Under the pieces are notes generated by a model. That model saw only the letters and a program-made list of their open reading frames with translations, made no database searches and was not told where the DNA came from. Both the position numbers and the translations under genes were made by a program. Below are positions 1-64,000 of a DNA stretch of 64,000 nucleotides, in pieces (positions within the stretch are counted from its first letter, which is position 1; each line of letters starts with the position of its first letter). Origin of the DNA: Deferribacterales bacterium (GTDB lineage: Bacteria > Chrysiogenota > Deferribacteres > Deferribacterales > Geovibrionaceae); the NCBI GenBank assembly GCA_050253335.1, contig JBFWJG010000001.1, forward strand, positions 32,001 through 96,000. Direction: 5' to 3'.

Positions 1-603
1 TGCGTACCTCTTTTTTATCTGTCCGAGCCATCGCTGAGAAACGCCGGATTCGCGGAAGGAATTCTCATTTCGTCTTTCCAGGTTATGACCGCCTCAACAA
101 CAGCCGGGTTTAACACCGTGCCCATCGGCGATCTTACCCCTGCCTCTCTTACTCTTCTAATTATAGCTATGGTAATCGGAGCATCGCCAAGCGGCACTGG
201 CGGCGGGATAAAAACAACATCCGTGTCCTCCTGCATAGGCATAGTGATGAGTATTTTAAGGGGCAGAAGCACGGTAACCTTTTTCGGACACTCAATTCCC
301 GACATAAGACTTATGACAGCGGTTGCTTCAGTATCTATTTATATGGGGGTGCTTGCTGCCGGAGTTTTCACGCTGAGCATGGCGGAGGAGCAGGAATATA
401 TTAAACTTGTGTTTGAGGCAGCCTCAGCATTGGGTACAGTAGGACTAAGCATGGGAATAACCGGTGAACTGGGAAATACGGGGAAAATCATTGTAACGCT
501 TCTTATGTTTTTGGGAAGGGTCGGACCGCTTACAGTAGGGCTTTCTCTTTTCCATTCGGGCAAAGAGTTGGGGAAAAACAAGAAGAGTGATTTGGCAGTT
601 TAA
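1..603 (+). CDS. trkH: TrkH/KtrB potassium uptake membrane subunit (5' truncated by window edge)
   Basis: TAGFNT, IGASPSGTGGGIKTT, FEAASALGTVGLSMG and LMFLGRVGPLT motifs typical of TrkH/KtrB pore repeats. Confidence 0.9.
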   Translation, partial: CVPLFYLSEPSLRNAGFAEGILISSFQVMTASTTAGFNTVPIGDLTPASLTLLIIAMVIGASPSGTGGGIKTTSVSSCIGIVMSILRGRSTVTFFGHSIPDIRLMTAVASVSIYMGVLAAGVFTLSMAEEQEYIKLVFEAASALGTVGLSMGITGELGNTGKIIVTLLMFLGRVGPLTVGLSLFHSGKELGKNKKSDLAV

Positions 604-650
604 TTTTAACGTCTCTTCCGTTGCTGAACACAGCGGAAGAGACTATCGTC

Positions 651-902
651 TTATTCCACTCTTTTTCCGGTTTCCGAATCTATGAGATGCAGGTCGCCGT
701 TTGTTATGCCGATGCCCACTTCAAGGCAGCTGTAAACGAATTCTTCAAAGCTCATGCCGTTTACTTCGCAAGCCTGATTGATTTCGTCCATAAATTCTTT
801 CTCCATGGCAAAAGCCATGCTCACCATATTCTCTTCATCAATTTCGTGGTCATGGTCGTGGCTGCCGCAGCCGCCGCTTCCGCATCCGCATTTGTCGCTC
901 AT
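651..902 (-). CDS. Small acidic protein with Cys/His-rich N-terminus (putative metal-binding)
   Basis: 83 aa ORF with AAGGAG RBS right after the kinase stop; starts MSDKCGCGSGGCGSHDHDHE. Confidence 0.65.
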   Translation of the reverse strand: MSDKCGCGSGGCGSHDHDHEIDEENMVSMAFAMEKEFMDEINQACEVNGMSFEEFVYSCLEVGIGITNGDLHLIDSETGKRVE

Positions 903-911
903 GTTTTCTCC

Positions 912-3068
912 TTATATGAATCCGGTGAAATTATCTATCGTTCCGGTTAATGAGTCAATATCGAACTCTTTTGCATCTTTTGCAAGTTTTTCCGCCCAGT
1001 TTTTCAATTCTTTTATATTTTCCCTTTCGGCAATGGAAAGGGCAAGCGCGGCGAAGCTCTCCATATCGCTTATTACGAACCTGCGTGAGATCTTCTGCCA
1101 TTTGTCATGCAGTTCGCGGCGGATAATCTCCCGCTGTTCGTCCGTTATGTCGGCTGGGGTTGCTGCTTCTGCCTGCTCATTCCGGCTGACTGACCTGTGC
1201 CTGAGGAAGGCTTTCAGCGCGCCCGTAAGTTCAGACGGAATTATGGGTTTTTTCACATATGCCGAGCAGCCGCAGGCGAATGCCTCTTCCATCCTGTCAC
1301 TCAGCACATCCGCCGAAACCGCTATGAGCGGTATATGCGCTGTTGCCTGGTCGCTTTTAAAAAGCTTCGCCGCGGAATAGCCGTCCGTTCCGGGCATTTT
1401 CATATCAAGCAGAACGATATCCGGCAGGTGCGCCGCCGCCTTTTCATAGGCTTCCTGCCCGTTTTCCGCCTCTATGAATGTAAAAGGGTGTTCCCTGAGA
1501 AGCAGCCGGATCAGGAAACGGTTCTGCGGACTGTCATCCGCTATGAGGATAGCGGCAGGCTCAAATATGACCTGCTCATTCTCTTTTGTTGCCTGTGCCA
1601 AGGAGCCGCATACCCCGACATCCCTGAATGTCACTGTGAAAAGGGAGCCTTCGCCCTTGACGCTTGAAAGGCTTATTGTGCCGTTCATGGCTTCCGTGAG
1701 TTTTTTTGTTATGGCGAGCCCCAATCCTGTTCCCCCGTATTTTGCGTGATCCTGCCCCTGCTGCTGGGTAAAGTTGTCAAAAATTCTCTCAAGCTGGCTT
1801 TCGTCAATCCCTATGCCCGTATCCTGAACCGTTATGATTATGGAGCATAGCCCGCTTTCAGTTTTTTCTTCTGTGCAGGAGAGCTTTATGAAACCTTTGT
1901 GAGTGAACTTGACCGAATTCCCCACAAGGTTGAAAAGAATCTGCCTGAGTCTTGTTCCGTCGAAAAGCACGGTGCTTCCGCATTTTTCGGTATCCTTAAT
2001 GAGCCTGATCCCTTTCTGCCTGACGGTTTCGGAGAAAATTTCCGCAGTTTCGTCAAACACGCTGCATATATTAAGCGGCGCAGGGTTTATATCTATTCTG
2101 CCGGATTCTATTTTAGAGAGATCCAGCAGGTCGTTGATAAGCTTCATGAGGGTTTCGCCGCTGTTTTTGATTGAGTTCAGAAGGTTAGCGTGTTCAGGTT
2201 CCTTTATGTCCCTGCTCAGCATCTCGGCAAAACCAAGGATGATGTTCATCGGGGTGCGTATCTCATGGCTGATGTTGGCGAGAAACTCGCTTTTTGCTCT
2301 GTTGGCTGCATCCGCCGCTTCCTTGGCGGCTTTCAGCTCCTCTGTCCTGCTGACTTTCAGCAGGTTGTCGTGATAGCGGGCAAAGAGGATGTTCAGTGAT
2401 TCCGTGAGAACCCCGAGCTCATCCTTTGCGTGCCTCTCGGATATATTGATGCTGTATATTGACTGGTTTGAGGGGTCGGCTCCGGCGAGCTTTTCAGCGA
2501 TTTTCTGGATCTGCCGGACAAGGGTGATGTGAAACGAGACGGCGTAGAGAAGGGAGAGAACGGCGGTTACAAGAAATGTGCTTATGATTACCGTTCCCGC
2601 GTGAGCCGCGAAATCACCGGCTATGTTGGCTGTGTCCGGGTATATCTCGGCATAGCCTGCGTAGTGCCAGTTTTTGCCGTAAATCAGAGGAAACCGGAAC
2701 GACTCCTTTCCGGTATAAAGGCTCTTTATTATTTCCACAGAAAAGCTTGTTTCTCTGTCGGGCGCTCTGCTTTCCGCCAGAGTCTCTTCCCTGTCGTTAA
2801 TAAGACGGACTTTTTTCACTATCCCGACTTCGGTGAGTCCGTCCGTTATGCTCTGGGCAAGGCTTTTGTTCCCTGTCACAAGGGCGTGTCCCGCCGTCTG
2901 GGACATCATGGAGGTTATTTTCTGAAGACGGTTTTCCACCCCTTCCTGCTCTCTTCTGAAATCGAACCAGAGCAGGACTATGCTGAGCAGAAGCCCGAGG
3001 GTGAAGGCAATGAAAAAGGTCATCTTCGCCTGCTTGTAGGGCAGGCTCTGGGTGAATTTAACTTTCAT
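912..3068 (-). CDS. Membrane hybrid sensor histidine kinase (TM-HAMP-HisKA-HATPase-REC)
   Basis: H-box FLANISHEIRTPMN, N-box NLVGNSVKFT, DTGIG, GGTGLGL, receiver ADDS...LLDMKMP...KP. Confidence 0.93.
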   Translation of the reverse strand: MKVKFTQSLPYKQAKMTFFIAFTLGLLLSIVLLWFDFRREQEGVENRLQKITSMMSQTAGHALVTGNKSLAQSITDGLTEVGIVKKVRLINDREETLAESRAPDRETSFSVEIIKSLYTGKESFRFPLIYGKNWHYAGYAEIYPDTANIAGDFAAHAGTVIISTFLVTAVLSLLYAVSFHITLVRQIQKIAEKLAGADPSNQSIYSINISERHAKDELGVLTESLNILFARYHDNLLKVSRTEELKAAKEAADAANRAKSEFLANISHEIRTPMNIILGFAEMLSRDIKEPEHANLLNSIKNSGETLMKLINDLLDLSKIESGRIDINPAPLNICSVFDETAEIFSETVRQKGIRLIKDTEKCGSTVLFDGTRLRQILFNLVGNSVKFTHKGFIKLSCTEEKTESGLCSIIITVQDTGIGIDESQLERIFDNFTQQQGQDHAKYGGTGLGLAITKKLTEAMNGTISLSSVKGEGSLFTVTFRDVGVCGSLAQATKENEQVIFEPAAILIADDSPQNRFLIRLLLREHPFTFIEAENGQEAYEKAAAHLPDIVLLDMKMPGTDGYSAAKLFKSDQATAHIPLIAVSADVLSDRMEEAFACGCSAYVKKPIIPSELTGALKAFLRHRSVSRNEQAEAATPADITDEQREIIRRELHDKWQKISRRFVISDMESFAALALSIAERENIKELKNWAEKLAKDAKEFDIDSLTGTIDNFTGFI

Positions 3069-3129
3069 AGCCCATGATCAGACAGAACAGGGAAATTATC
3101 AATATAAAAGTGTATTTAAACAGTGCTTT

Positions 3130-4116
3130 TCAAAGTATAACCACTGTACGGCCTGAGGCTTCTCCGGCGATCATGGCTTTAATTTTTTCATCCAGTCCGC
3201 CGAGGCCTGTTTCCGTTGTGATTTCAGCGAGGCGGGCAGGCTTCCATTCCCCCGCCAGCCTGTTCCAAGCTCTGATCCGCTTATCCTTGGGGCACTCCAC
3301 GGAGTCAATGCCGATGAGACTTACCCCGCGGAGAATGAAGGGAAAAACGTTGATATTAAGCTCCGGTGAAAACGCCAGACCGCAGCAGGAGACAGCACCG
3401 CCGTACTTAACTGATTTCAGCAGAGCAGACAGGGCGTTTCCGCCGAGAACATCTATCCCGCCGTCCCATACGGGCTTCATGAGCGGCTTTTCCGAACCCG
3501 CAGTGAAGTCGGTGCGGGAGATGATGCTTTCTGCTCCGAGGCTTCTGAGAAAAGGCTCAAGGTCAGGCTTGCCTGTGACTGCGCACGGGGAAAAGCCTTC
3601 GGCAGCCAGAATGGAGAGTGCAATGCTTCCCACACCGCCTGTCGCCCCTGTAACAGCTATGCGGCCGCCCCTGAGCCCCATATGCAGCAGACCGTCAACG
3701 CAGAGAGCGGCGGTGAGCCCCGCTGTTCCGAGGGACATGCTTTCCTTCATTGTAAGCCCGTCCGGCAGGGGCAGAACCCACGCGGACGGGACACGTATAT
3801 ACTCTCCGAAGCCGCCTGAGGTGTTCATGCCGAGGTCGTAACCTGTGACAATTACCCTGTCGCCTTCTCTGAAGCTGCCGTCCGTGCACTCAGCCACCTC
3901 TCCGGCGGCGTCAATGCCCGGAGTGTGCGGATATTTTTTCGTTACTCCCTTATTGCCGGAGGCAGACAGGGCGTCCTTATAGTTCAGGGACGAACAGCGG
4001 ACACGGATAAGCACTTCTCCCGACGGAAGATCATCGGTGCTGCGTTCTGTTATCCCGCAGGAATATGTTCCGTCCGTGTTTTCAGATGTAACGTAAGCCC
4101 TGAACAAGGTTCCCAT
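3130..4116 (-). CDS. YhdH/AcuI family MDR quinone oxidoreductase (acryloyl-CoA reductase-like)
   Basis: SSLNYKDAL, PGIDAAG, VTGATGGVGS, PFILRGVSLIGIDS. Confidence 0.9.
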   Translation of the reverse strand: MGTLFRAYVTSENTDGTYSCGITERSTDDLPSGEVLIRVRCSSLNYKDALSASGNKGVTKKYPHTPGIDAAGEVAECTDGSFREGDRVIVTGYDLGMNTSGGFGEYIRVPSAWVLPLPDGLTMKESMSLGTAGLTAALCVDGLLHMGLRGGRIAVTGATGGVGSIALSILAAEGFSPCAVTGKPDLEPFLRSLGAESIISRTDFTAGSEKPLMKPVWDGGIDVLGGNALSALLKSVKYGGAVSCCGLAFSPELNINVFPFILRGVSLIGIDSVECPKDKRIRAWNRLAGEWKPARLAEITTETGLGGLDEKIKAMIAGEASGRTVVIL

Positions 4117-4127
4117 ATTTTCCTCCG

Positions 4128-5294
4128 TCAGTATGCCATCTTGAGAATGGCAAGGATATCTTTTGATTTAAGCTTTCTGAACTCGCCTATTTCCCCGAAG
4201 CGCACGGCTCCTTCGGCCATTTTCTGGAGCGAATCCTCCTCCACTCCGGTTTCCGAAAGCCTCGCCGGAAGACCGATTGAAGTGTAGAAAGCTCTCAGGC
4301 GGTCTATCCCTTCAAGGGCGGCCGCTTTTTTATCAGCATTTTCCGGAACACCGAAAACATTCACGGCAAGATTGTAAAACTTGTCTGCATTGCTGTCGTC
4401 CATCACATATTTCATCCAGTTCGGGAAAAGGATCGCAAGCCCCGCTCCGTGGGATATGTCGAATATGGCACTCACCTCATGCTCTATCACATGATTTGCC
4501 CAGTCCCCCTCCCTGCCGAGTGAAAGGAGCGTGTTCAGGGCAAGGTTGCCCGCCCAGAGGATCTCCGCCCTCGCTGTGTAGTCTCGGGGGTTTTCCAAAA
4601 CGATCGGCGCGTATTTCAGGCATGTTTTCAGCAGGGCTTCACACAGCCTGTCCTGAGTGAAGGTGTCCGGCGTGGGCGAGAAATACTGCTCGAATATGTG
4701 GCTCATAATGTCTGCCACCCCTGCCGCGGTGTGGAAGGGGGGAACGGTGTAGGTGTATTCCGGGTCGAGTATGGAAAACTTAGGCCAGAGTATCGGGGAA
4801 TAAACCGCCAGCTTCTGGTTTGTTTCGATGTTGGATATTACTGCGTTTCCGTTTGATTCGGAGCCTGTGGCGGCAAGGGTGAGAACCGTGCCTATGGGCA
4901 GTGCCTTGTTTATGGCCGCTTTGCGCAGGCAGAAGTCCCACGGATCGCCGTCATAGCTGACTGAGCCCGCTATGAGCTTGGCGCAGTCTATCACGCTGCC
5001 GCCGCCCACGGCGAGGATGAAGTCTATGTTCTCCTCCCTGCAGATGCGCACCCCTTCGCGCACGCTGGTTATGCGGGGGTTAGGCTCGATTCCGCCCAGC
5101 TCTGTGTAAAAGAGACCTCTGTCCGTGAGTTTGTCGGTTATAGTCTGAAAAAGTCCGTCCTGTTTTATCCTTTTGCTTCCGTAGCAGATGAGCACCCTTG
5201 TCGCGCCGTATTTTTCCATCTGTCTGCCGAGAACCTTTATCTGGTTTCTGCCGAAGAAAATTTTTGTGGGGATGTTCAGTGTGAAATTGTCCAT
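4128..5294 (-). CDS. Iron-containing alcohol dehydrogenase (butanol dehydrogenase/YqhD-like)
   Basis: GGIEPNP, AVGGGSVID, TLAATGSE, H-x-IEHEVSA, HGAGLA. Confidence 0.92.
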   Translation of the reverse strand: MDNFTLNIPTKIFFGRNQIKVLGRQMEKYGATRVLICYGSKRIKQDGLFQTITDKLTDRGLFYTELGGIEPNPRITSVREGVRICREENIDFILAVGGGSVIDCAKLIAGSVSYDGDPWDFCLRKAAINKALPIGTVLTLAATGSESNGNAVISNIETNQKLAVYSPILWPKFSILDPEYTYTVPPFHTAAGVADIMSHIFEQYFSPTPDTFTQDRLCEALLKTCLKYAPIVLENPRDYTARAEILWAGNLALNTLLSLGREGDWANHVIEHEVSAIFDISHGAGLAILFPNWMKYVMDDSNADKFYNLAVNVFGVPENADKKAAALEGIDRLRAFYTSIGLPARLSETGVEEDSLQKMAEGAVRFGEIGEFRKLKSKDILAILKMAY

Positions 5295-5414
5295 TCTTTG
5301 TCCTCCGTATTAATATAAGGATAGCATGTATACGGATTGGTTCAAGCCCCGTGTTCCCTATATTGCCTTTACTGTGAGCCTTTATTCTGGTATTAATCCG
5401 TTTAAGAGGGCGCT

Positions 5415-6272
5415 ATGAAGAAAAACATAGGGAAAATAACAATAAAGATAATAATGGTTCTGCTGATCCTCGGTCTGGTCGGCAGGGCGGTTTATGTTCT
5501 CAGCGGAGCGGAAGGCGGTCATCTTCCGGAAAACACCGTGGCGGAGCTTTCAATAACCGGAATAATTTACGAGGCTGATTCTGTTATAGAAACCCTTGAG
5601 GAGCTTTCCAAGAACGAGAAGGTCAAGGGGATAATACTCAGGGTGAACAGCCCGGGCGGAGTGATTACGCCGACCAAGGAAATTTTCGACTATATCCAGA
5701 CAATCAACAAGCCTGTCTATGCCTCCATGGAGAGCGTGGCGGCCTCCGGCGGATATTACGTTTCCGCGGCGTGCGACCGCATATTTGCCATGCCGACCAC
5801 GATTACGGGGAGCATAGGCGTCATCATGCAGCTTTCAAACTATGAAAAACTCATGAACACCATAGGCATAAAAAACTTTGCCCTGAAAAGCGGCGAGTTT
5901 AAGGATATAGGTTCGCCTGACAGGGAAATGACGGATGCGGAGAGGGATATCCTCATGAGCACTGTTATGGATATGTACGAACAGTTTATAGAGGACATCC
6001 AGAAGCGCAGAAACATGGATGAGGCTGTTCTCCGCGCACAGGCGGACGGCAGGGTCTTCACGGGGAAGCGCGCCTTTGAGATGGGTTTTGTGGACAACCT
6101 CGGCAGCAGAAGAGACGCCTTCGAGGAGATGAAGAACGAACTCAGGCTTGAGAATGTCGAGCTGAAAAATTTTGATAAAAAGCTTACCGTCTGGGACAAG
6201 TTCTTCGGCAGGGTCGAGGGGCTCAACCTCGGGGGCGGGGCTCATTTCATGTATCTGTACAAAGGGTACTGA
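5415..6272 (+). CDS. sppA: Signal peptide peptidase SppA (36K type, S49)
   Basis: N-terminal TM, LRVNSPGG, AASGGYY, TGSIGV, DGRVFTG. Confidence 0.92.
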   Translation: MKKNIGKITIKIIMVLLILGLVGRAVYVLSGAEGGHLPENTVAELSITGIIYEADSVIETLEELSKNEKVKGIILRVNSPGGVITPTKEIFDYIQTINKPVYASMESVAASGGYYVSAACDRIFAMPTTITGSIGVIMQLSNYEKLMNTIGIKNFALKSGEFKDIGSPDREMTDAERDILMSTVMDMYEQFIEDIQKRRNMDEAVLRAQADGRVFTGKRAFEMGFVDNLGSRRDAFEEMKNELRLENVELKNFDKKLTVWDKFFGRVEGLNLGGGAHFMYLYKGY

Positions 6273-6274
6273 GA

Positions 6275-6466
6275 ATGCGTGTTTCACTTCTGTTCGTGCT
6301 TGTGCTCGCTTTTCTGCTCTCTTCGTGCTCCAAAAGGGGCGTTTATGAAAGCATGATGCAGAACGAGCGCAGGCAGTGCGACGAACTCAGAGGCGCAGAC
6401 AGGGAAGACTGTCTTATCAGAACGGAAAAATCATACAGCGACTATATGCGTGATATGGGGAAATAG
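6275..6466 (+). CDS. Small lipoprotein
   Basis: Hydrophobic signal plus lipobox LSSC; directly follows sppA. Confidence 0.65.
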   Translation: MRVSLLFVLVLAFLLSSCSKRGVYESMMQNERRQCDELRGADREDCLIRTEKSYSDYMRDMGK

Positions 6467-6471
6467 AGGGC

Positions 6472-8112
6472 TCAGAGACTGCTCAGCCGCACAGCGGTTC
6501 TGTTTGCCTCGTCCTTGCATATATGCTTTCTTGCGTGGGCAAAGGCTCCGCCCAGAGTGGGGAAAATATGCTGAGGCGGGAGATACCCGCTTATCTCAAG
6601 ATCAATAAGCCTTTCCTTCAGCGCGTCATTAGCCACTATCATGGCTATTATGCCGCTCTCTTTAATATTCACCAGCATTTCCGTGAGGGCGAAAAATCCC
6701 GAATAATCTATGAACGGAACCTTTGAGCAGTTGAAGATCACAACCTCGTTATCCAGTATGCTCCCCACCTTTCCCACAACCTGAGTGGCAGAACCGAAAA
6801 AGAACGGTCCGCTCACATCCACAACCCTTATCAGATGCCTGCTTCCCTCTCCTGAACCGCAGGGGGCGGAATCCGCCGTGTCCAGATCCACATCGTCCAC
6901 CTGAGTCTGCGTCTGTTTTGCTATGCGGTAGGTGAGAAGAACCGAAGCCGCCACAAGCCCCACGCCGACAGCCACAATGAGATCCACAAAAACCGTGAGC
7001 ACAAGGACAATGGCCATCACCGCTATGTCGTGTCTCGGAGCCTTTTTAATTATCTTGAGGAAGCGGTAGTCGACTATGTCAAACCCTACCTTGATCAGTA
7101 TCCCCGCCAGAACAGAGAGTGGAACCTTTTCCGCCTGCTCGCCGAAGCCGAGAACAAACCCTAGCAGAAGAAGAGCGTGAACAACGCCGGAAAGTCTTGT
7201 TGTTCCGCCTGATTTAACGTTTATTACTGTGCGCATGGTTGCTCCCGCCCCGGGGATTCCTCCGGCGAGGGCGGAAAGCATGTTCCCCAGTCCCTGACCG
7301 AAAAGCTCTTTATCCGGCTTATGTTTTGTGCGGGTGAGGGAATCGGCGACGAGGGAGGTGAGCAGGCTGTCTATGGAGCCGAGAACGGCAAGGCTCAGGG
7401 CGGTTGTGACAATGAAGGTAAGCTGGCCAATGGAAAATTCCGGAAGGTGAAGCGAGGGCAGACCCGAGGGGATGTCTCCTATGACCGCCGTGTCTATCCC
7501 TGCGGTGACAGCAAGCAGGGTCATCCCCGTGAGCGCAATAAGCGGAGAGGGGAGAACGGCTGTAACTTTTTTCGGGGTAAGAAATACAATGGCGAGAGTC
7601 AAAAGCCCCAGAGCGAGGTCGTTCGGGCTGAAGTCAGTGAAAATCCTCCCTGCCTCGGAAACCGCCATAAGCGGGGAGCGGACGCTTCCTGCTCCAGTGA
7701 GCGGGTGAAGCTGGAGAAGGATTATAATGATGCCGATTCCGGTCATGAAGCCGGATATAACAGGATAGGGGATGTAGCGGATAAGTCCGCCGATTCGGCA
7801 GAAACCGAGAAGCATCTGGAAAAGTCCGCCGAGGAAGATGATTGTTACCACAAAGGTCATGTCTCCGTGGTAGAGGGCGACAGCGGATGCGGTGACAACG
7901 GTCATCGGGCCTGTGGGGCCTGAGATCTGAACCGGAGTTCCGCCGAAAAGGGCTGCCGTGAGCCCCAGAATTATTGCGCCGTAAAGCCCCGCCTGAGCAC
8001 CTGCTCCGCTTGCCACTCCGAAAGCCAGCGCAAGGGGAAGGGCGATAACCCCCGCGGTTATCCCTCCGTATAAATCTCCTGCCAGTCGCTTCGTGTAGTC
8101 TCTCTTTCTCAT
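6472..8112 (-). CDS. SulP/SLC26 anion (bicarbonate/sulfate) permease with STAS domain
   Basis: ALPLALAFGVASG, ISGPTGPM, GATMRT, C-terminal GPFFFG/DYSG STAS. Confidence 0.93.
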   Translation of the reverse strand: MRKRDYTKRLAGDLYGGITAGVIALPLALAFGVASGAGAQAGLYGAIILGLTAALFGGTPVQISGPTGPMTVVTASAVALYHGDMTFVVTIIFLGGLFQMLLGFCRIGGLIRYIPYPVISGFMTGIGIIIILLQLHPLTGAGSVRSPLMAVSEAGRIFTDFSPNDLALGLLTLAIVFLTPKKVTAVLPSPLIALTGMTLLAVTAGIDTAVIGDIPSGLPSLHLPEFSIGQLTFIVTTALSLAVLGSIDSLLTSLVADSLTRTKHKPDKELFGQGLGNMLSALAGGIPGAGATMRTVINVKSGGTTRLSGVVHALLLLGFVLGFGEQAEKVPLSVLAGILIKVGFDIVDYRFLKIIKKAPRHDIAVMAIVLVLTVFVDLIVAVGVGLVAASVLLTYRIAKQTQTQVDDVDLDTADSAPCGSGEGSRHLIRVVDVSGPFFFGSATQVVGKVGSILDNEVVIFNCSKVPFIDYSGFFALTEMLVNIKESGIIAMIVANDALKERLIDLEISGYLPPQHIFPTLGGAFAHARKHICKDEANRTAVRLSSL

Positions 8113-8388
8113 AGGTTTGCCCCGCCTGTATGGGAAAGCTGTGTTTCTGCGCGCGCGGTGGTTATGAACAATGACTTATAACGGATTTTCCCTGTTTGCG
8201 TCCTTTGTGTCAACTGGTTTTCAGTGAAATGTTAAAAAAATATCACTGCTGTATAAGTTAAAATTTAATAAGGTTCGATATAGGTTAACTGAATCCGTTT
8301 TGACGAAAAAAAGGAACAGCCCTTTGCTATTGAATATTTCCGGTTTATTGACATATACTCCCATATTGTGACGGATTACGGAGGGGAG

Positions 8389-9912
8389 ATGTTCTGCCGG
8401 ATTTTTTCCGCCCATGTGGCAGGGATCGAAGGGGTTCTCATTGAGGTTGAGGTGGATACGGCAAATGTCGGTCTTCCGTCTTTCAGCATGGTGGGGCTTG
8501 CGGAAGCCTCCGTCCGTGAAAGCAGGGATAGGGTGCGTTCCGCTCTGAAAAACATGGGCTTTTCCATTTTCAACAAGCCGATCACGATTAACTTTGCTCC
8601 CGCGGACTTCCGCAAGGAGGGGACGGGGTTTGATCTGCCTGTAGCGGTCGGCCTTCTCAAATCCGCAGGGCACACGGACGCGGACACTGATAAAACTCTT
8701 TTCATAGGAGAGCTTTCGCTGGACGGCAGGCTCCGCCCCGTGAGCGGGGTTTTGTCCGTGACCTATGCCGCCCGTGAGAAGGGGTTCGAAACCGTCATAC
8801 TGCCTAAAGAGAATGTGGCAGAGGCTTCCCTCGTCAGCGGCATCAGGATCGGCGGGGCGGAAAGCCTCTCGGAAGTGCTTGCATGGCTTGGGGGAAACGG
8901 CGGGGTTTCATTCGCCGGAAACACAGGGACGCAAAAGAAGCCGGCGGTCGAGCCCCTGCACGACTTCAGGGATGTAAAAGGCCAGTTCACAGCCCGCCGC
9001 GCGGCGGAGGTCGCCGCCGCCGGAATGCACAATATCCTCATGATAGGCCCCCCGGGAAGCGGGAAGACAATGATCGCCCGCAGACTGCCCGGGATTCTGC
9101 CTCCGCTGGATATGGAAGAGGCGATAGAGACCCTCAAGATTCATTCAGTTGCGGGGCTGGTGAGGAATGTTTCCGATATAAGTTTTGAGCGCCCTTTTGT
9201 CTCCCCGCATCACACAAGCAGTTCCGTCTCCATTGTGGGCGGAACCTCCCGCGCCAAACCCGGTCAGGTGAGCATAGCCCACAACGGAATACTCTTCATG
9301 GACGAGTTTCTGGAGTTTAACCGCAGTGTTCTGGAAACCCTCCGCCAGCCCATGGAGGACAAGGAAGTGACTGTGGCCAGAGCGGACAGAACAGTGAAGT
9401 ACCCTGCTTCGTTCATGCTTGTTGCCGCCTGCAACCCCTGCCCCTGCGGCTACTACGGCGATTCCAGACGGGAGTGCGCCTGCTCGCCCTCTCAGGTTCA
9501 GAAATACCGCACACGCCTCTCCGGCCCCTTGCTGGACAGGATAGATATACACATGGAAGTGAAGGCGGTTGACCTGAAGGAACTCGCCGGACTTGACGAC
9601 GGCGAATCATCCGAAAGCATGAGAGAAAGAGTGATGAACGCCCACAGGATGCAGAAGGAGCGTTTCAGGGGGGATAAGATTCTCCTAAACTCCCAGATGG
9701 GTGAAAAGCAGATAAAGAAATACTGCAGGCTTGATGATAAAAGCATGAAGCTTCTGGAAAACGCCTGCGACCGTTTCGGCTATTCCGCCAGGGCATATTC
9801 CAAAATCCTTAAAGTCGCACGCACACTGGCTGATATGGATAACAGTTCTGATATTCAGTCTAAGCATGTTCTGGAGGCGCTCCATTACAGACTTCTGGAC
9901 AGGGAAGTCTGA
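8389..9912 (+). CDS. comM: ComM/YifB Mg-chelatase-like AAA+ ATPase
   Basis: GGAGGGG RBS before ATG 8389; GELSLDG, GPPGSGKT, SPHHTSS, NPCPCG, SARAY. Confidence 0.93.
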   Translation: MFCRIFSAHVAGIEGVLIEVEVDTANVGLPSFSMVGLAEASVRESRDRVRSALKNMGFSIFNKPITINFAPADFRKEGTGFDLPVAVGLLKSAGHTDADTDKTLFIGELSLDGRLRPVSGVLSVTYAAREKGFETVILPKENVAEASLVSGIRIGGAESLSEVLAWLGGNGGVSFAGNTGTQKKPAVEPLHDFRDVKGQFTARRAAEVAAAGMHNILMIGPPGSGKTMIARRLPGILPPLDMEEAIETLKIHSVAGLVRNVSDISFERPFVSPHHTSSSVSIVGGTSRAKPGQVSIAHNGILFMDEFLEFNRSVLETLRQPMEDKEVTVARADRTVKYPASFMLVAACNPCPCGYYGDSRRECACSPSQVQKYRTRLSGPLLDRIDIHMEVKAVDLKELAGLDDGESSESMRERVMNAHRMQKERFRGDKILLNSQMGEKQIKKYCRLDDKSMKLLENACDRFGYSARAYSKILKVARTLADMDNSSDIQSKHVLEALHYRLLDREV

Positions 9913-10070
9913 TATCCGCATCTTGCGGGGAAGAAAACACTTTTTCACCCATAGCCGATGAATCACACTCATTATTAACTAGTAAATTATTTTCGTTAAT
10001 CGAGCATATCCGCATGTATGTTTTCCTGAAATATGATATTATAAATCATAATTAACAGCTAGGGTTTAAC

Positions 10071-12107
10071 TTGGAATCTGATAATGTAATTTTAAATAAA
10101 AACGTGCTCTTTGAGCTTCTTCAGCGTTCATTCGAAAACACATCCGCGCCTCTTATCTGGCAGTCGGAAAACGGTGATATCCTGAGAGTGAATGAAGCCG
10201 CCTCCCATTATTTCGGCTACTCAAAAGAGGAGATGACCGGAATGAACGCAGTAAGCCTTTGCCCTGATCTTGATTCAGCGGCGATGAAGGCCGAGTGGGA
10301 TGAGATAAGCCGCAGCGGCAGCCTTCATGTCTGTACACGCAATGTCTGTGCGGACGGCAGAATGAAACACGCCGAAATAAGCAAAACCCTTATAACCGCA
10401 GGCGGGCAGAAATTTGCCCTTGTTTCCCTTGAAAATATAAGCCCCCTTAAAAAGAAGACCGATGAGGTTCAGTTCCTTTACGGAATAATGGACATGTCAA
10501 ACGATGCGATCTTCGTTATACGGGCTTTTGACCGCAATGTCGTGTACGCCAATGAAAAAGCCTGCATAAGTCTGGGTTATTGTGCTGATGAACTGAATAA
10601 TATGAATCTGGATTCTTTCCTTGTGCCAGAGTCTGAATGGGGCTGGTTTTCCTCCTACCTCAACAGGCTCGCAGGCTCTAACTGCAATATGCTTTACAGC
10701 GTTCACAGACGGAAGGACGGCACCCTCTACCCGGCGGAAACAAGCCTCAAGTCGTTTGTAAGGGATGATGAGGAATATAATATAGCAGTGGTGAGGGATA
10801 TCAGCGAGAGACTGCGCTTTTTCAGTGAGCTTGAGGAAAAAAACAGGGCGCTGGAAAAGCTGAACGGCATACTTTCCGCAGAGGTTGCGGAGAGAACAAA
10901 AGAGCTTCACTCCACAGAGGAGAAGTACAGAACCTATGTGGGGAACGCCCCTGATCCCATCTTCTTCTCCGATGTGAAGGGGATGCTCAAAGATGTCAAC
11001 TCTGCTCTGTGTCTCATAACCGGATATTCCGGAGAGGAGCTTCTTTCCATGGACTTCTTAGGGCTTACGGCGGCTGAAAGCATACATGATGCCGAGACCG
11101 CGTTCTCCGACATGCTCAAAACAGGAAAGGCATCCGCTTCCCTGAAGCTTGCGAAGAAAAGCGGCGAGAAGTTTTATGTCCATCTCAACATGGCTGAGGT
11201 GGAGACAGGGGTTTACATGGGCATCTGCAAGGATGTCACCCGGAGCGTTTTGCTTGAGGAAGCCCTCAAAAAGCTCAACGAGGAGCTGTCGGAGCGTGTG
11301 CGGGAGGAGGTCGCCCTCAGGCAGAAGCAGGAAGGCTTTCTTTTTGAACAGAAAAAGCTTGAGGACATGGGGCTTCTCATAAACGCCATAGCCCACCAGT
11401 GGCGCCAGCCGATAAATGCTCTTATTCTTTATATTCAGGATATAATGGACACTTACGAATCCGGCGAGCTTTCTGACGAATACATCCGGACATTCGAAAC
11501 AGTCTGCAAGGATCTGGTTCTGCACATGTCCAAAACCATTGACGATTTCAGGACATTTTTCGCTCCGGACAAGACCAGAACCAACTTTGATGTTTCCGCC
11601 GAGATAATAAAGCTTATGAAGCTGCTTCGTGTTCAGATGCAGGACAGAAACATAAGCTACAGGATCCGCTGTGTCTGCGGAGAGGAAACAGCCGACTGCA
11701 CGGAAGAGGCAAGATGGGGCGACTGTCCAGGCGGAAAGACGCTTATCTACGGCTATCTGGATGAGTTTAAGCAGGCGCTGATGAACATTGTCTACAACTC
11801 AGTGGATGCCATAGAGGATAATATCGAAGCGGGAAAGATACGCAAAGGCTTTATTAATATTGATATAGAAAACCTGAACAGGCATGTTGCGGTCAGGATA
11901 AAAGACAACGGCACGGGGATCAGCCCGGAAAAGCTTCCGAAGGTTTTTGACCCGTATTTCACCACAAAAGAGGAAGGCAAAGGAACCGGAATAGGGCTTT
12001 ATATGACGAAAATGGTCATAGAGAAGCACAACGGCGGCAGAATCAGCGCCGGAAACTCAGGGGAAGGAGCTGTCTTTGAGATACTTATTCCCAAGGCGGA
12101 TGCTTAA
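10071..12107 (+). CDS. Cytoplasmic multi-PAS sensor histidine kinase
   Basis: Three PAS/PAC repeats, H-box AIAHQWRQPIN, DNGTG, FDPYFTTK, GTGIGL; start codon (TTG) uncertain. Confidence 0.9.
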   Translation: MESDNVILNKNVLFELLQRSFENTSAPLIWQSENGDILRVNEAASHYFGYSKEEMTGMNAVSLCPDLDSAAMKAEWDEISRSGSLHVCTRNVCADGRMKHAEISKTLITAGGQKFALVSLENISPLKKKTDEVQFLYGIMDMSNDAIFVIRAFDRNVVYANEKACISLGYCADELNNMNLDSFLVPESEWGWFSSYLNRLAGSNCNMLYSVHRRKDGTLYPAETSLKSFVRDDEEYNIAVVRDISERLRFFSELEEKNRALEKLNGILSAEVAERTKELHSTEEKYRTYVGNAPDPIFFSDVKGMLKDVNSALCLITGYSGEELLSMDFLGLTAAESIHDAETAFSDMLKTGKASASLKLAKKSGEKFYVHLNMAEVETGVYMGICKDVTRSVLLEEALKKLNEELSERVREEVALRQKQEGFLFEQKKLEDMGLLINAIAHQWRQPINALILYIQDIMDTYESGELSDEYIRTFETVCKDLVLHMSKTIDDFRTFFAPDKTRTNFDVSAEIIKLMKLLRVQMQDRNISYRIRCVCGEETADCTEEARWGDCPGGKTLIYGYLDEFKQALMNIVYNSVDAIEDNIEAGKIRKGFINIDIENLNRHVAVRIKDNGTGISPEKLPKVFDPYFTTKEEGKGTGIGLYMTKMVIEKHNGGRISAGNSGEGAVFEILIPKADA

Positions 12108-12457
12108 CTTTTCCCCAGTTCCCTGAGGCACTTGAAAAACTCATCCCTGTCTATGGGCTTAAACAGCTTCCGTACGCCGGTAACCCTGTCAGCCTCTTCC
12201 CTGTATGCGGTGGTGACAACTATCTGTGTTTCGGGGCTTTCTTCCCTGATTTTTTCAACAAGCTCAAAACCGCTCATCTCAGGCATTGCGAGATCAGTAA
12301 TGACTATATCCGGACTGTGCTCACGGAATGCCGCCAGGGCTTCACGTCCGTTTTTCACCGTATATACCTTTTTGAACTCTCTGGCGAGGATCATTGACAT
12401 GATTTTGCTCACCATAACATCGTCTTCGGCATAAAGAACGGTTTTATTCTTCATCAC
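12104..12457 (-). CDS. Single-domain response regulator (REC only)
   Basis: YAEDD, ITDLAMP, TTAY, KP motifs; no output domain. Confidence 0.9.
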   Translation of the reverse strand: MMKNKTVLYAEDDVMVSKIMSMILAREFKKVYTVKNGREALAAFREHSPDIVITDLAMPEMSGFELVEKIREESPETQIVVTTAYREEADRVTGVRKLFKPIDRDEFFKCLRELGKS

Positions 12458-14528
12458 AGCCCCCCTGTTTCGGAAGATTTATTGTGAAGCGCGCGCCTTT
12501 TTCCGTGTTGGAGGCTGTTATTCTGCCTCCCATGTGCTGTTCAATCAGAAGCTTTGTCATATAAAGACCTATTCCCGTTCCCTTTCCTTCCTCCTTCGTG
12601 GTGAAGTAGGGCTCGAATATTTTTATAATGTATTCTTCGGGTATGCCGGTTCCGTTGTCGCTGACTGTTATCTTCAGTGAGCTTTCCGAATCTTCCAGAT
12701 CTATGCTTATTTCTCCGCGGAAGTCTTTTCCCCTGCTCTGCTTTGCGCCCTCGATTGCGTCGGCGGCGTTGTATATTATGTTTATCACAGCCTGCTTGAA
12801 CTCGCCGGCATAGCCGTAAACAAGGTTTTTGCTCCGGTCTTCGCCTGCTCCGGATTCCGGCTGTTTTCCGTTGATTTTAATATCAATGTGACGGGAGGCG
12901 AGCTGAACCTCTATTAGGCTTGCCAGTTCGTTCACTTCCTTCGCCGCGTCATAGTATGTTTTTTTCTTGTCAGGGGCGAAGAACAGCCTGAAGTCGTCTA
13001 TGGTGGAGGATATATGCCTGATTATCCCCATACATGTGTCTGCGAACGAGTCCATGTAGGCATCATTCAGGAGCTTCCTTCTCCAACACTCATGGGCGTC
13101 CTGAATATAGAGCCCCAGAGCGTTTATGGGCTGTCGCCACTGATGGGCTATGGCGTTGATCATCTGCCCCATGTCCGCGAGTTTTTTCTGCTCCTGTATT
13201 ATCTGTTCCTGACGCCTTCTCGCCTCCACTTCCGTTCTTACCTGCTCCTTGAGGTTCCTGTTCATTTTTTTCAGCTCTTCCTCAAGCTTGACGGTCGATG
13301 TGGCATCCTGACAGAAGCCTATGTATCTGTTCTCCGCTATTTTGATGACCGAAATGCGCATGAAGAAGGTTTCCTTGTTTTTTCTCATGAACTTCAGCGT
13401 TCCGGAAACAACTCCCTGCTCGAAGAGAACCTCTTCCGCTTTCCGCGCGTTTTCCACAGCGTCCGGAGGCCAGAGATCCATCACATTCATGGTGAGCAGT
13501 TCCTTTTCGGTGTAGCCCGTTATACGGCAGGCCTCCTTGTTTACTTCCACAATGAGGCCGTTGTGGTCGGATATGAATATGCTGATCGGTGCGTTGTTTA
13601 CGTATGTGCGGTATTTATTCTCGCTGTATTCCAGCGCCTTCTGCCTTTCCATTATCTCCTTATGGAAAAACTTGGAATCCAGCCAGCCTTTCAGCGCCGG
13701 AGCGAGGAGCATCGCCGCTTTATTGATTATTTTAACATCAAATTCATTGAATCCGTCTTCTTTCTGCGCCAGAACAATTTCTCCCAGAAGAAGGTTCTTG
13801 TGAATAACGGGAGCTGCTATGCAGTTGTCGATTTTTTTGTGCCACGCCGGTGTGTCGATACCGTCATTCTGCATCGCCGTTTTTCTTTTTTCCAGAGCTT
13901 CCCCCCATGTGCCGCTCCATTTCTCACGGGGAAAGCTCAGGGCTGCCGTTCTTTCGCCTGTGTAAATGAGGGATGGGCAGACAAGAGTGCCGTCTATGTC
14001 AATGTATCCTGTAAAGCCGTAAAGGCAGTCGATCTCCTTCTTGATCACTCTGAGGATGCTGTCGAATATATCTCCTTCGTCATTAAGGAGAAACGAGTTC
14101 ATAAGCTCTGCGTGGAGCCTGTTGTCAATCTCGGAGAGGGTCTTTTCCGTTATGTCGTGGAATATGTTGAAAACATAGGGTTTATCATCTGAAAAGAACA
14201 CTGATGAGTGAAATTCCAGATAATGCAGACCGCCTGCGGAGTCGACATGGCAGGTGGTCACGGTGTCCACTCTTTTTTCAAGCACGCGGTTCACCAGCTC
14301 CATTGTCTTTTCGGGTTTGGACATGGTGAGATCCAGTATTCTTTTTGAGGTGAGTTCTTCAAAACTGTAGCCGTAGAGCCTGCATGCGGCCTCGTTGGCG
14401 TCTGTTATTCTTGTGCTTTCCGGTTCGAATGTAAGCATGCACGCGTTGGCGTGTCTGAAAATACGGCCGTAGTCCGGAGCCTGCTCCGCCTTTGTCCGGC
14501 AGATGTCCGTTGAATTAAGATATGTCAT
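12444..14528 (-). CDS. PAS-GAF-PAS sensor histidine kinase
   Basis: PAS, GAF (CIAAPV...LLGEI), PAS, AIAHQWRQPIN, DNGTG, GTGIGL. Confidence 0.9.
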   Translation of the reverse strand: MTYLNSTDICRTKAEQAPDYGRIFRHANACMLTFEPESTRITDANEAACRLYGYSFEELTSKRILDLTMSKPEKTMELVNRVLEKRVDTVTTCHVDSAGGLHYLEFHSSVFFSDDKPYVFNIFHDITEKTLSEIDNRLHAELMNSFLLNDEGDIFDSILRVIKKEIDCLYGFTGYIDIDGTLVCPSLIYTGERTAALSFPREKWSGTWGEALEKRKTAMQNDGIDTPAWHKKIDNCIAAPVIHKNLLLGEIVLAQKEDGFNEFDVKIINKAAMLLAPALKGWLDSKFFHKEIMERQKALEYSENKYRTYVNNAPISIFISDHNGLIVEVNKEACRITGYTEKELLTMNVMDLWPPDAVENARKAEEVLFEQGVVSGTLKFMRKNKETFFMRISVIKIAENRYIGFCQDATSTVKLEEELKKMNRNLKEQVRTEVEARRRQEQIIQEQKKLADMGQMINAIAHQWRQPINALGLYIQDAHECWRRKLLNDAYMDSFADTCMGIIRHISSTIDDFRLFFAPDKKKTYYDAAKEVNELASLIEVQLASRHIDIKINGKQPESGAGEDRSKNLVYGYAGEFKQAVINIIYNAADAIEGAKQSRGKDFRGEISIDLEDSESSLKITVSDNGTGIPEEYIIKIFEPYFTTKEEGKGTGIGLYMTKLLIEQHMGGRITASNTEKGARFTINLPKQGGCDEE

Positions 14529-14630
14529 TTCCTGTCCTTGGTTTGTGTATCTGATAAATCATATATAGAGCGCAGGCAAAAGCAATACAAAACTGGGACA
14601 GGAAATGGGGAAGTTAAGGGCGCTGAGTGT

Positions 14631-15464
14631 TCAGCACCCTGAAAATTTGTACCAGATGTTCATGGTTTCCGTTCCGCCGCAGATGTTTGTGTTATTGATC
14701 AGCCTGCCGCCGAATCTGTAGCCCCGCTTGGAAAAAGTTATATTCATTCCGTAAGAAAGCGAGCGGGCTATGGTGTAAAACGTGCTTATCCCCAGATGCG
14801 GCACTTCCTGCTCCATTTTGGCAAGGAGAGCTGAGGCATAGCCTTTTCCCCTCGCTTCAGGCAGGGTCGCGAAGTCTGTCATCTCTGCCGCTTTGATATG
14901 CGGGTTCATCTCCGCACTCGCCAGAGCGGTTATCCTGCCGTTCTCCCTTATGCCGAAATATGCCACGGATTCCCTCATTGTCTGTCTGATATAGTCCGCT
15001 TCATGTATGGGAAAAGGGTATGATTCAAAAACCTGCCTGTAAACCCCGGCCATTTCATCCGCATCGGCGGGCGCCATCCTTTCGCAGGCTTCAGTGAAAG
15101 GAGGCTCGCTCTCTTCCGGTTTGTAGCTGAGCGCCTTCAGCAATATGTCGGACTGAAGCTTTCTCTCCTTCTCCTCCCTCCGTTCAGGATTGGTGAATTT
15201 GGAGAGGAAGACGGCTTTTTCATAAGGTGCGCCGCTGAGAGGAAGCTCCGCCTCGGTGACGAAGCCTCTCTGCATGAAAATATCCGCTTTCTCAGCCGGA
15301 ACTTTTGCAATTATTTTGGAATATCCGTTCTGCCCTGCCAGAAGCTCCGCCTTCGCGGCGGTTTCGTCCCCGCAGGAATCAGGGAATGAGAGAATGTAGA
15401 CCCTGTCGCTGAATTTGCCGTGGTGAACCTGCGCTCCGTCCAGATTTATGATTTCATCCGTCAT
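14631..15464 (-). CDS. ablB: Beta-lysine N-acetyltransferase (GNAT)
   Basis: [36 protein letters not shown]; overlaps the end of ablA. Confidence 0.88.
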
Positions 15465-16770
15465 CGTTTCTTCTCCTCAGCCTCTCCGTGTCTTCCGGTA
15501 TGAGGGTTATCTGATCGTCATAATCCGCCATGAGCCTCTCAATGCCTATGGCCGCGGGGTTCTCCTCCCCTGTCACATTAAGCACGAGGCTGCATGTGTC
15601 GCATTTTCTGTCGCAGAAAACAGGCTCGTAAGAATCCGGCTCCTTGTAAGAGCAGATAACCCCTTCATAGTTTCGGAGTATAACCTTGTTGGTGGACCAT
15701 GACACCACATAATTGGGGCTGACGGGTATTTTCCCTCCGCCTCCGGGAGCGTCGATAACATAAACAGGAACGGCGAACCCGCTTGTGTGTCCCCTCAGTG
15801 ATTCAATTATCTCTATACCCTTGCCCACGGGAGTGCGGAAGTGCGAAAGCCCTTCGGAAAGGTCGCACTGATAAAGGTAATAAGGGCGGACACGGTGGCT
15901 GACCAGCTTCTGAACCAGCTTTCTCATGATGTAGGGGCAGTCGTTCACCCCTGCGAGAAGAACGGACTGATTGCCCAGAGGCACTCCCGCCGAGGAGAGC
16001 CTGCGCAGTGCGGCGGCTGAGGAATCGGTTATTTCTCTGGGGTGGTTGAAGTGGGTATTCAGCCAAAGATTAGGATAGCTCCCCAGAAGCGCCGCGAGCT
16101 CCTCCGTGATTCTGTAGGGGAGGACAACGGGCATCCTTGTCCCTATGCGGATCACCTCCACATGCTCAATTGCGCTGAGCTCATCGAGAATCCATTCAAT
16201 GGCGGAATCTGTCAGCATGAGCGGATCCCCGCCTGATATAAGAACGTCCCTTACTTCGGGGGTCTTTCTGATGTAGGCAAGCCCTTTCTCAAGGGTGTCC
16301 CTGCCGGGGATGAAGTCCTTGTCCCCGACCTTGCGCTTTCTTGTGCAGTGACGGCAGTACATAGCGCACATGTTGCTTACATGAAAAAGAACCCTGTCCG
16401 GGTAGCGGTGGGTGATGCATTCCGCGGGGCTGTCCACATCTTCGGACAGGGGGTCGCTCATCTCCCAGCTTTCGGTTATAAGTTCGTTAACGGACGGAAA
16501 TGCCTGTCTGAAAACGGGATCATCCCGCCAGTTTTCCCTGTCTATGAGGGAGGCGTAGTAGGGGGTGATTGCTATGGGGAACTTTTCCGCAGTCATTTCA
16601 AGGTGCTTGCGCTCTTCCGGAGTAAAGCTTATCCCCAGAACCTCTTCAAAGGTTTTTATGTCCTTAATCGTTCTGCGGAGCTGCCAGTGCCAGTTTTTCC
16701 AGTCCTGCAGACCCGAATCGGGCTGGATGGATTCGGCTATGGACTTTTGGTTCGGTGTATATATACTCAC
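15454..16770 (-). CDS. ablA: Lysine 2,3-aminomutase (radical SAM, KamA family)
   Basis: [31 protein letters not shown]; paired with ablB. Confidence 0.92.
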
Positions 16771-16977
16771 TGTTTCCTCCTTGATATTATGACCAATTAT
16801 ACCTTATATTGACATATTTTCAACATGAAATATAAATATGTGCAGTAATAATGCCCCGATAAATAGGCATAAAAGGCTGTTTTACGGCTTTTCGGGATTA
16901 TTTTGATGTTAAAAGTTCCTCAAATGTGCCGTTCTTGGTTGACAAACAGATAGCCCTCTGATATTTCCGTTTAATTT

Positions 16978-17409
16978 ATGAAACTGAAGATCGTAATGTC
17001 CTCGCGGATACGAGACAAAGCCGTGGAAGAACTGACGGCGGAATATGTGAAAAGAATCGGCGCATATGCCGAGTGTTCCGTGGTTGAGGCTTTTTCGGCC
17101 AATAAGGCAAAGCAGCTTCCTCTCCTGCTCAGGGCGGGCGAAGGCGCTCTGGTGGGCATGGACCCGAAAGGGAAAAGATTCACCAGCGAAAAATTTGCAG
17201 GCTGGCTCGAAAAAAAGCTTGAAGAAAACGGCGCGGTTACTTTTTTTATCGGCGAGGCGGACGGACTGCACGAAGAGCTTAAAGCCCGTTTGGACGATAC
17301 CGTCTCTCTCTCGGAAATGACAATGGCGCACAGGATAAGCCTTGTTGTTCTCGCGGAGCAGCTTTACAGGGCATTAACAATAATTAAGGGTCATCCCTAC
17401 CATAAATAG
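16978..17409 (+). CDS. rlmH: 23S rRNA pseudouridine-1915 N3-methyltransferase
   Basis: IG.ADG, SLSEMTMAH, EQLYRA...GHPYHK. Confidence 0.92.
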   Translation: MKLKIVMSSRIRDKAVEELTAEYVKRIGAYAECSVVEAFSANKAKQLPLLLRAGEGALVGMDPKGKRFTSEKFAGWLEKKLEENGAVTFFIGEADGLHEELKARLDDTVSLSEMTMAHRISLVVLAEQLYRALTIIKGHPYHK

Positions 17410-17421
17410 GAGGGTTAATGT

Positions 17422-17787
17422 ATGATGGATGCTGAAAGGTTAAGCTACCATAGACAGAAACTTCTCGATATGAAGAAAGAACTTATCGAGAAGCTGAACG
17501 AAAAGTATAACGAAGCGATCAAGCTCGGTACTGAAGGGGTTCAGGATTCCGCTGACGAGGCTTACAACATCTACAACAAAAACCTCATGCTCGGTAAGGT
17601 CGAAACCGATGCGCTTAAACTCAGGCTGGTTGAGCAGGCTCTCCAGCGCATAGCGACCGGAACCTACGGAGTGTGCATTGAGTGCGAGGAGGAGATCGAG
17701 CAGAAAAGGCTTGAGTATGTCCCCTTCGCAAGGTACTGCACCGACTGCAAATCCGAACTGGAAAAAAAGGGTCTCATAAAAATGTAG
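17422..17787 (+). CDS. dksA: DksA/TraR C4 zinc finger protein
   Basis: DSADEA coiled-coil tip, GTYGVCIEC...RL...CTDCK. Confidence 0.85.
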   Translation: MMDAERLSYHRQKLLDMKKELIEKLNEKYNEAIKLGTEGVQDSADEAYNIYNKNLMLGKVETDALKLRLVEQALQRIATGTYGVCIECEEEIEQKRLEYVPFARYCTDCKSELEKKGLIKM

Positions 17788-18049
17788 CATAAGCCCCGCG
17801 GGAGCAGGTTTTCTTCTTCCGCGGGCAGTTTGTTTATTTCGGCTTAAATCAGGTCTTTTTCTGTTGCCGTTTTTCACCGCCTCTATTATCTTAACGCTTG
17901 CGCGCGCATTTCGCGAGAATGTGGTTTTGCTGAAAATCATTCTCCGCTGTTCTGTGTGTCCTCCGTGCAGCCGGACCTTGTTTATCAGGGTGCGGGCGTG
18001 TATGGAAATTCTCATGGCTGAAGAATTTTTTTGTTAATGAAGGTGCATT

Positions 18050-19573
18050 ATGGCAGCAAGACTCATTTTACTGATACTCGACGGCTGGGGCTGCCGCGAA
18101 GATGAAAGAAACAACGCGGTTTCCCTGTCCCGTCCGGCTAATTTTCTGAAGCTGATGAAAACATGCCCCCACACCCTGCTTGATGCCAGCGAGGAGAGGG
18201 TCGGACTGCCCGCGGGGCAGATGGGCAACTCCGAGGTCGGGCACACCAACATAGGCGCGGGACGCATAGTCTATCAGGATTTCCTGAAAATCAGCATGGA
18301 TGTCCGCTCCGGCGAGATTGAAAAAAACACAAATATAAATACATTCTTTGAAGACACGCTCAAAGGTTCAGGCAGGCTGCACTTCTTCGGTCTGCTTTCA
18401 GACGGCGGAGTACACAGTCACATCGACCACCTGAAAGGTCTGGTGAAAATGGCGCAGGCAAAAGGTATTTCGCATATCTTCATCCACGCCTTCACCGACG
18501 GCAGGGACACCCCCCCTAAAAGCGGCATAGATTACGTCAGGGAGATTGAAGCATTCCTTGAGGAAACCGGGGCAGGGCGGATCGCCACTGTCTGCGGCAG
18601 GTATTACGCCATGGACAGGGACAAAAGATGGGACAGAGTGGAAAAGGCTTACAACATGCTCCGTCTGGGAGAGGGACGAAAGGTTCAGTCAGCTTCTCAG
18701 GCAGTGCTCGATTCCTACGCGGGCAGTGAGACGGACGAGTTCATTCAGCCCTCAGTCATTCAGGGTGTTGACGGAAAAGTGAAGGACGGGGATTTTGTCT
18801 TTTTCTATAACTTCCGTGCCGACAGAGCCAGAGAACTCTGCCTCGCCTTCAATGACCGCAGCTTCGGCGGTTTTGCCCGCAAAGACCACCCGCATGTGAA
18901 CTTCATGACCCTCACCAGATATGAGAAGAACTACACCTTCCCCGTGGCCTATCCGCCGGAGGAGCTTAACGAGATATTCGGCGAGGTCATCAGCCGAGAA
19001 GGCTTAAAACAGCTCCGCATAGCCGAAACCGAGAAATACGCCCACGTGACGTACTTCTTCAACGGCGGGCGGGAGACCGTTTTTGAGGGTGAGGAGCGCG
19101 AGCTTATTGAATCCCCCAAGGACGTGCCCACTTATGACAAAAAACCTGAGATGAGCGTTTATAAAGTCGCTGAAAAATTCAGGGAAGTTTTCCTGAAAGG
19201 TGATGTTGACGTGGCTGTTATGAACTTCGCAAACCCCGACATGGTGGGGCACACCGGAGTTGAGGAAGCGGCGGTTAACGCCTGCCGCGCCGTGGATGAA
19301 TGCCTGGGCGAAGTAATCCGCATCGCGGATGAAACAGGCGCGGTTCTTGCCGTTACGGCGGATCACGGCAACTGTGAGCAGATGTGGGATTATGAAAACG
19401 ATCAGCCCCACACTGCACATACCTTGAATCCTGTGCCGTTTATAGTTTATAATTATAAATGCGTACTTCAGAGCGAAAAAGGCAAGCTGGCGGACATTGC
19501 GCCGACCCTGCTTGACATCATGGGAATAAACCAGCCGGAAGCAATGACCGGAAAGTCGCTTCTGGTAAAATAA
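18050..19573 (+). CDS. gpmI: 2,3-bisphosphoglycerate-independent phosphoglycerate mutase
   Basis: ILDGWG, GNSEVGH, SDGGVHSH, GRYYAMDRD, DMVGHTG, TADHGN. Confidence 0.97.
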   Translation: MAARLILLILDGWGCREDERNNAVSLSRPANFLKLMKTCPHTLLDASEERVGLPAGQMGNSEVGHTNIGAGRIVYQDFLKISMDVRSGEIEKNTNINTFFEDTLKGSGRLHFFGLLSDGGVHSHIDHLKGLVKMAQAKGISHIFIHAFTDGRDTPPKSGIDYVREIEAFLEETGAGRIATVCGRYYAMDRDKRWDRVEKAYNMLRLGEGRKVQSASQAVLDSYAGSETDEFIQPSVIQGVDGKVKDGDFVFFYNFRADRARELCLAFNDRSFGGFARKDHPHVNFMTLTRYEKNYTFPVAYPPEELNEIFGEVISREGLKQLRIAETEKYAHVTYFFNGGRETVFEGEERELIESPKDVPTYDKKPEMSVYKVAEKFREVFLKGDVDVAVMNFANPDMVGHTGVEEAAVNACRAVDECLGEVIRIADETGAVLAVTADHGNCEQMWDYENDQPHTAHTLNPVPFIVYNYKCVLQSEKGKLADIAPTLLDIMGINQPEAMTGKSLLVK

Positions 19574-19598
19574 ATTTTTAAAGGGGGCGGGACAGAAT

Positions 19599-20261
19599 AT
19601 GTTTTCTGAAATTTTCCGCCCCGTTTGCGCCGCCTGCGGCGAGGACTCGCCGGAGGGTATTTTCTGCGCGGAATGCGGGGAAAGCCTGCGCCGCCTGAAG
19701 ATGTTCTGCCGTACATGCGGACATCCGCTGAATGTTGACGCTCTGACGTGCGGTTTCTGCCCGTCAAGGCGCTATGACAGGCTTTTTACCGACTACCTCT
19801 ATGCTCCGCCGGTTAAGGAACTGCTTAAAAAGATCAAGTTTGCTTACGGTGTGAGAGGTATTTTTCATCTTGGTGAACTGATTAGGCAGCCGGCGGAGAT
19901 GTTTTCGGTGTATGATGTAATTACACCCGTGCCTTCGCACTACACACGGAAGCTTCGCAGGATAATGCATCCGGCGGATATTCTGGCGGCGCACATAGCC
20001 TCCGCGGCGGGAAAAAAAGCTGAAAGGCTCATAGTCCGCCGTAGAAAGACCGGCTATCAGTGGAAACTGAAAAAAAAGCAGAGAATAAGGAACGTAAGCG
20101 GAGCCTTCGCCCTTAACGGTGAATGTTCGGGAAAGAAAATCCTCATTGTTGACGATATTTACACAACCGGTTCCACCGTCAACGAATGCGCAGGGGTTCT
20201 CAAAATAAACGGAGCGGAGCTTGTGGACGTATACGCCCTGAGCTGCACAGGATATTATTAA
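19599..20261 (+). CDS. comF: ComF family phosphoribosyltransferase with double zinc ribbon
   Basis: Four CxxC pairs, PVP.H, IVDDIYTTGST. Confidence 0.9.
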   Translation: MFSEIFRPVCAACGEDSPEGIFCAECGESLRRLKMFCRTCGHPLNVDALTCGFCPSRRYDRLFTDYLYAPPVKELLKKIKFAYGVRGIFHLGELIRQPAEMFSVYDVITPVPSHYTRKLRRIMHPADILAAHIASAAGKKAERLIVRRRKTGYQWKLKKKQRIRNVSGAFALNGECSGKKILIVDDIYTTGSTVNECAGVLKINGAELVDVYALSCTGYY

Positions 20262-20274
20262 TGGAGTTTTTCAG

Positions 20275-21924
20275 ATGAAGATGCTGGACATGCTCGCATC
20301 CAACCTTGCGGGGCTGGATTTTCCCATGTTTGCATATCTCCCGCGTACGGGGAAAATGTACCGCCTTGACGGGGGGAAAACATCGCCCATGCCTGTTCCC
20401 GAAACGATCAGGCCGGGGCTTGAGGATGAAACCAAGTCTGTTATATATTTCAGGAAGGGAGAGGAGATTATTGTCTTCTTCTTTTTCCGGATTGAGGCGG
20501 AAGGGAGTGAAATAATCCTCGTTATTCAGGACGGCAAAGGGGGGCAGCGTCCGGCAAGGGTGCTCTCTGTTTTTGCCTCTAAGGCGCTCACGGAGAAGCC
20601 GGTTCCCGCACCGGAGCCTGTTTTCAGGAATTACTCCGCGGATGATTCGCTCCGCCGCGAGCTTGAGCGGATGGTGGGCAGGGTCACCGAGCTTGAGATA
20701 AGCCTCACCGAGAAAGACGCCAGACTTATGGAGCTTCAGCGCAGGCTGTTTGTTCAGAACGAGCTTCTGGACAAGATGGAGAGCGCGGAAAGCAAGGATG
20801 AAGGGCGCCTTGAAGAGATAATGGAGCTGAAAGAGCAGATTGTGGCCAAAAATGAGGAGATAGCAAGCCTCGAAGCGGAGATTCAGTCGCTCCAGATTGA
20901 GGCCGAATCCCTGAACGGCAAGCTCAGCAGCTATGACGATGTTCTTTCGGATAATGATGTCAAGATACACGAGCTTGAGGCCGAGCTCGAAAATCAGGGC
21001 GAAGAACTGGCAAAAGCAGAAGATCTCAACGGCATTCTTAAAACCAGCCGAAACAAGATAAGAAAGCTCATGGACGGACTGCCCATGCCGCTTTTCTCTG
21101 TGGATAAACACTATATTGTCAAAAACGTCAACCGTGCCGCCGGAGATTTTGCCGGAAACGGACCCCTCAACGAAATTGTCGGTCAGGAGTGCTACAAAGC
21201 TTTCTACGGATTTGACGCGCCCTGTTCGTGGTGCCACCTTTCGGATGCTCTGGAAGGGAAGGAAACCACGGAGCATATAGATGTGTATAAAAAGGACAAG
21301 CTTCTCAAGATAGAGCAGCAGATGTACCCTGTGCACAATAACGAAGGCGAAGTGGACGAGGCGGGCGAGCATCTCTTTGACATGACGGAGCAATATGAGC
21401 TGATAAACTCCCTTGAAACATACAGAGGGCAGATTAAGAAGTATAAAATGTCAAAGCTCAATGATATTAACGAGATAGAAGAACTTAAAAAAGAATATAC
21501 CACCCTGAACGAAAGCTATGAGGAACTTCAGGCTAAGTTTCAGAAAATGCGCGTGACTCTGGAAAGGCTTCTCTCCGAAGATAAGATGAATGAGCTTCTG
21601 CGTACCAGAAACGAAAACGCCGAGCTGAGAAACAAGCTCACCCGTGCCGCCAGCGCACTCAGAAACTATCAGGTTAACCTTGACGACAGCAAAACCAGAT
21701 ACACCGAGCTGAATAAAAAGACGGTTTACCAGCTTGAGAGGCTGATAAACGTGCTCAATAACAAGGCAACCCTCAAACAGCCCGATATGGAACAGAGTCT
21801 CGCTTTCATCAACAGCGAGATTGCCCGCCTTAAACGTGATTATGATAAACTTTGTGGTGGAAAAACAGCCAAAACAAGTGTAAATGTTAGTGACGCCCCG
21901 GAAGGCGCGCCGGAAGCGGATTGA
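20275..21924 (+). CDS. Long coiled-coil protein with central Cys-motif PAS domain
   Basis: E/K/L-rich heptads flank a PAS (DGLPMPLFSVD...VNRAA...CY...CSWCH...FDMTE). Confidence 0.75.
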   Translation: MKMLDMLASNLAGLDFPMFAYLPRTGKMYRLDGGKTSPMPVPETIRPGLEDETKSVIYFRKGEEIIVFFFFRIEAEGSEIILVIQDGKGGQRPARVLSVFASKALTEKPVPAPEPVFRNYSADDSLRRELERMVGRVTELEISLTEKDARLMELQRRLFVQNELLDKMESAESKDEGRLEEIMELKEQIVAKNEEIASLEAEIQSLQIEAESLNGKLSSYDDVLSDNDVKIHELEAELENQGEELAKAEDLNGILKTSRNKIRKLMDGLPMPLFSVDKHYIVKNVNRAAGDFAGNGPLNEIVGQECYKAFYGFDAPCSWCHLSDALEGKETTEHIDVYKKDKLLKIEQQMYPVHNNEGEVDEAGEHLFDMTEQYELINSLETYRGQIKKYKMSKLNDINEIEELKKEYTTLNESYEELQAKFQKMRVTLERLLSEDKMNELLRTRNENAELRNKLTRAASALRNYQVNLDDSKTRYTELNKKTVYQLERLINVLNNKATLKQPDMEQSLAFINSEIARLKRDYDKLCGGKTAKTSVNVSDAPEGAPEAD

Positions 21925-22047
21925 CAGTGTTTTTTCCAGAACGCTGTCTCGTTTTCGGGACGGGCAGAGTTTTATCCGTACAGGCGCACAGGGACGGTAT
22001 GCTGACTCCGTTTAAGCGGAGTTTTTCAGTTTAATGTAAAAAATTAA

Positions 22048-23064
<1,017 letters not shown>

Positions 23065-23085
23065 TCCGGCAGCGGACAGAACGAA

Positions 23086-24255
23086 ATGGCTAAGAGCATA
23101 AAGGATCTTGAATTAAAAGGAAGAAGGCTGTTCATGAGGGTGGATTTCAACATCCCCCTCAAAGACGGCGTGGTTCAGGACGATACGCGCATACGCGAGG
23201 CTTTGGAATCCATCAGGTACGCCAAGGACGCGGGGGCGAGGGTTATTCTCGCCTCCCATCTGGGCAGACCCAAAGGCGAGAGAAATCCGGCGTATTCCCT
23301 TGAACCTGTTGCGGAATATATCAGCAAGAACTACTTCCATGTGGATTTCATAGACGACTGCATCGGCGAAAAAGTGCAGCAGACGGTCGGCAGGATGCGC
23401 GACGGCGAGGTTCTGCTTCTGGAAAACCTGCGCTTTTATAAAGGCGAGGAGAAAAACCTCCCCGAGTTCACTGCTGAACTTGCGAAGCTTGCGGATGCTT
23501 ATGTGAACGATGCCTTCGGCACATGCCACAGAAAGCACGCCTCCGTTTACGGACTTCCCGAACTTGTTCAGGACAAGGCGGCCGGCTTCTTGGTTGAAAG
23601 AGAGATAAAATATTTCGAAAAGCTGCTGAAAAACGCCGACAGGCCATTCGCGGCTATCCTCGGCGGAGCTAAGGTTTCGGATAAGATAGGCGTTATCGAA
23701 TCCCTGATCGAGCTTGCGGACAGAATCTTCATCGGCGGCGCCATGGCTTACACTTTCCTTAAATTCAAGGGAATTAAGACGGGCATTTCCCTTGTCGAGT
23801 CGGATCAGGATGAAACTGTGGACAAAATCCTCAGAAAAGCGGCCGAGAAGGGAGTGCAGATATATCTTCCCGTTGATCATGTTGTTGCGCCTGAATTTAA
23901 CTCATTATCAGGTATAATCACTGAGGGTGCGGACATAGCTGACGGAATGATGGGACTTGATATAGGCTCTAAAACTACTCAGTTGTACATCAAGGCGCTT
24001 GAGGAGTGCAGAACAGTGCTCTGGAACGGACCTATGGGCGTATTTGAGAAGGAGCAGTTCTCCAAGGGAACATTCTCGCTGGCGAGGGCTCTGGGCGACA
24101 GTGACGCTGTGGTTGTTGTAGGCGGGGGTGACTCTGTTTCCGCTGCCTGTCAGGCGGGCGTTGCGGACAAGCTGGCGCATATCTCCACCGGCGGCGGCGC
24201 TTCTCTGGAATATATAGAGTTCGGCAGACTGCCCGGAATCGAAATTTTAGGATAA
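23086..24255 (+). CDS. pgk: Phosphoglycerate kinase
   Basis: [35 protein letters not shown]. Confidence 0.98.
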
Positions 24256-24308
24256 AAAAATAAAGTCTCTGCTTCATTTGTGAAGCAGGTCAAAGTTTTT
24301 AAGGTTTT

Positions 24309-24346
24309 TTGGGGAAGCTTTTTTTAAAAGTTTCCCCAATTTTTTT
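24309..24346 (+). terminator. Intrinsic terminator downstream of pgk
   Basis: TTGGGGAAGCTTTT..AAAAGTTTCCCCAA stem followed by T-run. Confidence 0.6.
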
Positions 24347-24390
24347 GGCTTAATTTCTGATAGTTCGGAAGCGGTACGTCCTGTTATGAT

Positions 24391-24600
24391 AAATCCCCCT
24401 CTTATCCCCCTTTTATAAAGGGGGAGGTTATTTCAGATAAACGAAAAACACCCTCCTTTTGCAAAAGGAGGGCAAGGGAGGATTTCTGCCGATAGGTATG
24501 TCTTTTTAATTGCTGAAATGTCTTTCTGAGCGTCAGCGAAGAATCATCGGACGACTGCCTGCATATGAGATCCTTCACCCCTTTAGGGTTCAGGATGACT
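24391..24600. repeat. REP-like palindromic extragenic repeats (two families)
   Basis: AAATCCCCCTCTTATCCCCCTTTTATAAAGGGGG...CCCTCCTTTTGCAAAAGGAGGG..GGAGGATTT and TGTCTTTCTGAGCGTCAGCGAAGAATC...GAGATCCTTCA..CAGGATGAC; relatives recur at ~63707-63793. Confidence 0.7.
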
Positions 24601-24612
24601 CATTGAGCAGCC

Positions 24613-24897
24613 TTACTTTCCGCCGCTGACCTTGGTTGATTTCTGATAGTTCGGAAGCGGTACGTCCTGTCCGTTTCTTTACACGCTCACGCCTTGCAGA
24701 GCAAGGCTTCGCTTCGCACGGCGCATTCCCATCCATGGGAGTGTTTACTTTCCGCCGCTGACCTTGCTTAATTTCTGATAGTTCAGAAACGGTACGTCCT
24801 GTCCGTTTCTTCACACGCTCGCGCCTTGCAGAGCAAGGCTTCGCTCCGCACGGCGCACTCCCATCCATGGGAGTGTTTATTTCCCGCCGCTGACCTT
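24613..24897. repeat. 132-bp tandem repeat (two full copies plus start of a third); partial copy at 24348-24384
   Basis: TTA(C/T)TT(T/C)CCGCCGCTGACCTT starts at 24613, 24745 and 24877; units nearly identical with internal palindromes. Confidence 0.9.
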
Positions 24898-25308
24898 ATC
24901 AAGGGCCATGTCGTTGATTTTCTTTTCGTCCCCTTTTCTGATTGAGGTGAACTGGATTCCGCAGAGCTTATGTGTGCGCCATGCAACACGCCCGCGTATT
25001 ATGTCGCTGGCGAAAATATCTGCCGTAAGCGGCATGTTGGGGCATTTGAGGCAGGCAAGTTTTTTAAGGGAGTGCTTGTTCCCTATTTCAACTTCCTCGC
25101 CTTCAAGCAGGTTGCTGTTGTGGAAAATACAGAGACCGCCCGCGCTGTAGTCGTGCACACGGGCAATAAAGCATGTGGAGGGTTCTTTCAGCCCTGTTTT
25201 CTTGTCTGTTTTCAAAACCGCAACGCAGAGTCTGAAGCCGCCGGGCGCACGCCTGAAGTTTCTCTTGCGCTCCCCTTTTCCGATTAAACCTTTTAATTTA
25301 TCCAGCAT
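24877..25308 (-). CDS. PilZ domain protein (c-di-GMP receptor)
   Basis: ERKRNFRR (RxxxR), DYSAGG (D/NxSxxG), GRVAW, GIQF. Confidence 0.75.
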   Translation of the reverse strand: MLDKLKGLIGKGERKRNFRRAPGGFRLCVAVLKTDKKTGLKEPSTCFIARVHDYSAGGLCIFHNSNLLEGEEVEIGNKHSLKKLACLKCPNMPLTADIFASDIIRGRVAWRTHKLCGIQFTSIRKGDEKKINDMALDKVSGGK

Positions 25309-25382
25309 TGTGTATGAACCTATAAATATTTATACAATTCTACATGAAATTGTTATAAAATTACAAGACTTCGGAGAAAAAA

Positions 25383-25778
25383 ATGACAGATGTTGCGGCA
25401 GCGGTGATTTTTAAGGACAACAAAGTATTTCTGGCAAGAAGAAAACCTAACCAGAGGCTGGGCGGGTTCTGGGAATTTCCCGGAGGAAAGATTGAACAGG
25501 GCGAATCCGGCGCGGAGGCTATCATCCGCGAGATAAAAGAGGAGCTCGGAATCAATGTTCAGGTTGGCGGGCTCATAGGCCAGTGCATCCACCATTATGA
25601 CACATGGTCTATCCGTCTTATTGTGTATGAGTGCGACTGGGTTTCAGGGCGTCTTGTGCCGAGGGTGCATGACGATACTGCGTGGGTGGATGCTGACGAA
25701 CTGGCTTCCTACAGCCTCGCTCCGGCGGATGTGCATTTTGTCGAGCCTGTGCGCGCGATAATGCTCAGCAGAGCCTAA
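25383..25778 (+). CDS. MutT/NudG-like Nudix pyrophosphohydrolase
   Basis: WEFPGGKIEQGE...REIKEELG Nudix box, LAPAD. Confidence 0.9.
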   Translation: MTDVAAAVIFKDNKVFLARRKPNQRLGGFWEFPGGKIEQGESGAEAIIREIKEELGINVQVGGLIGQCIHHYDTWSIRLIVYECDWVSGRLVPRVHDDTAWVDADELASYSLAPADVHFVEPVRAIMLSRA

Positions 25779-26506
25779 GCCTTGTCCAGAAGCATCTGCA
25801 CAGCGAACTGTTTCGCTATTCTTCCGCTTCTTCCGCCCCTGTCCATGGCGTAGTTTTCAGCCAGCCTCTGCCAGTCCTCAATATTAAGTCCGAATTTTTT
25901 CAGATAATGCTCCGCTATGTGCAGGTAAGCCTCCCTGCGCATGGGGTAGAAGCCTATGTTTATGGCGAAGCGTGATTTGAGTGAGGTTCTCTCATTCTCT
26001 TCGTCACGGTCGTAGATGTCGTTTGTGTCTGCCGCTTTGTCCGGAACCATGTGGCGCATGTTTGAGGTGGCGACTATCATGCAGTTTGACGGACGCTTCT
26101 CCAGCCCGCCCTCAAGAACGGACTTGAACCTTCTGAAAAGAGTGTCGTTTTTATCGAATGATATGTCATCAAAGAAAATCATGTAATAGTGTCTTGTGTC
26201 CCTTCGGATCGAGGAGTAAAGAGCGGGAAGCTCCGTGATGTCCTCCTGACGGAACTCAACGGCGCGCAAGCCTTTTTCGTGATATTCGGTAAGAAGCATT
26301 TTGATTATGGAAGACTTACCGGCGCCTCTTTCACCCCAGAGGAGCATATCAAGATGGGCTCCTCCGGAAACGAAAGAGCGGATGTTCCGCTCGGCCTTTT
26401 CAATCTGGCTTTCAAGATCCACAAGGTCGCCCCTGCGGACGGAGTCCGTCTCCTCTATGGTTTCAAGCGCTCCGCCCTTCCATCTGAAAGCGTATATCCC
26501 GTCCAT
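25775..26506 (-). CDS. DUF815 family AAA+ ATPase
   Basis: LLWGERGAGKSS, FFDDISF, LEGGLE, ATSN.RH, RSGRIA; start moved to ATG 26506 after the hemB stop. Confidence 0.85.
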   Translation of the reverse strand: MDGIYAFRWKGGALETIEETDSVRRGDLVDLESQIEKAERNIRSFVSGGAHLDMLLWGERGAGKSSIIKMLLTEYHEKGLRAVEFRQEDITELPALYSSIRRDTRHYYMIFFDDISFDKNDTLFRRFKSVLEGGLEKRPSNCMIVATSNMRHMVPDKAADTNDIYDRDEENERTSLKSRFAINIGFYPMRREAYLHIAEHYLKKFGLNIEDWQRLAENYAMDRGGRSGRIAKQFAVQMLLDKA

Positions 26507-26510
26507 ATGT

Positions 26511-27479
26511 TTAAAGCAGCCTTGCCGCATCCTTAGCGAAATAGGTGAGGATCAGCTTGGCTCCTGCTCTTTTCATGGAGAGCAGGGATTCGAACATCAC
26601 TCTTTCATAGTCCAGCCAGCCTCTCTGGGCGGCGGCGTGTATCATGGCGTATTCACCGCTTACGTTGTATGCGGCGATGGGTTTGTCAAAGTTGTCGGCA
26701 AGTTCGCGTATTATATCGAGGTAAGGCAGACCGGGCTTAACCATGAGGATGTCCGCGCCCTCCTCAACATCCGTCATAGCCTCGCGCAGAGCCTCACGCC
26801 TGTTTGCGGGGTCCATCTGGTAGGTTTTGCGGTCGCCGAATGCGGGGGTGCTTTCCGCGGCCTCACGGAAGGGGCCGTAAAACGCGGAGCTGTATTTGAC
26901 GGCGTAGCTCATTATGGGGATATTGTGGTAGCCGTTGCCGTCCAGAATGTCCCTGATGGTGATTATGCGTCCGTCCATCATGTCGCTGGGGGCAACCATA
27001 TCCGCGCCCGCCTCGGCGTGGCTGAGGGCTTCAAGGGCGAGATATTTCAGGGTTTCGTCATTATCCACATCGTTGTTTTTTATTATTCCGCAGTGGCCGT
27101 GGTCGGTGTATTCGCACATGCAGACATCTGTTATAACATACATTTCGGGCACTTCGTGCTTTATGGCTCTTATGGCGTTCTGTATAACGCCGTGCTTGTC
27201 ATAAGCCTGTGAGCCTTCAGCATCCTTGTGCTGGGGGATTCCGAAAAGGATTACAGAGGGAACGCCCAGTGCCTTGAGCTTCTGGCATTCCGTGACGATG
27301 TGCTCGATGCTCATCTGATAAACGCCGGGCATTGAGGAGATCTCCTTCTTGATGCCTTCGCCTTCTGCAACGAAAAGCGGATAGATCAGATCATCAACGG
27401 AGACCTGATTCTCTCTCACCATTCTTCTTATAGCGGGGTTGCTTCTGAGTCTTCTGCCTCTGTCTATGGGGAATGCCAT
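26511..27479 (-). CDS. hemB: Porphobilinogen synthase (Zn-type)
   Basis: [42 protein letters not shown]. Confidence 0.97.
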
Positions 27480-27480
27480 G

Positions 27481-28182
27481 TCAAACTCCTTTGTAAAGAT
27501 TAGATATAAGCTCCGTCATGCCCTCAATGGTCTGCACCTGCGGGTAAACGGATTCGTGCCCCCTCTCCCTGAGATACTGCCATGTGGTTTTCCCTATACT
27601 GACAAGGGTGACCTCGTGAAGGTTCTCTGCCTGCGCCAGAAGGCTTTCTGCGGCGCTTGGGGCGGTGAGGGTTATTATGTCTATGCCGTTTTCTTTTATA
27701 TATCTGTCAACGAAGCCTTTTTCGTATATAACCGGAGATGTTTTGTAGGTGCTTATCTTATCTACCTCGGCTCCCCGCTCTTCAAGGTATCCGCAGAGAT
27801 CCCCCGCGCGCTTCTCCGCACCGGGCGAGAGAACTTTCATCCCCTTAACCTCAATTTCGGAAAACATGCGGATAAGTCCCTCCGCGGAAAATTCATCCGG
27901 CACGCCGTCCGGAGTTATGCCATACTCCTGAAGCTTTTTAGCGGTCTTCGTGCCGACTGCCACTGTATAGCGGAACTTCACTCTGCCGAAATTCTGTGCG
28001 AAGGTTTCCACCGACACGGGGCTGGTGAATACCGCCACATCATAATCCTTATCAGGGATCGGTGCGCCCGTCGGAACTGTCTCAATCAGCGGGAGAGAAA
28101 AGACCTGAAAGCCATCCTTCTCAAGGAGCCCGACAAGCTCCGCCGACTGGCTTTTCTGTCTGGTTACAAGAACCTGCCTCAT
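27481..28182 (-). CDS. hemD: Uroporphyrinogen-III synthase
   Basis: True start overlaps the hemC stop (ATGA); VLVTR, FTSP, AVG.KT, SIG.TT. Confidence 0.88.
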
Positions 28183-29099
28183 TTTGAGTATATTTCGTCC
28201 AGAATTTCTTTTCCGCCTGCGGCGAGTATGGATTCCGCGAGTTCGTAGCCAATTTCCGCCGCGTCTTTCACGCTGCCTTTGTTCTCGGCTTCGATGTATG
28301 TTTCGCCTATAAGGTCGGAAACAAGGCCTTTCATTATGATGCGGTCGCCTTCTATAACGGAATGCCCGGCTATGGGAGCCTGACATCCGCCCTCAAGCCT
28401 TCTGAGGAAGGTTCTTTCGCATCTTACCCTTGTTTCTGTTGGTTCGTGGCGGAGGAAGTCAAGGAGCTTCTTGCTCTCAGTGTCATCACTGCGGACTTCT
28501 ATTCCGAGAATCCCCTGACAAACGGCGGGGAGCATGTCCTCAACGGAGATCACGTCTGTAACCCTGTCGTGGTATTCAAGACGCACAAGCCCCGCACGGG
28601 CAAGGATTATCGCGTCATATTCCCCATCGTCGAGCTTTCTCAGGCGGGTGTTCACGTTTCCTCTGAGGTCTTTTATCTCAAGATCCGGACGGAGGCGGGC
28701 AAGCTGAACCTTCCTGCGGAGGCTGCTTGTGCCGACCACTGCGTTCTGAGGGAGATCGGCTATTGTTTTATATTTTACTGAGACGAAAGCGTCCTCCGGT
28801 GTTTCCCCTTCGGGGCTTGCGTAAAGCTCCAGCCCTTCGGGAAGGAGCATCGGGACATCCTTCATGCTGTGCACGGCTATGTCAGCCTGATTTTCAAGCA
28901 GAGCGGTCTCTATCTCTTTCACGAAGAGCCCCTTGCCGCCTATTTTGGCCAGAGGCACATCGAGTATTTTGTCACCCTGAGTTTTGATTACAAGGAGTTC
29001 GCATTCGACCTTGTGCTCCTTCTCAAGCAGAGCCTTGATGTGATTGGCCTGCCACAGAGCGAGCATGCTTCCCCTTGTTGCGATTCTTACTTTTTTCAT
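28179..29099 (-). CDS. hemC: Hydroxymethylbilane synthase
   Basis: ATRGSMLALWQA, GKGLFVKE, HSMKDVP, GTSSLRR, EGGCQAPI. Confidence 0.97.
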   Translation of the reverse strand: MKKVRIATRGSMLALWQANHIKALLEKEHKVECELLVIKTQGDKILDVPLAKIGGKGLFVKEIETALLENQADIAVHSMKDVPMLLPEGLELYASPEGETPEDAFVSVKYKTIADLPQNAVVGTSSLRRKVQLARLRPDLEIKDLRGNVNTRLRKLDDGEYDAIILARAGLVRLEYHDRVTDVISVEDMLPAVCQGILGIEVRSDDTESKKLLDFLRHEPTETRVRCERTFLRRLEGGCQAPIAGHSVIEGDRIIMKGLVSDLIGETYIEAENKGSVKDAAEIGYELAESILAAGGKEILDEIYSK

Positions 29100-29114
29100 T
29101 ATCTATCCCCTGAT

Positions 29115-30380
29115 TTAATCTTTTAAGTCGAAAATAATTTTTACTGCTTCATCAAGGCTGTAGCGCTCCTTGCCGGGAGCCAGATCCTTGAGGTTGTTAA
29201 GCGGAGTGTGCAGAACCTTGTTCATAAAAGCGCTGAGGAGGTATTCCAGCTTCCTGCGCTCGCCTGCGTCCGCTACCTTGAACTTGTCGCAGAAGCGGTC
29301 AAGCTCAAGCATGCGCTTTTCATCAAAACTTTCACGCAGGGCTTTTATCACAGGCACAATCTTCATGGATTCCACCCAGCGGTAAAAGTCCGCCACGCCT
29401 GTTTCGATGTATTCCATAGCCTTTACGGCCTCTTTCTGGCGGAGTTTTTTGTTTGATTCCACCACGGCTTTCAGGTCGTCTATGTCGTAAACATATGCGT
29501 TTTCGATGTCCGCCACGGCGGGGTCAATGTCTCTGGGTACTGCTATATCTATGAAGAACATGGGCTTATGCTTGCGTCTGATCATAACGGGCTTTATGTC
29601 TGCCGCTTCGATCATGTAGCCGCTTGCTCCGGTGGAGGAGAGCACTATATCCGCGTGGGCGAGTTCCTCACGGAACTGATCAAGGGGAACTGCTTTTCCG
29701 CCGACTTCCGCCGCGAGTTTTTCCGCCTTTTCGAATGTTCTATTTGTGACCGTTATCCCTCCGATGTCTGCACCCCGGAGGTGTTTACAGGCTATCTCGC
29801 ACATTTCGCCCGCGCCTACCACGAGTGCATGCTTATCTTCAAGACTGCCGAAGATTTTGGAGGCGAGCTCAACAGCGGCTGAACTCACGGAGACGGGATT
29901 ATCGCCTATGCCTGTATTGGTTCTGACCTTTTTGGTGGTTTTGATAACGAATTCTTCCAGCTTGCGGATGAATGTTTTCGCCGCGCCGAACTTTCGGGAG
30001 TTCTCGAAAGCGTCCTTCACCTGACCGAAGATCTGCGGTTCGCCCATAACCAGAGAATCAAGCCCGCCTGCCACACGGAAAATGTGACGCACGGATTCCT
30101 CTCCGCAGTGGATATAGGTGTATTTCTGGAGAATACTGCGGTCGATTTTGCATTGTTCAGCGATTATTTTGAGAACACTGTCCACGTTACAGAGAAAATC
30201 GTCAGTGACTATGTAATATTCCACCCTGTTGCAGGTGGAGATCACCATCGCCTCGTATATTCTGTCATTCTGGAGGATGTCGCCGTAAAGCTCCTCCAGC
30301 ACCGCTTCGGCTACTGCCAAAGTTTCCCGCACCTCGACAGGGGCGGTATTATGATTAAGTCCTACAACTGCCAACTGCAT
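29115..30380 (-). CDS. hemA: Glutamyl-tRNA reductase
   Basis: STCNRVE, GLDSLVMGEPQI, GAGEM, DIAVPRD. Confidence 0.97.
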   Translation of the reverse strand: MQLAVVGLNHNTAPVEVRETLAVAEAVLEELYGDILQNDRIYEAMVISTCNRVEYYIVTDDFLCNVDSVLKIIAEQCKIDRSILQKYTYIHCGEESVRHIFRVAGGLDSLVMGEPQIFGQVKDAFENSRKFGAAKTFIRKLEEFVIKTTKKVRTNTGIGDNPVSVSSAAVELASKIFGSLEDKHALVVGAGEMCEIACKHLRGADIGGITVTNRTFEKAEKLAAEVGGKAVPLDQFREELAHADIVLSSTGASGYMIEAADIKPVMIRRKHKPMFFIDIAVPRDIDPAVADIENAYVYDIDDLKAVVESNKKLRQKEAVKAMEYIETGVADFYRWVESMKIVPVIKALRESFDEKRMLELDRFCDKFKVADAGERRKLEYLLSAFMNKVLHTPLNNLKDLAPGKERYSLDEAVKIIFDLKD

Positions 30381-30386
30381 CTATAT

Positions 30387-31178
30387 TCAGCCCATGAGAA
30401 AAAACGCGACACCGGCGTATGTCACTACGACGGAAATAAAACCCGCCAGAGTGGAGTAAGCGGTGCTTCTAGGCGTCATGCCTCTGTATTTTTTTAGATA
30501 TGTTATCAGGCCGAATATCACCCATGTGACAACGGCAAATATCATCTTTGGAAGAATGATCCCGATCCGTTCAGGCTCGTAAATCATCCAGACGAAGCCT
30601 GAGATCAGGCCCACGCTGAAAAAGTAAAACCCTAGAAGGAGGTTTACCGCGGTCAGGCGGTCGATCTGATTCAGCGGCGGAAAGCGTTTGAAGATTATCC
30701 CGAAGTTTTTGCGCTTGAGCTCTCTCTCCTGCAAAAAGTACATAATGCTGGCGACTGTGGCGAACATGAAGAACGCTGTGCCGATCACGGTGAAGGGCAG
30801 GTGGATAAGAAGCCATATGCTGCTTATTCCCGCTGCGTCCTTAGGTGCGGCGGAAGGCAGGATGAGAACAAGAACGCTGAGTATTATCACTATCGGGAAT
30901 ATGAAAAGCCCCAGCAGAGGGCGCCTGTATTTCATGAACAGTATCAGGTAAATAAGAGTAAGCGTCAGAGAGACCATGGCAAACAGATCCCCGAGGGAAT
31001 ATGACGGGAAATGGCCGAAATGCTTCCAGTGTGTGGCTATGCTCCCCGCGAAAAGCAGGAATGCAAGCACCGCGAACAGGTTTGTAAGGTGCTGAAGATA
31101 CCTGTTCCCCAGAAAAAGATAAAGCGTGATATGTATAAAAGCGAGGATCGCCGCGCCCAGAGCAAAATCAAAGTGCAT
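30387..31178 (-). CDS. CcsA/HemX-family cytochrome c assembly membrane protein
   Basis: About 8 TM helices, WLLIH, YFLQER.LK.K..PPL..D; first gene of the hem operon. Confidence 0.75.
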   Translation of the reverse strand: MHFDFALGAAILAFIHITLYLFLGNRYLQHLTNLFAVLAFLLFAGSIATHWKHFGHFPSYSLGDLFAMVSLTLTLIYLILFMKYRRPLLGLFIFPIVIILSVLVLILPSAAPKDAAGISSIWLLIHLPFTVIGTAFFMFATVASIMYFLQERELKRKNFGIIFKRFPPLNQIDRLTAVNLLLGFYFFSVGLISGFVWMIYEPERIGIILPKMIFAVVTWVIFGLITYLKKYRGMTPRSTAYSTLAGFISVVVTYAGVAFFLMG

Positions 31179-31414
31179 TTTTTCTCCTGCTTAATCCGAT
31201 GATTCGTAAGTTACAAAAATTATCCTGTTTTGTGAAGCCCGAATATTATTATATAAAATTTTCCCGCTTGCGTAAGCTTTTATTTTGACAGCCCTGTTTT
31301 ATTAAGGTTCAGGGCTGAGGCGGCACTGCCTTGTGTGCTTTTTTTCCCGCTGTAAATGATGTAAATATTATTTCCCATTGAAAGAGGACCGCCCTTGTAG
31401 TATTTTCATCTGCT

Positions 31415-32269
31415 ATGATTTGGGAAAAAATAGACCTTCACCATAAAGACGTTCTGTATGAAAGATTCCGCAATATATCGGAACCTCTTTCAGAGTATAC
31501 CTTTGCGAACATCTTCCTTTTCAGGGGAACGCATGAATATGAAATAGGGCGCAACGGCGAGCCTGTTCTCCGAGGCAGAACCTATGACGGCAAGCCGTAT
31601 ATTCAGCCGGTGAATAACCTACAGGCGTATCCGAAAGAAAAACTCCTTGAACTGCAGAAAGATGCGGATTTTTTCTTCCCCGTGTCGGAAGAAAGTCTGG
31701 CTCTGCTTGATCCGGAATCAATAGAATACACCAGCGATGAGGCCGACTCCGACTATATATACACCAGAGAAAAAATGGCCACCTACGCCGGACGCAAACT
31801 GCACAAGAAGCGAAACCTTATGAAACAGTTCCGTGAAGAATATGCCGGAACCAGCCGCCCGATATGCGGCGAGGTGAAGGAGGACGCGCTCTATATCCTT
31901 GAAAAATGGCAGGAGCAGGCGGATCTCCCGAAGGAGCAGACAGACTACAGAGCCTGTCTGGAGGCGCTGACCCACTGCGAGGAGCTTGTGCTCTGCGGGG
32001 AAATATACTACGCCGACGGCAGACCCTGCGGGTTTATTCTGGGTGAGGAGCTCAATTCGGACACCTATGTTATGCACTTTGCCAAAGGGCTTGTGGATTT
32101 CAAAGGGGTTTATCAGTACATCTTCAACGAGTTTGCAAACCACCTGCCCGAAAAATATAAGTATATCAACTTCGAGCAGGACATGGGCAAGGAAAGCCTG
32201 CGCCAGTCAAAACGGAGCTACCTGCCTGATTTGCTCCTCAAAAAGTACAGGGTAAGGTTCAAGGGCTAG
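31415..32269 (+). CDS. DUF2156 / aminoacyl-phosphatidylglycerol synthase C-terminal-like protein
   Basis: SEYTFAN, DYIY..LHKKRN, HFAKG, GVYQYI, INFEQDMG..SLRQSK.SY.P. Confidence 0.85.
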   Translation: MIWEKIDLHHKDVLYERFRNISEPLSEYTFANIFLFRGTHEYEIGRNGEPVLRGRTYDGKPYIQPVNNLQAYPKEKLLELQKDADFFFPVSEESLALLDPESIEYTSDEADSDYIYTREKMATYAGRKLHKKRNLMKQFREEYAGTSRPICGEVKEDALYILEKWQEQADLPKEQTDYRACLEALTHCEELVLCGEIYYADGRPCGFILGEELNSDTYVMHFAKGLVDFKGVYQYIFNEFANHLPEKYKYINFEQDMGKESLRQSKRSYLPDLLLKKYRVRFKG

Positions 32270-33453
32270 AGATCAGGATACACGCCCGGAAGCCAGTACT
32301 TGAGCACCTTGTACGGAAATCCCAGACGGACTTTACCCTTTGGGGTTTCAGATGTAAGGATGCCGTCCGAAACAAGTTCGCTTATTATTTTGCTGCTGCT
32401 TGCGGCTGACATATCCAGAATATCGGCGGCGTTCCCTCTGCCGAACTCTCCTATAATCAGCGCTTCTTTCAGCAGTCTGAACGCTTTTTTATGCATTCTC
32501 CCTTTTGAGGCTTCGTTTCTGCAGTAAAACTCAATCCTTTCCAGAAGTTCGGTCAGTTTAAGCAGAGATGCCATAAACTCTGTCTGGTCTATGCACTGCT
32601 CCAGAAAATATATGCAGAAATCCTGTAACCCTATCAGCGACAGGGAACCGCGCCCGTCAAGATCTCCCTTGCGGTCTGAATCCGCATATGCGAGCATTTC
32701 CTTGTATTTGGCTGAAGTTCGGGCAAGACCCCGTGATACTGACCAGAGGCTGCTGCCTATGCCGATCTCTTTTAAATACGCATGACTGAAAAGCCTTGCG
32801 GTACGTCCGTTGCCGTCAAGAAAAGGGTGTATCCAGAGCAGTCTGTGGTGGCTTGCCGCTGCTGCTGCCACCTGTTCGTGCCGTCCGAGTTTTTCGGGGT
32901 TATAGACAGTTACAAATCTTTCAATGAACGCAGGCACATCTTCAAAAGGCACAGCCACATGCCGCCCGACCTTCACATCCCTCTTTCTGTATTCACCGGG
33001 AACAACCGGAATCTTTTCTTCCGTTTCCGGGACACTGACATATCGCAGTTCTTCCGGAAGTCTGCTGTAAAATTCTCCGTGTACCCAGCGGATAAACTCG
33101 CCCGATGCTGTTTTTGCAGTCTGCTCTCTCTTGTCTATCATTTCCTGAACATAAATATGCGCCGCCGCCTCAAGCTGGAGGTTTCGTTTTTCAGGCTCAT
33201 TTGAATAATCCCTGTTGAGGGCTTTCTCTATATCCACAGGATGGGTGTAGTGCCCTTCTATCAGGTTGCTGTAATAGCAGTTCATGGAACGGACAAGAGC
33301 GCCTATTGAATCCTGCACAACGGGATTAAGGGTGCTGTTAAGTGCCGCTGCCCTCTCTCTGAGAACTGAGGCGAGGTTATCTGTTTCACGTCTTTTTTCA
33401 GGACTTCTGCCATCCTGAAGAGGCATTGCAGGTTTCATATATTCAGGGAGCAC
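32266..33453 (-). CDS. Fic family protein with C-terminal wHTH
   Basis: HPFLDGNGRTAR catalytic motif; YSNLIEG inhibitory-type motif; GTG start. Confidence 0.9.
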   Translation of the reverse strand: MLPEYMKPAMPLQDGRSPEKRRETDNLASVLRERAAALNSTLNPVVQDSIGALVRSMNCYYSNLIEGHYTHPVDIEKALNRDYSNEPEKRNLQLEAAAHIYVQEMIDKREQTAKTASGEFIRWVHGEFYSRLPEELRYVSVPETEEKIPVVPGEYRKRDVKVGRHVAVPFEDVPAFIERFVTVYNPEKLGRHEQVAAAAASHHRLLWIHPFLDGNGRTARLFSHAYLKEIGIGSSLWSVSRGLARTSAKYKEMLAYADSDRKGDLDGRGSLSLIGLQDFCIYFLEQCIDQTEFMASLLKLTELLERIEFYCRNEASKGRMHKKAFRLLKEALIIGEFGRGNAADILDMSAASSSKIISELVSDGILTSETPKGKVRLGFPYKVLKYWLPGVYPDL

Positions 33454-33574
33454 CGTACCATCTCCTGCGTATTAAAATAGAGATCTTTTTATTTCTTGTA
33501 ATGCTGATCATATAGGTATTTGGATCATTATTCAATAGATAAAATCAGAGATCTTTTCAGAGATCTTCCGAAAC

Positions 33575-33607
33575 AAAAAAAAGCCGCCTCAAAAGGGCGG
33601 CTTTCTG
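33575..33607 (-). terminator. Intrinsic terminator after fabI
   Basis: AAAAAAAAGCCGCC-TCAAAAG-GGCGGCTTT. Confidence 0.7.
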
Positions 33608-33627
33608 TTGTATTTTAAAAACTTTTT

Positions 33628-34395
33628 TCAGATTCCGATTACGTTGTACCCGCAGTCAACATGCAGTGTTTCACCTGTTATTGTTCTGGAAAGGTCGCTT
33701 GCGAGGAATGCCGCGGTATCTCCCACGTCTTCGATGGTTACGTTCTGGTGCAGGGGCGAGCGCTCCTCAATGTGGGCGAGGATGTTCTTGAACCCGCCTA
33801 TGCCGGATGCGGCAAGGGTTTTGATGGGGCCTGCGGAGATGCTGTTTATCCTTATCTTCTTCACGCCGAGGTCGCATGAAAGGTAACGTGTGGAGCATTC
33901 CAGAGCCGCTTTCGCAACACCCATGAGGTTGTAATTGGTCACAACCTTTTCCGCACCGTAGTAGGAGAGGTTGATCACGCTGCCCCATTCGTTCATTATG
34001 GGTTCCGCAGCCTTGCAGAGCGCAACGAGAGAATAGGCGCTTATGTCCATGGAGAGCTTGAAGGCATCCCTTGTGGTGTCGATGTAGCGTCCTTTCAGCG
34101 CTTCGCCGGGGGCGTATGCTATGGAGTGGATGAGTATGTCTATATTGCCGAAGTCTCTGGCGATAATGCCGAAGGCCTTTTCTATATCTTCATCACATGT
34201 CACGTCACAGGGGACACAGAGCTTCGCGCCGAGTTCTTCCGCGATGGGAACCACTCTTGATTCAAGCTTTTCGCCTGCGTAGGAGACCGCAAGTTCCGCC
34301 CCTTCTTCCTTAAATTTTTTAGCAATGCCGTAAGCTATGCTTTTGTTGTTGGCAATGCCGAAGATAAGAGCCTTTTTTCCTGTCAGTAAGCCCAT
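33628..34395 (-). CDS. fabI: Enoyl-ACP reductase
   Basis: GIAN.KSIAYGIA, HSIA, Y...NYNLMGVAKAALE, SAGPIKTLA. Confidence 0.96.
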   Translation of the reverse strand: MGLLTGKKALIFGIANNKSIAYGIAKKFKEEGAELAVSYAGEKLESRVVPIAEELGAKLCVPCDVTCDEDIEKAFGIIARDFGNIDILIHSIAYAPGEALKGRYIDTTRDAFKLSMDISAYSLVALCKAAEPIMNEWGSVINLSYYGAEKVVTNYNLMGVAKAALECSTRYLSCDLGVKKIRINSISAGPIKTLAASGIGGFKNILAHIEERSPLHQNVTIEDVGDTAAFLASDLSRTITGETLHVDCGYNVIGI

Positions 34396-34403
34396 GTTTC
34401 CTC

Positions 34404-35735
34404 CTAGAATTTGTCAAGAAAGTCTGAAATATTTTTAACTGGGATTATATCAAGTTTTCCGTCAAAGTCTATCTTTTCGGGGAGATATGCGCGCTTTACA
34501 CCAAATTTGACCGCCTCGGTCAATCTGTTTTTGATGTTGGCAACATTCCTTGTCTCTCCCGTCAGTCCTACTTCTCCGACGAAAACCGTGTCTGTCCGAA
34601 CGGGTTTTTCCCTGAATGAGGAAATTATCGCCGCGCACACAGCGAGGTCGGCGGAGGTTTCCGTTATCTTTATTCCGCCTGCAATATTCAGGTAGATGTC
34701 CGACGCGCCGAGGTTCAGCCCGCCCTTTTTGTCAAGAACAGCGATCAGCATGTTCAGCCTGTTGGTGTCAAAGCCGTTTGCGTTGCGGCGGGAGAACTGG
34801 AAGTAGGTGGGTGTCACAAGCGCCTGCAGTTCCACAAGAAACGCCCTTGTGCCCTCCATCACGGGTACAAGCACCTTGCCCGCCGCGTCCGACTGAGTGC
34901 TGCCGAGCAGTCCGCCGTCCGGACATTCCAGAAGCCCCTGACTGCTCATCTCAAACAGTCCGACCTCGTTTGTGGGGCCGAAGCGGTTTTTGACGGAGCG
35001 GAGGATTCTTATACCTCTGGAATAGTCCCCCTCGAAGTAAAGCACTGTGTCCACAAGGTGTTCCAGAACCTTCGGCCCTGCGATATATCCGTCCTTGGTA
35101 ACCTGACCGACGATCAGGGTTGTTATCCCTTTCTGCTTCGCCGCCTCAACCATGCGGTAGGTAACGTGCTTCACCTGTCCCACTGTGCCGGGGGCGGAGT
35201 TAAGCTCCTCCGAGGCGATGGTCTGCACGGAGTCCGCAACTATGTAGGCGAACTTGTCCCTGTCCGCCGCTGTGAGTATGTCCTCAAGGGAGTTTGTGGC
35301 GAGGATTGAGAGATTGTCTGTTGCTATGCCCAGCCTTTCAGCGCGCATTTTTATCTGTGAGGGGGATTCCTCGCCGGATGCGTAAAGTATCTTTGCGCCC
35401 CTTGTGCCGAGGATTCCCGCCACCTGAAGCATGATTGTTGATTTGCCTATGCCCGGCTCACCGCCCACAAGGACAACGGAACCCTTCACGAAGCCGCCGC
35501 CCAGAACCTGATCAAGCTCGCCGATTCCGGTCTTTGTGCGGTCAACCTCAAGCCCTTTTATGGAGCCGAGGAGAAGGGGCTGAACATCCCTTGCCTTTGC
35601 GGAAGATGTTGTCTCGTCCTGAGGCATCTCCTCCACATAGCTGCTCCATGCGCCGCATTCGGGGCATTTGCCTATCCATTTCGGGGAGACGCTGCCGCAG
35701 CTCTGGCATATGTAAACTGATTTTTTCTTAGCCAT
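34404..35735 (-). CDS. radA: DNA repair protein RadA/Sms
   Basis: C4 zinc finger, GGEPGIGKST, KNRFG, GEVGLTGE. Confidence 0.97.
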   Translation of the reverse strand: MAKKKSVYICQSCGSVSPKWIGKCPECGAWSSYVEEMPQDETTSSAKARDVQPLLLGSIKGLEVDRTKTGIGELDQVLGGGFVKGSVVLVGGEPGIGKSTIMLQVAGILGTRGAKILYASGEESPSQIKMRAERLGIATDNLSILATNSLEDILTAADRDKFAYIVADSVQTIASEELNSAPGTVGQVKHVTYRMVEAAKQKGITTLIVGQVTKDGYIAGPKVLEHLVDTVLYFEGDYSRGIRILRSVKNRFGPTNEVGLFEMSSQGLLECPDGGLLGSTQSDAAGKVLVPVMEGTRAFLVELQALVTPTYFQFSRRNANGFDTNRLNMLIAVLDKKGGLNLGASDIYLNIAGGIKITETSADLAVCAAIISSFREKPVRTDTVFVGEVGLTGETRNVANIKNRLTEAVKFGVKRAYLPEKIDFDGKLDIIPVKNISDFLDKF

Positions 35736-36763
35736 TATTCACCGAGGAAATCATCAATGGTTAGCCCGCTGCGGGGTTCCATGTGAAGGTGTTCGTAGGC
35801 AAGGCGGGTGGCGACCCTGCCTCTTGGGGTCTTTTTGACGAAGCCTTTATATATGAGGTACGGCTCTATTACGTCCTCTATTGTGTCTTTTTCTTCGGAG
35901 AGAGTCGCCGCGAGGGTTTCAAGCCCCACGGGGCCGCCTTCGTATTTTTCGATTATGGCTTTCAGGAATCCTCTGTCTGACGCGTCCAGCCCCTCATTGT
36001 CAATTTCCAGACGCAGAAGCCCTTCGCGGGCTATCTCCAAATCTACCAGCCCGTTGTTGAGCACATCGGCAAAATCGCGTACACGGCGGAGGATGCGGTG
36101 GGCTATCCTTGGCGTACCTCTGCTTCTGCGGGCTATCTCAAGGGCGGCGGCGTATTCTGTTTTGAGATTGAGTATTCTTGACGCTCTGGTGATTATTGTG
36201 GCGAGGTTCTCCTCATCATAAAACTCAAGGCGCATGATGACCCCGAAGCGGTCACGCAGGGGAGAGGTGAGAAGCCCCGCGCGGGTGGTTGCGCCCACAA
36301 GGGTGAAGCTCTGCAGATCAACCTTGATTGTCCTCGCCGCAGGTCCCTGACCTATGATGATGTCAAGCTTGAAGTCCTCCATAGCCGGATAGAGAATCTC
36401 CTCCACGTTGGAGTGCAGACGGTGGATTTCGTCTATAAAGAGAACATCCCCCTCCTGCAGGTTGGTGAGAATGGCGGCTAGATCCCCCGCCTTTTCTATA
36501 ACGGGGCCTGAGGTGGAGTTTATGTTTACCCCAAGCTCGCTTGCGATGATGTAGGCGAGGGTGGTTTTTCCCAGCCCCGGAGGGCCGTAAAACAGGCAGT
36601 GATCCAGGCTCTGGCCTCTCTGCTTGGCGGCCTGAACGAATATGCGCAGGTTTTCCTTGACCTTATGCTGGCCGATGTAGTCGTCCAGCCTCTGCGGGCG
36701 TATGTGGCTTGTGAGGGTGTCCTCATCGAATTTATCTTTTGAGAAAATGCTGTCTGAATCCAT
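35735..36763 (-). CDS. ruvB: Holliday junction helicase RuvB
   Basis: [37 protein letters not shown]. Confidence 0.97.
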
Positions 36764-36865
36764 GACAAAACAATATCAGGACTGCCCGCAAATTGCAAAG
36801 GGGTTGTTGCGGGCGGAGGCGGGGCGGATAAAAGACTGCCTCCCTTCGCAGGGGTTCAGAGCTTT

Positions 36866-37999
36866 TTAAGAATAGTTTCTGCGGAGATAGTCCTCAAAAA
36901 CCTTGTCAACAAGGGTATAAATATCAGCGTCTCTATGCACTAAATCCTCATTCAGGAGAGCCTTCAATGCAGACTGTAATGTGGCTGCGGAAGGCAGGCT
37001 GTGTCTTCTGATGTAGTCCTGCGCGAAAGGCTGTTTTGTGTTTTCACGTGCCAGTGCGGTGAGCAGGTTTCTCTGCGCTGGTGCCAGAGGTTTAAGGTAT
37101 GATTCCTCGAAAACAGTCTTTTCGCTTTCAAACAGATCCTGATACGCGTCTATAAGGCTTTCCTTTGTAACTGCTTTGTCAGACAGATTAAATGTCAGCA
37201 TTCCCAGCTTTTGTACATAAAATGTGTGTCTACGGGCAAGCCGCACCAGCTCACAGGCTAGTTCTGCCTCGCAGACAACGCCGCTGTTTTCAAACTGCTC
37301 TTTTATCCAGAGTGACAGATCGTTTTCTGCTATTTTTTCCAGAGGGTAGCTCATTGCCATTTTATAAAACGGACGTTTGCGTTCATTGAACATATCAGAA
37401 AGAATACGCCTTCTGCTGCCCACAAAGAAGAACGATGCTCTGGTTTCCTGCATATATGTTCTCAGCAGAGCCTCAATCTTTGCGGAATCCCGCAGTGATG
37501 TGACCTCCTGAAACTCATCGATAAAAATATTCAGGGGGCTCCCTGCGCTTTCGGAAAATATTTTTAATGACTCAAGCACATCTTCCAGAAGCTCAAAGCC
37601 CGTTTTTCCTGATACGCTCAGTAACGTAAGGGACACGCTGCCTGTGAGGGGGTCTGTCTGAACGGCGGGACGGAATGACTTAATGAGGCTCACTGCCTTC
37701 CTGTAGAGCGGCTCATGTTTTTTTGTTTCGCTGAAAACCGCCTTTGCCAGCCGTGCGGCTATGTCTTCCACGGAAAAAACGCTGAGGAAATCCGCCTTTA
37801 CGGTAATTACGCCCGATTTGCGCAGTCTTTCCTGCACCCTGTTCACAAGCGAGGTTTTACCCTCTCTTCTGGGTGAGTAGATTACAACACTTGTTCCGCT
37901 GTATCCGTAGCTTTCAAGCTCCTTAAGCTCCCTGACCCTGTTGCAGAAGGGGGCTTCCTGCGGCAGAACTTTAAGGTAGAACGGATTCTTTCTCAACAT
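36866..37999 (-). CDS. Archaeal-type AAA ATPase with C-terminal wHTH
   Basis: NPF, FCNR..E, YSPRREGKTS Walker A, IFIDEFQ Walker B, VGS. Confidence 0.82.
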   Translation of the reverse strand: MLRKNPFYLKVLPQEAPFCNRVRELKELESYGYSGTSVVIYSPRREGKTSLVNRVQERLRKSGVITVKADFLSVFSVEDIAARLAKAVFSETKKHEPLYRKAVSLIKSFRPAVQTDPLTGSVSLTLLSVSGKTGFELLEDVLESLKIFSESAGSPLNIFIDEFQEVTSLRDSAKIEALLRTYMQETRASFFFVGSRRRILSDMFNERKRPFYKMAMSYPLEKIAENDLSLWIKEQFENSGVVCEAELACELVRLARRHTFYVQKLGMLTFNLSDKAVTKESLIDAYQDLFESEKTVFEESYLKPLAPAQRNLLTALARENTKQPFAQDYIRRHSLPSAATLQSALKALLNEDLVHRDADIYTLVDKVFEDYLRRNYS

Positions 38000-38290
38000 G
38001 GCAAACCTCTTATGCTTGAGTCTAATTCATTATCAGCAAAAGAGCAAGTGTATTACGCCAGTATCATTATGATATTATCATTATGACATTGGCATAACAT
38101 GTTTGAGGTTTGAAACGGCGAAGTAGCAGGAGTATATGCGGACTGCTTCACACCCGTTTTCAGTGTCATGAATCCTCAGCTGTCAGGCATCTGTTTCATA
38201 AGTAAATTCCATATTTCGTATTGTAATCAGCCCTGTTCAGACTTATTATCTCTAAAACTGCATAAACACCGTTTTACAGCTTGATCATGG

Positions 38291-38400
38291 ATATGTGTTG
38301 TGCTAATGTTACTGCTTAACAATGTTTAGCCTCCCTGAAGTCAGCGAGGGGTGCAAATCTTTACAAAGCCTTGAAACCGCAGGGTTTTTAAGGCTTTTTT
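38291..38400 (+). promoter_or_regulatory. Putative ilv operon attenuator (Leu/Val-rich leader ORF, hairpin, terminator)
   Basis: GTG CTA ATG TTA CTG CTT AAC AAT GTT TAG at 38300-38329; hairpin ~38330-38349; terminator AAAGCCTTGAAACC..GGTTTTTAAGGCTTTTTT 38365-38400 just before ilvD. Confidence 0.6.
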
Positions 38401-38419
38401 CTACATTAAGGAGAGCCTA

Positions 38420-40075
38420 ATGCGAAGCGACAGAGTGAAAAAAGGTCTGGACAGAGCCCCCGCACGCGCGCTGATGTACGGCGCGGGCGTTCCCAAAAGC
38501 AGCATGGAAAGACCGCACATCGGCATCTGCTCCAGTTTCACCGACCTTATACCCGGACACACCGGGATGAGAGACCTAGAGCGTTTCATTGACAAAGGCA
38601 TTCACACGGGCGGAGGGCACGGCTTTATTTTCTGCGTGCCGGGAATTTGCGACGGTATCTCCATGGGGCATTCAGGCATGCACTACAGCCTCCCTTCCAG
38701 AGATGCAATCGCCGATATGATCGAGTGCGTGGTGGAAGCCCACGCTCTGGACGGAGTGGTTTTTCTCTCCAACTGCGATAAAATCACCCCCGGTATGCTC
38801 ATGGCTGCCGCAAGGCTTAATGTTCCTTCAATCGTTGTCACCGCAGGGCCTATGCTCGGCGGTTCATGGCGCATGAAGAGGCGCTCCTTCATCACAGACA
38901 GTTTCGAGGCCATGGCTCAGTGCCGCGCAGGAAAAATCAGCGCGGAGGAGATGGAAGGGCTTGAAATGAACGCATGCCCCGGTCAGGGCGCCTGTCAGGG
39001 ACTTTTCACCGCAAATACCATGGCATGCCTCACCGAAGCTATGGGAATGAGCCTTCCCGGATGCGGAACAGGAATCGCCGGTTCCGGCAACAAACGCAGA
39101 ATAGCCTTTGAATCAGGCGTTCAGATATGCGAGCTGGTAAGGCAGGACATCAAACCCAGAGATATTATGAATGAAAAGGCGTTCAACAACGCAGTGAAGA
39201 TGGATCTCGCCCTCGGCGGCTCCACAAACACCACCCTTCACCTTCCCGCAATCGCATACGAAGCGGGTGTTGAGCTTAACCTTGATACTTTTGATAAATT
39301 CAGCAAATCCACGCCGCACATAACAAGCATCAACCCCGGCGGCGAATTTTATATGGAAGATGTTGACGCGGCAGGCGGAATCCCCGCTTTCCAGAAACGC
39401 CTCAAGCCTCTGCTTGAGGACAATATAACCGTAAGCTGCAAAACAGTTTACGAAATAGCCGACAAGGCGCATATCTTCGATGAGGATATAGTGCGCCCGC
39501 TGGACAACCCTTATCACAAAGAGGGCGGAATCGCCGTTCTGAAAGGGAACATAGCGCCGAACGGCTGTGTTGTGAAACAGTCCGCAGTTAATGAGGACAT
39601 GCTTGTTTTCAGCGGTAAAGCAAAGGTATTCGACAGCGAGGAGGCGGCTATGGCTGCCATCCACGCTGGTAAAATAGTTAACGGTGATGTTGTTGTCATC
39701 CGTTACGAAGGCCCCAAGGGCGGGCCGGGTATGCGTGAAATGCTTGCCCCCACCGCCGCCATCATGGGTATGGGGCTTAACAGAGTCACGCTTATTACAG
39801 ACGGACGCTTCTCCGGCGGCACAAGGGGACCCTGCATAGGGCACATTTCCCCCGAAGCGGCGGAAGGCGGCATAATAGCGTTAGTAGAGGACGGGGATGT
39901 GATAAACATCAATATCCCGGAGAGAGGTATCGGTCTCGCCGTTTCCGAAGAAGAGCTTAGGAGACGGCAGGCCCGCTGGGTCAAGCCCGAACCGAAAGTC
40001 AAGCACGGCTACCTGCTGAAATACGCCAAAGGCGTTTCAAGCGCGGCAGACGGCGCCATCTTCAAAAGGGACTGA
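38420..40075 (+). CDS. ilvD: Dihydroxy-acid dehydratase
   Basis: [42 protein letters not shown]. Confidence 0.97.
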
Positions 40076-40125
40076 ACCGTTTATCTAACCTTGTAATAGT
40101 TTTGTAATACTCAGGAGATTTTAAA

Positions 40126-41817
40126 ATGCCGATCACCGGAGCGGAAATATTAGTTAAAGCCCTGCATGAGGAGGGAGCCGATCTTATCTTCGGCTACCCC
40201 GGCGGAGTGCTTTTAGGGATATACGACAAACTCTTCGACGCGGACTTGCTCCACGTCCTTCCCCGCCACGAACAGGGCGGCATACACGCAGCGGAAGGCT
40301 TTGCCAGAGCAACAGGCAAGGTCGGCGTATGCTTCGGGACATCTGGCCCCGGAGCCACCAACCTCGTTACGGGCATAGCCAACGCTTATATGGATTCCAT
40401 CCCCCTTGTGGTTTTCACGGGGCAGGTCTCCACAAATCTCATAGGCGGAGACGCGTTTCAGGAAGCGGACATAGTGGGTATTACACGCCCCATAGTCAAG
40501 CACAGCTATCTGGTGAACGATGTCAAAGAAATGGCGGCAACCATAAAAGAGGCATTCTACATAGCCAGAACAGGCCGACCCGGCCCCGTTGTGGTGGATC
40601 TGCCCAAGGATGTTGTCAATGCCAAGGCTGAGTTCAACTGGGACAAAGAGATAAGCCTCCCCGGCTACAGCCCCAATACCAAAGGGCATCCGGGACAGAT
40701 ACGCAAAATGCTCAGGCTCCTCGAAGGTGCGAAAAGACCTGTCATCCTTTCAGGCGGCGGTGTTACCCTTGCCAATGCCGCAGACGAGCTTAAACAGCTT
40801 GCGGAGATAACGGGCGTTCCTGTTATAACCACCTTCCTCGGTCTCGGCTCATTCCCCGGAACCCATCCGCAGTGCGTGGGCTGGCTCGGAATGCACGGCA
40901 ACAAAGCCTCAAATATGGCCATAACCGAGGCGGACTATATCATAGCCGTGGGCACAAGGTTCTCCGACCGCTCAACAGGCAAGCTCAGCGGTTTTGCGCC
41001 CCATGCGAAGATAGCCCATATTGACGTTGACCCCGCATCCATAAGCAAAAATGTTCCCGTTGAGATCCCCATAGTCGGGGACTGCAAAATCGTTCTCGCT
41101 CAGGCACTGGAAGAGGTTAAAAACTTCGGATGGGACAAGCACAAAGCGGACAGAACAGCCTGGCAGGCGAAGATCGACTCATGGAATAAAGAACAGCCTT
41201 TTTCATACACTTTTTCGGATAAAGTCATAAAACCCCAGTATGTTGTGGAGCAGATCTACAAGGTGACCAAGGGCGATGCCATTATCTGCACGGAAGTCGG
41301 CCAGCACCAGATGTGGGCGGGTCAGTTCTATAAGTTTGACCGTCCGCGCCAGTTTATCTCCTCCGGCGGCCTCGGCACCATGGGCTTCGGTTTTCCCGCG
41401 GCCATAGGCGCAAAGATGGGTATGCCCGATAAAGAGGTTTTCGACATAGCGGGAGACGGCAGTTTCCTTATGAACATACAGGAGATGACCACCGCCGTTC
41501 AGTACAGAGTCGGCGTTAAGGTGGCGATACTCAACAACTTCTTCCTCGGAATGGTGAGGCAGTGGCAGCAGATGTTCTTTGACAAGCGCTACAGCAGTAC
41601 ATGCCTTGAATGCCAGCCTGATTTTGTGAAGCTGGCTGAGGCGTTCGGCTGTGTGGGTCTGCGCGCTGAGAAACCCTCAGAAGTTGAGGATGTTCTCCGT
41701 GAATCCCTGAAGATCAAAAATCTTCCGGTTATAATGGACTTCCGTGTGGACAGAGAGGAAAACGTTTTCCCCATGGTTCCCGCCGGAGCCTCTAACAATG
41801 AAATGCTTTTCAGGTAA
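40126..41817 (+). CDS. ilvB: Acetolactate synthase large subunit
   Basis: FGYPGG, RHEQ, TSGPGATN, GQHQMW, GDGSF..N, GMVRQWQ. Confidence 0.97.
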   Translation: MPITGAEILVKALHEEGADLIFGYPGGVLLGIYDKLFDADLLHVLPRHEQGGIHAAEGFARATGKVGVCFGTSGPGATNLVTGIANAYMDSIPLVVFTGQVSTNLIGGDAFQEADIVGITRPIVKHSYLVNDVKEMAATIKEAFYIARTGRPGPVVVDLPKDVVNAKAEFNWDKEISLPGYSPNTKGHPGQIRKMLRLLEGAKRPVILSGGGVTLANAADELKQLAEITGVPVITTFLGLGSFPGTHPQCVGWLGMHGNKASNMAITEADYIIAVGTRFSDRSTGKLSGFAPHAKIAHIDVDPASISKNVPVEIPIVGDCKIVLAQALEEVKNFGWDKHKADRTAWQAKIDSWNKEQPFSYTFSDKVIKPQYVVEQIYKVTKGDAIICTEVGQHQMWAGQFYKFDRPRQFISSGGLGTMGFGFPAAIGAKMGMPDKEVFDIAGDGSFLMNIQEMTTAVQYRVGVKVAILNNFFLGMVRQWQQMFFDKRYSSTCLECQPDFVKLAEAFGCVGLRAEKPSEVEDVLRESLKIKNLPVIMDFRVDREENVFPMVPAGASNNEMLFR

Positions 41818-41829
41818 GGGGGCAGAAAG

Positions 41830-42324
41830 ATGAGACATATCATATCCGTTCTTGTTGAAAACAAATTCGGCGTCCTCTCCCGCATTTCCGGCCTGTTCAG
41901 CGGCAGAGGCTACAACATAGAAAGCCTCTCCGTAGGCGAAACTGTGGAAGAGGGGCTCTCCATAATGACCATAGTCACCAGAGGGGATGACGCTGTGATC
42001 GAGCAGATCATAAAGCAGCTCCGCAAGCTGGTGAATGTTATAAAAGTGCGTGATGTTGTTTCCATGGATCACATAGAGCGTGAAATGCTCCTTGTGAAGG
42101 TTCATGCCACAGGACGCACAAGACCTGAGATCTTTAATATCGTCAGCACTTTCAGGGCGAAAACCATAGACCTCAACGGTGAGTCTCTGGTTATTGAAAT
42201 CACAGGCACAAAAGACAAAAACACCGCCTTCCTCAAGGTGATGGAACCCTACGGAATAATCGAGGTCGTCCGCACCGGAAGCGTCGCTATCGCAAGGGGC
42301 AGTAAGGCCACAAGCGATAAGTAA
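41830..42324 (+). CDS. ilvN: Acetolactate synthase small (regulatory) subunit
   Basis: VEN.FGVL.RISGLF..RGYNIESL ACT domain. Confidence 0.96.
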   Translation: MRHIISVLVENKFGVLSRISGLFSGRGYNIESLSVGETVEEGLSIMTIVTRGDDAVIEQIIKQLRKLVNVIKVRDVVSMDHIEREMLLVKVHATGRTRPEIFNIVSTFRAKTIDLNGESLVIEITGTKDKNTAFLKVMEPYGIIEVVRTGSVAIARGSKATSDK

Positions 42325-42430
42325 ACGGTATTCGATTTTTTGGGAAGAGTGTGAGAAACCGTTTTTTTCGTGAAAAAAGGGTTTCTCACTTTATAAAAAA
42401 GAATTAAAAAGATTGTAAATAAACAGCTAA

Positions 42431-43468
<1,038 letters not shown>

Positions 43469-43481
43469 TATATTGTAATTA

Positions 43482-43508
43482 TTCAGGGCGGACTTTTCCG
43501 CCCTGAAA
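43482..43508. terminator. Hairpin/terminator after ilvC
   Basis: TTCAGGGCGGA-CTTT-TCCGCCCTGAA perfect inverted repeat. Confidence 0.6.
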
Positions 43509-43530
43509 TAATATATTTCGGAGTTCTCCC

Positions 43531-44166
43531 TTGTTTGCAAAAGAAGGCTATCCGTTCATTCTCACAGCGCTTGCCGTATTCCTTATCATTTTCTTTTTAC
43601 CGAAAGGTCTGCTTACATTCCTTTCTCTGGTTATTCTCGGTCTGCTTCTCTGGTTTTTCAGAGATCCGGAGAGAGATATCCCCCCGTTTGATGAAATAGC
43701 TGTCTCAGCGGCGGACGGAAAAGTAATCGACATAGCGGAAACTGAATTTGAAGGAAGGACGTATAACAAAATCAGCGTATTCATGAATATTTTCAATGTT
43801 CATGTAAACAGGATGCCCATTGCGGGAACAGTCACCGGAATACGCCACAAGCCCGGCTCCTTCATCCCCGCCGACAGACCGGACGCAGGGGACAGAAACG
43901 AGCAGAACGTGATCTACGTGGACACGGAATACGGCCCTATGGTGGTTAAGCAGATTGCAGGCCTCGTTGCCAGACGCACAGTGTGCTACTGGAAAAAAGG
44001 TGACAAAGTATGCTTCGGCGACAGGCTGGGGATAATCAAGTTTTCCTCCCGCGTGGATCTGTTCCTCCCCAAAAGCTTTGACATAATCGTCAAAAACGGC
44101 GATATTGTGAAAGCAGGCGAAACTGTTATCGCAAAATATAACGAAAAGCTTGATACGGACGATTAG
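43531..44166 (+). CDS. psd: Phosphatidylserine decarboxylase proenzyme
   Basis: FFRDPER, S.ADG, FM..FNVHVNR.P, QIAG.VARR, IKFSSRVD cleavage motif. Confidence 0.92.
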   Translation: MFAKEGYPFILTALAVFLIIFFLPKGLLTFLSLVILGLLLWFFRDPERDIPPFDEIAVSAADGKVIDIAETEFEGRTYNKISVFMNIFNVHVNRMPIAGTVTGIRHKPGSFIPADRPDAGDRNEQNVIYVDTEYGPMVVKQIAGLVARRTVCYWKKGDKVCFGDRLGIIKFSSRVDLFLPKSFDIIVKNGDIVKAGETVIAKYNEKLDTDD

Positions 44167-44182
44167 GCATTAAGGCATATAA

Positions 44183-44938
44183 GTGAAAATATTCAAAGAG
44201 GCTGAATTGGTAAACAAAAACGCGATTTTTCCGAACTTCGTTACGCTTCTGGGGCTTTTCAGCGGGTTCTACTCCATAATTGCCACCCTGAACGGCAACT
44301 ATGTTATGGCCGCATACGCCACTCTCATAGCGTTCGTTTTTGACGGACTGGACGGAAAAATAGCAAGAATGCTCAACGCTTCAAGCGAGTTCGGCATTCA
44401 GCTCGACTCGCTGGCGGATCTCATCTCCTTCGGAGTGGCTCCTGCTCTGCTTGTTTACAAATGGGCTTTGGAACCCTACGGAAGGCTCGGATGGATGGCG
44501 GCGTTTCTTTTTGTCGCGTGTGCGGCGCTGAGGCTTGCCCGATTCAATGTGCAGGCTAAACGCATCTCAAACAAATTTTTTGTCGGTCTGCCCAGCCCCG
44601 CAGCAGCGGGTGTTGTGGTGACAAGCGTTCTGTTTGCCCGTCACTTTTTCGGCGATCCCACTGCCATTGAGGTTCCGCTCTGGTTCACGTTCATGATATA
44701 TATTCTGGCGTTCCTCATGGTCAGCAACGTGCCCTATTTCAGCTTCAAAAATATTGAGTATTTCCACAAAAAGCCATTTAACTCCATGGTGGCTTTCGTT
44801 CTTTTTATATTTGTACTCGGTCTCTATCCCGAAGTATTCCTGTTTCTTTTTGCTTTCACATATGCCGCAAGCGGTATGATTGCGCTACTACTAAGGAAAA
44901 ACAGGGTGCATCTGGAGGAAGAGGCTCAGGAAATATAG
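44183..44938 (+). CDS. pssA: CDP-diacylglycerol--serine O-phosphatidyltransferase
   Basis: PNFVT, DGLDG.IAR...SEFG.QLDSLAD.ISFG.APA, RLARFN, F.GLP.P. Confidence 0.94.
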   Translation: MKIFKEAELVNKNAIFPNFVTLLGLFSGFYSIIATLNGNYVMAAYATLIAFVFDGLDGKIARMLNASSEFGIQLDSLADLISFGVAPALLVYKWALEPYGRLGWMAAFLFVACAALRLARFNVQAKRISNKFFVGLPSPAAAGVVVTSVLFARHFFGDPTAIEVPLWFTFMIYILAFLMVSNVPYFSFKNIEYFHKKPFNSMVAFVLFIFVLGLYPEVFLFLFAFTYAASGMIALLLRKNRVHLEEEAQEI

Positions 44939-44978
44939 CTGTAATAAATATCCTTTTATAGGAATAGGTTATATTAAG

Positions 44979-45014
44979 AGGTCTCACCCTTCAGGGGATG
45001 AGGCCTTTTTTTTT
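44979..45014 (+). terminator. Intrinsic terminator/attenuator upstream of leuA
   Basis: AGGTCTCACCCT-TCA-GGGGATGAGGCCT stem followed by a T-run to 45014. Confidence 0.8.
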
Positions 45015-45052
45015 GCACAATGCTCGCATAAAATTAATCAGGGAGGCGGAAA

Positions 45053-45142
45053 ATGTTCGGGAAAAACCATCCGAAAAGAAAAACAAGAGTGCTACGGAAC
45101 AGCAGGAACCCACTGAAACTATGGACTGAGATTAAGAAATAA
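45053..45142 (+). CDS. Small basic 29-aa ORF between terminator and leuA
   Basis: GGGAGG RBS; MFGKNHPKRKTRVLRNSRNPLKLWTEIKK. Confidence 0.35.
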   Translation: MFGKNHPKRKTRVLRNSRNPLKLWTEIKK

Positions 45143-45174
45143 TTGATAGATAATAAATTTACAGGAGATTTAAA

Positions 45175-46728
45175 ATGAGCAAAAAAAGAGTGATAATTTT
45201 CGACACCACCCTGAGAGACGGAGAACAGGCGCCCGGTTTCAGTATGAACACCGAAGAGAAAATCAAGATGGCGCTTCAGCTTGAAAAACTGGGTGTTGAT
45301 GTGATGGAGGCAGGTTTTCCCATATCATCCCCCGGTGATTTCGAGGCAGTGCAGAAGGTGGCGTCCGTTATAAAGAACGCGGGTGTCGCCGGGCTCTGCC
45401 GCGCAAACCAGAAGGATATATCAGTGGGCTGGGATGCCCTGAAAGGTGCTGTCCGCCCCAGAATCCACACATTTCTCGCGACAAGCGACATCCACCTCCA
45501 GTACAAGCTGAAAAAGACCCGCGAAGAGGTTCTGGAAATAGCCACAGGCGCAGTGAAGTTTGCCCGCAACCTTTGCGGTGATGTCGAGTTCAGCTGCGAG
45601 GACGCCACAAGGAGCGATCTGGACTTCCTGTGTCAGATGGTTGAAGCTGTTATCGCTGCCGGTGCCTCAACGGTGAACCTGCCTGATACAGTGGGCTATA
45701 CTGTGCCTTTTGAGTATGAAAAAATAATCTCCACAATCATGAACAAAGTTCCCAACATTGACAAAGCCAGAATAAGCGTCCACTGCCATAACGACCTCGG
45801 TCTTGCCTCCGCAAACTCTCTGGCGGCAATCCGCGCGGGAGCCACGCAGGTGGAGTGCACCATAAACGGCATAGGCGAAAGGGCAGGGAACGCCGCGTTT
45901 GAGGAAGTCATCATGGCTCTTAACGTCCGCAAGGATCTGTTCGATGTTGAGACAAATGTAAACACAAAAGAGATCTACCGTTCCAGCAAGCTGCTTACAT
46001 CCATCACAGGCGTGGGTGTTCAGCCCAACAAGGCTGTTGTGGGCAAAAACGCTTTTGCGCACGAGGCGGGAATACATCAGGACGGCGTGCTGAAAAACAG
46101 GATCACCTATGAGATAATGACCCCCGAAAGCGTGGGCTATCCCTCCAACGCTCTGGTTCTCGGCAAGCATTCCGGACGTCACGCGTTCATCAAAAGGCTT
46201 GAGGCGCTCGGCTTCACCCTTGACGCGGAGCAGACGGAAACAGCGTTCAACAAGTTCAAGGTTCTGGCGGACAAGAAGAAGGAAGTTTTCGATGAAGATC
46301 TTGAAATGCTTGTGGAACAGCAGCTTAACGAATCGGTTAAGCATTTCTCTGTGGGAACGGTCACTTTCGCAAGCGGCAACGCTGGAATACCCACGGCGAC
46401 TGTGGAGCTTAAAAACGAGCAGGGCGAAGTTCTTGTTGATGCCTGCATAGGCGATGGTCCGGTTGATGCTTGCCTCAAGGCAATAGAACGCACAACGGGA
46501 ATAGTCGGAAGGCTGAAAAGCTATAAAATAAATGCGCTCACTGCCGGAAAGGATGCTCAGGGCGAGGTTGTGCTCACTGTTGAGTTTGAGAAATGCGGCT
46601 ATGACGTAACAGGCAGAGGCTCAAACACGGACGTTGTAGTCGCCAGTGCCGAGGCGTATGTTTATGCAATGAACAGATACCTTTCCAGAAAAGATCAAAA
46701 GAAAGAGATGGAAGACAGAGGAATATAA
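45175..46728 (+). CDS. leuA: 2-isopropylmalate synthase
   Basis: DTTLRDGEQ, HCHNDLG, NGIGERAGN, HEAGIHQDG, GKHSG, regulatory domain G.GPVDA. Confidence 0.96.
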   Translation: MSKKRVIIFDTTLRDGEQAPGFSMNTEEKIKMALQLEKLGVDVMEAGFPISSPGDFEAVQKVASVIKNAGVAGLCRANQKDISVGWDALKGAVRPRIHTFLATSDIHLQYKLKKTREEVLEIATGAVKFARNLCGDVEFSCEDATRSDLDFLCQMVEAVIAAGASTVNLPDTVGYTVPFEYEKIISTIMNKVPNIDKARISVHCHNDLGLASANSLAAIRAGATQVECTINGIGERAGNAAFEEVIMALNVRKDLFDVETNVNTKEIYRSSKLLTSITGVGVQPNKAVVGKNAFAHEAGIHQDGVLKNRITYEIMTPESVGYPSNALVLGKHSGRHAFIKRLEALGFTLDAEQTETAFNKFKVLADKKKEVFDEDLEMLVEQQLNESVKHFSVGTVTFASGNAGIPTATVELKNEQGEVLVDACIGDGPVDACLKAIERTTGIVGRLKSYKINALTAGKDAQGEVVLTVEFEKCGYDVTGRGSNTDVVVASAEAYVYAMNRYLSRKDQKKEMEDRGI

Positions 46729-46735
46729 GAGCAGG

Positions 46736-46767
46736 AAGCCCCGCACGGAAAAATGCGGGGCTTTTTA
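46736..46767 (+). terminator. Intrinsic terminator after leuA
   Basis: AAGCCCCGCA..TGCGGGGCTTTTT. Confidence 0.8.
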
Positions 46768-46847
46768 TTAAGTCCTATCAATTGTAATGCGCCCTGATTG
46801 ATGATATATTTAATATAAAGATACAATGCTTTTTGCGGAGGGGCTCT

Positions 46848-48560
46848 ATGAAGCTCAACACGATCATGGCTCTTATTATTTCATTGGTGGTTGCCTGCGG
46901 CATGGGGATCATTCTTGCGGTTAACTACACTATCACGAAAAACCAGATGTTTAACGCTGAGTTTGAACGCGCAAGAAGCTTCATTCTGGCGGCGGAAGGC
47001 GTTAGGGAATGGGGAGCACAGCAGCTCAAGGAAGGCGTTTTCGCCACTGATGAGATCAAGTCTGATGTTGATAAGTTTCTCTACACTGTGCCTGTCATAG
47101 GTGCGATAAGGGTTATGGAGTCAAAGTCCGAAGAGGCCGGACTGAAGTTCAAGGTGCCTAAATTCCAACCGAGAAACCCCAAAAACGCTCCGGATGCTAA
47201 AGAAGCGGAAGTTCTTCAGATGCTTGCCAAAAAAGATACCGGCTCCGGTAATACCCCTGAGCATATGTTTTATGATAAAGAAACCGGAATGCTCCGTTAT
47301 TTTAAGGCAATAAGGCTCACTTCAGAGTGCGAGCTCTGCCACGGCGATCCGGCGACCTCCTCCGAGCTCTGGGGAACAAACGACGGAACAGACCCGACAG
47401 GCGTTAAGATGGAAAACTGGAGAGCAGGGGAGATACACGGGGCATTTGAGGTCTTTCTTCCCACTAACAACGCATATGCCATGCTGCGCAAAGGGCTTTA
47501 CACTTATATAGGCATATTCATCCCCATTACAATCGCTCTGATACTGGTGATATATGCCCTTAACAAAAAAATGATTTTCAGAAGGCTTGAGGATATGGAG
47601 CGGGTTTTCAGCACCATAGCTTCCGGCGATTATACTGTTAAAGTTAAAATAAAGAGAGATGACGAGGTAGGCAAACTTGGCGTGGCTGTGAACAAAATGG
47701 TTGACGGAACCAGCCGTGCGCTTTCTATGGTTGTGGACAGCATCACAAGCCTCGCCAGCACATCCGCTGAGCTTGCGAGCAACTCGGAAACCATTGCGAA
47801 AAACGCGCAGAATCAGGCGGAACAGTCCGTGAGCACTGCGTCTGCTGTTGAAGAGATAAGCGGCACTGTGGCTGAAGTGGCTGAAAATGCCGCAAATGTT
47901 TCTGACAGCACAAATAAAGCGAAGCAGAACGTTGTCCGCGGTTATTCTCTTGTTATGGAAACAAGGGATATGATGGAGAAAATTGCCTCTACCGTTGAGG
48001 ATTCGGCAGTAACCGTGCGGAAACTCGGCGAATCCAGCGAGCAGATCGGCGCAATAGTGCAGGTTATTGACGATATAGCGGATCAGACAAACCTTCTCGC
48101 GCTTAATGCCGCAATTGAGGCCGCAAGAGCAGGGGAACACGGACGTGGATTTGCGGTTGTCGCAGATGAGGTGCGCAAGCTGGCGGAAAAAACAGTGAAG
48201 GCCACCAAGGAAATAGCTGATATGATCCAGAATATTCAGGCTGACACGGGCGGCGCTGTTATGGGAATGGCCGAAGGTGTTCAGCAGGTTGATAGCGGAA
48301 AGCAGAAAGCTGTGGAAGCAGGAGACGCGCTCGGCGTTATCAAGTCAAACATGGAGGATGTAGCGGGAGGCGTCGGCCAGATTGCCCGCGCTACGGACGA
48401 ACAGGCGAATGCAATGGAGCTCATGTCCAGAAGCATAGAGAGTATATCCGCTATCTCCGGCGAGAACTCAAACGCGGCACACGAATCTGCGGAAGCAGTG
48501 GAACAGCTCAGCAGGCTTGCCTCGGAGCTTCAGAATATTGTTTCCAGATTCAAACTCTGA
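46848..48560 (+). CDS. Methyl-accepting chemotaxis protein with periplasmic c-type heme (DUF3365/Tll0287-like) domain
   Basis: Two TMs, PRNPKN.PD, CELCHG heme motif, [41 protein letters not shown]. Confidence 0.93.
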
Positions 48561-48568
48561 GAAAAATC

Positions 48569-48595
48569 AGGGGAGCCCTTAGGGCTCCCCTTTTT
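48569..48595 (+). terminator. Intrinsic terminator after MCP
   Basis: AGGGGAGCCC-TTA-GGGCTCCCCTTTTT. Confidence 0.85.
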
Positions 48596-48604
48596 AAAGC
48601 CGAG

Positions 48605-48675
48605 CGAGATAATTTTTACTCAATGGTGAGATAATTTTTTCTTGAAGCGGTTTGATACTGTCAAAAACAGTTTGA
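48605..48675 (+). repeat. Left-end putative transposase binding sites and subterminal palindrome
   Basis: CGAGATAATTTTT (48605) and TGAGATAATTTTT (48627); TCAAAAACAGTTTGA (48661-48675). Confidence 0.7.
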
Positions 48676-48680
48676 AACAC

Positions 48681-48712
48681 GAAAAAGGGCGGGATAAAAA
48701 CCGCCCTTTTTC
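48681..48712. terminator. Bidirectional terminator ending the repressor/cargo operon
   Basis: GAAAAAGGGCGG-GATAAAAA-CCGCCCTTTTTC. Confidence 0.8.
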
Positions 48713-48714
48713 AT

Positions 48715-49458
48715 TTAAATATTGTTCAAAAGTGTTATTGCGTTTTTGTCATTCAAATCATACATTTTTTTCCACTCTGATAGCTGCCTAAAGCTAAGGG
48801 AAGGGAAACCTCTCAATATGTGTTCAACATCATATTCAAAATGGGCATATTTTTCTAAAAGTGCTTCCTGTGATGCCGAAAACATTTTTTCTTTTTTAGT
48901 TGCTATTAATGTGGTCATTAAAAGCTCGTTGTAAATCCAAGGAGAATATGTTGAGTAGTCATTTTCAACAGAGTTATCTGATTCAAGAAAAATAAAAACG
49001 GGTGTTTCCGAAATCATTTTAGTTAAAGCTGTAGACAAAATTATATTAATATTATCTACACACCTTATTATTTGTTTTTTATTACTCATTGATCCAGTTA
49101 GTTCTTTAATCAAATTGTCTTTATATCCCCATACATCTGAATCAATAAATGTTGTTAAATCTAATTCTTTTGATAGCCAGTTTGAAAAATATTGTACTAA
49201 ATCAACATCTGCATGGGAATGAGATAAAAAAATATCTGCATTTATTTGCGGAAACCAATCATTTTCAAGCCTAGCAACGTCAATCGTCTCATTTTTTAGA
49301 ACATCGACCTTCCCTTTCAAATACTGCAAATATGGGCTATAGCTTCTTGTGCTTGCTTTTAGCCTTTTATCAAGTATTTCGCTAAATAAAAGATCTAGTC
49401 TTTTGGATGGTACAAACCTTTTAATTTCTGCTTCATTAATCTTAAACTTAAGGAACAT
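48715..49458 (-). CDS. TIR domain protein (putative anti-phage)
   Basis: DIFLSHSHAD, TFIDS.VW, FIFL...NS, SPWIYNEL with the conserved catalytic-position Glu; very AT-rich. Confidence 0.75.
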   Translation of the reverse strand: MFLKFKINEAEIKRFVPSKRLDLLFSEILDKRLKASTRSYSPYLQYLKGKVDVLKNETIDVARLENDWFPQINADIFLSHSHADVDLVQYFSNWLSKELDLTTFIDSDVWGYKDNLIKELTGSMSNKKQIIRCVDNINIILSTALTKMISETPVFIFLESDNSVENDYSTYSPWIYNELLMTTLIATKKEKMFSASQEALLEKYAHFEYDVEHILRGFPSLSFRQLSEWKKMYDLNDKNAITLLNNI

Positions 49459-49467
49459 GCCTACCTC

Positions 49468-49929
49468 CTATTGAAAATATGTAACAACGAGTGCAACCCC
49501 TGTTAAAATGAAATAAAGAGGAGCAACCGACCAAGTGAAAAAATTGTCTAAAATGGAGCTTACTTTTTTATATGACATATCTGGCTTTAGATTAAAAAGT
49601 GTCCTGTCATCAAATTTACCGTCAAGCATAGCGGTAACAGCTTTATCGTATTTTGCTGTATAATCTTTTCTCAAAGCAGCATAGAGAGCATTCTGAACAC
49701 CAAGAAGCACTATAACGACAAGGCATAAGGGAAGCTTCAAATTTGCCTGAACAGAGTCATTGCTCAAAGCAATAATAGCTCCAACGATAAGTACACAAAG
49801 CATTCTACATTGAGATGAATAAGTAGACATTCTCACTATATTTTGCTGTATAAATTCAAGATAAGCGATAAATGAAGGTGAATCTGCTGTAGGCTTTTTT
49901 GAGCAATCTGAAGAGTCTTTATTTTCCAT
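49468..49929 (-). CDS. Small multi-TM membrane protein, putative effector partner of the TIR protein
   Basis: LEFIQ.NI.RM...S motif followed by about 3 hydrophobic helices; GGAGG RBS couples it to the TIR gene. Confidence 0.65.
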   Translation of the reverse strand: MENKDSSDCSKKPTADSPSFIAYLEFIQQNIVRMSTYSSQCRMLCVLIVGAIIALSNDSVQANLKLPLCLVVIVLLGVQNALYAALRKDYTAKYDKAVTAMLDGKFDDRTLFNLKPDMSYKKVSSILDNFFTWSVAPLYFILTGVALVVTYFQ

Positions 49930-49952
49930 TGTATAACCTTCTATGATTTCTT

Positions 49953-50627
49953 CTATTTTATTGACATTACATAGGTATAAAGCTTTTCGAGCTGCTTGAA
50001 ATTCAGTTCCTTAAGAGATGATATTTCAACGTCCAGTAGCCTTTGAGCTATGATGTAAGCATCATTCTTCTTATACCCTTTTTCCTTGAGCCTAACATGG
50101 ATTGCAACCTGCCAATCTTTCATCACTTGGTTAGAGGTTATGTTGGGGGAGATCTTACGCAAACGTGCTATCTGGCTGTTGAGATACTTTTGAATAGTAG
50201 GAAAATCGACTTGCTTAAGTTGATTATATTTCGTTACTTTAAATCTTCTGCACAAAACCCCATACCACTTTTTATAAAGCCCTTGGCGGGTTTTAGTGTT
50301 GTCTGTGTCAAGGTCAACAAGCTCCTCAATCTTTGTGCGGACGGTGAGCTGTTGGGCAGGTGTTATGTCATCAGGCTGAGGAGCAATGACATGCTTTTCT
50401 GTGATCTTGGGGTTTACGTTCGTGATGAACTGGTTGTTGCTTCCTGCTATCTGGACGTTATTGTTGCCTTCAATGGATTGGCTTACGTTGGTCCGGGAAC
50501 TGACCTGAAGGTTGCCGTCACCTTTAACCTTTTGAGAGGCTCTGCTTGTGTTTCCCAAAGGTTTCTTTCTTTTCTTAGCTTCTTTGAACAAGTCTATAAT
50601 TTTGCCTTTTGTATCTTTGTCAGACAT
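49953..50627 (-). CDS. Phage accessory protein with Q/N/G repeats and ORF6C-like C-terminal region
   Basis: SQ.V.GDGNLQV / SQSIEGNNNVQIAG repeats; W..L..RFKV.KY.QL...DF...KYL resembles ORF6C. Confidence 0.55.
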   Translation of the reverse strand: MSDKDTKGKIIDLFKEAKKRKKPLGNTSRASQKVKGDGNLQVSSRTNVSQSIEGNNNVQIAGSNNQFITNVNPKITEKHVIAPQPDDITPAQQLTVRTKIEELVDLDTDNTKTRQGLYKKWYGVLCRRFKVTKYNQLKQVDFPTIQKYLNSQIARLRKISPNITSNQVMKDWQVAIHVRLKEKGYKKNDAYIIAQRLLDVEISSLKELNFKQLEKLYTYVMSIK

Positions 50628-50649
50628 AATCAGCCTCTAAAATTATTCT

Positions 50650-51114
50650 TTAGTCTTCCATGAGGTTGTCAAATTTATATTTTTTTATACCTGCTTCAAC
50701 AATACTAAATTCATCTTTCAATTTATTGTTCATCAGTACATAGTTATTTTGAAGTCTTGCAAAAATGCAATATGCTATGATTATTACAATTAATGAATGT
50801 ATGGGGCTGAAAATATATGAAACTACGATAACCGATAAAAGAGTAATAATTAACAATACAAACTTGTTCCATTCAAAATTGTCCACGTTTTTCTTGCTTT
50901 CTGCATTAAGTCTGTTAATTTCAGCATTAATCTTTTCAGGACTAATACGAGATTTATTATTAGTAATGTTGAAATACTGGGTAAGGTCTCCTGACAGTTG
51001 TATGTTTCCACTGCCTTTAATATATTGACTTCCCGCCTCATGTGACTTGTATTGTTGATTTTCATCACCGATAATTTTTTGAGATATTTTGTCATCTTTA
51101 TCAGCCATACACAC
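50650..51114 (-). CDS. Two-TM membrane protein with N-terminal Q/N/G repeats
   Basis: SQKIIGDENQQ / SQYIKGSGNIQL, then two hydrophobic helices; start may be the second Met. Confidence 0.6.
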   Translation of the reverse strand: MCMADKDDKISQKIIGDENQQYKSHEAGSQYIKGSGNIQLSGDLTQYFNITNNKSRISPEKINAEINRLNAESKKNVDNFEWNKFVLLIITLLSVIVVSYIFSPIHSLIVIIIAYCIFARLQNNYVLMNNKLKDEFSIVEAGIKKYKFDNLMED

Positions 51115-51116
51115 AC

Positions 51117-51542
51117 CTACGAAGCAAGGCTTATCAAATTGCGTATTTTATCTTTGTCTATAGTTGATTTCTCACTATTCATTGCGTCCTGAAGCAGGAG
51201 CATTACTAGCTTACTTTTCTTATCAGGCTTCATATAGAGGTCATTTTTATCCAATATTTCTTCAACTGTCTCAATAATCACTCTGAGCTTGTTTTCGATA
51301 TTTTGGAAACCATTTGCTACTGTCTTGTACTCTTCTTTTGTATTTCCATTGATAATCCAATTTAAATCTTGGTCATGGCATACTGAGAATATTTTCTCAT
51401 AATCAAGAGAATTTCTTTTTTTCCATGTTGAAACCGTATTGGGCTTGATTTCAAGTAGTTGAGCAAGCTCCACATCACTGTGTAACCCTTTTACTTTTTT
51501 CAAACGCTCAATAACTAAAGTGGCATTTTGCGATTTTTCCAT
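51117..51542 (-). CDS. CI-like prophage repressor (HTH)
   Basis: IERLK......SD.ELA.LL.I...TVSTWKKRNS..DLNWII.G; divergent from Ner-like gene. Confidence 0.85.
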   Translation of the reverse strand: MEKSQNATLVIERLKKVKGLHSDVELAQLLEIKPNTVSTWKKRNSLDYEKIFSVCHDQDLNWIINGNTKEEYKTVANGFQNIENKLRVIIETVEEILDKNDLYMKPDKKSKLVMLLLQDAMNSEKSTIDKDKIRNLISLAS

Positions 51543-51571
51543 TTGACACATTCTCAATTTGCGATTATTAT
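51521..51571 (+). promoter_or_regulatory. Early (lytic-direction) sigma70 promoter with putative repressor operators
   Basis: TTGACA (51543-48), 17 bp spacer, TATTAT (51566-71); near-palindromes TCTCAATTTGCGA (51552-64) and TGGCATTTTGCGA (51521-33). Confidence 0.75.
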
Positions 51572-51604
51572 AACGTATTAAAACAGTTTAGCACGAGGTC
51601 AACG

Positions 51605-51868
51605 ATGACACAATATGAAATCAAAACGGTTTTGACAGAGGAGATTAAACGGAAACTGCTTGAGAAGGGGCATTCCATATCGTCTTGGGCAAGGCTGAAA
51701 GGGTACAGGGTTCAGAACGTCATCACCTACATTGACCGCTATTCATCAAAACCTCAACTGCCTCAAAGTCCAAAGATATATGAAATTTTACTTAACATTC
51801 GCAAAAGTACGGGTGTTGACCTCACAACAGGAAGAATACACAGCATGAGTATAAGAAAAAGTACATAA
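51605..51868 (+). CDS. Ner/Cro-like small DNA-binding protein
   Basis: EIK..L.EKG.SISSWAR..GY HTH pattern; first gene after the early promoter. Confidence 0.7.
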   Translation: MTQYEIKTVLTEEIKRKLLEKGHSISSWARLKGYRVQNVITYIDRYSSKPQLPQSPKIYEILLNIRKSTGVDLTTGRIHSMSIRKST

Positions 51869-51885
51869 GACCTCCTTTGGTTTTG

Positions 51886-51929
51886 CCCTCCGTGTGTTTT
51901 CAGTGCTTCAAGCACGGAGGGATTTTTTT
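51886..51929 (+). terminator. Terminator/attenuator after the Ner-like gene
   Basis: CCCTCCGTG...CACGGAGGG then ATTTTTTT. Confidence 0.55.
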
Positions 51930-51965
51930 CACCACTGGAGAAATAACAATAACGGAGGAAACAGA

Positions 51966-52202
51966 ATGACAGCGGAACAGGCAAGAGAACGGGTAAACGG
52001 AGTTATCAGGCTGTTGGACGGGCTAACAGTAAAGGAAGCTAACCAAGTGCTTGATTCCGTAAGAAGGCAGACACAGGAAGCCATTATAAGACCGCTGGAA
52101 GACGGCATGAATTTGGCTGTTCCCCCCCAAAGAGACAGTTTCATCACTTCGCTTGAGGCTTTGGTTGAACGGCATACTAAAGGCAGTCCTGCCTCTATTT
52201 AA
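51966..52202 (+). CDS. Hypothetical phage protein
   Basis: GGAGG RBS before ATG 51966. Confidence 0.6.
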   Translation: MTAEQARERVNGVIRLLDGLTVKEANQVLDSVRRQTQEAIIRPLEDGMNLAVPPQRDSFITSLEALVERHTKGSPASI

Positions 52203-52213
52203 GGCTTTGTAAG

Positions 52214-52456
52214 GTGGTTATTTTGGAAACTGGATTGAAAGAGACGCTTGTTAGAGAACTAAGTGCAGCAAACCCTGAATATACACCTAAGGACGTTATC
52301 ACCGCCTTAAAGGGTAACAGGGAATGCGCCTTTCTGACGGCGTGTGAGTTTGCGGACTTGGTTCTGGAAATATTTGAAGAAAGCAGCTTGGCGAAGATGT
52401 TTTACAGCATGAGAGAGCTTAAGAGGAGCGGGGGAGAAAAAATCCTCCCCCTTTAG
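52214..52456 (+). CDS. Hypothetical phage protein
   Basis: ORF in early operon orientation; start uncertain. Confidence 0.45.
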   Translation: MVILETGLKETLVRELSAANPEYTPKDVITALKGNRECAFLTACEFADLVLEIFEESSLAKMFYSMRELKRSGGEKILPL

Positions 52457-52614
52457 CCAAGCGATAAGCACCTTAGAACGCTCTGCCCCAACGCTTCCCA
52501 AGAATGCTTACAAGGCTTATGCCAGTTTGATCAGGTGACATGGGTAACGTACAGGCGAATATGCACAAATACACAGGTAACACAGCTTAGGAATTAACGT
52601 CAAAAGAGGTTGAA

Positions 52615-52902
52615 ATGGCAAACAATATACAGAAGTTCGCAAAACTTGTTGATACAGAGGAGTACGGTCAAGTCCTTCTGATGACTCTTTATAACGATGA
52701 GGCAGAACAATATGAGCTTAGATTTATGGTTAATTCAGGCAATCTCACTATTCAGGAATTACGTTGGGGCTTTCTTCCACATGCAACATTAGAAGATATA
52801 TACGACTACTTGATGGATTTTCCTGTTGAGGGAATTGTTGAGGCTATTGGCATGATGATAGAGAGAGCACCTGAAGCATGGATTCAGACGAGGGAGATAT
52901 AA
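52615..52902 (+). CDS. Hypothetical acidic phage protein
   Basis: GAGG RBS, 95 aa. Confidence 0.6.
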   Translation: MANNIQKFAKLVDTEEYGQVLLMTLYNDEAEQYELRFMVNSGNLTIQELRWGFLPHATLEDIYDYLMDFPVEGIVEAIGMMIERAPEAWIQTREI

Positions 52903-52903
52903 G

Positions 52904-53428
52904 GTGCAAGGTACAGGTTTTAAATTAGATACGAGCGAGCTTGAAGATCTTTTCAAGGATCTGTTAGCGAAAATTGCAAATCCTAAACCTGCATTGCGTG
53001 ATATAGGCGAAGCTCTTGTCTCTAGCACAGTCGAACGTCTGTATGATGGTGTCACACCTGAGGGGAAAAAGCAAACACCCGTTAAAAATCGTCCTGGTGA
53101 AACACCCCTATTGGATTCGACAGACTACTCAAGAGGCTTCAAATATGCAGTAGGTAAAGATTGGGTTGTTGTTGGCACGAATAAGCCGCAAGCCCGTCTG
53201 CTGCACAAAGGCGGTGTGCTTGAACCCAAAGTAATCAAATCCAAAGTAGGCAAAGACGGTAAGCGTAAGCCTTTAGCTTTTACCATAGGCGGTAAAAAAG
53301 TCTTTGCCCATAGTGTAAAAATTCCTGCGGTCACAATACCCGCTAGACCGCACATAGGCATAAGTGAAGATGATAAGGAAGAGATAGCCTATCTTATAAG
53401 GCTTTACTTATCAGGAGCAGCAAAATGA
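52904..53428 (+). CDS. Phage virion morphogenesis protein (Mu gpG / P2 gpS family)
   Basis: L..IGE.L..ST..R...G..P.G, VGTN..QA..LH.GG, IPARP.IGIS..D..EI. Confidence 0.85.
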   Translation: MQGTGFKLDTSELEDLFKDLLAKIANPKPALRDIGEALVSSTVERLYDGVTPEGKKQTPVKNRPGETPLLDSTDYSRGFKYAVGKDWVVVGTNKPQARLLHKGGVLEPKVIKSKVGKDGKRKPLAFTIGGKKVFAHSVKIPAVTIPARPHIGISEDDKEEIAYLIRLYLSGAAK

Positions 53429-53589
53429 TAAAAATTTATTTAACAGTATTTTTCGGAACGGTGCTTCTTATGAATGTCTTTAACGGGATTCAACTTATGA
53501 ATCAGAAACCTAACATCATTATAACGGCAATATCTACAGGCATGACAATAGCCCTTTGTATGTTGTTGCTGGCTGCTTTGTGGAAATGA
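53425..53589 (+). CDS. Small two-TM membrane protein (54 aa, below ORF track cutoff)
   Basis: ATGA overlap with the gpG stop, AGGAG RBS; MIKIYLTVFFGTVLLMNVF...IALCMLLLAALWK. Confidence 0.55.
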   Translation: MIKIYLTVFFGTVLLMNVFNGIQLMNQKPNIIITAISTGMTIALCMLLLAALWK

Positions 53590-53598
53590 GGGGGATAT

Positions 53599-53895
53599 AT
53601 GGCTGAAAAAACATACAAGCCCATAGCGGCTGGGTTAAAGATACTCAAAGCTTTAGACATTATCGCAATGAGTTCCGAGCCTGTGACGGTGAAGCGGATA
53701 ACGGAAATGACCGAAGAACCATACGGAACGACCATGACGCACATAGCCACGCTTGAACAGGCTGGCTACATAGAGCGTGTGGGTGACGGATACGCTATCA
53801 CCCTGAAGCTCGGTACGTTCTGGGCAAAGAAAAAGGCAAGCCTTCAAGGGGTAATAACCCGCACACAGGCGGAACTAAGGGAAATAGGAGCATAG
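53599..53895 (+). CDS. IclR-type wHTH protein of Mu-like phages
   Basis: K.L..LD.IA, T...H.ATLEQAGYIER. Confidence 0.75.
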   Translation: MAEKTYKPIAAGLKILKALDIIAMSSEPVTVKRITEMTEEPYGTTMTHIATLEQAGYIERVGDGYAITLKLGTFWAKKKASLQGVITRTQAELREIGA

Positions 53896-53898
53896 GTT

Positions 53899-54897
53899 AT
53901 GAAGCGTGATATTGAATACGAACAGGCACAGCTTGAGGCGGCTGATGACATAGCAGAGATGGAGCTTGCCAAGGTTCAGCAGGTGAAATCAGAGCAACCG
54001 CATAATCAGCAGGAAAGAGAGGCGTTGATTGCGGAAGCGTACAGGCTGACAGGTAGAATTGAAGCATTTTCGACTTTTGCAAAATTTGCCGATGTCGGCA
54101 CTTTGATTATGCTTAAACAAATCAAAGACAACAAGATTTATAAAGATATGCCAAGTCTTGGTACATGGGAAAATTATTGTCAATCAATAGGAATGTCAAG
54201 GAGCAAAGTAGATGAAGACCTCAAAAACCTTGAAATGTTTGGCGAAGCTTTTTTAGCCGACATCGGCAGTTTTGGACTTGGCTATCGTGAACTTCGCAAG
54301 CTCCGCTCCGCCGCTTCGGAAGGAACACTTTCCATAACCGACAATTCTATCACTATCGAAGTGATAGACGGCGAAACAACCAAGCAGGAGACCATACCGT
54401 TGAACGACAAGGACGAGCTGAAGGAAGCCCTTGAGCGTATCATCACCGCCAAAGATGAAGCTCTTGCCGCTAAAGACCGTGAGCTGAAGGCGCAGGAAAA
54501 GCTAACAGAGTTCAACAAAAACGAGTGGGATAAAAGCGAAAAACAACTTCTTACAGCCACAAAAGAGCTTAATAAGCTGACTGGCAAGGGTGTTATAAAC
54601 GGCGTACCTTCTGATGATTACCCCATCTTCTCAAGGCTTTCAAGCGTTGCTTCGGACATAACGGGCATTTATGCAGAGCTGAAGCAGATTCATGCGGAAA
54701 CGCTTTCTGACAACAACACCCAGTATCTCCACGGAACAATCATGTACATGGTTCAACTTGCCAGTGAGCTTTCATTCCTTGTGCCTGCGGGCATAGGAGA
54801 CATGGAGGCAACGCCCGATGAAATTGACGAGATAGCAGACGGTTTACCTCTCCCCGGCATACGCAACCTGCCTAATTACGGAAAGGCTGAAAGGTAA
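53899..54897 (+). CDS. DUF3102-like protein preceding the Mu-like transposase
   Basis: L..IK..K.YK...TWE.YC..IGMSRSKVDEDL.NL..FGE.F....GLGYR.LRKLR. Confidence 0.65.
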   Translation: MKRDIEYEQAQLEAADDIAEMELAKVQQVKSEQPHNQQEREALIAEAYRLTGRIEAFSTFAKFADVGTLIMLKQIKDNKIYKDMPSLGTWENYCQSIGMSRSKVDEDLKNLEMFGEAFLADIGSFGLGYRELRKLRSAASEGTLSITDNSITIEVIDGETTKQETIPLNDKDELKEALERIITAKDEALAAKDRELKAQEKLTEFNKNEWDKSEKQLLTATKELNKLTGKGVINGVPSDDYPIFSRLSSVASDITGIYAELKQIHAETLSDNNTQYLHGTIMYMVQLASELSFLVPAGIGDMEATPDEIDEIADGLPLPGIRNLPNYGKAER

Positions 54898-54901
54898 GCA
54901 T

Positions 54902-56683
54902 ATGTCACCTGAAGCTCTGAATCACATAAAAACCTCTCTTGAGACCTGCGAAACGCCTAAGGAACGCACCATCGAAGCCGCAAGGTTGAGTGAGTTCTAC
55001 GGTATTTCTACCGCTTCATTTTGGAGATGGGCAAACAAGGCGGGTTTTCGGGTGCGTTCGGCACGCTCCGACAGGGGTAAAAGCGAGCTGACAGATGACG
55101 AGTTGAAGCTTATAGCCGCTAGAGTGCTTGTGGGCAAGCAGTTAAGGAACAAGTTTACCAACTCCGTTAAAAACGCCCTTGAGGAGCTTGCAAGAGAGGG
55201 GTTCACCTTCCCTGTGGGGTATGAACGTATATGCTCACTGCTTCGTGAAAAGGGGTACGACAAGGAGAGCTTGGCGACTATTCCGCCCCATGTAAGGCTT
55301 ATCTCAAAGCACCCGAACGAGACATGGCAGTTTGATGTTACCAACTGCTTACAGTGGCATTTGGACAAGAAAACAGGGCTTACAGAGCGTGATTTGGAGA
55401 TGAATTTCTACAGCAACAAGGCTGTGAAGTTTCTTAAAACCATCAAAAGGGAGCTTCTCCGCTTCGTTATGGTTGACCATTGCACGGGTGCTTTTTTCTT
55501 CTGGTATTACTATGTTCCCGGCGAACGTGCAGAGGAAGGGGCGGACTTCTTTTATAAGGCTTTTGCTAGGAAAGACAGCCTCATACAGACCTATCTGAAC
55601 TCTGAAACAGGCATGTACCAGATGCACGGAGTACCTTTCAGGCTTGTTTCCGACAAGGGGTCAATCCTTAGGCATAAGTCTATTATCAACCTTATGGACG
55701 CTCTTGATGTGAAGATTGAGCTTCATGCCGCAGGCAACCCAAGGGCAAAAGGCAAGGTTGAACGCCTTATGCGCACCATAGGCACTAAGTTTGAAACAAT
55801 CCTGAAAGTACGCCGACCTGTAGACCTTGCCGAGCTGAACCGATGGGCATTGGCATGGTGCATTAACCATAATCAGACCTTCGTGAGCAAAAAGAAGGAG
55901 CTTCCTGCCGCTGAATACTGGCTGAAGATAAGGCAGACAGAACTTAGGCTTTGCCCTCCCGAAGAGCTTTTTAAGACCCTTATACACAGGGCGGATTATG
56001 AAAGAACGGTTGACGGCAGTGGGCATATATCATTCCACGGACGGGAGTATTTTATCAAAGATGTCAACGCCGTACGCAAGAAGGTTAAGGTCACTATCAA
56101 TGCCTATGAATACCCACTGATTGATATTCATTTTGACGGGCATGTATGGAAGACCGCCCCTATAGGAACAGACGAATACGACAGGCTGATAAGCCCTGCA
56201 AACGTTGAATACGGCACTTACAGGGCATTACCCCATACCATCACGCAAAAGCATATCAGCGAGCTTGAACAGGTGGCTATAGACAACTTTGGAGTCGGTT
56301 TTAAGGGTAATAAGCAGAAACGCCAGTCCATAGCCCCAGAACGAGGCAAAGAGAAGATTAAACCTATGGATAAGGTCATTCAGCCTGAGAAGGTTCACCA
56401 TCTTCAGAAACAGGGCATTGAGCTTGTAACGCCTGATATCCATGCACCTTTGACGGAAAAAGAGGAAAGGCACTACACCGTTACGCTTCTGTTTGACACT
56501 GGTGAAAAACGCCTTAGCACAACCGACTTGATACTCCGTATTGTTCGGGAGGTTCGTAAGCTCTCGGTTGAGGAAAATAAAGCGATAAAAGCACGTTGGA
56601 AGAACGGAGTAACAGCCACAGAGGCAGACCAAATTATACAGAACATGCTGGAGGTGACACATGCCGAGAGTAATTACAGCTAA
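54902..56683 (+). CDS. MuA-like DDE transposase
   Basis: R..RSDRG, HPNE.WQFD (D1), SDKGS (D2), GNPRAKGKVER (E). Confidence 0.9.
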   Translation: MSPEALNHIKTSLETCETPKERTIEAARLSEFYGISTASFWRWANKAGFRVRSARSDRGKSELTDDELKLIAARVLVGKQLRNKFTNSVKNALEELAREGFTFPVGYERICSLLREKGYDKESLATIPPHVRLISKHPNETWQFDVTNCLQWHLDKKTGLTERDLEMNFYSNKAVKFLKTIKRELLRFVMVDHCTGAFFFWYYYVPGERAEEGADFFYKAFARKDSLIQTYLNSETGMYQMHGVPFRLVSDKGSILRHKSIINLMDALDVKIELHAAGNPRAKGKVERLMRTIGTKFETILKVRRPVDLAELNRWALAWCINHNQTFVSKKKELPAAEYWLKIRQTELRLCPPEELFKTLIHRADYERTVDGSGHISFHGREYFIKDVNAVRKKVKVTINAYEYPLIDIHFDGHVWKTAPIGTDEYDRLISPANVEYGTYRALPHTITQKHISELEQVAIDNFGVGFKGNKQKRQSIAPERGKEKIKPMDKVIQPEKVHHLQKQGIELVTPDIHAPLTEKEERHYTVTLLFDTGEKRLSTTDLILRIVREVRKLSVEENKAIKARWKNGVTATEADQIIQNMLEVTHAESNYS

Positions 56684-57866
56684 TGCACGGGAAATCAACC
56701 TAAAACGGATAATACAGGCTGCACGTATGACGCAGGAAGGTTTCCGTACCATGTTGGCAGAGGAAGCGCAGATAGATATAGCGCAGTCAAGCTTCAAGCT
56801 GCTTCTGCAAAAAGGGATTATCCCTAAATGGATAGATAAGAAGCAGGTTGAAGGCTTTGTCATGACAAGGCTGCCTTTCGTTATGCAGTCACAGGAACTG
56901 ACAGCCCCGCAGATATGGGATTATGCGGAGCAGGAACAGGGTAAAAGGTTCGTGTTTGAAGCAAGCGAAGACGATTATGCCAAAAAGTTAAAAACATACA
57001 TGGAGATTACTATGCTTAGATTGGATACAATGAGGCATTTCAAACTGGCTCAGAACCCTTTCATTTTGGATATACGCAGAGAGAGCGAGATATTCATGGG
57101 TTCATCTCATCAATTCGCCTTTGAAGTGATGAAACAGACGGCGGAAACAGGCGGGTTTGCCGTTATCACGGGTGAAGTCGGAGCGGGTAAATCAACCGTT
57201 CGCCGCAAGTTTTTTGAGGACTCAAGGCAGAATAAGATTTGCCAGATTATTTACCCTGAATCAATCGACAAATCACGTTTGACTGCTAAGGACGTTCTGT
57301 ATTCCATCATCTACGACCTGACCGAAGCCAAGCCGCAGGGCAATAAAGAAGCCCTAAGCAGGCAGGCAAAGGCACTGCTGCTTGCCAGAAGCAACAACAA
57401 TGAGCGTACGGTTCTGGTTATCGAAGAGGCTCACGACCTGCCTGTTACCACCTTGAAGTTTCTTAAGCGCATATGGGAGCTTGAAAACGGTTTACAGAGG
57501 CTTTTAGGCATTATTCTCATAGGTCAGAATGAGCTTGAGACAAGGCTTTACGGACGAAACAGTACGGAGATAAGGGAAGTGACCGCAAGAACCGCTCATG
57601 CAAGGGTTGAAGCTCTCGGCAAGGAAATGCCTTCTTACATAGCTCACAAGTTCAAATGCGCTAAGGCAGATGTGAACAGGATTATTTCACCTGAAGCACT
57701 TAAGCTTTTGGTTGACTGTATGAAGATAACCGACCGTATGGGCAAAGAAAAATCAATGGGGTATCCGCTCTTTGTGAGCAATGTGATGATAAGGCTTATG
57801 AACTACGCAGCAGAAGCGGGGGAAGAGCTTATAACCCCTGAAATAATAGAGACGGTAGGAGTTTAG
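56661..57866 (+). CDS. MuB-like / ExeA-family AAA transposition ATPase with N-terminal extension
   Basis: NPF, GEVGAGKST, VLVIEEAH, ILIGQ.EL; overlaps the transposase end. Confidence 0.88.
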   Translation: MPRVITANAREINLKRIIQAARMTQEGFRTMLAEEAQIDIAQSSFKLLLQKGIIPKWIDKKQVEGFVMTRLPFVMQSQELTAPQIWDYAEQEQGKRFVFEASEDDYAKKLKTYMEITMLRLDTMRHFKLAQNPFILDIRRESEIFMGSSHQFAFEVMKQTAETGGFAVITGEVGAGKSTVRRKFFEDSRQNKICQIIYPESIDKSRLTAKDVLYSIIYDLTEAKPQGNKEALSRQAKALLLARSNNNERTVLVIEEAHDLPVTTLKFLKRIWELENGLQRLLGIILIGQNELETRLYGRNSTEIREVTARTAHARVEALGKEMPSYIAHKFKCAKADVNRIISPEALKLLVDCMKITDRMGKEKSMGYPLFVSNVMIRLMNYAAEAGEELITPEIIETVGV

Positions 57867-57867
57867 C

Positions 57868-58233
57868 ATGGAAAGAGTAGGCATATTTATTATCAGGTAT
57901 GACGGGCGTTTTATGGTTATGCCTGACGGTACGGGAACGTTAAGAGGCTTTTTAGAAGAAGGGGAGACCCCAACCGATGCGGCAGTCAGAGTTTTGGCGA
58001 ACTCTGCCCCATGCGGCTACACAGGCTCTCCCGTGTTTGTTATATCCGAAAAAACAGAGGTTGCGAAGGATTATCTGTTTGCCGTCCGTGCGGCAAAGCA
58101 TGACGGCAGATTTTTGAGCCACAAAGAACCTACGGATATGGTTCAGTGCTTAGCTTGGACTTCTCTGCGTCAGGCTGAAAAGAAAGAAAAATATGTAAAG
58201 AAACAAATAGCTGATAAGGCGGTGAACTCATGA
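57868..58233 (+). CDS. Nudix-fold-like protein with degenerate Nudix box
   Basis: GFLEEGETPTDAAVRVLANS matches G-x5-E-x7-R but lacks the catalytic Glu residues. Confidence 0.5.
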   Translation: MERVGIFIIRYDGRFMVMPDGTGTLRGFLEEGETPTDAAVRVLANSAPCGYTGSPVFVISEKTEVAKDYLFAVRAAKHDGRFLSHKEPTDMVQCLAWTSLRQAEKKEKYVKKQIADKAVNS

Positions 58234-58436
58234 GCTACACACATAACATGACAAACGCAGAACGGCTTAGAGAGCTGGCTAAACTAAGCAGCACGGTTGG
58301 TGAGTTTCAGGACAAAGCCATATCGGGCGTAATGCTGAAAATGACTTTATCAGAGTTTGAAACAGAGCTGGAAACCATGAAGGTAGGGGATCTGCACGAC
58401 TACTTTGAAAAGGTCAAAAACGGAGATGGAAAATGA
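58230..58436 (+). CDS. Hypothetical phage protein
   Basis: ATGA-coupled on both sides. Confidence 0.6.
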   Translation: MSYTHNMTNAERLRELAKLSSTVGEFQDKAISGVMLKMTLSEFETELETMKVGDLHDYFEKVKNGDGK

Positions 58437-58918
58437 CCATACAAAACTGGAACGATGTTGATAAGGCACTCCGCCTTATCGGTGAAAAAGAAATAGCACT
58501 GGCAAATATAGACGGCGATATGACGCTTAAAATAAACGCTGTGAAAGAGGACGCAAAACAAGCAGCCGAAACCATAGCCATAGAGAAAAAGGAGCTTGAA
58601 AAGGCTGTAGAGGGCTTTTGTGAGGCGAATAAGGCTGAGTTTGCCCTTAAACGCAGCAAAGAACTTACTTTCGGTGAGATAGGTTACAGGCTGGTTAAGT
58701 CCGTATCCATTCCAAGAGTTAAAACTAAGCTTGAATCACTCATAAAGAGCTTAAAGGTTTTCGGGCTTTCCGACTGCATTACATACACCGAAGCAGTGGA
58801 CAAGGACAAGCTTACGGAATTGAAAGATGAAGACCTTGTAAAGCTCGGTTTAAAGCGCACCGTCAAGGATTCGTTCCGTATCAAAACCAACATTGAGAAG
58901 GTTAAGGAAGTCGGTTGA
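58433..58918 (+). CDS. gam: Host-nuclease inhibitor Gam family protein
   Basis: I.NWNDVD.AL..IGE, FC..NK.EF...RS.EL.FG.IGYR, E.VDK..L. Confidence 0.85.
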   Translation: MTIQNWNDVDKALRLIGEKEIALANIDGDMTLKINAVKEDAKQAAETIAIEKKELEKAVEGFCEANKAEFALKRSKELTFGEIGYRLVKSVSIPRVKTKLESLIKSLKVFGLSDCITYTEAVDKDKLTELKDEDLVKLGLKRTVKDSFRIKTNIEKVKEVG

Positions 58919-58949
58919 ACCCCAAGTACCAATTTAGCAGGAGATAGCT

Positions 58950-59237
58950 ATGAACACGAAAAGTCAGACGGTTTTCAATCAAAGCTTCCAAGAGGTTGTA
59001 GAGGTTGTGGGTATGGAAGGGGCGATAAAGCTTTGTGAAGTCTTTGGTGGGCTTGAAATATACATTCCAAAAATGGACTACCTAAAACGCTTGGAGAGGA
59101 ACAGAGCTATAGTTGACGCTTATGACGGTACTCAAGCTTCTATTGCCCTGCTTGCTAAAGAATACCAGCTTTCTTCAAACCAAATCAGAGTGATTTTGAG
59201 AGGAAGGAAGACACGAAATAAGGAGATTGAAGCATGA
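58950..59237 (+). CDS. mor: Mor/C family transcription activator
   Basis: G.E.A.KL...FGG..IYIPK...RNR.I...YDG....LA.EY.LS..QIR.IL. Confidence 0.88.
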   Translation: MNTKSQTVFNQSFQEVVEVVGMEGAIKLCEVFGGLEIYIPKMDYLKRLERNRAIVDAYDGTQASIALLAKEYQLSSNQIRVILRGRKTRNKEIEA

Positions 59238-59752
59238 GCAATAGGAAATATTACACTCTTACGGGAGAAAGTCTTAAAAAGGTTAAAGTATTTGTTGATG
59301 AGCTTCAGGCAGTCTTTAAGAAAAGGAATGAGTACATGAAAATAAACAATTTCGCAGGACTCACGCATGGCGGTGGAGTTGTTAGCGGAGTGATTTTGAA
59401 GGAACAATCTGACGATAAAAAGTGGCGAAAAAGAAAAAAGGCTTCGCAGTACGGATACGCTCATTACCCATCAAACACAAAAGAAGGCAAAAAGATTTCA
59501 GGTGAGCTAAGCAGACTTAGAGGAAAGGATATGATGGCTTTCAGCGATGAATTTAACCTGCCTTTAGCGTTTACAATGGAAGGCTTATACACATCGGCAG
59601 TTCATCTTGTAGGCGAAAACATTATTTTGACTGTTCCAGAGCCAGAAGAAATTAAGCCTGAACACCCTTTTTTCAAAGACGCTACCCTGCTTAAGCTAAG
59701 CGAGTATTACGCACTCAAAGAGCAGGTGCTAGAAGCCGAAACGCCCCGCTAG
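59234..59752 (+). CDS. Hypothetical phage protein
   Basis: ATGA-coupled; its stop codon overlaps loop III of hammerhead 1. Confidence 0.65.
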   Translation: MSNRKYYTLTGESLKKVKVFVDELQAVFKKRNEYMKINNFAGLTHGGGVVSGVILKEQSDDKKWRKRKKASQYGYAHYPSNTKEGKKISGELSRLRGKDMMAFSDEFNLPLAFTMEGLYTSAVHLVGENIILTVPEPEEIKPEHPFFKDATLLKLSEYYALKEQVLEAETPR

Positions 59753-59791
59753 GGGTGTCTGGTGGGAGTAACCGCCCATCACTGACGAGGC
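59735..59791 (+). ncRNA. Type II hammerhead ribozyme 1
   Basis: GCC-GAAA, stem III ACGCCCC/GGGGTGT, GUC (cleavage after 59759), stem I TGGTGGG/CCCATCA, CUGACGA, GGC closing stem II. Confidence 0.9.
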
Positions 59792-59808
59792 AGGTTAAGG
59801 AGTTATCC

Positions 59809-59970
59809 ATGTGGAAATATATTGTTGGCTGGTTCATCGTGAACACTGTTTTTGCTATCTACGAAGAAATCGTATATGGCAAAGCTTTCGTACATATTTT
59901 TGACATTCTTAATGTGCTTTTTTGGGGTGGTTTGTATCTCCTTGAACTTTTCGGAGGAGCATATGAATAG
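59809..59970 (+). CDS. Small two-TM membrane protein
   Basis: AAGGAG RBS right after hammerhead 1; hydrophobic 53 aa. Confidence 0.6.
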   Translation: MWKYIVGWFIVNTVFAIYEEIVYGKAFVHIFDILNVLFWGGLYLLELFGGAYE

Positions 59971-60523
59971 GGTAACGGCAAAGCAGGTTCAGCTGATTCA
60001 TATAGCCAAAAAGCAGCTTGAAATATGCGATGACGATTACCGCAGTATTTTGAATGAATACTTCAAAGTTAGGAGTTCTAAAGACCTTACGGAACGTCAG
60101 GCTGAAAGACTGATTACTCATTTCAGGCAAAAAGGTTTCCGTATAAACACCGCCAAGAAAGCCAAGCCTACAGGCTCTACTATTATCGCTTTCCCTACAT
60201 CATTTCAGCTTGAGCTTATAGAGGTTTTAAAAAGCAATATCGTATGGAAAGCAGGATTTGAGGGGTTTCAGCTTTGGCTTGAAAAGCGAATGAGGATTAA
60301 GAAAATTCGCACAAAGCAAGAGGCGGCAAAAGTCATTGAAGGCTTGAAAGCCATGCTTGGGATTGATGCCGAGATAATCAAAATGAAATCGCTGCCTTTC
60401 CCTATATGCCTTGATGAAGCCTACTTTATAGATAACTTCACGGGTGAGGTTCTGCCCTTCAGGTGGGTTTATGACATTGAAAAAAGAAAGCTTATCAGAA
60501 TTGAAAACTCTATATGGAGATAA
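59963..60523 (+). CDS. GemA / DUF1018 regulatory protein
   Basis: Q..LIHIAK.QL...DD.YR..L......SSKDLT; A.KVIEGLKAM. Confidence 0.85.
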   Translation: MNRVTAKQVQLIHIAKKQLEICDDDYRSILNEYFKVRSSKDLTERQAERLITHFRQKGFRINTAKKAKPTGSTIIAFPTSFQLELIEVLKSNIVWKAGFEGFQLWLEKRMRIKKIRTKQEAAKVIEGLKAMLGIDAEIIKMKSLPFPICLDEAYFIDNFTGEVLPFRWVYDIEKRKLIRIENSIWR

Positions 60524-60525
60524 AT

Positions 60526-60714
60526 ATGAGAATAACTTGTACTGCACAGATTCGCCCTTACTGCTTTTTTGGAACGGGGAAGTGCTGCCTTGCTTGTCCG
60601 TTAAACCAGAAGTGCCGCGAAGAAAATAAAAAGAAAGGTTGTAAGCTTATACCTTGCGGTGATGAACACGCCGAATCTTTAAAAGAGTGTGGATTCTGCT
60701 CCATTGAGAAGTAA
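60526..60714 (+). CDS. Small cysteine-rich protein (10 Cys in 62 aa)
   Basis: GGAG RBS; CC..C, C..C pattern. Confidence 0.55.
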   Translation: MRITCTAQIRPYCFFGTGKCCLACPLNQKCREENKKKGCKLIPCGDEHAESLKECGFCSIEK

Positions 60715-60753
60715 GTGAAGATCTTAACAAAATTATATAAAAAGGAGATTAAA

Positions 60754-61221
60754 ATGAAAAACTGGGAAGACGTTTCAGCCGGAATAAGCAGGCTGACCGC
60801 AATTAAGCACGAAAAAAAGCAATTAAAAATCACAGCCGGAAGAGTGGCGGACAGTGTTATTAACGAACTTGTCAAAAGAAGAGACGATGAAATCAACGCA
60901 ATCAGAATGAAGTACGCTGAACTTATTCCGCAGGAACAGGCAAAAACGATAAAAGAGATCTCTTCCAAAAAAGACAAGCTCAATGAAGAAGCTTTTGAGC
61001 TTGAAGAATCTATAAAAGATTACGTGCTTCAAAGCAAGGAAACAAAGGAGATAAAAGAGCTAATCGAACAGCCATACAAAAGAGATGACAATTCACCGTA
61101 TGAGTTTAATAAGACCTTCAGAGAGGGGAGTATATACTATCGGAACAACCTTCCTTTCACCATACCTCCGTCATATTCAAGAAGTGAAGAGATTCAGATT
61201 ATATTGAATTGTGATAGGTGA
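60754..61221 (+). CDS. Divergent Gam-like coiled-coil protein
   Basis: AAGGAG RBS; MKNWEDVSAGISRL resembles the Gam N-terminus; LEESIKDYV and KTF.EG.I.YR echo the Gam C-terminal half. Confidence 0.55.
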   Translation: MKNWEDVSAGISRLTAIKHEKKQLKITAGRVADSVINELVKRRDDEINAIRMKYAELIPQEQAKTIKEISSKKDKLNEEAFELEESIKDYVLQSKETKEIKELIEQPYKRDDNSPYEFNKTFREGSIYYRNNLPFTIPPSYSRSEEIQIILNCDR

Positions 61222-61225
61222 ATCA

Positions 61226-61828
61226 ATGGCTTGGGATAAAATAGCACGAACAGGCTCTTTTACTGATATGAACGGAAATACATACACCTTCACCGATGAT
61301 ATTCTCAAACGTTTGGTGCGTTCTTTCAAAACTGGTTCAGAAAAAGTACCCCTTGTCTTAGGTCACCCTGAAACAGACTATCCTGCACATGGTTGGATAA
61401 AAGATTTAAGAGTAAATAACGGCTTTCTTGAAGCTCAATATGAAAACCTCTCTGAAGAGTTGAAAAGACTCGTACAGGAAGGACGGTTTAAATATAAAAG
61501 TATCTCCGTTAATGGCGGTCTGACCAAGTTGAAGCACTTAGGCATACTAGGTGCGGTTGCACCTGCTATGAGCGGCTTAGGGAGCATTCAGTTTAATAAA
61601 TATGATAACGGCATTGTGATGTACTTTGCTGAAAAGGTCATGGAGGGAAATATGACATTAGAAGAATTAGGTAAAATGGTTGAGCAACAGCAAGACGAAA
61701 TCGAAAAATGCAGAAGGGACATTGACGCACTTATGAAGGCAATCGCCGCAGGCGGTACTTCATCGTCTAGCTTCGCAAGTTCCAGTCACTACGGTGTATC
61801 AGGGCAGAAAATGGCAAGTAAGCTTTAA
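61226..61828 (+). CDS. Mu gpI-like prohead protease domain with short C-terminal scaffold-like tail
   Basis: I.RTG.FTDMNG, PLVLGHP....PA.GWI..L, V..GRFK..SIS, L.HLG.LGA..PA..GL; internal GGAGGG-ATG at 61652. Confidence 0.82.
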   Translation: MAWDKIARTGSFTDMNGNTYTFTDDILKRLVRSFKTGSEKVPLVLGHPETDYPAHGWIKDLRVNNGFLEAQYENLSEELKRLVQEGRFKYKSISVNGGLTKLKHLGILGAVAPAMSGLGSIQFNKYDNGIVMYFAEKVMEGNMTLEELGKMVEQQQDEIEKCRRDIDALMKAIAAGGTSSSSFASSSHYGVSGQKMASKL

Positions 61829-61833
61829 CCTGA

Positions 61834-61887
61834 AGCCGAAACAGGGGAAAGCCCCCTGTCTGCAACTAAGCTTGTACTGATGAGGCT
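61834..61887 (+). ncRNA. Type II hammerhead ribozyme 2
   Basis: AGCC-GAAA, stem III ACAGGGG/CCCCTGT, GUC (cleavage after 61860), stem I TGCAA/TTGTA, CUGAUGA, GGCT closing stem II. Confidence 0.9.
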
Positions 61888-61971
61888 GCGGTAAAAAATT
61901 TAAAAACGACCCGCAAAAAATTACAAAAAACACACATCTTCAAAAAATTCAAAAAAAATCCTGAAAACCAA

Positions 61972-62072
61972 TCAAAACAGTTTTGACATTTAACACAAAA
62001 GGAGCGGAGTGTAAGACACCTGTTAAGAGATTTTTCTAAATTATCTCATCATTAGCGGGTTCTTATCTTACA
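61972..62072 (-). repeat. Right-end putative transposase binding sites and terminal CA
   Basis: Minus strand reads TG-TAAGATAA...TGAGATAATTT (22 bp spacing, as at the left end); palindrome TCAAAACAGTTTTGA at 61972-61986. Confidence 0.72.
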
Positions 62073-62093
62073 CCCCGTCACCTTTTTGTTTGT

Positions 62094-62894
62094 TTATTTT
62101 ACAGAAAAGCCCACTACGGCTTCGGGGGTGATCACTCTGAATGTGAATGATTCCGTAAGGAACAGGTGCACCTTTTCGGAATCGTGGTTGTGGTAGCCAA
62201 CTGCAAAATCCTGCCCTATTGTGAGTTCAAGGTCGCCTTCCCTGTCAGCGACGAGGAGAGCACCGTCAACCGCTTCCGAATAGACAACGGAACCTTTGAT
62301 CTGCTGTTTGATCAGGTCTCCCAGTGTTCCGCCGGGGAAGAGCCGTGCGAGGTATTTCCACAGAGCGGGATTGACAACGAGATTTGCGCCGCCTGTAATC
62401 CCTTCCTTCATCATGCGTGTCTGAGCTTCGCTCACAGCGTCCACTATGCTGTCCTTGTCCAGAGTCATTGCAATTTTTGACTTGGCAGTAAGCTGGTTCA
62501 AGCCCACAATGCCGCTGTCCTTAAAACCGTTGAAAACAGCATTTTCCTCGAATGCAGCAAGCTTTCTGGCCGCTTCGGTGAGGGGCTCCAGCTCAAGGTC
62601 TTTTGCGCCTCTGTCTATGTTGTCCAGCTCCCATATATCAAGGGAGAAATTGACTCTCGCCTCAACAAGAGGAAGTATTTTGTGTACACCGAAGCATACC
62701 TCTCCTGCTTTCTGCTTAGCGGGCAGAGCAAGGCGCCCGAGGCTGACTGAAGTGTAATCTATGCCGTAAGGGCCTTCAACATCCGCAAACTTTCTGGCTG
62801 AAAGGTTAGCGGACAGGGTTTCTTTAGCGAGTGTGTTTATTTCTTTCCATGCTGCTGCGCTTATCGGTGCGAAATCTTTTCTGAGCAGATTCAT
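62094..62894 (-). CDS. Family 1 encapsulin shell protein (Linocin M18/HK97 fold)
   Basis: MNLL.K.FAPIS..AW.EI, R.F.DV.GPYG, WELDN..RGA.D, AA.KLA.FE, GQDF.VGY, ESFTFRV..PEA. Confidence 0.93.
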   Translation of the reverse strand: MNLLRKDFAPISAAAWKEINTLAKETLSANLSARKFADVEGPYGIDYTSVSLGRLALPAKQKAGEVCFGVHKILPLVEARVNFSLDIWELDNIDRGAKDLELEPLTEAARKLAAFEENAVFNGFKDSGIVGLNQLTAKSKIAMTLDKDSIVDAVSEAQTRMMKEGITGGANLVVNPALWKYLARLFPGGTLGDLIKQQIKGSVVYSEAVDGALLVADREGDLELTIGQDFAVGYHNHDSEKVHLFLTESFTFRVITPEAVVGFSVK

Positions 62895-62908
62895 ATATTC
62901 CTCCTTGG

Positions 62909-63280
62909 TTATTTTTTCTTCAGGCTGCCGATTCCGAGCCCGCCGCTTTCGCCTGCCGCCGGTTCCGCGCCTTCGGCGGAAGCGCCTGAAAGAAATTCGT
63001 CTTCCACTTCTTTATATCCCTGCTGATAAAACTCTTCCTCCTGAGGATCAAGCTCCTTGAGCAGACGGAGAAATTCTCCGGCGTGCACCTTCTCCTCGTC
63101 GGCTATATCCATAAGAACCGCCTGAGCCAGCTTGTTGTCGGTGGATTCGGCAAGCTGCTGATAAAGCTGGATAGCTTCATATTCTGCCGCAACCATGAAA
63201 CGGATGGCTCTGACAAGTTCCTGGTCTGTAAGTTTCCGGTCGTGTTTCAAACCGCTGAAGGGATTTCCAAAATCGGGCAT
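62909..63280 (-). CDS. Ferritin-like encapsulin cargo protein with C-terminal targeting peptide
   Basis: RA.R...AE.EA...Y.Q, DIADEEKVHAGEF; flexible linker then GLGIGSLK. Confidence 0.9.
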   Translation of the reverse strand: MPDFGNPFSGLKHDRKLTDQELVRAIRFMVAAEYEAIQLYQQLAESTDNKLAQAVLMDIADEEKVHAGEFLRLLKELDPQEEEFYQQGYKEVEDEFLSGASAEGAEPAAGESGGLGIGSLKKK

Positions 63281-63349
63281 TTTATCCTCCTGTGCTCCTT
63301 TTTATTTAATAATACAATATAAACAGTGATATTTCGCAAGCATTACTCA

Positions 63350-63402
63350 TGATAATTAATATAAGATTAATTTTTGGAAAATACAAAGGATAATTTTTAT
63401 TA
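63350..63402. promoter_or_regulatory. Possible Fur-type boxes upstream of the encapsulin operon
   Basis: TGATAATTAATATAA (63350-64) and GGATAATTTTTATTA (63388-402) resemble TGATAATnATTATCA, but the region is very AT-rich. Confidence 0.35.
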
Positions 63403-63502
63403 TTTAGATATTGAGTAAAAAAGGAGATGAGATGAAAACAGTTGAAAATAAAGCTGATGCCTAATAATATTCAGAAGATAAAATTAAGCTGAGAGGTGTC
63501 TC

Positions 63503-63679
63503 ATGAAACTTACTGCTCCGAAATTTATTACCTGGCTTCTGGGTACATTTCTGGGTGTTCTGGGACTGCTTGTATATTTCGGCGTGGTGAGCATCAGCGT
63601 CATGACTTTCAGCCCCTTCTGGCTTGTTGTGGCAGGCTTCGGAATACTCGCCGCCGCGCCTCTCTTCTCCGGACTGTAA
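63503..63679 (+). CDS. Small two-TM membrane protein (58 aa, missed by ORF track)
   Basis: GAGG RBS; MKLTAPKFITWLLGTFLGVLGLLV...FWLVVAGFGILAAAPLFSGL. Confidence 0.7.
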   Translation: MKLTAPKFITWLLGTFLGVLGLLVYFGVVSISVMTFSPFWLVVAGFGILAAAPLFSGL

Positions 63680-63706
63680 ACCGTCCGCTATCCTGCATAT
63701 CTTCAT

Positions 63707-63793
63707 AAAATCCTCCTCAGTCCCCCTTTATTAAAGGGGGAAGTTATTGCCGTCAAAAGTAAAATGCTTTCTATGAACGCAAGTGAAACATTC
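63707..63793. repeat. REP-like repeats related to those at 24391-24600
   Basis: AAAATCCTCCTCAGTCCCCCTTTATTAAAGGGGGAAGTTA plus degenerate TTTCTATGAACGCAAGTGAAAC. Confidence 0.55.
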
Positions 63794-63869
63794 GAAGTGA
63801 AGCCGAACAGATTCGGCGCGGGCGTGCGGGAAAACGGGCATGGTGCAGCGTTTCTGAACTGTCATAAAT

Positions 63870-63908
63870 AAAAAAGCGGCTTCCCTGAAACTCAGGAAAG
63901 CCGCTTTG
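63870..63908 (-). terminator. Terminator downstream of the cytochrome gene
   Basis: AAAAAAGCGGCTT.CCTGA..TCAGG.AAGCCGCTTT. Confidence 0.7.
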
Positions 63909-63935
63909 CTGTATCTTGCTAAAATATTCTGATTC

Positions 63936-64000
63936 TTATTTATGGCATGTGTTGCATGACTTTTTCACACGCTGTTTCGTGTGGCAGTCGATGCAGAGTT
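63936..64000 (-). CDS. C-terminus of class III multiheme cytochrome c (c3/c7-like), partial
   Basis: Reverse strand translates LCIDCHTKQRVKKSCNTCHK*, with two CxxCH motifs. Confidence 0.8.
   Translation of the reverse strand, partial: LCIDCHTKQRVKKSCNTCHK

Follow-up and report, generated by a model that had tools for sequence, protein, structure and literature searches.

A compact, predicted transposable element of B3/BcepMu phage type with defence-like cargo in a Deferribacterales genome: a candidate natural mini-Mu

Genes and limits of the element

The element described here is 13,486 bp long and spans positions 48595–62080 of the window (the whole 64,000-nt stretch of Deferribacterales DNA that was analysed). 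A preliminary description had recognized a 13.5-kb mini-Mu with termini at 48603 and 62072. The discrete, compact transposable unit with intact ends and without virion genes stands, while those termini were wrong; the corrected ones are directly flanked by a 6-bp target duplication. The features of the locus are collected in Table 1.

Table 1. Features of the element and its borders (positions in the window; aa, amino acids)
Feature	Position	Strand	Match or remark
Left target-site duplication, CCTTTT	48589..48594	.	In T-tract of the terminator of a chemotaxis-receptor gene
Y end (late-arm end), 5'-TAAAGCCGAGC	48595..48676	+	GAGATAA repeats at 48606 and 48628
Cargo, ThsB-like TIR protein, 247 aa	48715..49458	-	PADLOC PDLC00430, E 4.9e-40; phrog_33368
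Cargo, 153 aa	49468..49929	-	Resembles candidate defence protein PDC-M50A (PADLOC, E 2.3e-12)
Cargo, 224 aa	49953..50627	-	phrog_17822; weakly similar to the repressor-position protein of relative G007 in the latter's C-terminal part
Cargo, 154 aa	50650..51114	-	No family above threshold
CI-type repressor, 146 aa, HTH only	51117..51557	-	PF07022, E 2e-9
Sigma-70-like promoter, TTGACA-17-TATTAT	51543..51571	+	11/12; best match in the element, just upstream of early operon
Small HTH protein at Ner position, 87 aa	51605..51868	+	phrog_8503, E 2e-10; phrog_925, E 5.5e-4
Three small early ORFs, 102, 80 and 95 aa	51894..52902	+	No family
gpG-like / Neck1 / tail-completion-family protein, 174 aa	52904..53428	+	PF05069, E 4.5e-19, full length; phrog_26, E 1.5e-21
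Winged-helix protein, 98 aa	53599..53895	+	Conserved upstream of transposase in relatives
Conserved early protein, 332 aa	53899..54897	+	phrog_4623; no assigned function
DDE transposase, 593 aa	54902..56683	+	phrog_310, E 1e-51; D145, D251, E287
MuB-like AAA+ transposition ATPase, 401 aa	56661..57866	+	phrog_296, E 6.4e-42; PF13401, E 6.6e-20
Gam-like DNA-end-protection protein	58433..58918	+	PF07352, E 1.4e-34
Mor-family transcription activator	58950..59237	+	PF08765, E 4.9e-13
GemA-like protein, 223 aa	59852..60523	+	PF06252, E 3.7e-15
Two ORFs, 66 and 168 aa	60514..61221	+	No family; coupled to GemA and protease genes
Short prohead (capsid-maturation) protease, 200-205 aa	61211..61828	+	phrog_976, E 3e-34
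X end (early-arm end), read inward 5'-TGACGGGGTGTAAGATAAG	61971..62080	-	Terminal repeats
Right target-site duplication, CCTTTT	62081..62086	.	Perfect 6-bp repeat of the left copy

Ends and insertion site

Both ends carry [G/A]AGATAA motifs that are paired, 22 bp apart and in inverted orientation, in agreement with the GAGATAA-type end motifs described earlier. This double motif occurs seven times on the two strands of the 2.58-Mb genome, and three of the seven occurrences are ends of the element or of a related prophage in the same genome, here called the sibling. The Y end shares 92.5% identity with the sibling's end on contig C16, and the X end 91% with that on contig C9. Perfect 6-bp duplications accompany the element (CCTTTT) and the sibling (ACAGGC) at two different sites, and both insertions have an unoccupied counterpart: the element's site is empty in same-genus genomes, with CCTTTT present once in G003, and the flanks of the sibling, itself a single insertion, are contiguous in G002. 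The target duplication of Mu is 5 bp. No full-size parent was found at the element's insertion site.

The X end has the terminal dinucleotide TG/CA; the Y end has TA where the sibling's Y end has TG, so that the transferred strand would end in ..TA-3' rather than ..CA-3'. The terminal dinucleotide is important for Mu-type transposases, and this copy of the element may therefore be impaired.

Repressor, early operon and transposition genes

The repressor is reduced to an HTH part, in contrast to those of the relatives (221–244 aa), which have an added S24/UmuD-like part. It faces a strong predicted early promoter, although promoter-like sites in the element are in total no more numerous than in shuffled sequences. 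Of the repressor/Ner switch proposed initially, the CI-type repressor is borne out, while the other part is a small HTH protein at the Ner position, a possible rather than an established member of the Ner family. The catalytic triad of the transposase (D145, D251 and E287) is invariant in an alignment with 10 relatives, and its last two residues align to the catalytic D and E of TnsB, which upholds the claim of an intact DDE triad. The gene of the MuB-like ATPase adjoins the transposase gene, and the early assignments of this ATPase, Gam, Mor and GemA are all backed by family matches. As had been noted, frameshift debris is absent: no frameshift or stop was seen in the early genes. The sequence thus establishes a discrete insertion with transposase-binding-type repeats at both ends, a repressor facing the predicted promoter, and an uninterrupted early operon.

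By its transposase, the element falls into the same PHROG as B3/BcepMu-type phages, where its best matches among named phages (Komp_PAO1_1, phiSHP3, B3 and Burkholderia phages) are 25–29% identical. Shared with these phages are the MuB-like ATPase, Gam, Mor and GemA, a short target duplication and, at the element's X end, the terminal TG..CA. The differences lie in size (13.5 kb instead of 36–40 kb), in the absence of lysis, terminase, portal, capsid and tail genes, in four cargo genes that replace the late arm, and in the gpG-like and shortened protease genes on the early strand.

Two morphogenesis-type genes within the early operon

Two genes of the morphogenesis type are retained. The gpG-like gene, present as a single copy in the genome and packed within the early operon, is assigned as first described. 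For the gene initially called gpI-like, the match to phrog_976 holds, while membership in Pfam Mu-like_Pro (PF10123) does not: this model had no match in the protein or the genome scan, and in the genome scan it matched no control genome either. The encoded protease has a protease domain, a single long helix and, at the C terminus, a conserved ..SKL tail, but it lacks ~90 aa of the scaffold-like coiled-coil region that forms the middle in its relatives. H47, S92 and H104 are invariant among 40 homologues, the C-terminal ..KL is retained, and a second short form in another sequence (60% identity) ends at the same residue. The structural model (pLDDT 85) has herpesvirus assemblins as its best fold matches. 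The short protease is not a stump.

Both genes are encoded on the early strand in tight coupling with their neighbours in the operon, with junctions that overlap or are 1–10 bp apart. Such an arrangement, together with a protease that is devoid of the scaffold-like middle but retains the catalytic residues and the C-terminal tail, would fit a satellite in the strict sense. Such an element would sense and exploit a helper transposable phage: the 13.5-kb element would replicate by transposition and travel in a related phage's particles, the short protease-scaffold and the Neck1/gpG-like protein would enter procapsids and tamper with capsid size or assembly, and Mor would activate late genes of the helper, in the manner of P4 with P2. 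We regard this reading as tentative and rather improbable. Headful packaging by a helper needs no capsid remodelling in the case of mini-Mu, and would likewise carry a mini element such as this one, and a single compact lineage is known.

Loss of the late arm and the cargo that occupies it

The relatives are phages of the B3/BcepMu type. Their genomes have two diverging arms, and the genes for lysis, head and tail lie behind the repressor. BcepMu is organized in this way, its regulators and transposase extending towards one end and its lysis, head and tail genes towards the other (PMC2771037). All seven relatives readable on the repressor side (6/6 loci in MAGs or genomes, plus G007) have late genes there, with an endolysin or amidase and, where the sequence reached, further late genes. 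The F-G-I-T gene order of Mu, used at first as the yardstick, was therefore the wrong comparison. Because relatives keep their late genes on the repressor arm, the absence of virion genes follows from removal of this arm by itself; such a removal leaves the gpG-like gene inside the early operon and the shortened protease at the early end unaccounted for. The initial argument that a single deletion cannot produce the layout consequently survives for the positions of these two genes and fails for the absent virion genes. On the sequences compared, the gpG-like and protease genes could not have come to lie on the early strand through one deletion in a layout like that of the relatives.

In the element, the arm in question is occupied by four cargo genes with a GC content of 33–38%, compared with 42–48% in the remainder. 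A terminator of its own closes the cargo operon directly at the conserved 80-bp end. The three genes neighbouring the ThsB-like gene gave no match to a ThsA model, so that no complete Thoeris defence system is recognized among them. The earlier statement that recognizable terminase, portal, capsid, tail and lysis genes are missing is confirmed by the scan of 25 ORFs of the element, which gave no match to these families, and by tblastn of the relatives' late proteins, which recovered no late-gene fragment.

These observations bear on a rival account, by which a full-size B3/BcepMu-type prophage was inserted and later lost its late arm, the inert rest decaying or serving immunity or cargo, with the gpG-like and protease genes as leftovers of older recombination that have no present role. 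An internal deletion would preserve both ends and the duplication, every readable relative is full-size on the repressor arm, and the GC content of the cargo arm and the TA at the Y terminus fit as well. One relative (G040) has no head module detectable with PHROGs, and this module loss within the phage group makes plain decay a live alternative. The search for independent compact copies points both ways: searches of 68 genomes from the phylum, of IMG/VR and of JGI contigs yielded no diverged compact relative, while a near-identical copy (3 differences in ~12.7 kb, described below) turned up in a run from another study, without this genome's flanks. We nevertheless consider a remnant somewhat unlikely, given the undamaged early genes, the absence of late-gene fragments, a cargo terminator that abuts the conserved end, the conservation of the short protease form in another sequence, and a placement of two genes that deletion could not have produced. 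The gene order of the element also differs from that of every full-size relative read.

A sibling prophage as candidate helper

The sibling is 70–75% identical to the element in coding DNA, as opposed to 91–92.5% at the ends. It encodes a methyltransferase, a tail-fibre chaperone, a fibre, Baseplate_J, a gp25-like protein and a spike, and it is only partly assembled: it is broken at contig ends, and the assembly lacks its middle and its head genes. Neither a sheath nor a Mu-type capsid family was found in the genome, a draft of 142 contigs in which the sibling's middle is not assembled. The suggested search for a Mu-like helper thus returned a related phage that carries tail genes and has nearly the same ends, and not a complete helper.

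For the strict satellite reading, a helper-type sibling in the same genome is encouraging, as is the retention of Mor in an element without late genes of its own. Against it, Mor is just 36–46% identical to the sibling's, and the sibling's head genes are absent from the assembly. Comparison of the element with the sibling gives dN/dS ≤0.2, in line with purifying selection (with dS saturated), a signal that mostly predates any loss of the late arm.

Copies in metagenomes

Both junctions are crossed, with 0 differences, by Logan contigs of the probable source run (X1), and one of these contigs spans 48626–62045. In this run the gpG-like bin has additional contig depth, a hint that a relative may carry a similar gene. 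In the run from another study (X2), four contigs cover ~12.7 kb of 48778–61484 with 3 differences, and an 8,937-bp contig spans the cargo, repressor, early operon and Mor. At the level of contigs, from source data out of which some records had been filtered, the element's left flank has depth 0 in X2, and its right flank is found only as a ~90.6% identical contig at about three times the depth of the element. X2 also contains a sibling-type Y end, which adds to the case for a helper-exploiting satellite, and two further runs (X3 and X4) contain fragments of the element with 0–1 differences. The best reading of the X2 copy, judged from its contigs and the missing flanks, is that the compact form was recently mobile.

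The same contigs speak to the possibility that a chimeric contig joins the early region to unrelated DNA. The genome is a draft and the sibling is broken at contig ends; however, independent X1 contigs cross both junctions and the interior, the 8,937-bp X2 contig runs from cargo to Mor, and the perfect target duplication is matched by an empty site in a relative. Misassembly is refuted as far as contigs can show, and we consider it extremely improbable.

A candidate helper-dependent natural mini-Mu

Weighing these readings, we lean, if only slightly, towards the element being a natural mini-Mu, a compact, non-autonomous and helper-dependent derivative of a B3/BcepMu-type transposable phage. 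Laboratory mini-Mu elements lack virion genes and keep the repressor, the transposition genes and the two ends; an element of this kind would be expected to transpose by itself and to be packaged only by a helper Mu, which provides heads and tails. Likewise, the present element, once derepressed, would copy itself by transposition, forming no particles and causing no lysis, and would be transferred between cells solely in heads and tails provided by a related phage. The sibling in the same genome, with ends 91–92% identical, is a candidate helper; the gpG-like protein and the short protease with its capsid-targeting tail would be co-expressed with the early genes and might act on the helper's assembly. 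Of the earlier proposal of an evolved compact element that borrows helper particles, the compact unit and the related phage are found in the genome, and the hijacking is what we infer.

The element keeps the same parts as a laboratory mini-Mu and likewise has no virion genes, but it is natural, of a divergent B3/BcepMu type, equipped with defence-like cargo, and retains Gam, Mor, GemA and two morphogenesis-type genes. Satellites such as P4, PICIs and PLEs resemble it in small size, in carrying few assembly-related genes, and in the presence of a related complete-type phage in the genome; few virion genes alongside maintenance and replication genes of its own, the features by which satellites are judged, are found in the element. 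Unlike them, it is predicted to replicate and insert by DDE transposition rather than with an integrase and a replicon, it comes from one known lineage for which no diverged members were found, and its helper dependence and hijacking are putative. Freshly deleted Mu-like prophages also combine a transposition module and both ends with a missing virion block; the element differs from them in its gene order, in the empty site of same-genus genomes and in having no parent found at its site.

Implications

To our knowledge, all described phage satellites have integrases and replicons of their own. If the satellite reading is true, a transposing satellite packaged together with adjoining host DNA would represent a novel form of phage parasitism and a potent carrier of host genes and defence cargo. 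Full-text searches of the literature, which did not cover the largest survey of transposable phages (Zhang et al. 2023, ISME J), gave no account of a natural satellite of the transposable-phage kind. Because both partners lie in one genome, the idea of a mini-Mu and its helper is directly testable. On the more modest reading, the element and the sibling would be a natural counterpart of the laboratory pair of mini-Mu and helper.

A discrete insertion with exact ends

The low-GC stretch between a chemotaxis-receptor gene and an encapsulin/EncFtn gene pair is a discrete insertion. Its exact termini are known because a related prophage in the same genome (the sibling, broken over contigs C16 and C9) fixes them by homology; the sibling ends are 5'-TGAAGCCGAGCGAGAAAA at C16:34059 and, reading inward, 5'-TGACGGGGTGTAAGATAAG at C9:45793. 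The preliminary description had placed the element at 48603..62072; the sibling copy corrects these limits to 48595-62080, and the 5-bp duplication that went with the earlier termini is replaced by one of 6 bp. An alternative end, TGAAGCGG (48643) paired with ..CTTCA (61942), was rejected, as its flanks mismatch. Each end is built of 11 bases, [G/A]AGATAA, 15 bases and GAGATAA. This double motif occurs seven times in the 2.58-Mb genome, three of these being ends of the element or sibling, and internal copies of the end motif do not exceed chance. Inside the two ends are similar copies of a motif some 30 bases long, AAAACAG(T)TTTGA..AACAC..AAAAGG.GCGG, which point the same way rather than being inverted.

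Element and sibling each sit between perfect 6-bp direct repeats (CCTTTT for the element, ACAGGC for the sibling), and both have empty sites: in the same-genus genome G003 the receptor and encapsulin genes are adjacent with a single copy of the target, and in G002 the two sibling flanks abut with a 6-bp overlap. Both element junctions are bridged, with no differences, by independent Logan contigs of X1, the probable source run of the genome, so misassembly is excluded as far as contigs can show.

The element inserted into the T-tract 3' of a hairpin behind the receptor gene, an intrinsic terminator, and the sibling (C9:45760-45792 with C16:34040-34058) into the hairpin foot of an intrinsic terminator after a desulfoferrodoxin gene. 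With two cases, this could reflect target preference or the survival of harmless insertions. The right neighbours, a host encapsulin (PF04454, E 2.5e-82) and an EncFtn/rubrerythrin-like cargo gene, lie outside the element. The encapsulin also has a weak PHROG 'major head protein' match (E 5.5e-4), which fits the kinship of encapsulins with HK97-type capsid proteins.

Gene content

Features of the element and its surroundings (window coordinates; Y, left end; X, right end)
Feature	Position	Strand	Placement and remarks
Chemotaxis-receptor gene	46833-48560	+	left neighbour
Terminator carrying the insertion	48569-48594		
Direct repeat, left	48589-94		
Element	48595-62080		13,486 bp
30-base motif, left copy	48663-48692		
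ThsB-like TIR protein		-	nearest Y end; E 4.9e-40
153-aa protein		-	toward Y end; resembles candidate defence protein PDC-M50A
224-aa protein		-	toward Y end; phrog_17822
154-aa protein		-	beyond repressor toward Y end
CI-type repressor		-	toward Y end; 146 aa
Small HTH protein		+	Ner position; first of early operon
Three small ORFs		+	after HTH protein
gpG/Neck1-type protein		+	after three small ORFs; PF05069/phrog_26
Winged-helix protein		+	after gpG-like gene
Conserved 332-aa protein	53899-54897	+	after winged-helix gene
DDE transposase		+	after 332-aa gene
MuB-like ATPase		+	after transposase
Two small ORFs, Gam, Mor		+	after MuB-like ATPase
Two ORFs, GemA, two more ORFs		+	after Mor
Head-maturation protease		+	last of early operon; 200-205 aa; phrog_976
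30-base motif, right copy	61973-62007		
Direct repeat, right	62081-86		
Encapsulin/EncFtn pair	62094-63280	-	right neighbour

GC is 33-38% in the repressor/cargo arm and 42-48% elsewhere in the element. The early operon begins at the highest-scoring promoter-like site (11/12); the X end lies 252 bp past the protease gene. The intact DDE triad proposed earlier is borne out: D145, D251 and E287 of the transposase are invariant across ten relatives, D251 and E287 matching the catalytic D and E of TnsB in an alignment. Likewise, the earlier statement that no terminase, portal, major capsid, tail or lysis genes are recognisable holds, since family scans of the ORFs gave no match to lysis, terminase, portal, capsid-shell or tail families, and late proteins of relatives found no counterpart in the element. 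A PDB sequence search with the transposase alone gave no match; a 168-aa protein reached a best Atlas score of 0.77, with no family, and was not found in IMG/VR. No RNA dataset is listed as containing the element.

Over 171 aa, the 332-aa early protein shares 60% identity with its counterpart in the more distant genome G007 (C10, L069:17791-18819). The transposases beside these two genes are only about 29% identical; the early operon is mosaic.

A lost late arm and two misplaced genes

Among named phages, the transposase comes nearest to those of B3-type, Stenotrophomonas and Burkholderia transposable phages (25-29% identity), whose lengths are all 36-46 kb. In relatives, the repressor side could be read in five MAG loci and in G040 (6/6), as well as in G007: the repressor is followed by a few variable genes on the same strand, an endolysin or amidase, and then, where sequence reached, terminase or tail genes. 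In G007, the late order is amidase, TerS and TerL, portal, MuF-like protein, protease (293 aa), decoration protein, major head protein, head-tail adaptor, Neck1/gpG-like protein, sheath and tube. This two-arm layout is that described for BcepMu (PMC2771037). A reading in which the relatives also are without late genes was rejected: the Mor end is where the phage stops, and it is the opposite arm that carries the late genes.

In the element, the entire late arm has been lost: nothing of it remains between the cargo beside the repressor and the final 80-120 bp of the Y end, and the missing virion genes call for no further explanation. What this loss leaves unexplained is the pair of morphogenesis-type genes, gpG-like and protease. 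Both lie on the early strand, whereas in the full-size relatives (G006, G007) such genes are on the late strand; their junctions with neighbours are 1-10 bp or overlapping, and none of ten relatives has homologues at these positions. The earlier argument that a single deletion could not produce this arrangement thus stands for the misplaced genes and falls for the missing virion genes, where late-arm loss suffices. A strict satellite that manipulates helper assembly, a sharper version of what the preliminary description proposed, would give these two genes a role; we regard it as possible, though not as probable. The literature searched, which did not include the main survey of transposable phages, yielded no description of a satellite of this transposable kind.

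The protease is not a stump. Most of the best 150 of 3,787 homologues measure 270-420 aa, the matching domain being N-terminal; the short protein keeps this domain, in which H47, S92 and H104 do not vary over 40 sequences, and retains one long helix and the C-terminal ..SKL common to long forms, while about 90 residues of helical middle are missing. A second short form (189 aa) is 60% identical and has the same end residue, which indicates that the short form has been kept over considerable divergence. Nearly all best PDB matches of the AlphaFold model of the element's protease (pLDDT 85) are herpesvirus assemblins, at probabilities of 0.9-1.0 but with E-values of 3e-3 or weaker and TM-scores of 0.3-0.44; phage T4 gp21 is a weaker match, and a PDB sequence search with the protease alone gave none. 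Neither the protease nor the gpG-like protein was found in IMG/VR. The protease homologues in JGI contigs reach just 36-44% identity and lie on short contigs, and the search for close homologues of the gpG-like protein gave a single distant match.

Module loss also occurs elsewhere in this phage group. The relative in G040 (49% transposase identity) runs straight from its lysis genes, with an amidase and small ORFs, into sheath, tube, tape measure, baseplate and two sets of fibres; in G040:C10 1-40000 (L043, L067), a PHROG scan gave no match for TerS, TerL, portal, protease or major head protein. It may be a head-less, possibly tailocin-like, transposable-phage variant. In the genome of the element, contig C15 has an isolated pair of genes at 9715-12264 (L008), for a Mu-type portal (PF06074, E 1.6e-88; 371 aa) and for a large terminase (phrog_38, E 1e-125). 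Two small ORFs follow; XRE/CI-type regulators and a ParA-like gene flank the locus on one side, host-like genes on the other, and it may be a further reduced element of phage origin.

A tail-bearing sibling in the same genome

The sibling end that matches the Y end of the element carries genes for a Dam-type methyltransferase, tail-fibre chaperone, tail fibre, Baseplate_J, gp25-like protein and spike, all reading toward that end; the opposite arm finishes with Mor, which stops 136 bp short of the terminus. Element and sibling are old relatives, with transposases 75% identical, dS saturated and dN/dS at most 0.2. Their ends are 91-92% identical, against 70-75% in coding DNA, which suggests shared recognition of ends. 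The sibling GemA homologue (C9:46251-46783, L003) is split over two frames, giving two tblastn pieces and ORFs of 125 and 60 aa; either a frameshift or an error of assembly accounts for this.

The middle of the sibling is absent from the draft genome, in which all contigs are at least 2.6 kb; no overlaps join its two contig ends to any other contig, and Phage_sheath_1, Mu-like_gpT and Mu-like_Pro have no match in the draft. As a candidate helper, the draft offers this tail-bearing relative with nearly the same ends, its head genes being absent from the assembly.

Copies in other samples

We compared contigs of four public runs with the element; some records may be filtered out. In X2, from another study and habitat, four contigs cover about 12.7 kb of 48778-61484 with three differences, one of them (8,937 bp) spanning cargo arm to Mor. 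Depth on the left flank (46800-47900) is zero, and on the right flank no contig is identical to the window, with 113 differences in 1,204 bases and a depth some three times that of the element, which places the same compact element there outside the context of this genome. Another X2 contig starts exactly at 48595 and matches, with five differences, as far as 48676. A Y end of sibling type has this signature, so X2 also contains a sibling-type phage. In X3 and X4 there are scattered fragments, each with 0-1 differences, that include parts of the ThsB-like, gpG-like and protease genes but are too sparse for flanks. These contigs are good evidence, if not proof, that the compact form spread recently. 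A search for the same architecture elsewhere gave the near-identical copy in X2 and no diverged compact relative in 68 genomes of the phylum, IMG/VR or JGI contigs; the end sequence was not found in IMG/VR either.

Summed depth in X1 rises by about 6 above the element baseline in only three bins, 51208-51758, 52861-53411 and 53963-54513, corresponding to the repressor/early promoter, the gpG-like gene and the 332-aa gene. In the source sample, other contigs at least 85% alike in these bins are not in the assembly, and a relative missing from it may share these parts, including a gpG-like gene.

Activity and overall reading

Terminal CA matters for Mu-type transposases. The Y terminus is TA in the element, also in the X1 contig, versus TG in the sibling, so the strand for transfer ends in ..TA-3'. 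This terminus, the failure of the searches above to find diverged compact relatives, the incomplete sibling and the X1 depth rise count against activity. An inert remnant is a possible reading, if not a probable one. As judged from sequence, the element derives from a B3/BcepMu-type transposable phage and is bounded, virion-less and intact in appearance; it is a natural mini-Mu, and its host genome also holds a tail-bearing relative with nearly the same ends. The most likely reading, which we favour with modest confidence, is that it would still be working as a non-autonomous element, dependent on such a relative for particles.

What the first reader, a model, noticed from the sequence alone, without database searches (positions are those of the whole stretch)
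59735..61887. Two type II hammerhead ribozymes, 2100 nt apart, bracket the element's late gene cassette
Seen: both sites have the full catalytic core (CUGAnGA, GAAA, GUC) and all three stems. They share a GAAGCCGAAAC lead-in but have different, correctly pairing stem I and III sequences, which argues for selection on structure. Both are on the sense strand; predicted cuts are after 59759 and 61860. Known: type II hammerheads occur in bacterial and prophage intergenic regions and leave 5'-OH and 2',3'-cyclic phosphate ends. Inference: double cleavage would excise a 2101-nt RNA carrying the TM protein, GemA, the Cys-rich protein, the Gam-like protein and the protease/scaffold. It could be stabilised by its 5'-OH, or circularised by an RtcB-type ligase into a coding circular mRNA.
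Basis: partly seen in the sequence, partly recalled or inferred. Interest (0 to 1): 0.87.

Follow-up and report, generated by a model that had tools for sequence, protein, structure and literature searches.

The report
Two hammerhead ribozymes flank five genes
Two self-cutting RNA motifs of a known kind sit on either side of five genes at the right end of a small Mu-like mobile element; this arrangement has been described for prophages since 2011, so the find is real but largely ordinary.

Summary
Both sites are real type II hammerheads on the + strand, with cuts predicted after 59759 and 61860, 2,101 nt apart. HH1 (59734-59799) passes Rfam RF02276 (52.8 bits, cut-off 37) and has the usual loop I/3'-tail pseudoknot. 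HH2 (61830-61891) gets no Rfam hit. It has a complete core and three stems, and it is the best window hit (31.5 bits, E 8e-8) of a model built from ten compact viral type II hammerheads; Rfam gives no hit for five of those ten. A descriptor scan found only these two sites in 64 kb, against 1 hit in 300 shuffles. They lie in a 13.5-kb Mu-like transposable element with intact ends, a target duplication and no capsid or tail genes. HH2 follows the last gene, about 190 nt from the right end. The bracketed genes are not a shown "late cassette": GemA is inside, the "Gam-like" label fails, and the true Gam lies upstream. Clustered hammerheads flanking prophage genes, and possible circular products, were published in 2011, and this scan has met such pairs on other DNA. 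One new hint: HH2's leader pairs over 7 bp with HH1's tail, so the ends of the excised RNA could rebuild a hammerhead. The host encodes RtcB. No RNA data were available.

The parts
48595..62080 (.). 13.5-kb Mu-like transposable element that carries both ribozymes
   Evidence: G007 has the uninterrupted site: homology to the MCP side ends and homology to the encapsulin side begins within 7 bp. A CCTTTT-type target duplication of 5-7 bp is present; its exact length is ambiguous because of a T run. By eye, each end has two (G/A)AGATAA sites 22 nt apart. Genes: repressor, MuA, MuB, Gam, Mor, GemA. No portal, terminase, capsid or tail gene was found.
58950..59237 (+). Mor-family transcription activator, upstream of HH1
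   Evidence: Pfam Mor 4.9e-13; phrog_836 and phrog_532 late transcriptional activator.
59234..59752 (+). 172-aa ORF of unknown function whose last ~19 nt overlap the 5' part of HH1
   Evidence: ORF list and translation. No Pfam or PHROG hit.
59734..59799 (+). HH1, a classical type II hammerhead; predicted cut after C59759
   Evidence: RF02276 52.8 bits, cut-off 37. Stem I 7 bp, stem II 3 bp, stem III 7 bp. By eye, loop I UAACC (59769-59773) pairs with the 3' tail GGUUA (59793-59797), a 5-bp pseudoknot. The SD AAGGAG (59797-59802) and the ATG at 59809 follow.
59809..59970 (+). 53-aa hydrophobic (probable membrane) protein
   Evidence: Translation. No family hit. No membrane-helix predictor was run; 'membrane' is judged by eye.
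59963..60523 (+). GemA homologue
   Evidence: Pfam GemA 2.5e-15; phrog_286 2.6e-25.
60526..60714 (+). 62-aa protein with 10 cysteines
   Evidence: Translation. No family hit.
60754..61221 (+). 155-aa protein of unknown function, not Gam-like
   Evidence: No Pfam or PHROG hit. BLASTP against the element's Gam gives E 1.0. No Gam family at E<=10.
61226..61828 (+). 200-aa Mu-like head maturation protease homologue, the last gene of the element
   Evidence: phrog_976 7e-34, matching profile positions 32-178 of 415. tblastn hit 68 phage records over residues ~5-145. A 189-aa protein at 60% identity has the same C-terminus. Clade homologues sit in open frames of 230-308 aa.
61830..61891 (+). HH2, a compact type II hammerhead; predicted cut after C61860
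   Evidence: Complete core. Stem III 7 bp; stem I 5 bp with a 6-nt loop; stem II 4 bp, then an A.G mismatch, then 3 bp. R1 31.5 bits, E 7.8e-8. No Rfam hit. No loop I/3'-tail pseudoknot seen.
61825..61831 (+). HH2 leader UUAACCU (includes the protease stop codon), complementary to the HH1 tail AGGUUAA (59792-59798)
   Evidence: Cofold of the two ends of the excised RNA gives a chimeric hammerhead at -32.2 kcal/mol. The helix is 7 bp of Watson-Crick pairs; random window 12-mers reach >=6 bp in 154 of 20,000.
61892..61970 (+). A-rich non-coding spacer between HH2 and the conserved right end
   Evidence: Sequence. No ORF of >=40 aa on the + strand. Has no counterpart in the sibling element.
61971..62080 (.). 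Conserved right end (attR) of the element
   Evidence: 91% identical over 110 nt to the right end of the sibling element on contig 9 of the same genome. It ends at the junction with host DNA.

Best explanation
Two type II hammerhead self-cleaving ribozymes lie in the rightward operon of a 13.5-kb Mu-like transposable element. As the polycistronic RNA is made, HH1 folds and cuts after C59759, which is 7 nt past the stop codon of the 172-aa ORF. HH2 cuts after C61860, which is 32 nt past the stop codon of the protease gene. This releases a 2,101-nt five-gene mRNA (membrane peptide, GemA, Cys-rich protein, 155-aa protein, protease homologue). Its 5' end is a 5'-OH followed by the stem I hairpin, the pseudoknot and the ribosome-binding site. 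Its 3' end is the stem III hairpin with a 2',3'-cyclic phosphate. The likely effect is to separate the stability and translation of this block from the upstream early genes (through Mor). It would also separate the block from any read-through across the element's right end into the convergent host encapsulin operon; HH2 would supply a defined 3' end where no intrinsic terminator was found. Shown here: the motifs, their positions and the gene context. Inferred: cleavage in vivo and its effect on expression. HH2 may be inherited from a full-length phage in which it separated the protease gene from the next head gene.
For: HH1 passes Rfam's curated threshold. HH2 has every conserved core letter, three helices and the canonical minimum-energy fold. 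It is the top window hit of a model built from independent viral sequences, and the two sites are the only hits in the 2.58-Mb genome. The miss by Rfam is explained: of the 10 compact viral hammerheads, RF02276 scored 3 at or above its cut-off, 2 below it, and gave no hit at E<=10 for 5. That compact class is a real structured RNA: 130 of 130 cells are paired, and 7 of 13 pairs change on both sides. Both ribozymes start at or after the upstream stop codon, so cleavage leaves the ORFs whole. HH1 is followed by an SD and ATG, like most viral members. No + strand terminator-like site was found in 58800-62200. A hammerhead directly after a Mu-like protease ORF also occurs in metagenome loci L019 and L020 (70.4 bits). 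Published work: clustered hammerheads flank genes in prophages and cleave in vitro and in E. coli (Perreault 2011, PMC3088659; passages read). Three type II hammerheads cleave in vivo in Desulfovibrio vulgaris (Olzog 2021, PMC8782182; abstract and passages read).
Against: No cleavage data exist for these sites, and no RNA run was listed. HH2 is weak in several respects. Its stem I is 5 bp with one G.U and three A-U pairs, and it has no loop I/3'-tail pseudoknot. Perreault 2011 reports that disrupting that pseudoknot cuts the rate by 20- to more than 100-fold. Among 78 foldable viral relatives only 6 have a contiguous stem I of <=5 bp. In an 86-nt context the minimum-energy fold (-22.5) is not the hammerhead. 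HH2 has no downstream gene, unlike typical members, so it could be a leftover. A hammerhead after the protease gene was seen in only 1 independent relative: L019 and L020 carry the same hammerhead sequence, and 16 other protease loci (L005, L021, L023-L035, L179) have none. No protease homologue lies within 3 kb of the viral hammerhead loci L036-L115, of which 80 were fetched with full flanks. The effect on mRNA stability is inference. The poor activity of 5'-end-dependent RNases on 5'-OH RNA is recalled knowledge and was not checked here.
Confidence: 0.68

Rival explanations
1. Only HH1 is a working ribozyme. HH2 is a decaying relic of a full-length Mu-like phage, left next to the right end after the late genes were lost. 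It cuts slowly or not at all and has no present role.
For: HH2 has the weakest stem I among the relatives examined, no pseudoknot, no downstream gene and no Rfam hit. An alternative fold is slightly more stable in the longer context. The element has no virion genes beyond the protease. In L019/L020 a hammerhead follows a full-length protease ORF inside a longer phage gene row.
Against: All core letters and all three helices are intact. Stems I and III differ from HH1 yet pair perfectly. Compact pseudoknot-less relatives are common: 15 of 78 viral ones show no loop I/3'-tail complement of 3 nt or more. The protease gene's short form with the same C-terminus persists in a relative at 60% identity.
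Confidence: 0.2
2. After both cuts, the two ends of the 2,101-nt RNA pair with each other and rebuild a hammerhead: HH2's 5' half with HH1's 3' half. The ends are then joined, by hammerhead reversal or by the host RtcB ligase, into a circular five-gene mRNA, or are held as a protective panhandle.
For: The two halves share the stem II letters. In addition, HH2's leader UUAACCU (61825-61831) pairs with HH1's tail AGGUUAA (59792-59798). The cofold of the ends gives a chimeric hammerhead at -32.2 kcal/mol, against -27.9 for nicked HH1 and -23.5 for nicked HH2. Chance estimates from 20,000 random window 12-mers: a helix of >=6 bp in 154, energy <=-9.5 in 104, and a helix abutting stem II in 36. The host encodes RtcB above Pfam's cut-off.
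Against: The complementarity was noticed after the fact. In 29 adjacent hammerhead pairs of viral arrays, tail-to-next-leader pairing is no better than in unrelated pairs (mean -3.0 against -3.1 kcal/mol), so this is not a general design. Using the tail for stem II gives up HH1's pseudoknot and covers the first letters of the SD. Perreault 2011 looked for circular or spliced products of such clusters and detected none. There are no RNA data here.
Confidence: 0.08
3. The second site is a chance match to the hammerhead consensus.
For: No Rfam hit. The fold z-score is only -1.98.
Against: The descriptor gave 1 hit in 300 shuffled windows. R1 gave E 7.8e-8 in the window and 3.1e-6 in the genome. 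The site is on the coding strand, starts 2 nt after a stop codon, and lies in the same element as a bona fide hammerhead.
Confidence: 0.02

Closest known systems
Clustered type II hammerhead ribozymes flanking genes in prophages (Perreault et al. 2011, PLoS Comput Biol, PMC3088659; passages read)
   Same: Several hammerheads on one strand bracket single genes or short gene blocks in prophage operons. The flanked genes are not constant. Processing into operon-length mRNAs was proposed, and circular or spliced products were considered. HH1 has the loop I/3'-tail pseudoknot the paper describes.
   Different: Here the second ribozyme is terminal: no gene follows it, and it lies about 190 nt from the end of a Mu-like element that lacks virion genes. 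HH2 also lacks the pseudoknot.
Rfam RF02276 Hammerhead_II
   Same: HH1 is a full-length match above the curated cut-off. HH2 has the same core and topology.
   Different: HH2 gets no hit at E<=10. It belongs with a compact subgroup (stem-loop I of 16-17 nt, AGCC/GGCU stem II, no pseudoknot) that the model often misses: 5 of 10 got no hit.
Type II hammerheads of Desulfovibrio vulgaris shown to cleave in vivo (Olzog et al. 2021, RNA Biol, PMC8782182; abstract and passages read)
   Same: Bacterial genomic type II hammerheads whose 5'-OH and 2',3'-cyclic phosphate fragments were captured from total RNA.
   Different: Different organism and loci. The passages I read do not mention a prophage setting; that link comes from an earlier scan note.
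Hammerhead-flanked circular RNAs: viroid-like RNAs and plant retrozymes (de la Pena and Cervera 2017, PMC5680766; search listing and abstract only)
   Same: A unit flanked by two hammerheads is excised with 5'-OH and cyclic-phosphate ends that can be ligated. The ends of the unit rebuild a hammerhead.
   Different: Per that abstract the retrozyme circles are small (600-1000 nt), non-coding and eukaryotic; that viroid-like circles are smaller still is recalled, not read here. This would be a 2.1-kb bacterial RNA coding for five proteins, and no circle has been shown.
Phage Mu early and middle region (general knowledge, not checked in a paper here)
   Same: Repressor, transposase A and B, Gam, GemA and Mor homologues; terminal transposase-site repeats; a short target duplication.
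   Different: The gene order is Gam-Mor-...-GemA rather than Gam-GemA-Mor. No lysis, head (apart from the protease homologue) or tail genes. The element is 13.5 kb, against about 37 kb for Mu.

Membership tests
Hammerhead ribozyme, type II (RF02276) | Conserved core: CUGANGA, GAAA with the A15.1-U16.1 pair, a non-G cleavage-site nucleotide, and a G10.1-C11.1 pair | tested here: met
   Both sites: read, descriptor scan, model alignments.
Hammerhead ribozyme, type II (RF02276) | Three helices around the core, with stems I and III closed by loops and stem II open | tested here: met
   The minimum-energy folds of both 70-nt stretches give this junction. Stem lengths I/II/III are 7/3/7 for HH1 and 5/4/7 for HH2.
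Hammerhead ribozyme, type II (RF02276) | Covariance-model score at or above Rfam's gathering cut-off (37 bits) | tested here: inconclusive
   HH1 met it at 52.8 bits. HH2 did not: no hit at E<=10. However, 5 of 10 compact viral relatives also got no hit, and HH2 scores 31.5 bits with model R1.
Hammerhead ribozyme, type II (RF02276) | Loop I/3'-tail pseudoknot (common in the family, not universal) | tested here: inconclusive
   HH1: 5 bp, UAACC with GGUUA, by eye. Different but complementary letters occur in the G004 and L019 hammerheads. HH2: none found.
Hammerhead ribozyme, type II (RF02276) | Mg-dependent self-cleavage giving 5'-OH and 2',3'-cyclic phosphate ends | not testable with these tools
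   No RNA holder was listed. This needs a bench assay.
Clustered prophage hammerheads (Perreault 2011) | Two or more hammerheads on the coding strand flanking a gene or short gene block in a prophage or mobile element | tested here: met
   Two sites on the + strand flank five + strand genes inside a Mu-like element.
Mu-like transposable phage | MuA- and MuB-type transposition genes, terminal repeats and a target-site duplication | tested here: met
   phrog_310 and phrog_296. Empty site in G007 and duplicated CCTTTT-type junction. Repeated end sites by eye.
Mu-like transposable phage | Complete virion module (terminase, portal, major head, tail) | tested here: not met
   None found between 48595 and 62080 with Pfam or PHROGs. 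Only a gpG-like morphogenesis protein and a protease homologue are present.
Hammerhead-processed circular RNA (viroid-like or retrozyme-like) | Covalently closed circular RNA product | not testable with these tools
   Only the preconditions were seen: complementary ends and a host RtcB.

The most novel reading that the evidence does not exclude
The two ribozymes work as a matched pair. After both cuts, HH2's leader and 5' half pair with HH1's 3' half (3-bp stem II plus a 7-bp extension). This rebuilds a hammerhead across the ends of the 2,101-nt RNA, which is then closed by ribozyme reversal or by host RtcB into a circular mRNA carrying five ORFs. That would be a natural protein-coding circular mRNA made by a bacterial mobile element, possibly one that depends on a helper phage because it has no virion genes.
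Probability: 0.07. Interest if true: 0.85.

Novelty: new member of a known kind. Interest (0 to 1): 0.33.

Why it matters
The biological role of hammerheads in phage operons is still open (review PMC6765202; passages read). This locus is a compact test case. It has one classical and one minimal type II hammerhead, a defined five-gene segment between them, no terminator, and ends that could pair. A single in vitro transcription plus end-specific RNA-seq would show three things: whether pseudoknot-less compact hammerheads cut in context, whether a terminal ribozyme can replace a terminator, and whether any circular product forms. There is also a practical point for annotation: Rfam's type II model gives no hit for about half of the compact subgroup, so counts of phage hammerheads are underestimates.

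Tried and rejected
1) RNA evidence: the look-up of sequencing runs (kind rna) for 58900-62100 listed no RNA holder.
2) Close relatives of the cassette:
- The protease protein found nothing in viral contigs.
- It found one weak 31-residue match in genome contigs (L005).
- It found three metagenome loci.
- blastn 'distant' of 59700-61950 against phage records gave no match.
3) Is a hammerhead after the protease gene a general rule? No. The loci with none were L005, L021, L023-L035 and L179 (16 loci). L021 and L005 were covered by Rfam and R1, L023-L035 by Rfam at E<=1 and R1 at E<=0.1, and L179 by R1 only. The descriptor scan also covered L005 and L021. No protease homologue lies near the viral hammerhead loci.
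4) Is tail-to-next-leader complementarity a general feature of hammerhead arrays? No. The 29 viral adjacent pairs equal the controls.
5) A 5'-leader pseudoknot for HH2: AAGCUU at 61820-61825 matches AAGCUU at 61868-61873. I noted it by eye and set it aside because it competes with stem I and was not tested.
6) The duplex of the first and last 150 nt of the excised RNA gave -78.1 against a shuffle mean of -58.8 (1 of 200 shuffles as low). I did not rely on it: the shuffle was mononucleotide, and GC-rich hairpin arms can pair with each other.
7) Earlier scan notes by place returned nothing.
Full report
OBSERVATION. The sequence read shows two sites on the + strand, each with GAAGCCGAAAC, a hairpin, GUC, a second hairpin, CUGA(C/U)GA and GGC. 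An Rfam gathering scan of the whole window returned a single match: RF02276 Hammerhead_II at 59734-59799, 52.8 bits against a cut-off of 37, E 5e-8. The second site was not reported. A permissive scan of 61700-62100 (E<=10) gave three unrelated weak matches and no hammerhead. An RF02276 scan of the whole genome at E<=10 gave four matches, of which only HH1 passed the cut-off and none was HH2 (150 of 324 candidates were scored).

IS HH2 REAL? Four lines of evidence say yes.
- Fold. Folded alone, 61826-61895 adopts the canonical three-way junction as its minimum-energy structure (-21.2 kcal/mol, z -1.98).
- Descriptor scan. I required GAAA, stem III >=4 bp, U plus a non-G, stem I >=4 bp, CUGANGA and stem II >=3 bp. 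The scan found exactly the two reported sites on both strands of the 64 kb, and one hit in total in 300 dinucleotide-preserving shuffles.
- Relatives elsewhere. A pattern scan of viral contigs for the shared core and stem II letters returned at least 130 loci, many with arrays of several hammerheads. These gave 86 distinct strings, of which 78 were foldable. Within them I found a compact subgroup: a stem-loop I of 6 bp plus 5 nt, an AGCC/GGCU stem II and mostly no pseudoknot. In ten such sequences all 130 pair cells are standard pairs, and 7 of 13 pairs change on both sides.
- Independent model. Covariance model R1, built from those ten sequences, ranked HH2 first in the window (31.5 bits, E 7.8e-8), HH1 second (30.2 bits) and the next hit at 13.3 bits. 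In the whole 2.58-Mb genome only these two sites reached E<=0.01.

The miss by Rfam is a property of the model. Of the ten compact viral sequences, RF02276 scored 3 at or above its cut-off, 2 below it, and gave no hit for 5. One caveat applies to R1: the fetch pattern came from letters shared by the two window sites, so R1's invariant positions match by construction. The pairing of HH2's own stems does not.

ANATOMY. HH1:
- Stem II is 3 bp, stem III 7 bp and stem I 7 bp.
- Loop I UAACC (59769-59773) pairs with the 3' tail GGUUA (59793-59797). This is the pseudoknot typical of type II hammerheads (Perreault 2011; passages read).
- The G004 and L019 hammerheads have different but complementary letters at the same places.
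- The tail runs into the SD AAGGAG, and the ATG follows at 59809.

HH2:
- Stem III is 7 bp.
- Stem I is only 5 bp (one G.U, three A-U) with a 6-nt loop.
- Stem II is 4 bp, then an A.G mismatch, then 3 bp.
- No loop I/3'-tail pseudoknot was found.
- In an 86-nt context a non-hammerhead fold is slightly more stable (-22.5).
- Only 6 of 78 viral relatives have a contiguous stem I of 5 bp or less.

HH2 is therefore a complete but thermodynamically marginal hammerhead.

CONTEXT. Pfam and PHROGs annotation gives this gene order on the + strand, with the repressor on the - strand:
- CI-type repressor (51117-51557, - strand) and a Ner-like HTH protein
- a gpG-like virion morphogenesis protein (52904-53428)
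- MuA-like transposase (54902-56683) and MuB-like ATPase (56661-57866)
- Gam (58433-58918) and Mor (58950-59237)
- a 172-aa ORF, then HH1
- a 53-aa hydrophobic protein, GemA, a 62-aa protein with 10 cysteines and a 155-aa protein of unknown function
- a 200-aa homologue of Mu-like head maturation proteases (phrog_976, profile positions 32-178 of 415; 68 phage records match residues ~5-145), then HH2.

A same-genus genome (G007) has the uninterrupted site, with the chemotaxis-receptor gene next to the encapsulin operon. The insert is therefore about 48595-62080, 13.5 kb, flanked by a duplicated CCTTTT-type target of 5-7 bp. By eye, each end carries two (G/A)AGATAA sites 22 nt apart. The element has no terminase, portal, capsid or tail gene. 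HH2 ends about 190 nt from the right terminus and no ORF follows it. No + strand terminator-like site was found in 58800-62200.

- The 155-aa protein is not Gam-like (BLASTP E 1.0 against the real Gam; no Gam family at E<=10).
- The block is not a demonstrated late cassette, since it contains GemA.
- The 200-aa protease is not a random truncation. A 189-aa protein at 60% identity ends the same way, and homologues in this clade sit in open frames of 230-308 aa.

RELATIVES.
- In the bacterial family, 3 of 16 genomes have an RF02276 hit above the cut-off.
- G004's hit lies in another short Mu-like element, upstream of different genes: a phrog_2044 protein, an HNH endonuclease and a Mor-like protein.
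- G005's hit lies in a non-Mu prophage, between methyltransferase genes and head genes.
- The flanked genes are thus not constant, as Perreault 2011 reported.
- A hammerhead directly after a Mu-like protease ORF occurs in metagenome loci L019 and L020 (identical hammerhead sequence, 70.4 bits). It does not occur at the 16 other protease loci examined, and no protease homologue lies near the viral hammerhead loci.
- The same genome holds a sibling element on contig 9: MuA 75%, Gam 83%, and a right end 91% identical over 110 nt. Its order is Gam-GemA-Mor, followed at once by the right end. It lacks the 172-aa ORF, both hammerheads and four of the five bracketed genes; its own GemA lies elsewhere, between Gam and Mor.
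- The two ribozymes therefore travel with the 2.7-kb block (about 59238-61970) that distinguishes this element from its sibling.

MECHANISM. The best-supported reading is ordinary ribozyme processing of a polycistronic transcript. The cuts fall 7 nt and 32 nt past the upstream stop codons and release a 2,101-nt five-gene mRNA with hairpin-protected 5'-OH and cyclic-phosphate ends. HH2 supplies a defined 3' end in the absence of a terminator. It also severs the coding RNA from any read-through across the element's end into the antisense strand of the encapsulin operon. Cleavage itself and any effect on stability are inferred. In vivo activity of bacterial type II hammerheads has precedent (Olzog 2021; abstract and passages read). 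The main rival is that HH2 is a relic of a full-length phage.

THE CIRCLE IDEA. The host encodes RtcB. HH2's 5' half and HH1's 3' half share stem II, and HH2's leader UUAACCU (61825-61831, including the stop codon) pairs with HH1's tail AGGUUAA (59792-59798). The cofold of the ends gives a chimeric hammerhead at -32.2 kcal/mol, more stable than either native nicked ribozyme. Of 20,000 random window 12-mers, 154 reach a helix of >=6 bp with that tail, and 36 do so abutting stem II.

Several points count against the idea. The pairing was noticed after the fact. It would displace HH1's pseudoknot. The 29 adjacent hammerhead pairs in viral arrays show no such complementarity (mean -3.0 against -3.1 kcal/mol in controls). 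Perreault 2011 looked for circular or spliced products of such clusters and detected none. I put this reading at about 7-8%.

COMPARISON AND NOVELTY. The arrangement is the one published in 2011: clustered type II hammerheads flanking prophage genes. Their function is still described as unresolved in a 2019 review (passages read). Earlier notes of this scan report similar pairs in Mu-like prophages on other DNA and judged them ordinary. This case is a new member of a known kind. It has three unusual details: a terminal, pseudoknot-less compact ribozyme that Rfam misses; a host element that is Mu-like but has no virion genes; and a possible end-to-end pairing.

Noticed in passing
window 48595-62080; L177 (own genome contig 9) 9793-16516; L008 (G004) about 8130-17900: Mu-like elements with transposase A/B, Gam, GemA and Mor, but no terminase, portal, capsid or tail genes, occur at least three times in this bacterial family. 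This one has intact ends and a target duplication. Its sibling on contig 9 (MuA 75%, right end 91% over 110 nt) ends about 27 nt after Mor. These could be deletion derivatives, or satellite-like elements that rely on a helper phage.
   Followed up: partly
viral loci L039, L040, L043, L070, L100: Rfam RF02276 gives no hit at E<=10 for 5 of 10 compact type II hammerheads (6-bp stem I, 5-nt loop, AGCC/GGCU stem II), even though their stems covary. Scans based on Rfam therefore undercount phage hammerheads.
   Followed up: partly
L110/L113 (one IMG/VR contig), L049, L060: Dense arrays of type II hammerheads on one strand: 9 in about 6 kb (L110/L113), 6 in about 3.2 kb (L049) and 5 in about 2.3 kb (L060). 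In many of them a UGA or UAA stop codon directly abuts the GCC of stem II.
   Followed up: partly
window 52904-53428 (+): A gpG-like virion morphogenesis protein (Pfam Phage_tail_S 4.5e-19) is encoded upstream of the transposase genes in the early region. This is an odd place for it, and it is one of only two morphogenesis-type genes in the element.
   Followed up: no
window 48715-51114 (-): The left arm of the element carries four minus-strand genes beside the repressor. They include a 247-aa protein with a weak TIR_2 match (E 0.0045) and a phrog_33368 match. These may be accessory or defence cargo.
   Followed up: no
window 62094-63280 (-): A host encapsulin gene (Linocin_M18, 2.5e-82) with an EncFtn/rubrerythrin-like cargo gene lies immediately outside the element's right end, convergent with the element's operon.
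   Followed up: no
L175 (own genome contig 4) 16596-18690: A separate cluster in the same genome: a 239-aa protease homologue (phrog_976), a head decoration protein and a major head protein. No third MuA homologue was found in the genome, so this belongs to a different prophage-like region and is a candidate helper.
   Followed up: partly
L177 10251-10783 (-): The GemA homologue of the sibling element matches as two overlapping pieces (residues 4-114 and 108-182), which suggests a frameshift.
   Followed up: no
window 61892-61970: An A-rich, C-poor 80-nt spacer with repeated CAAAAAATT(A/C)-type words lies between HH2 and the conserved right end. The sibling element has no counterpart.
   Followed up: no
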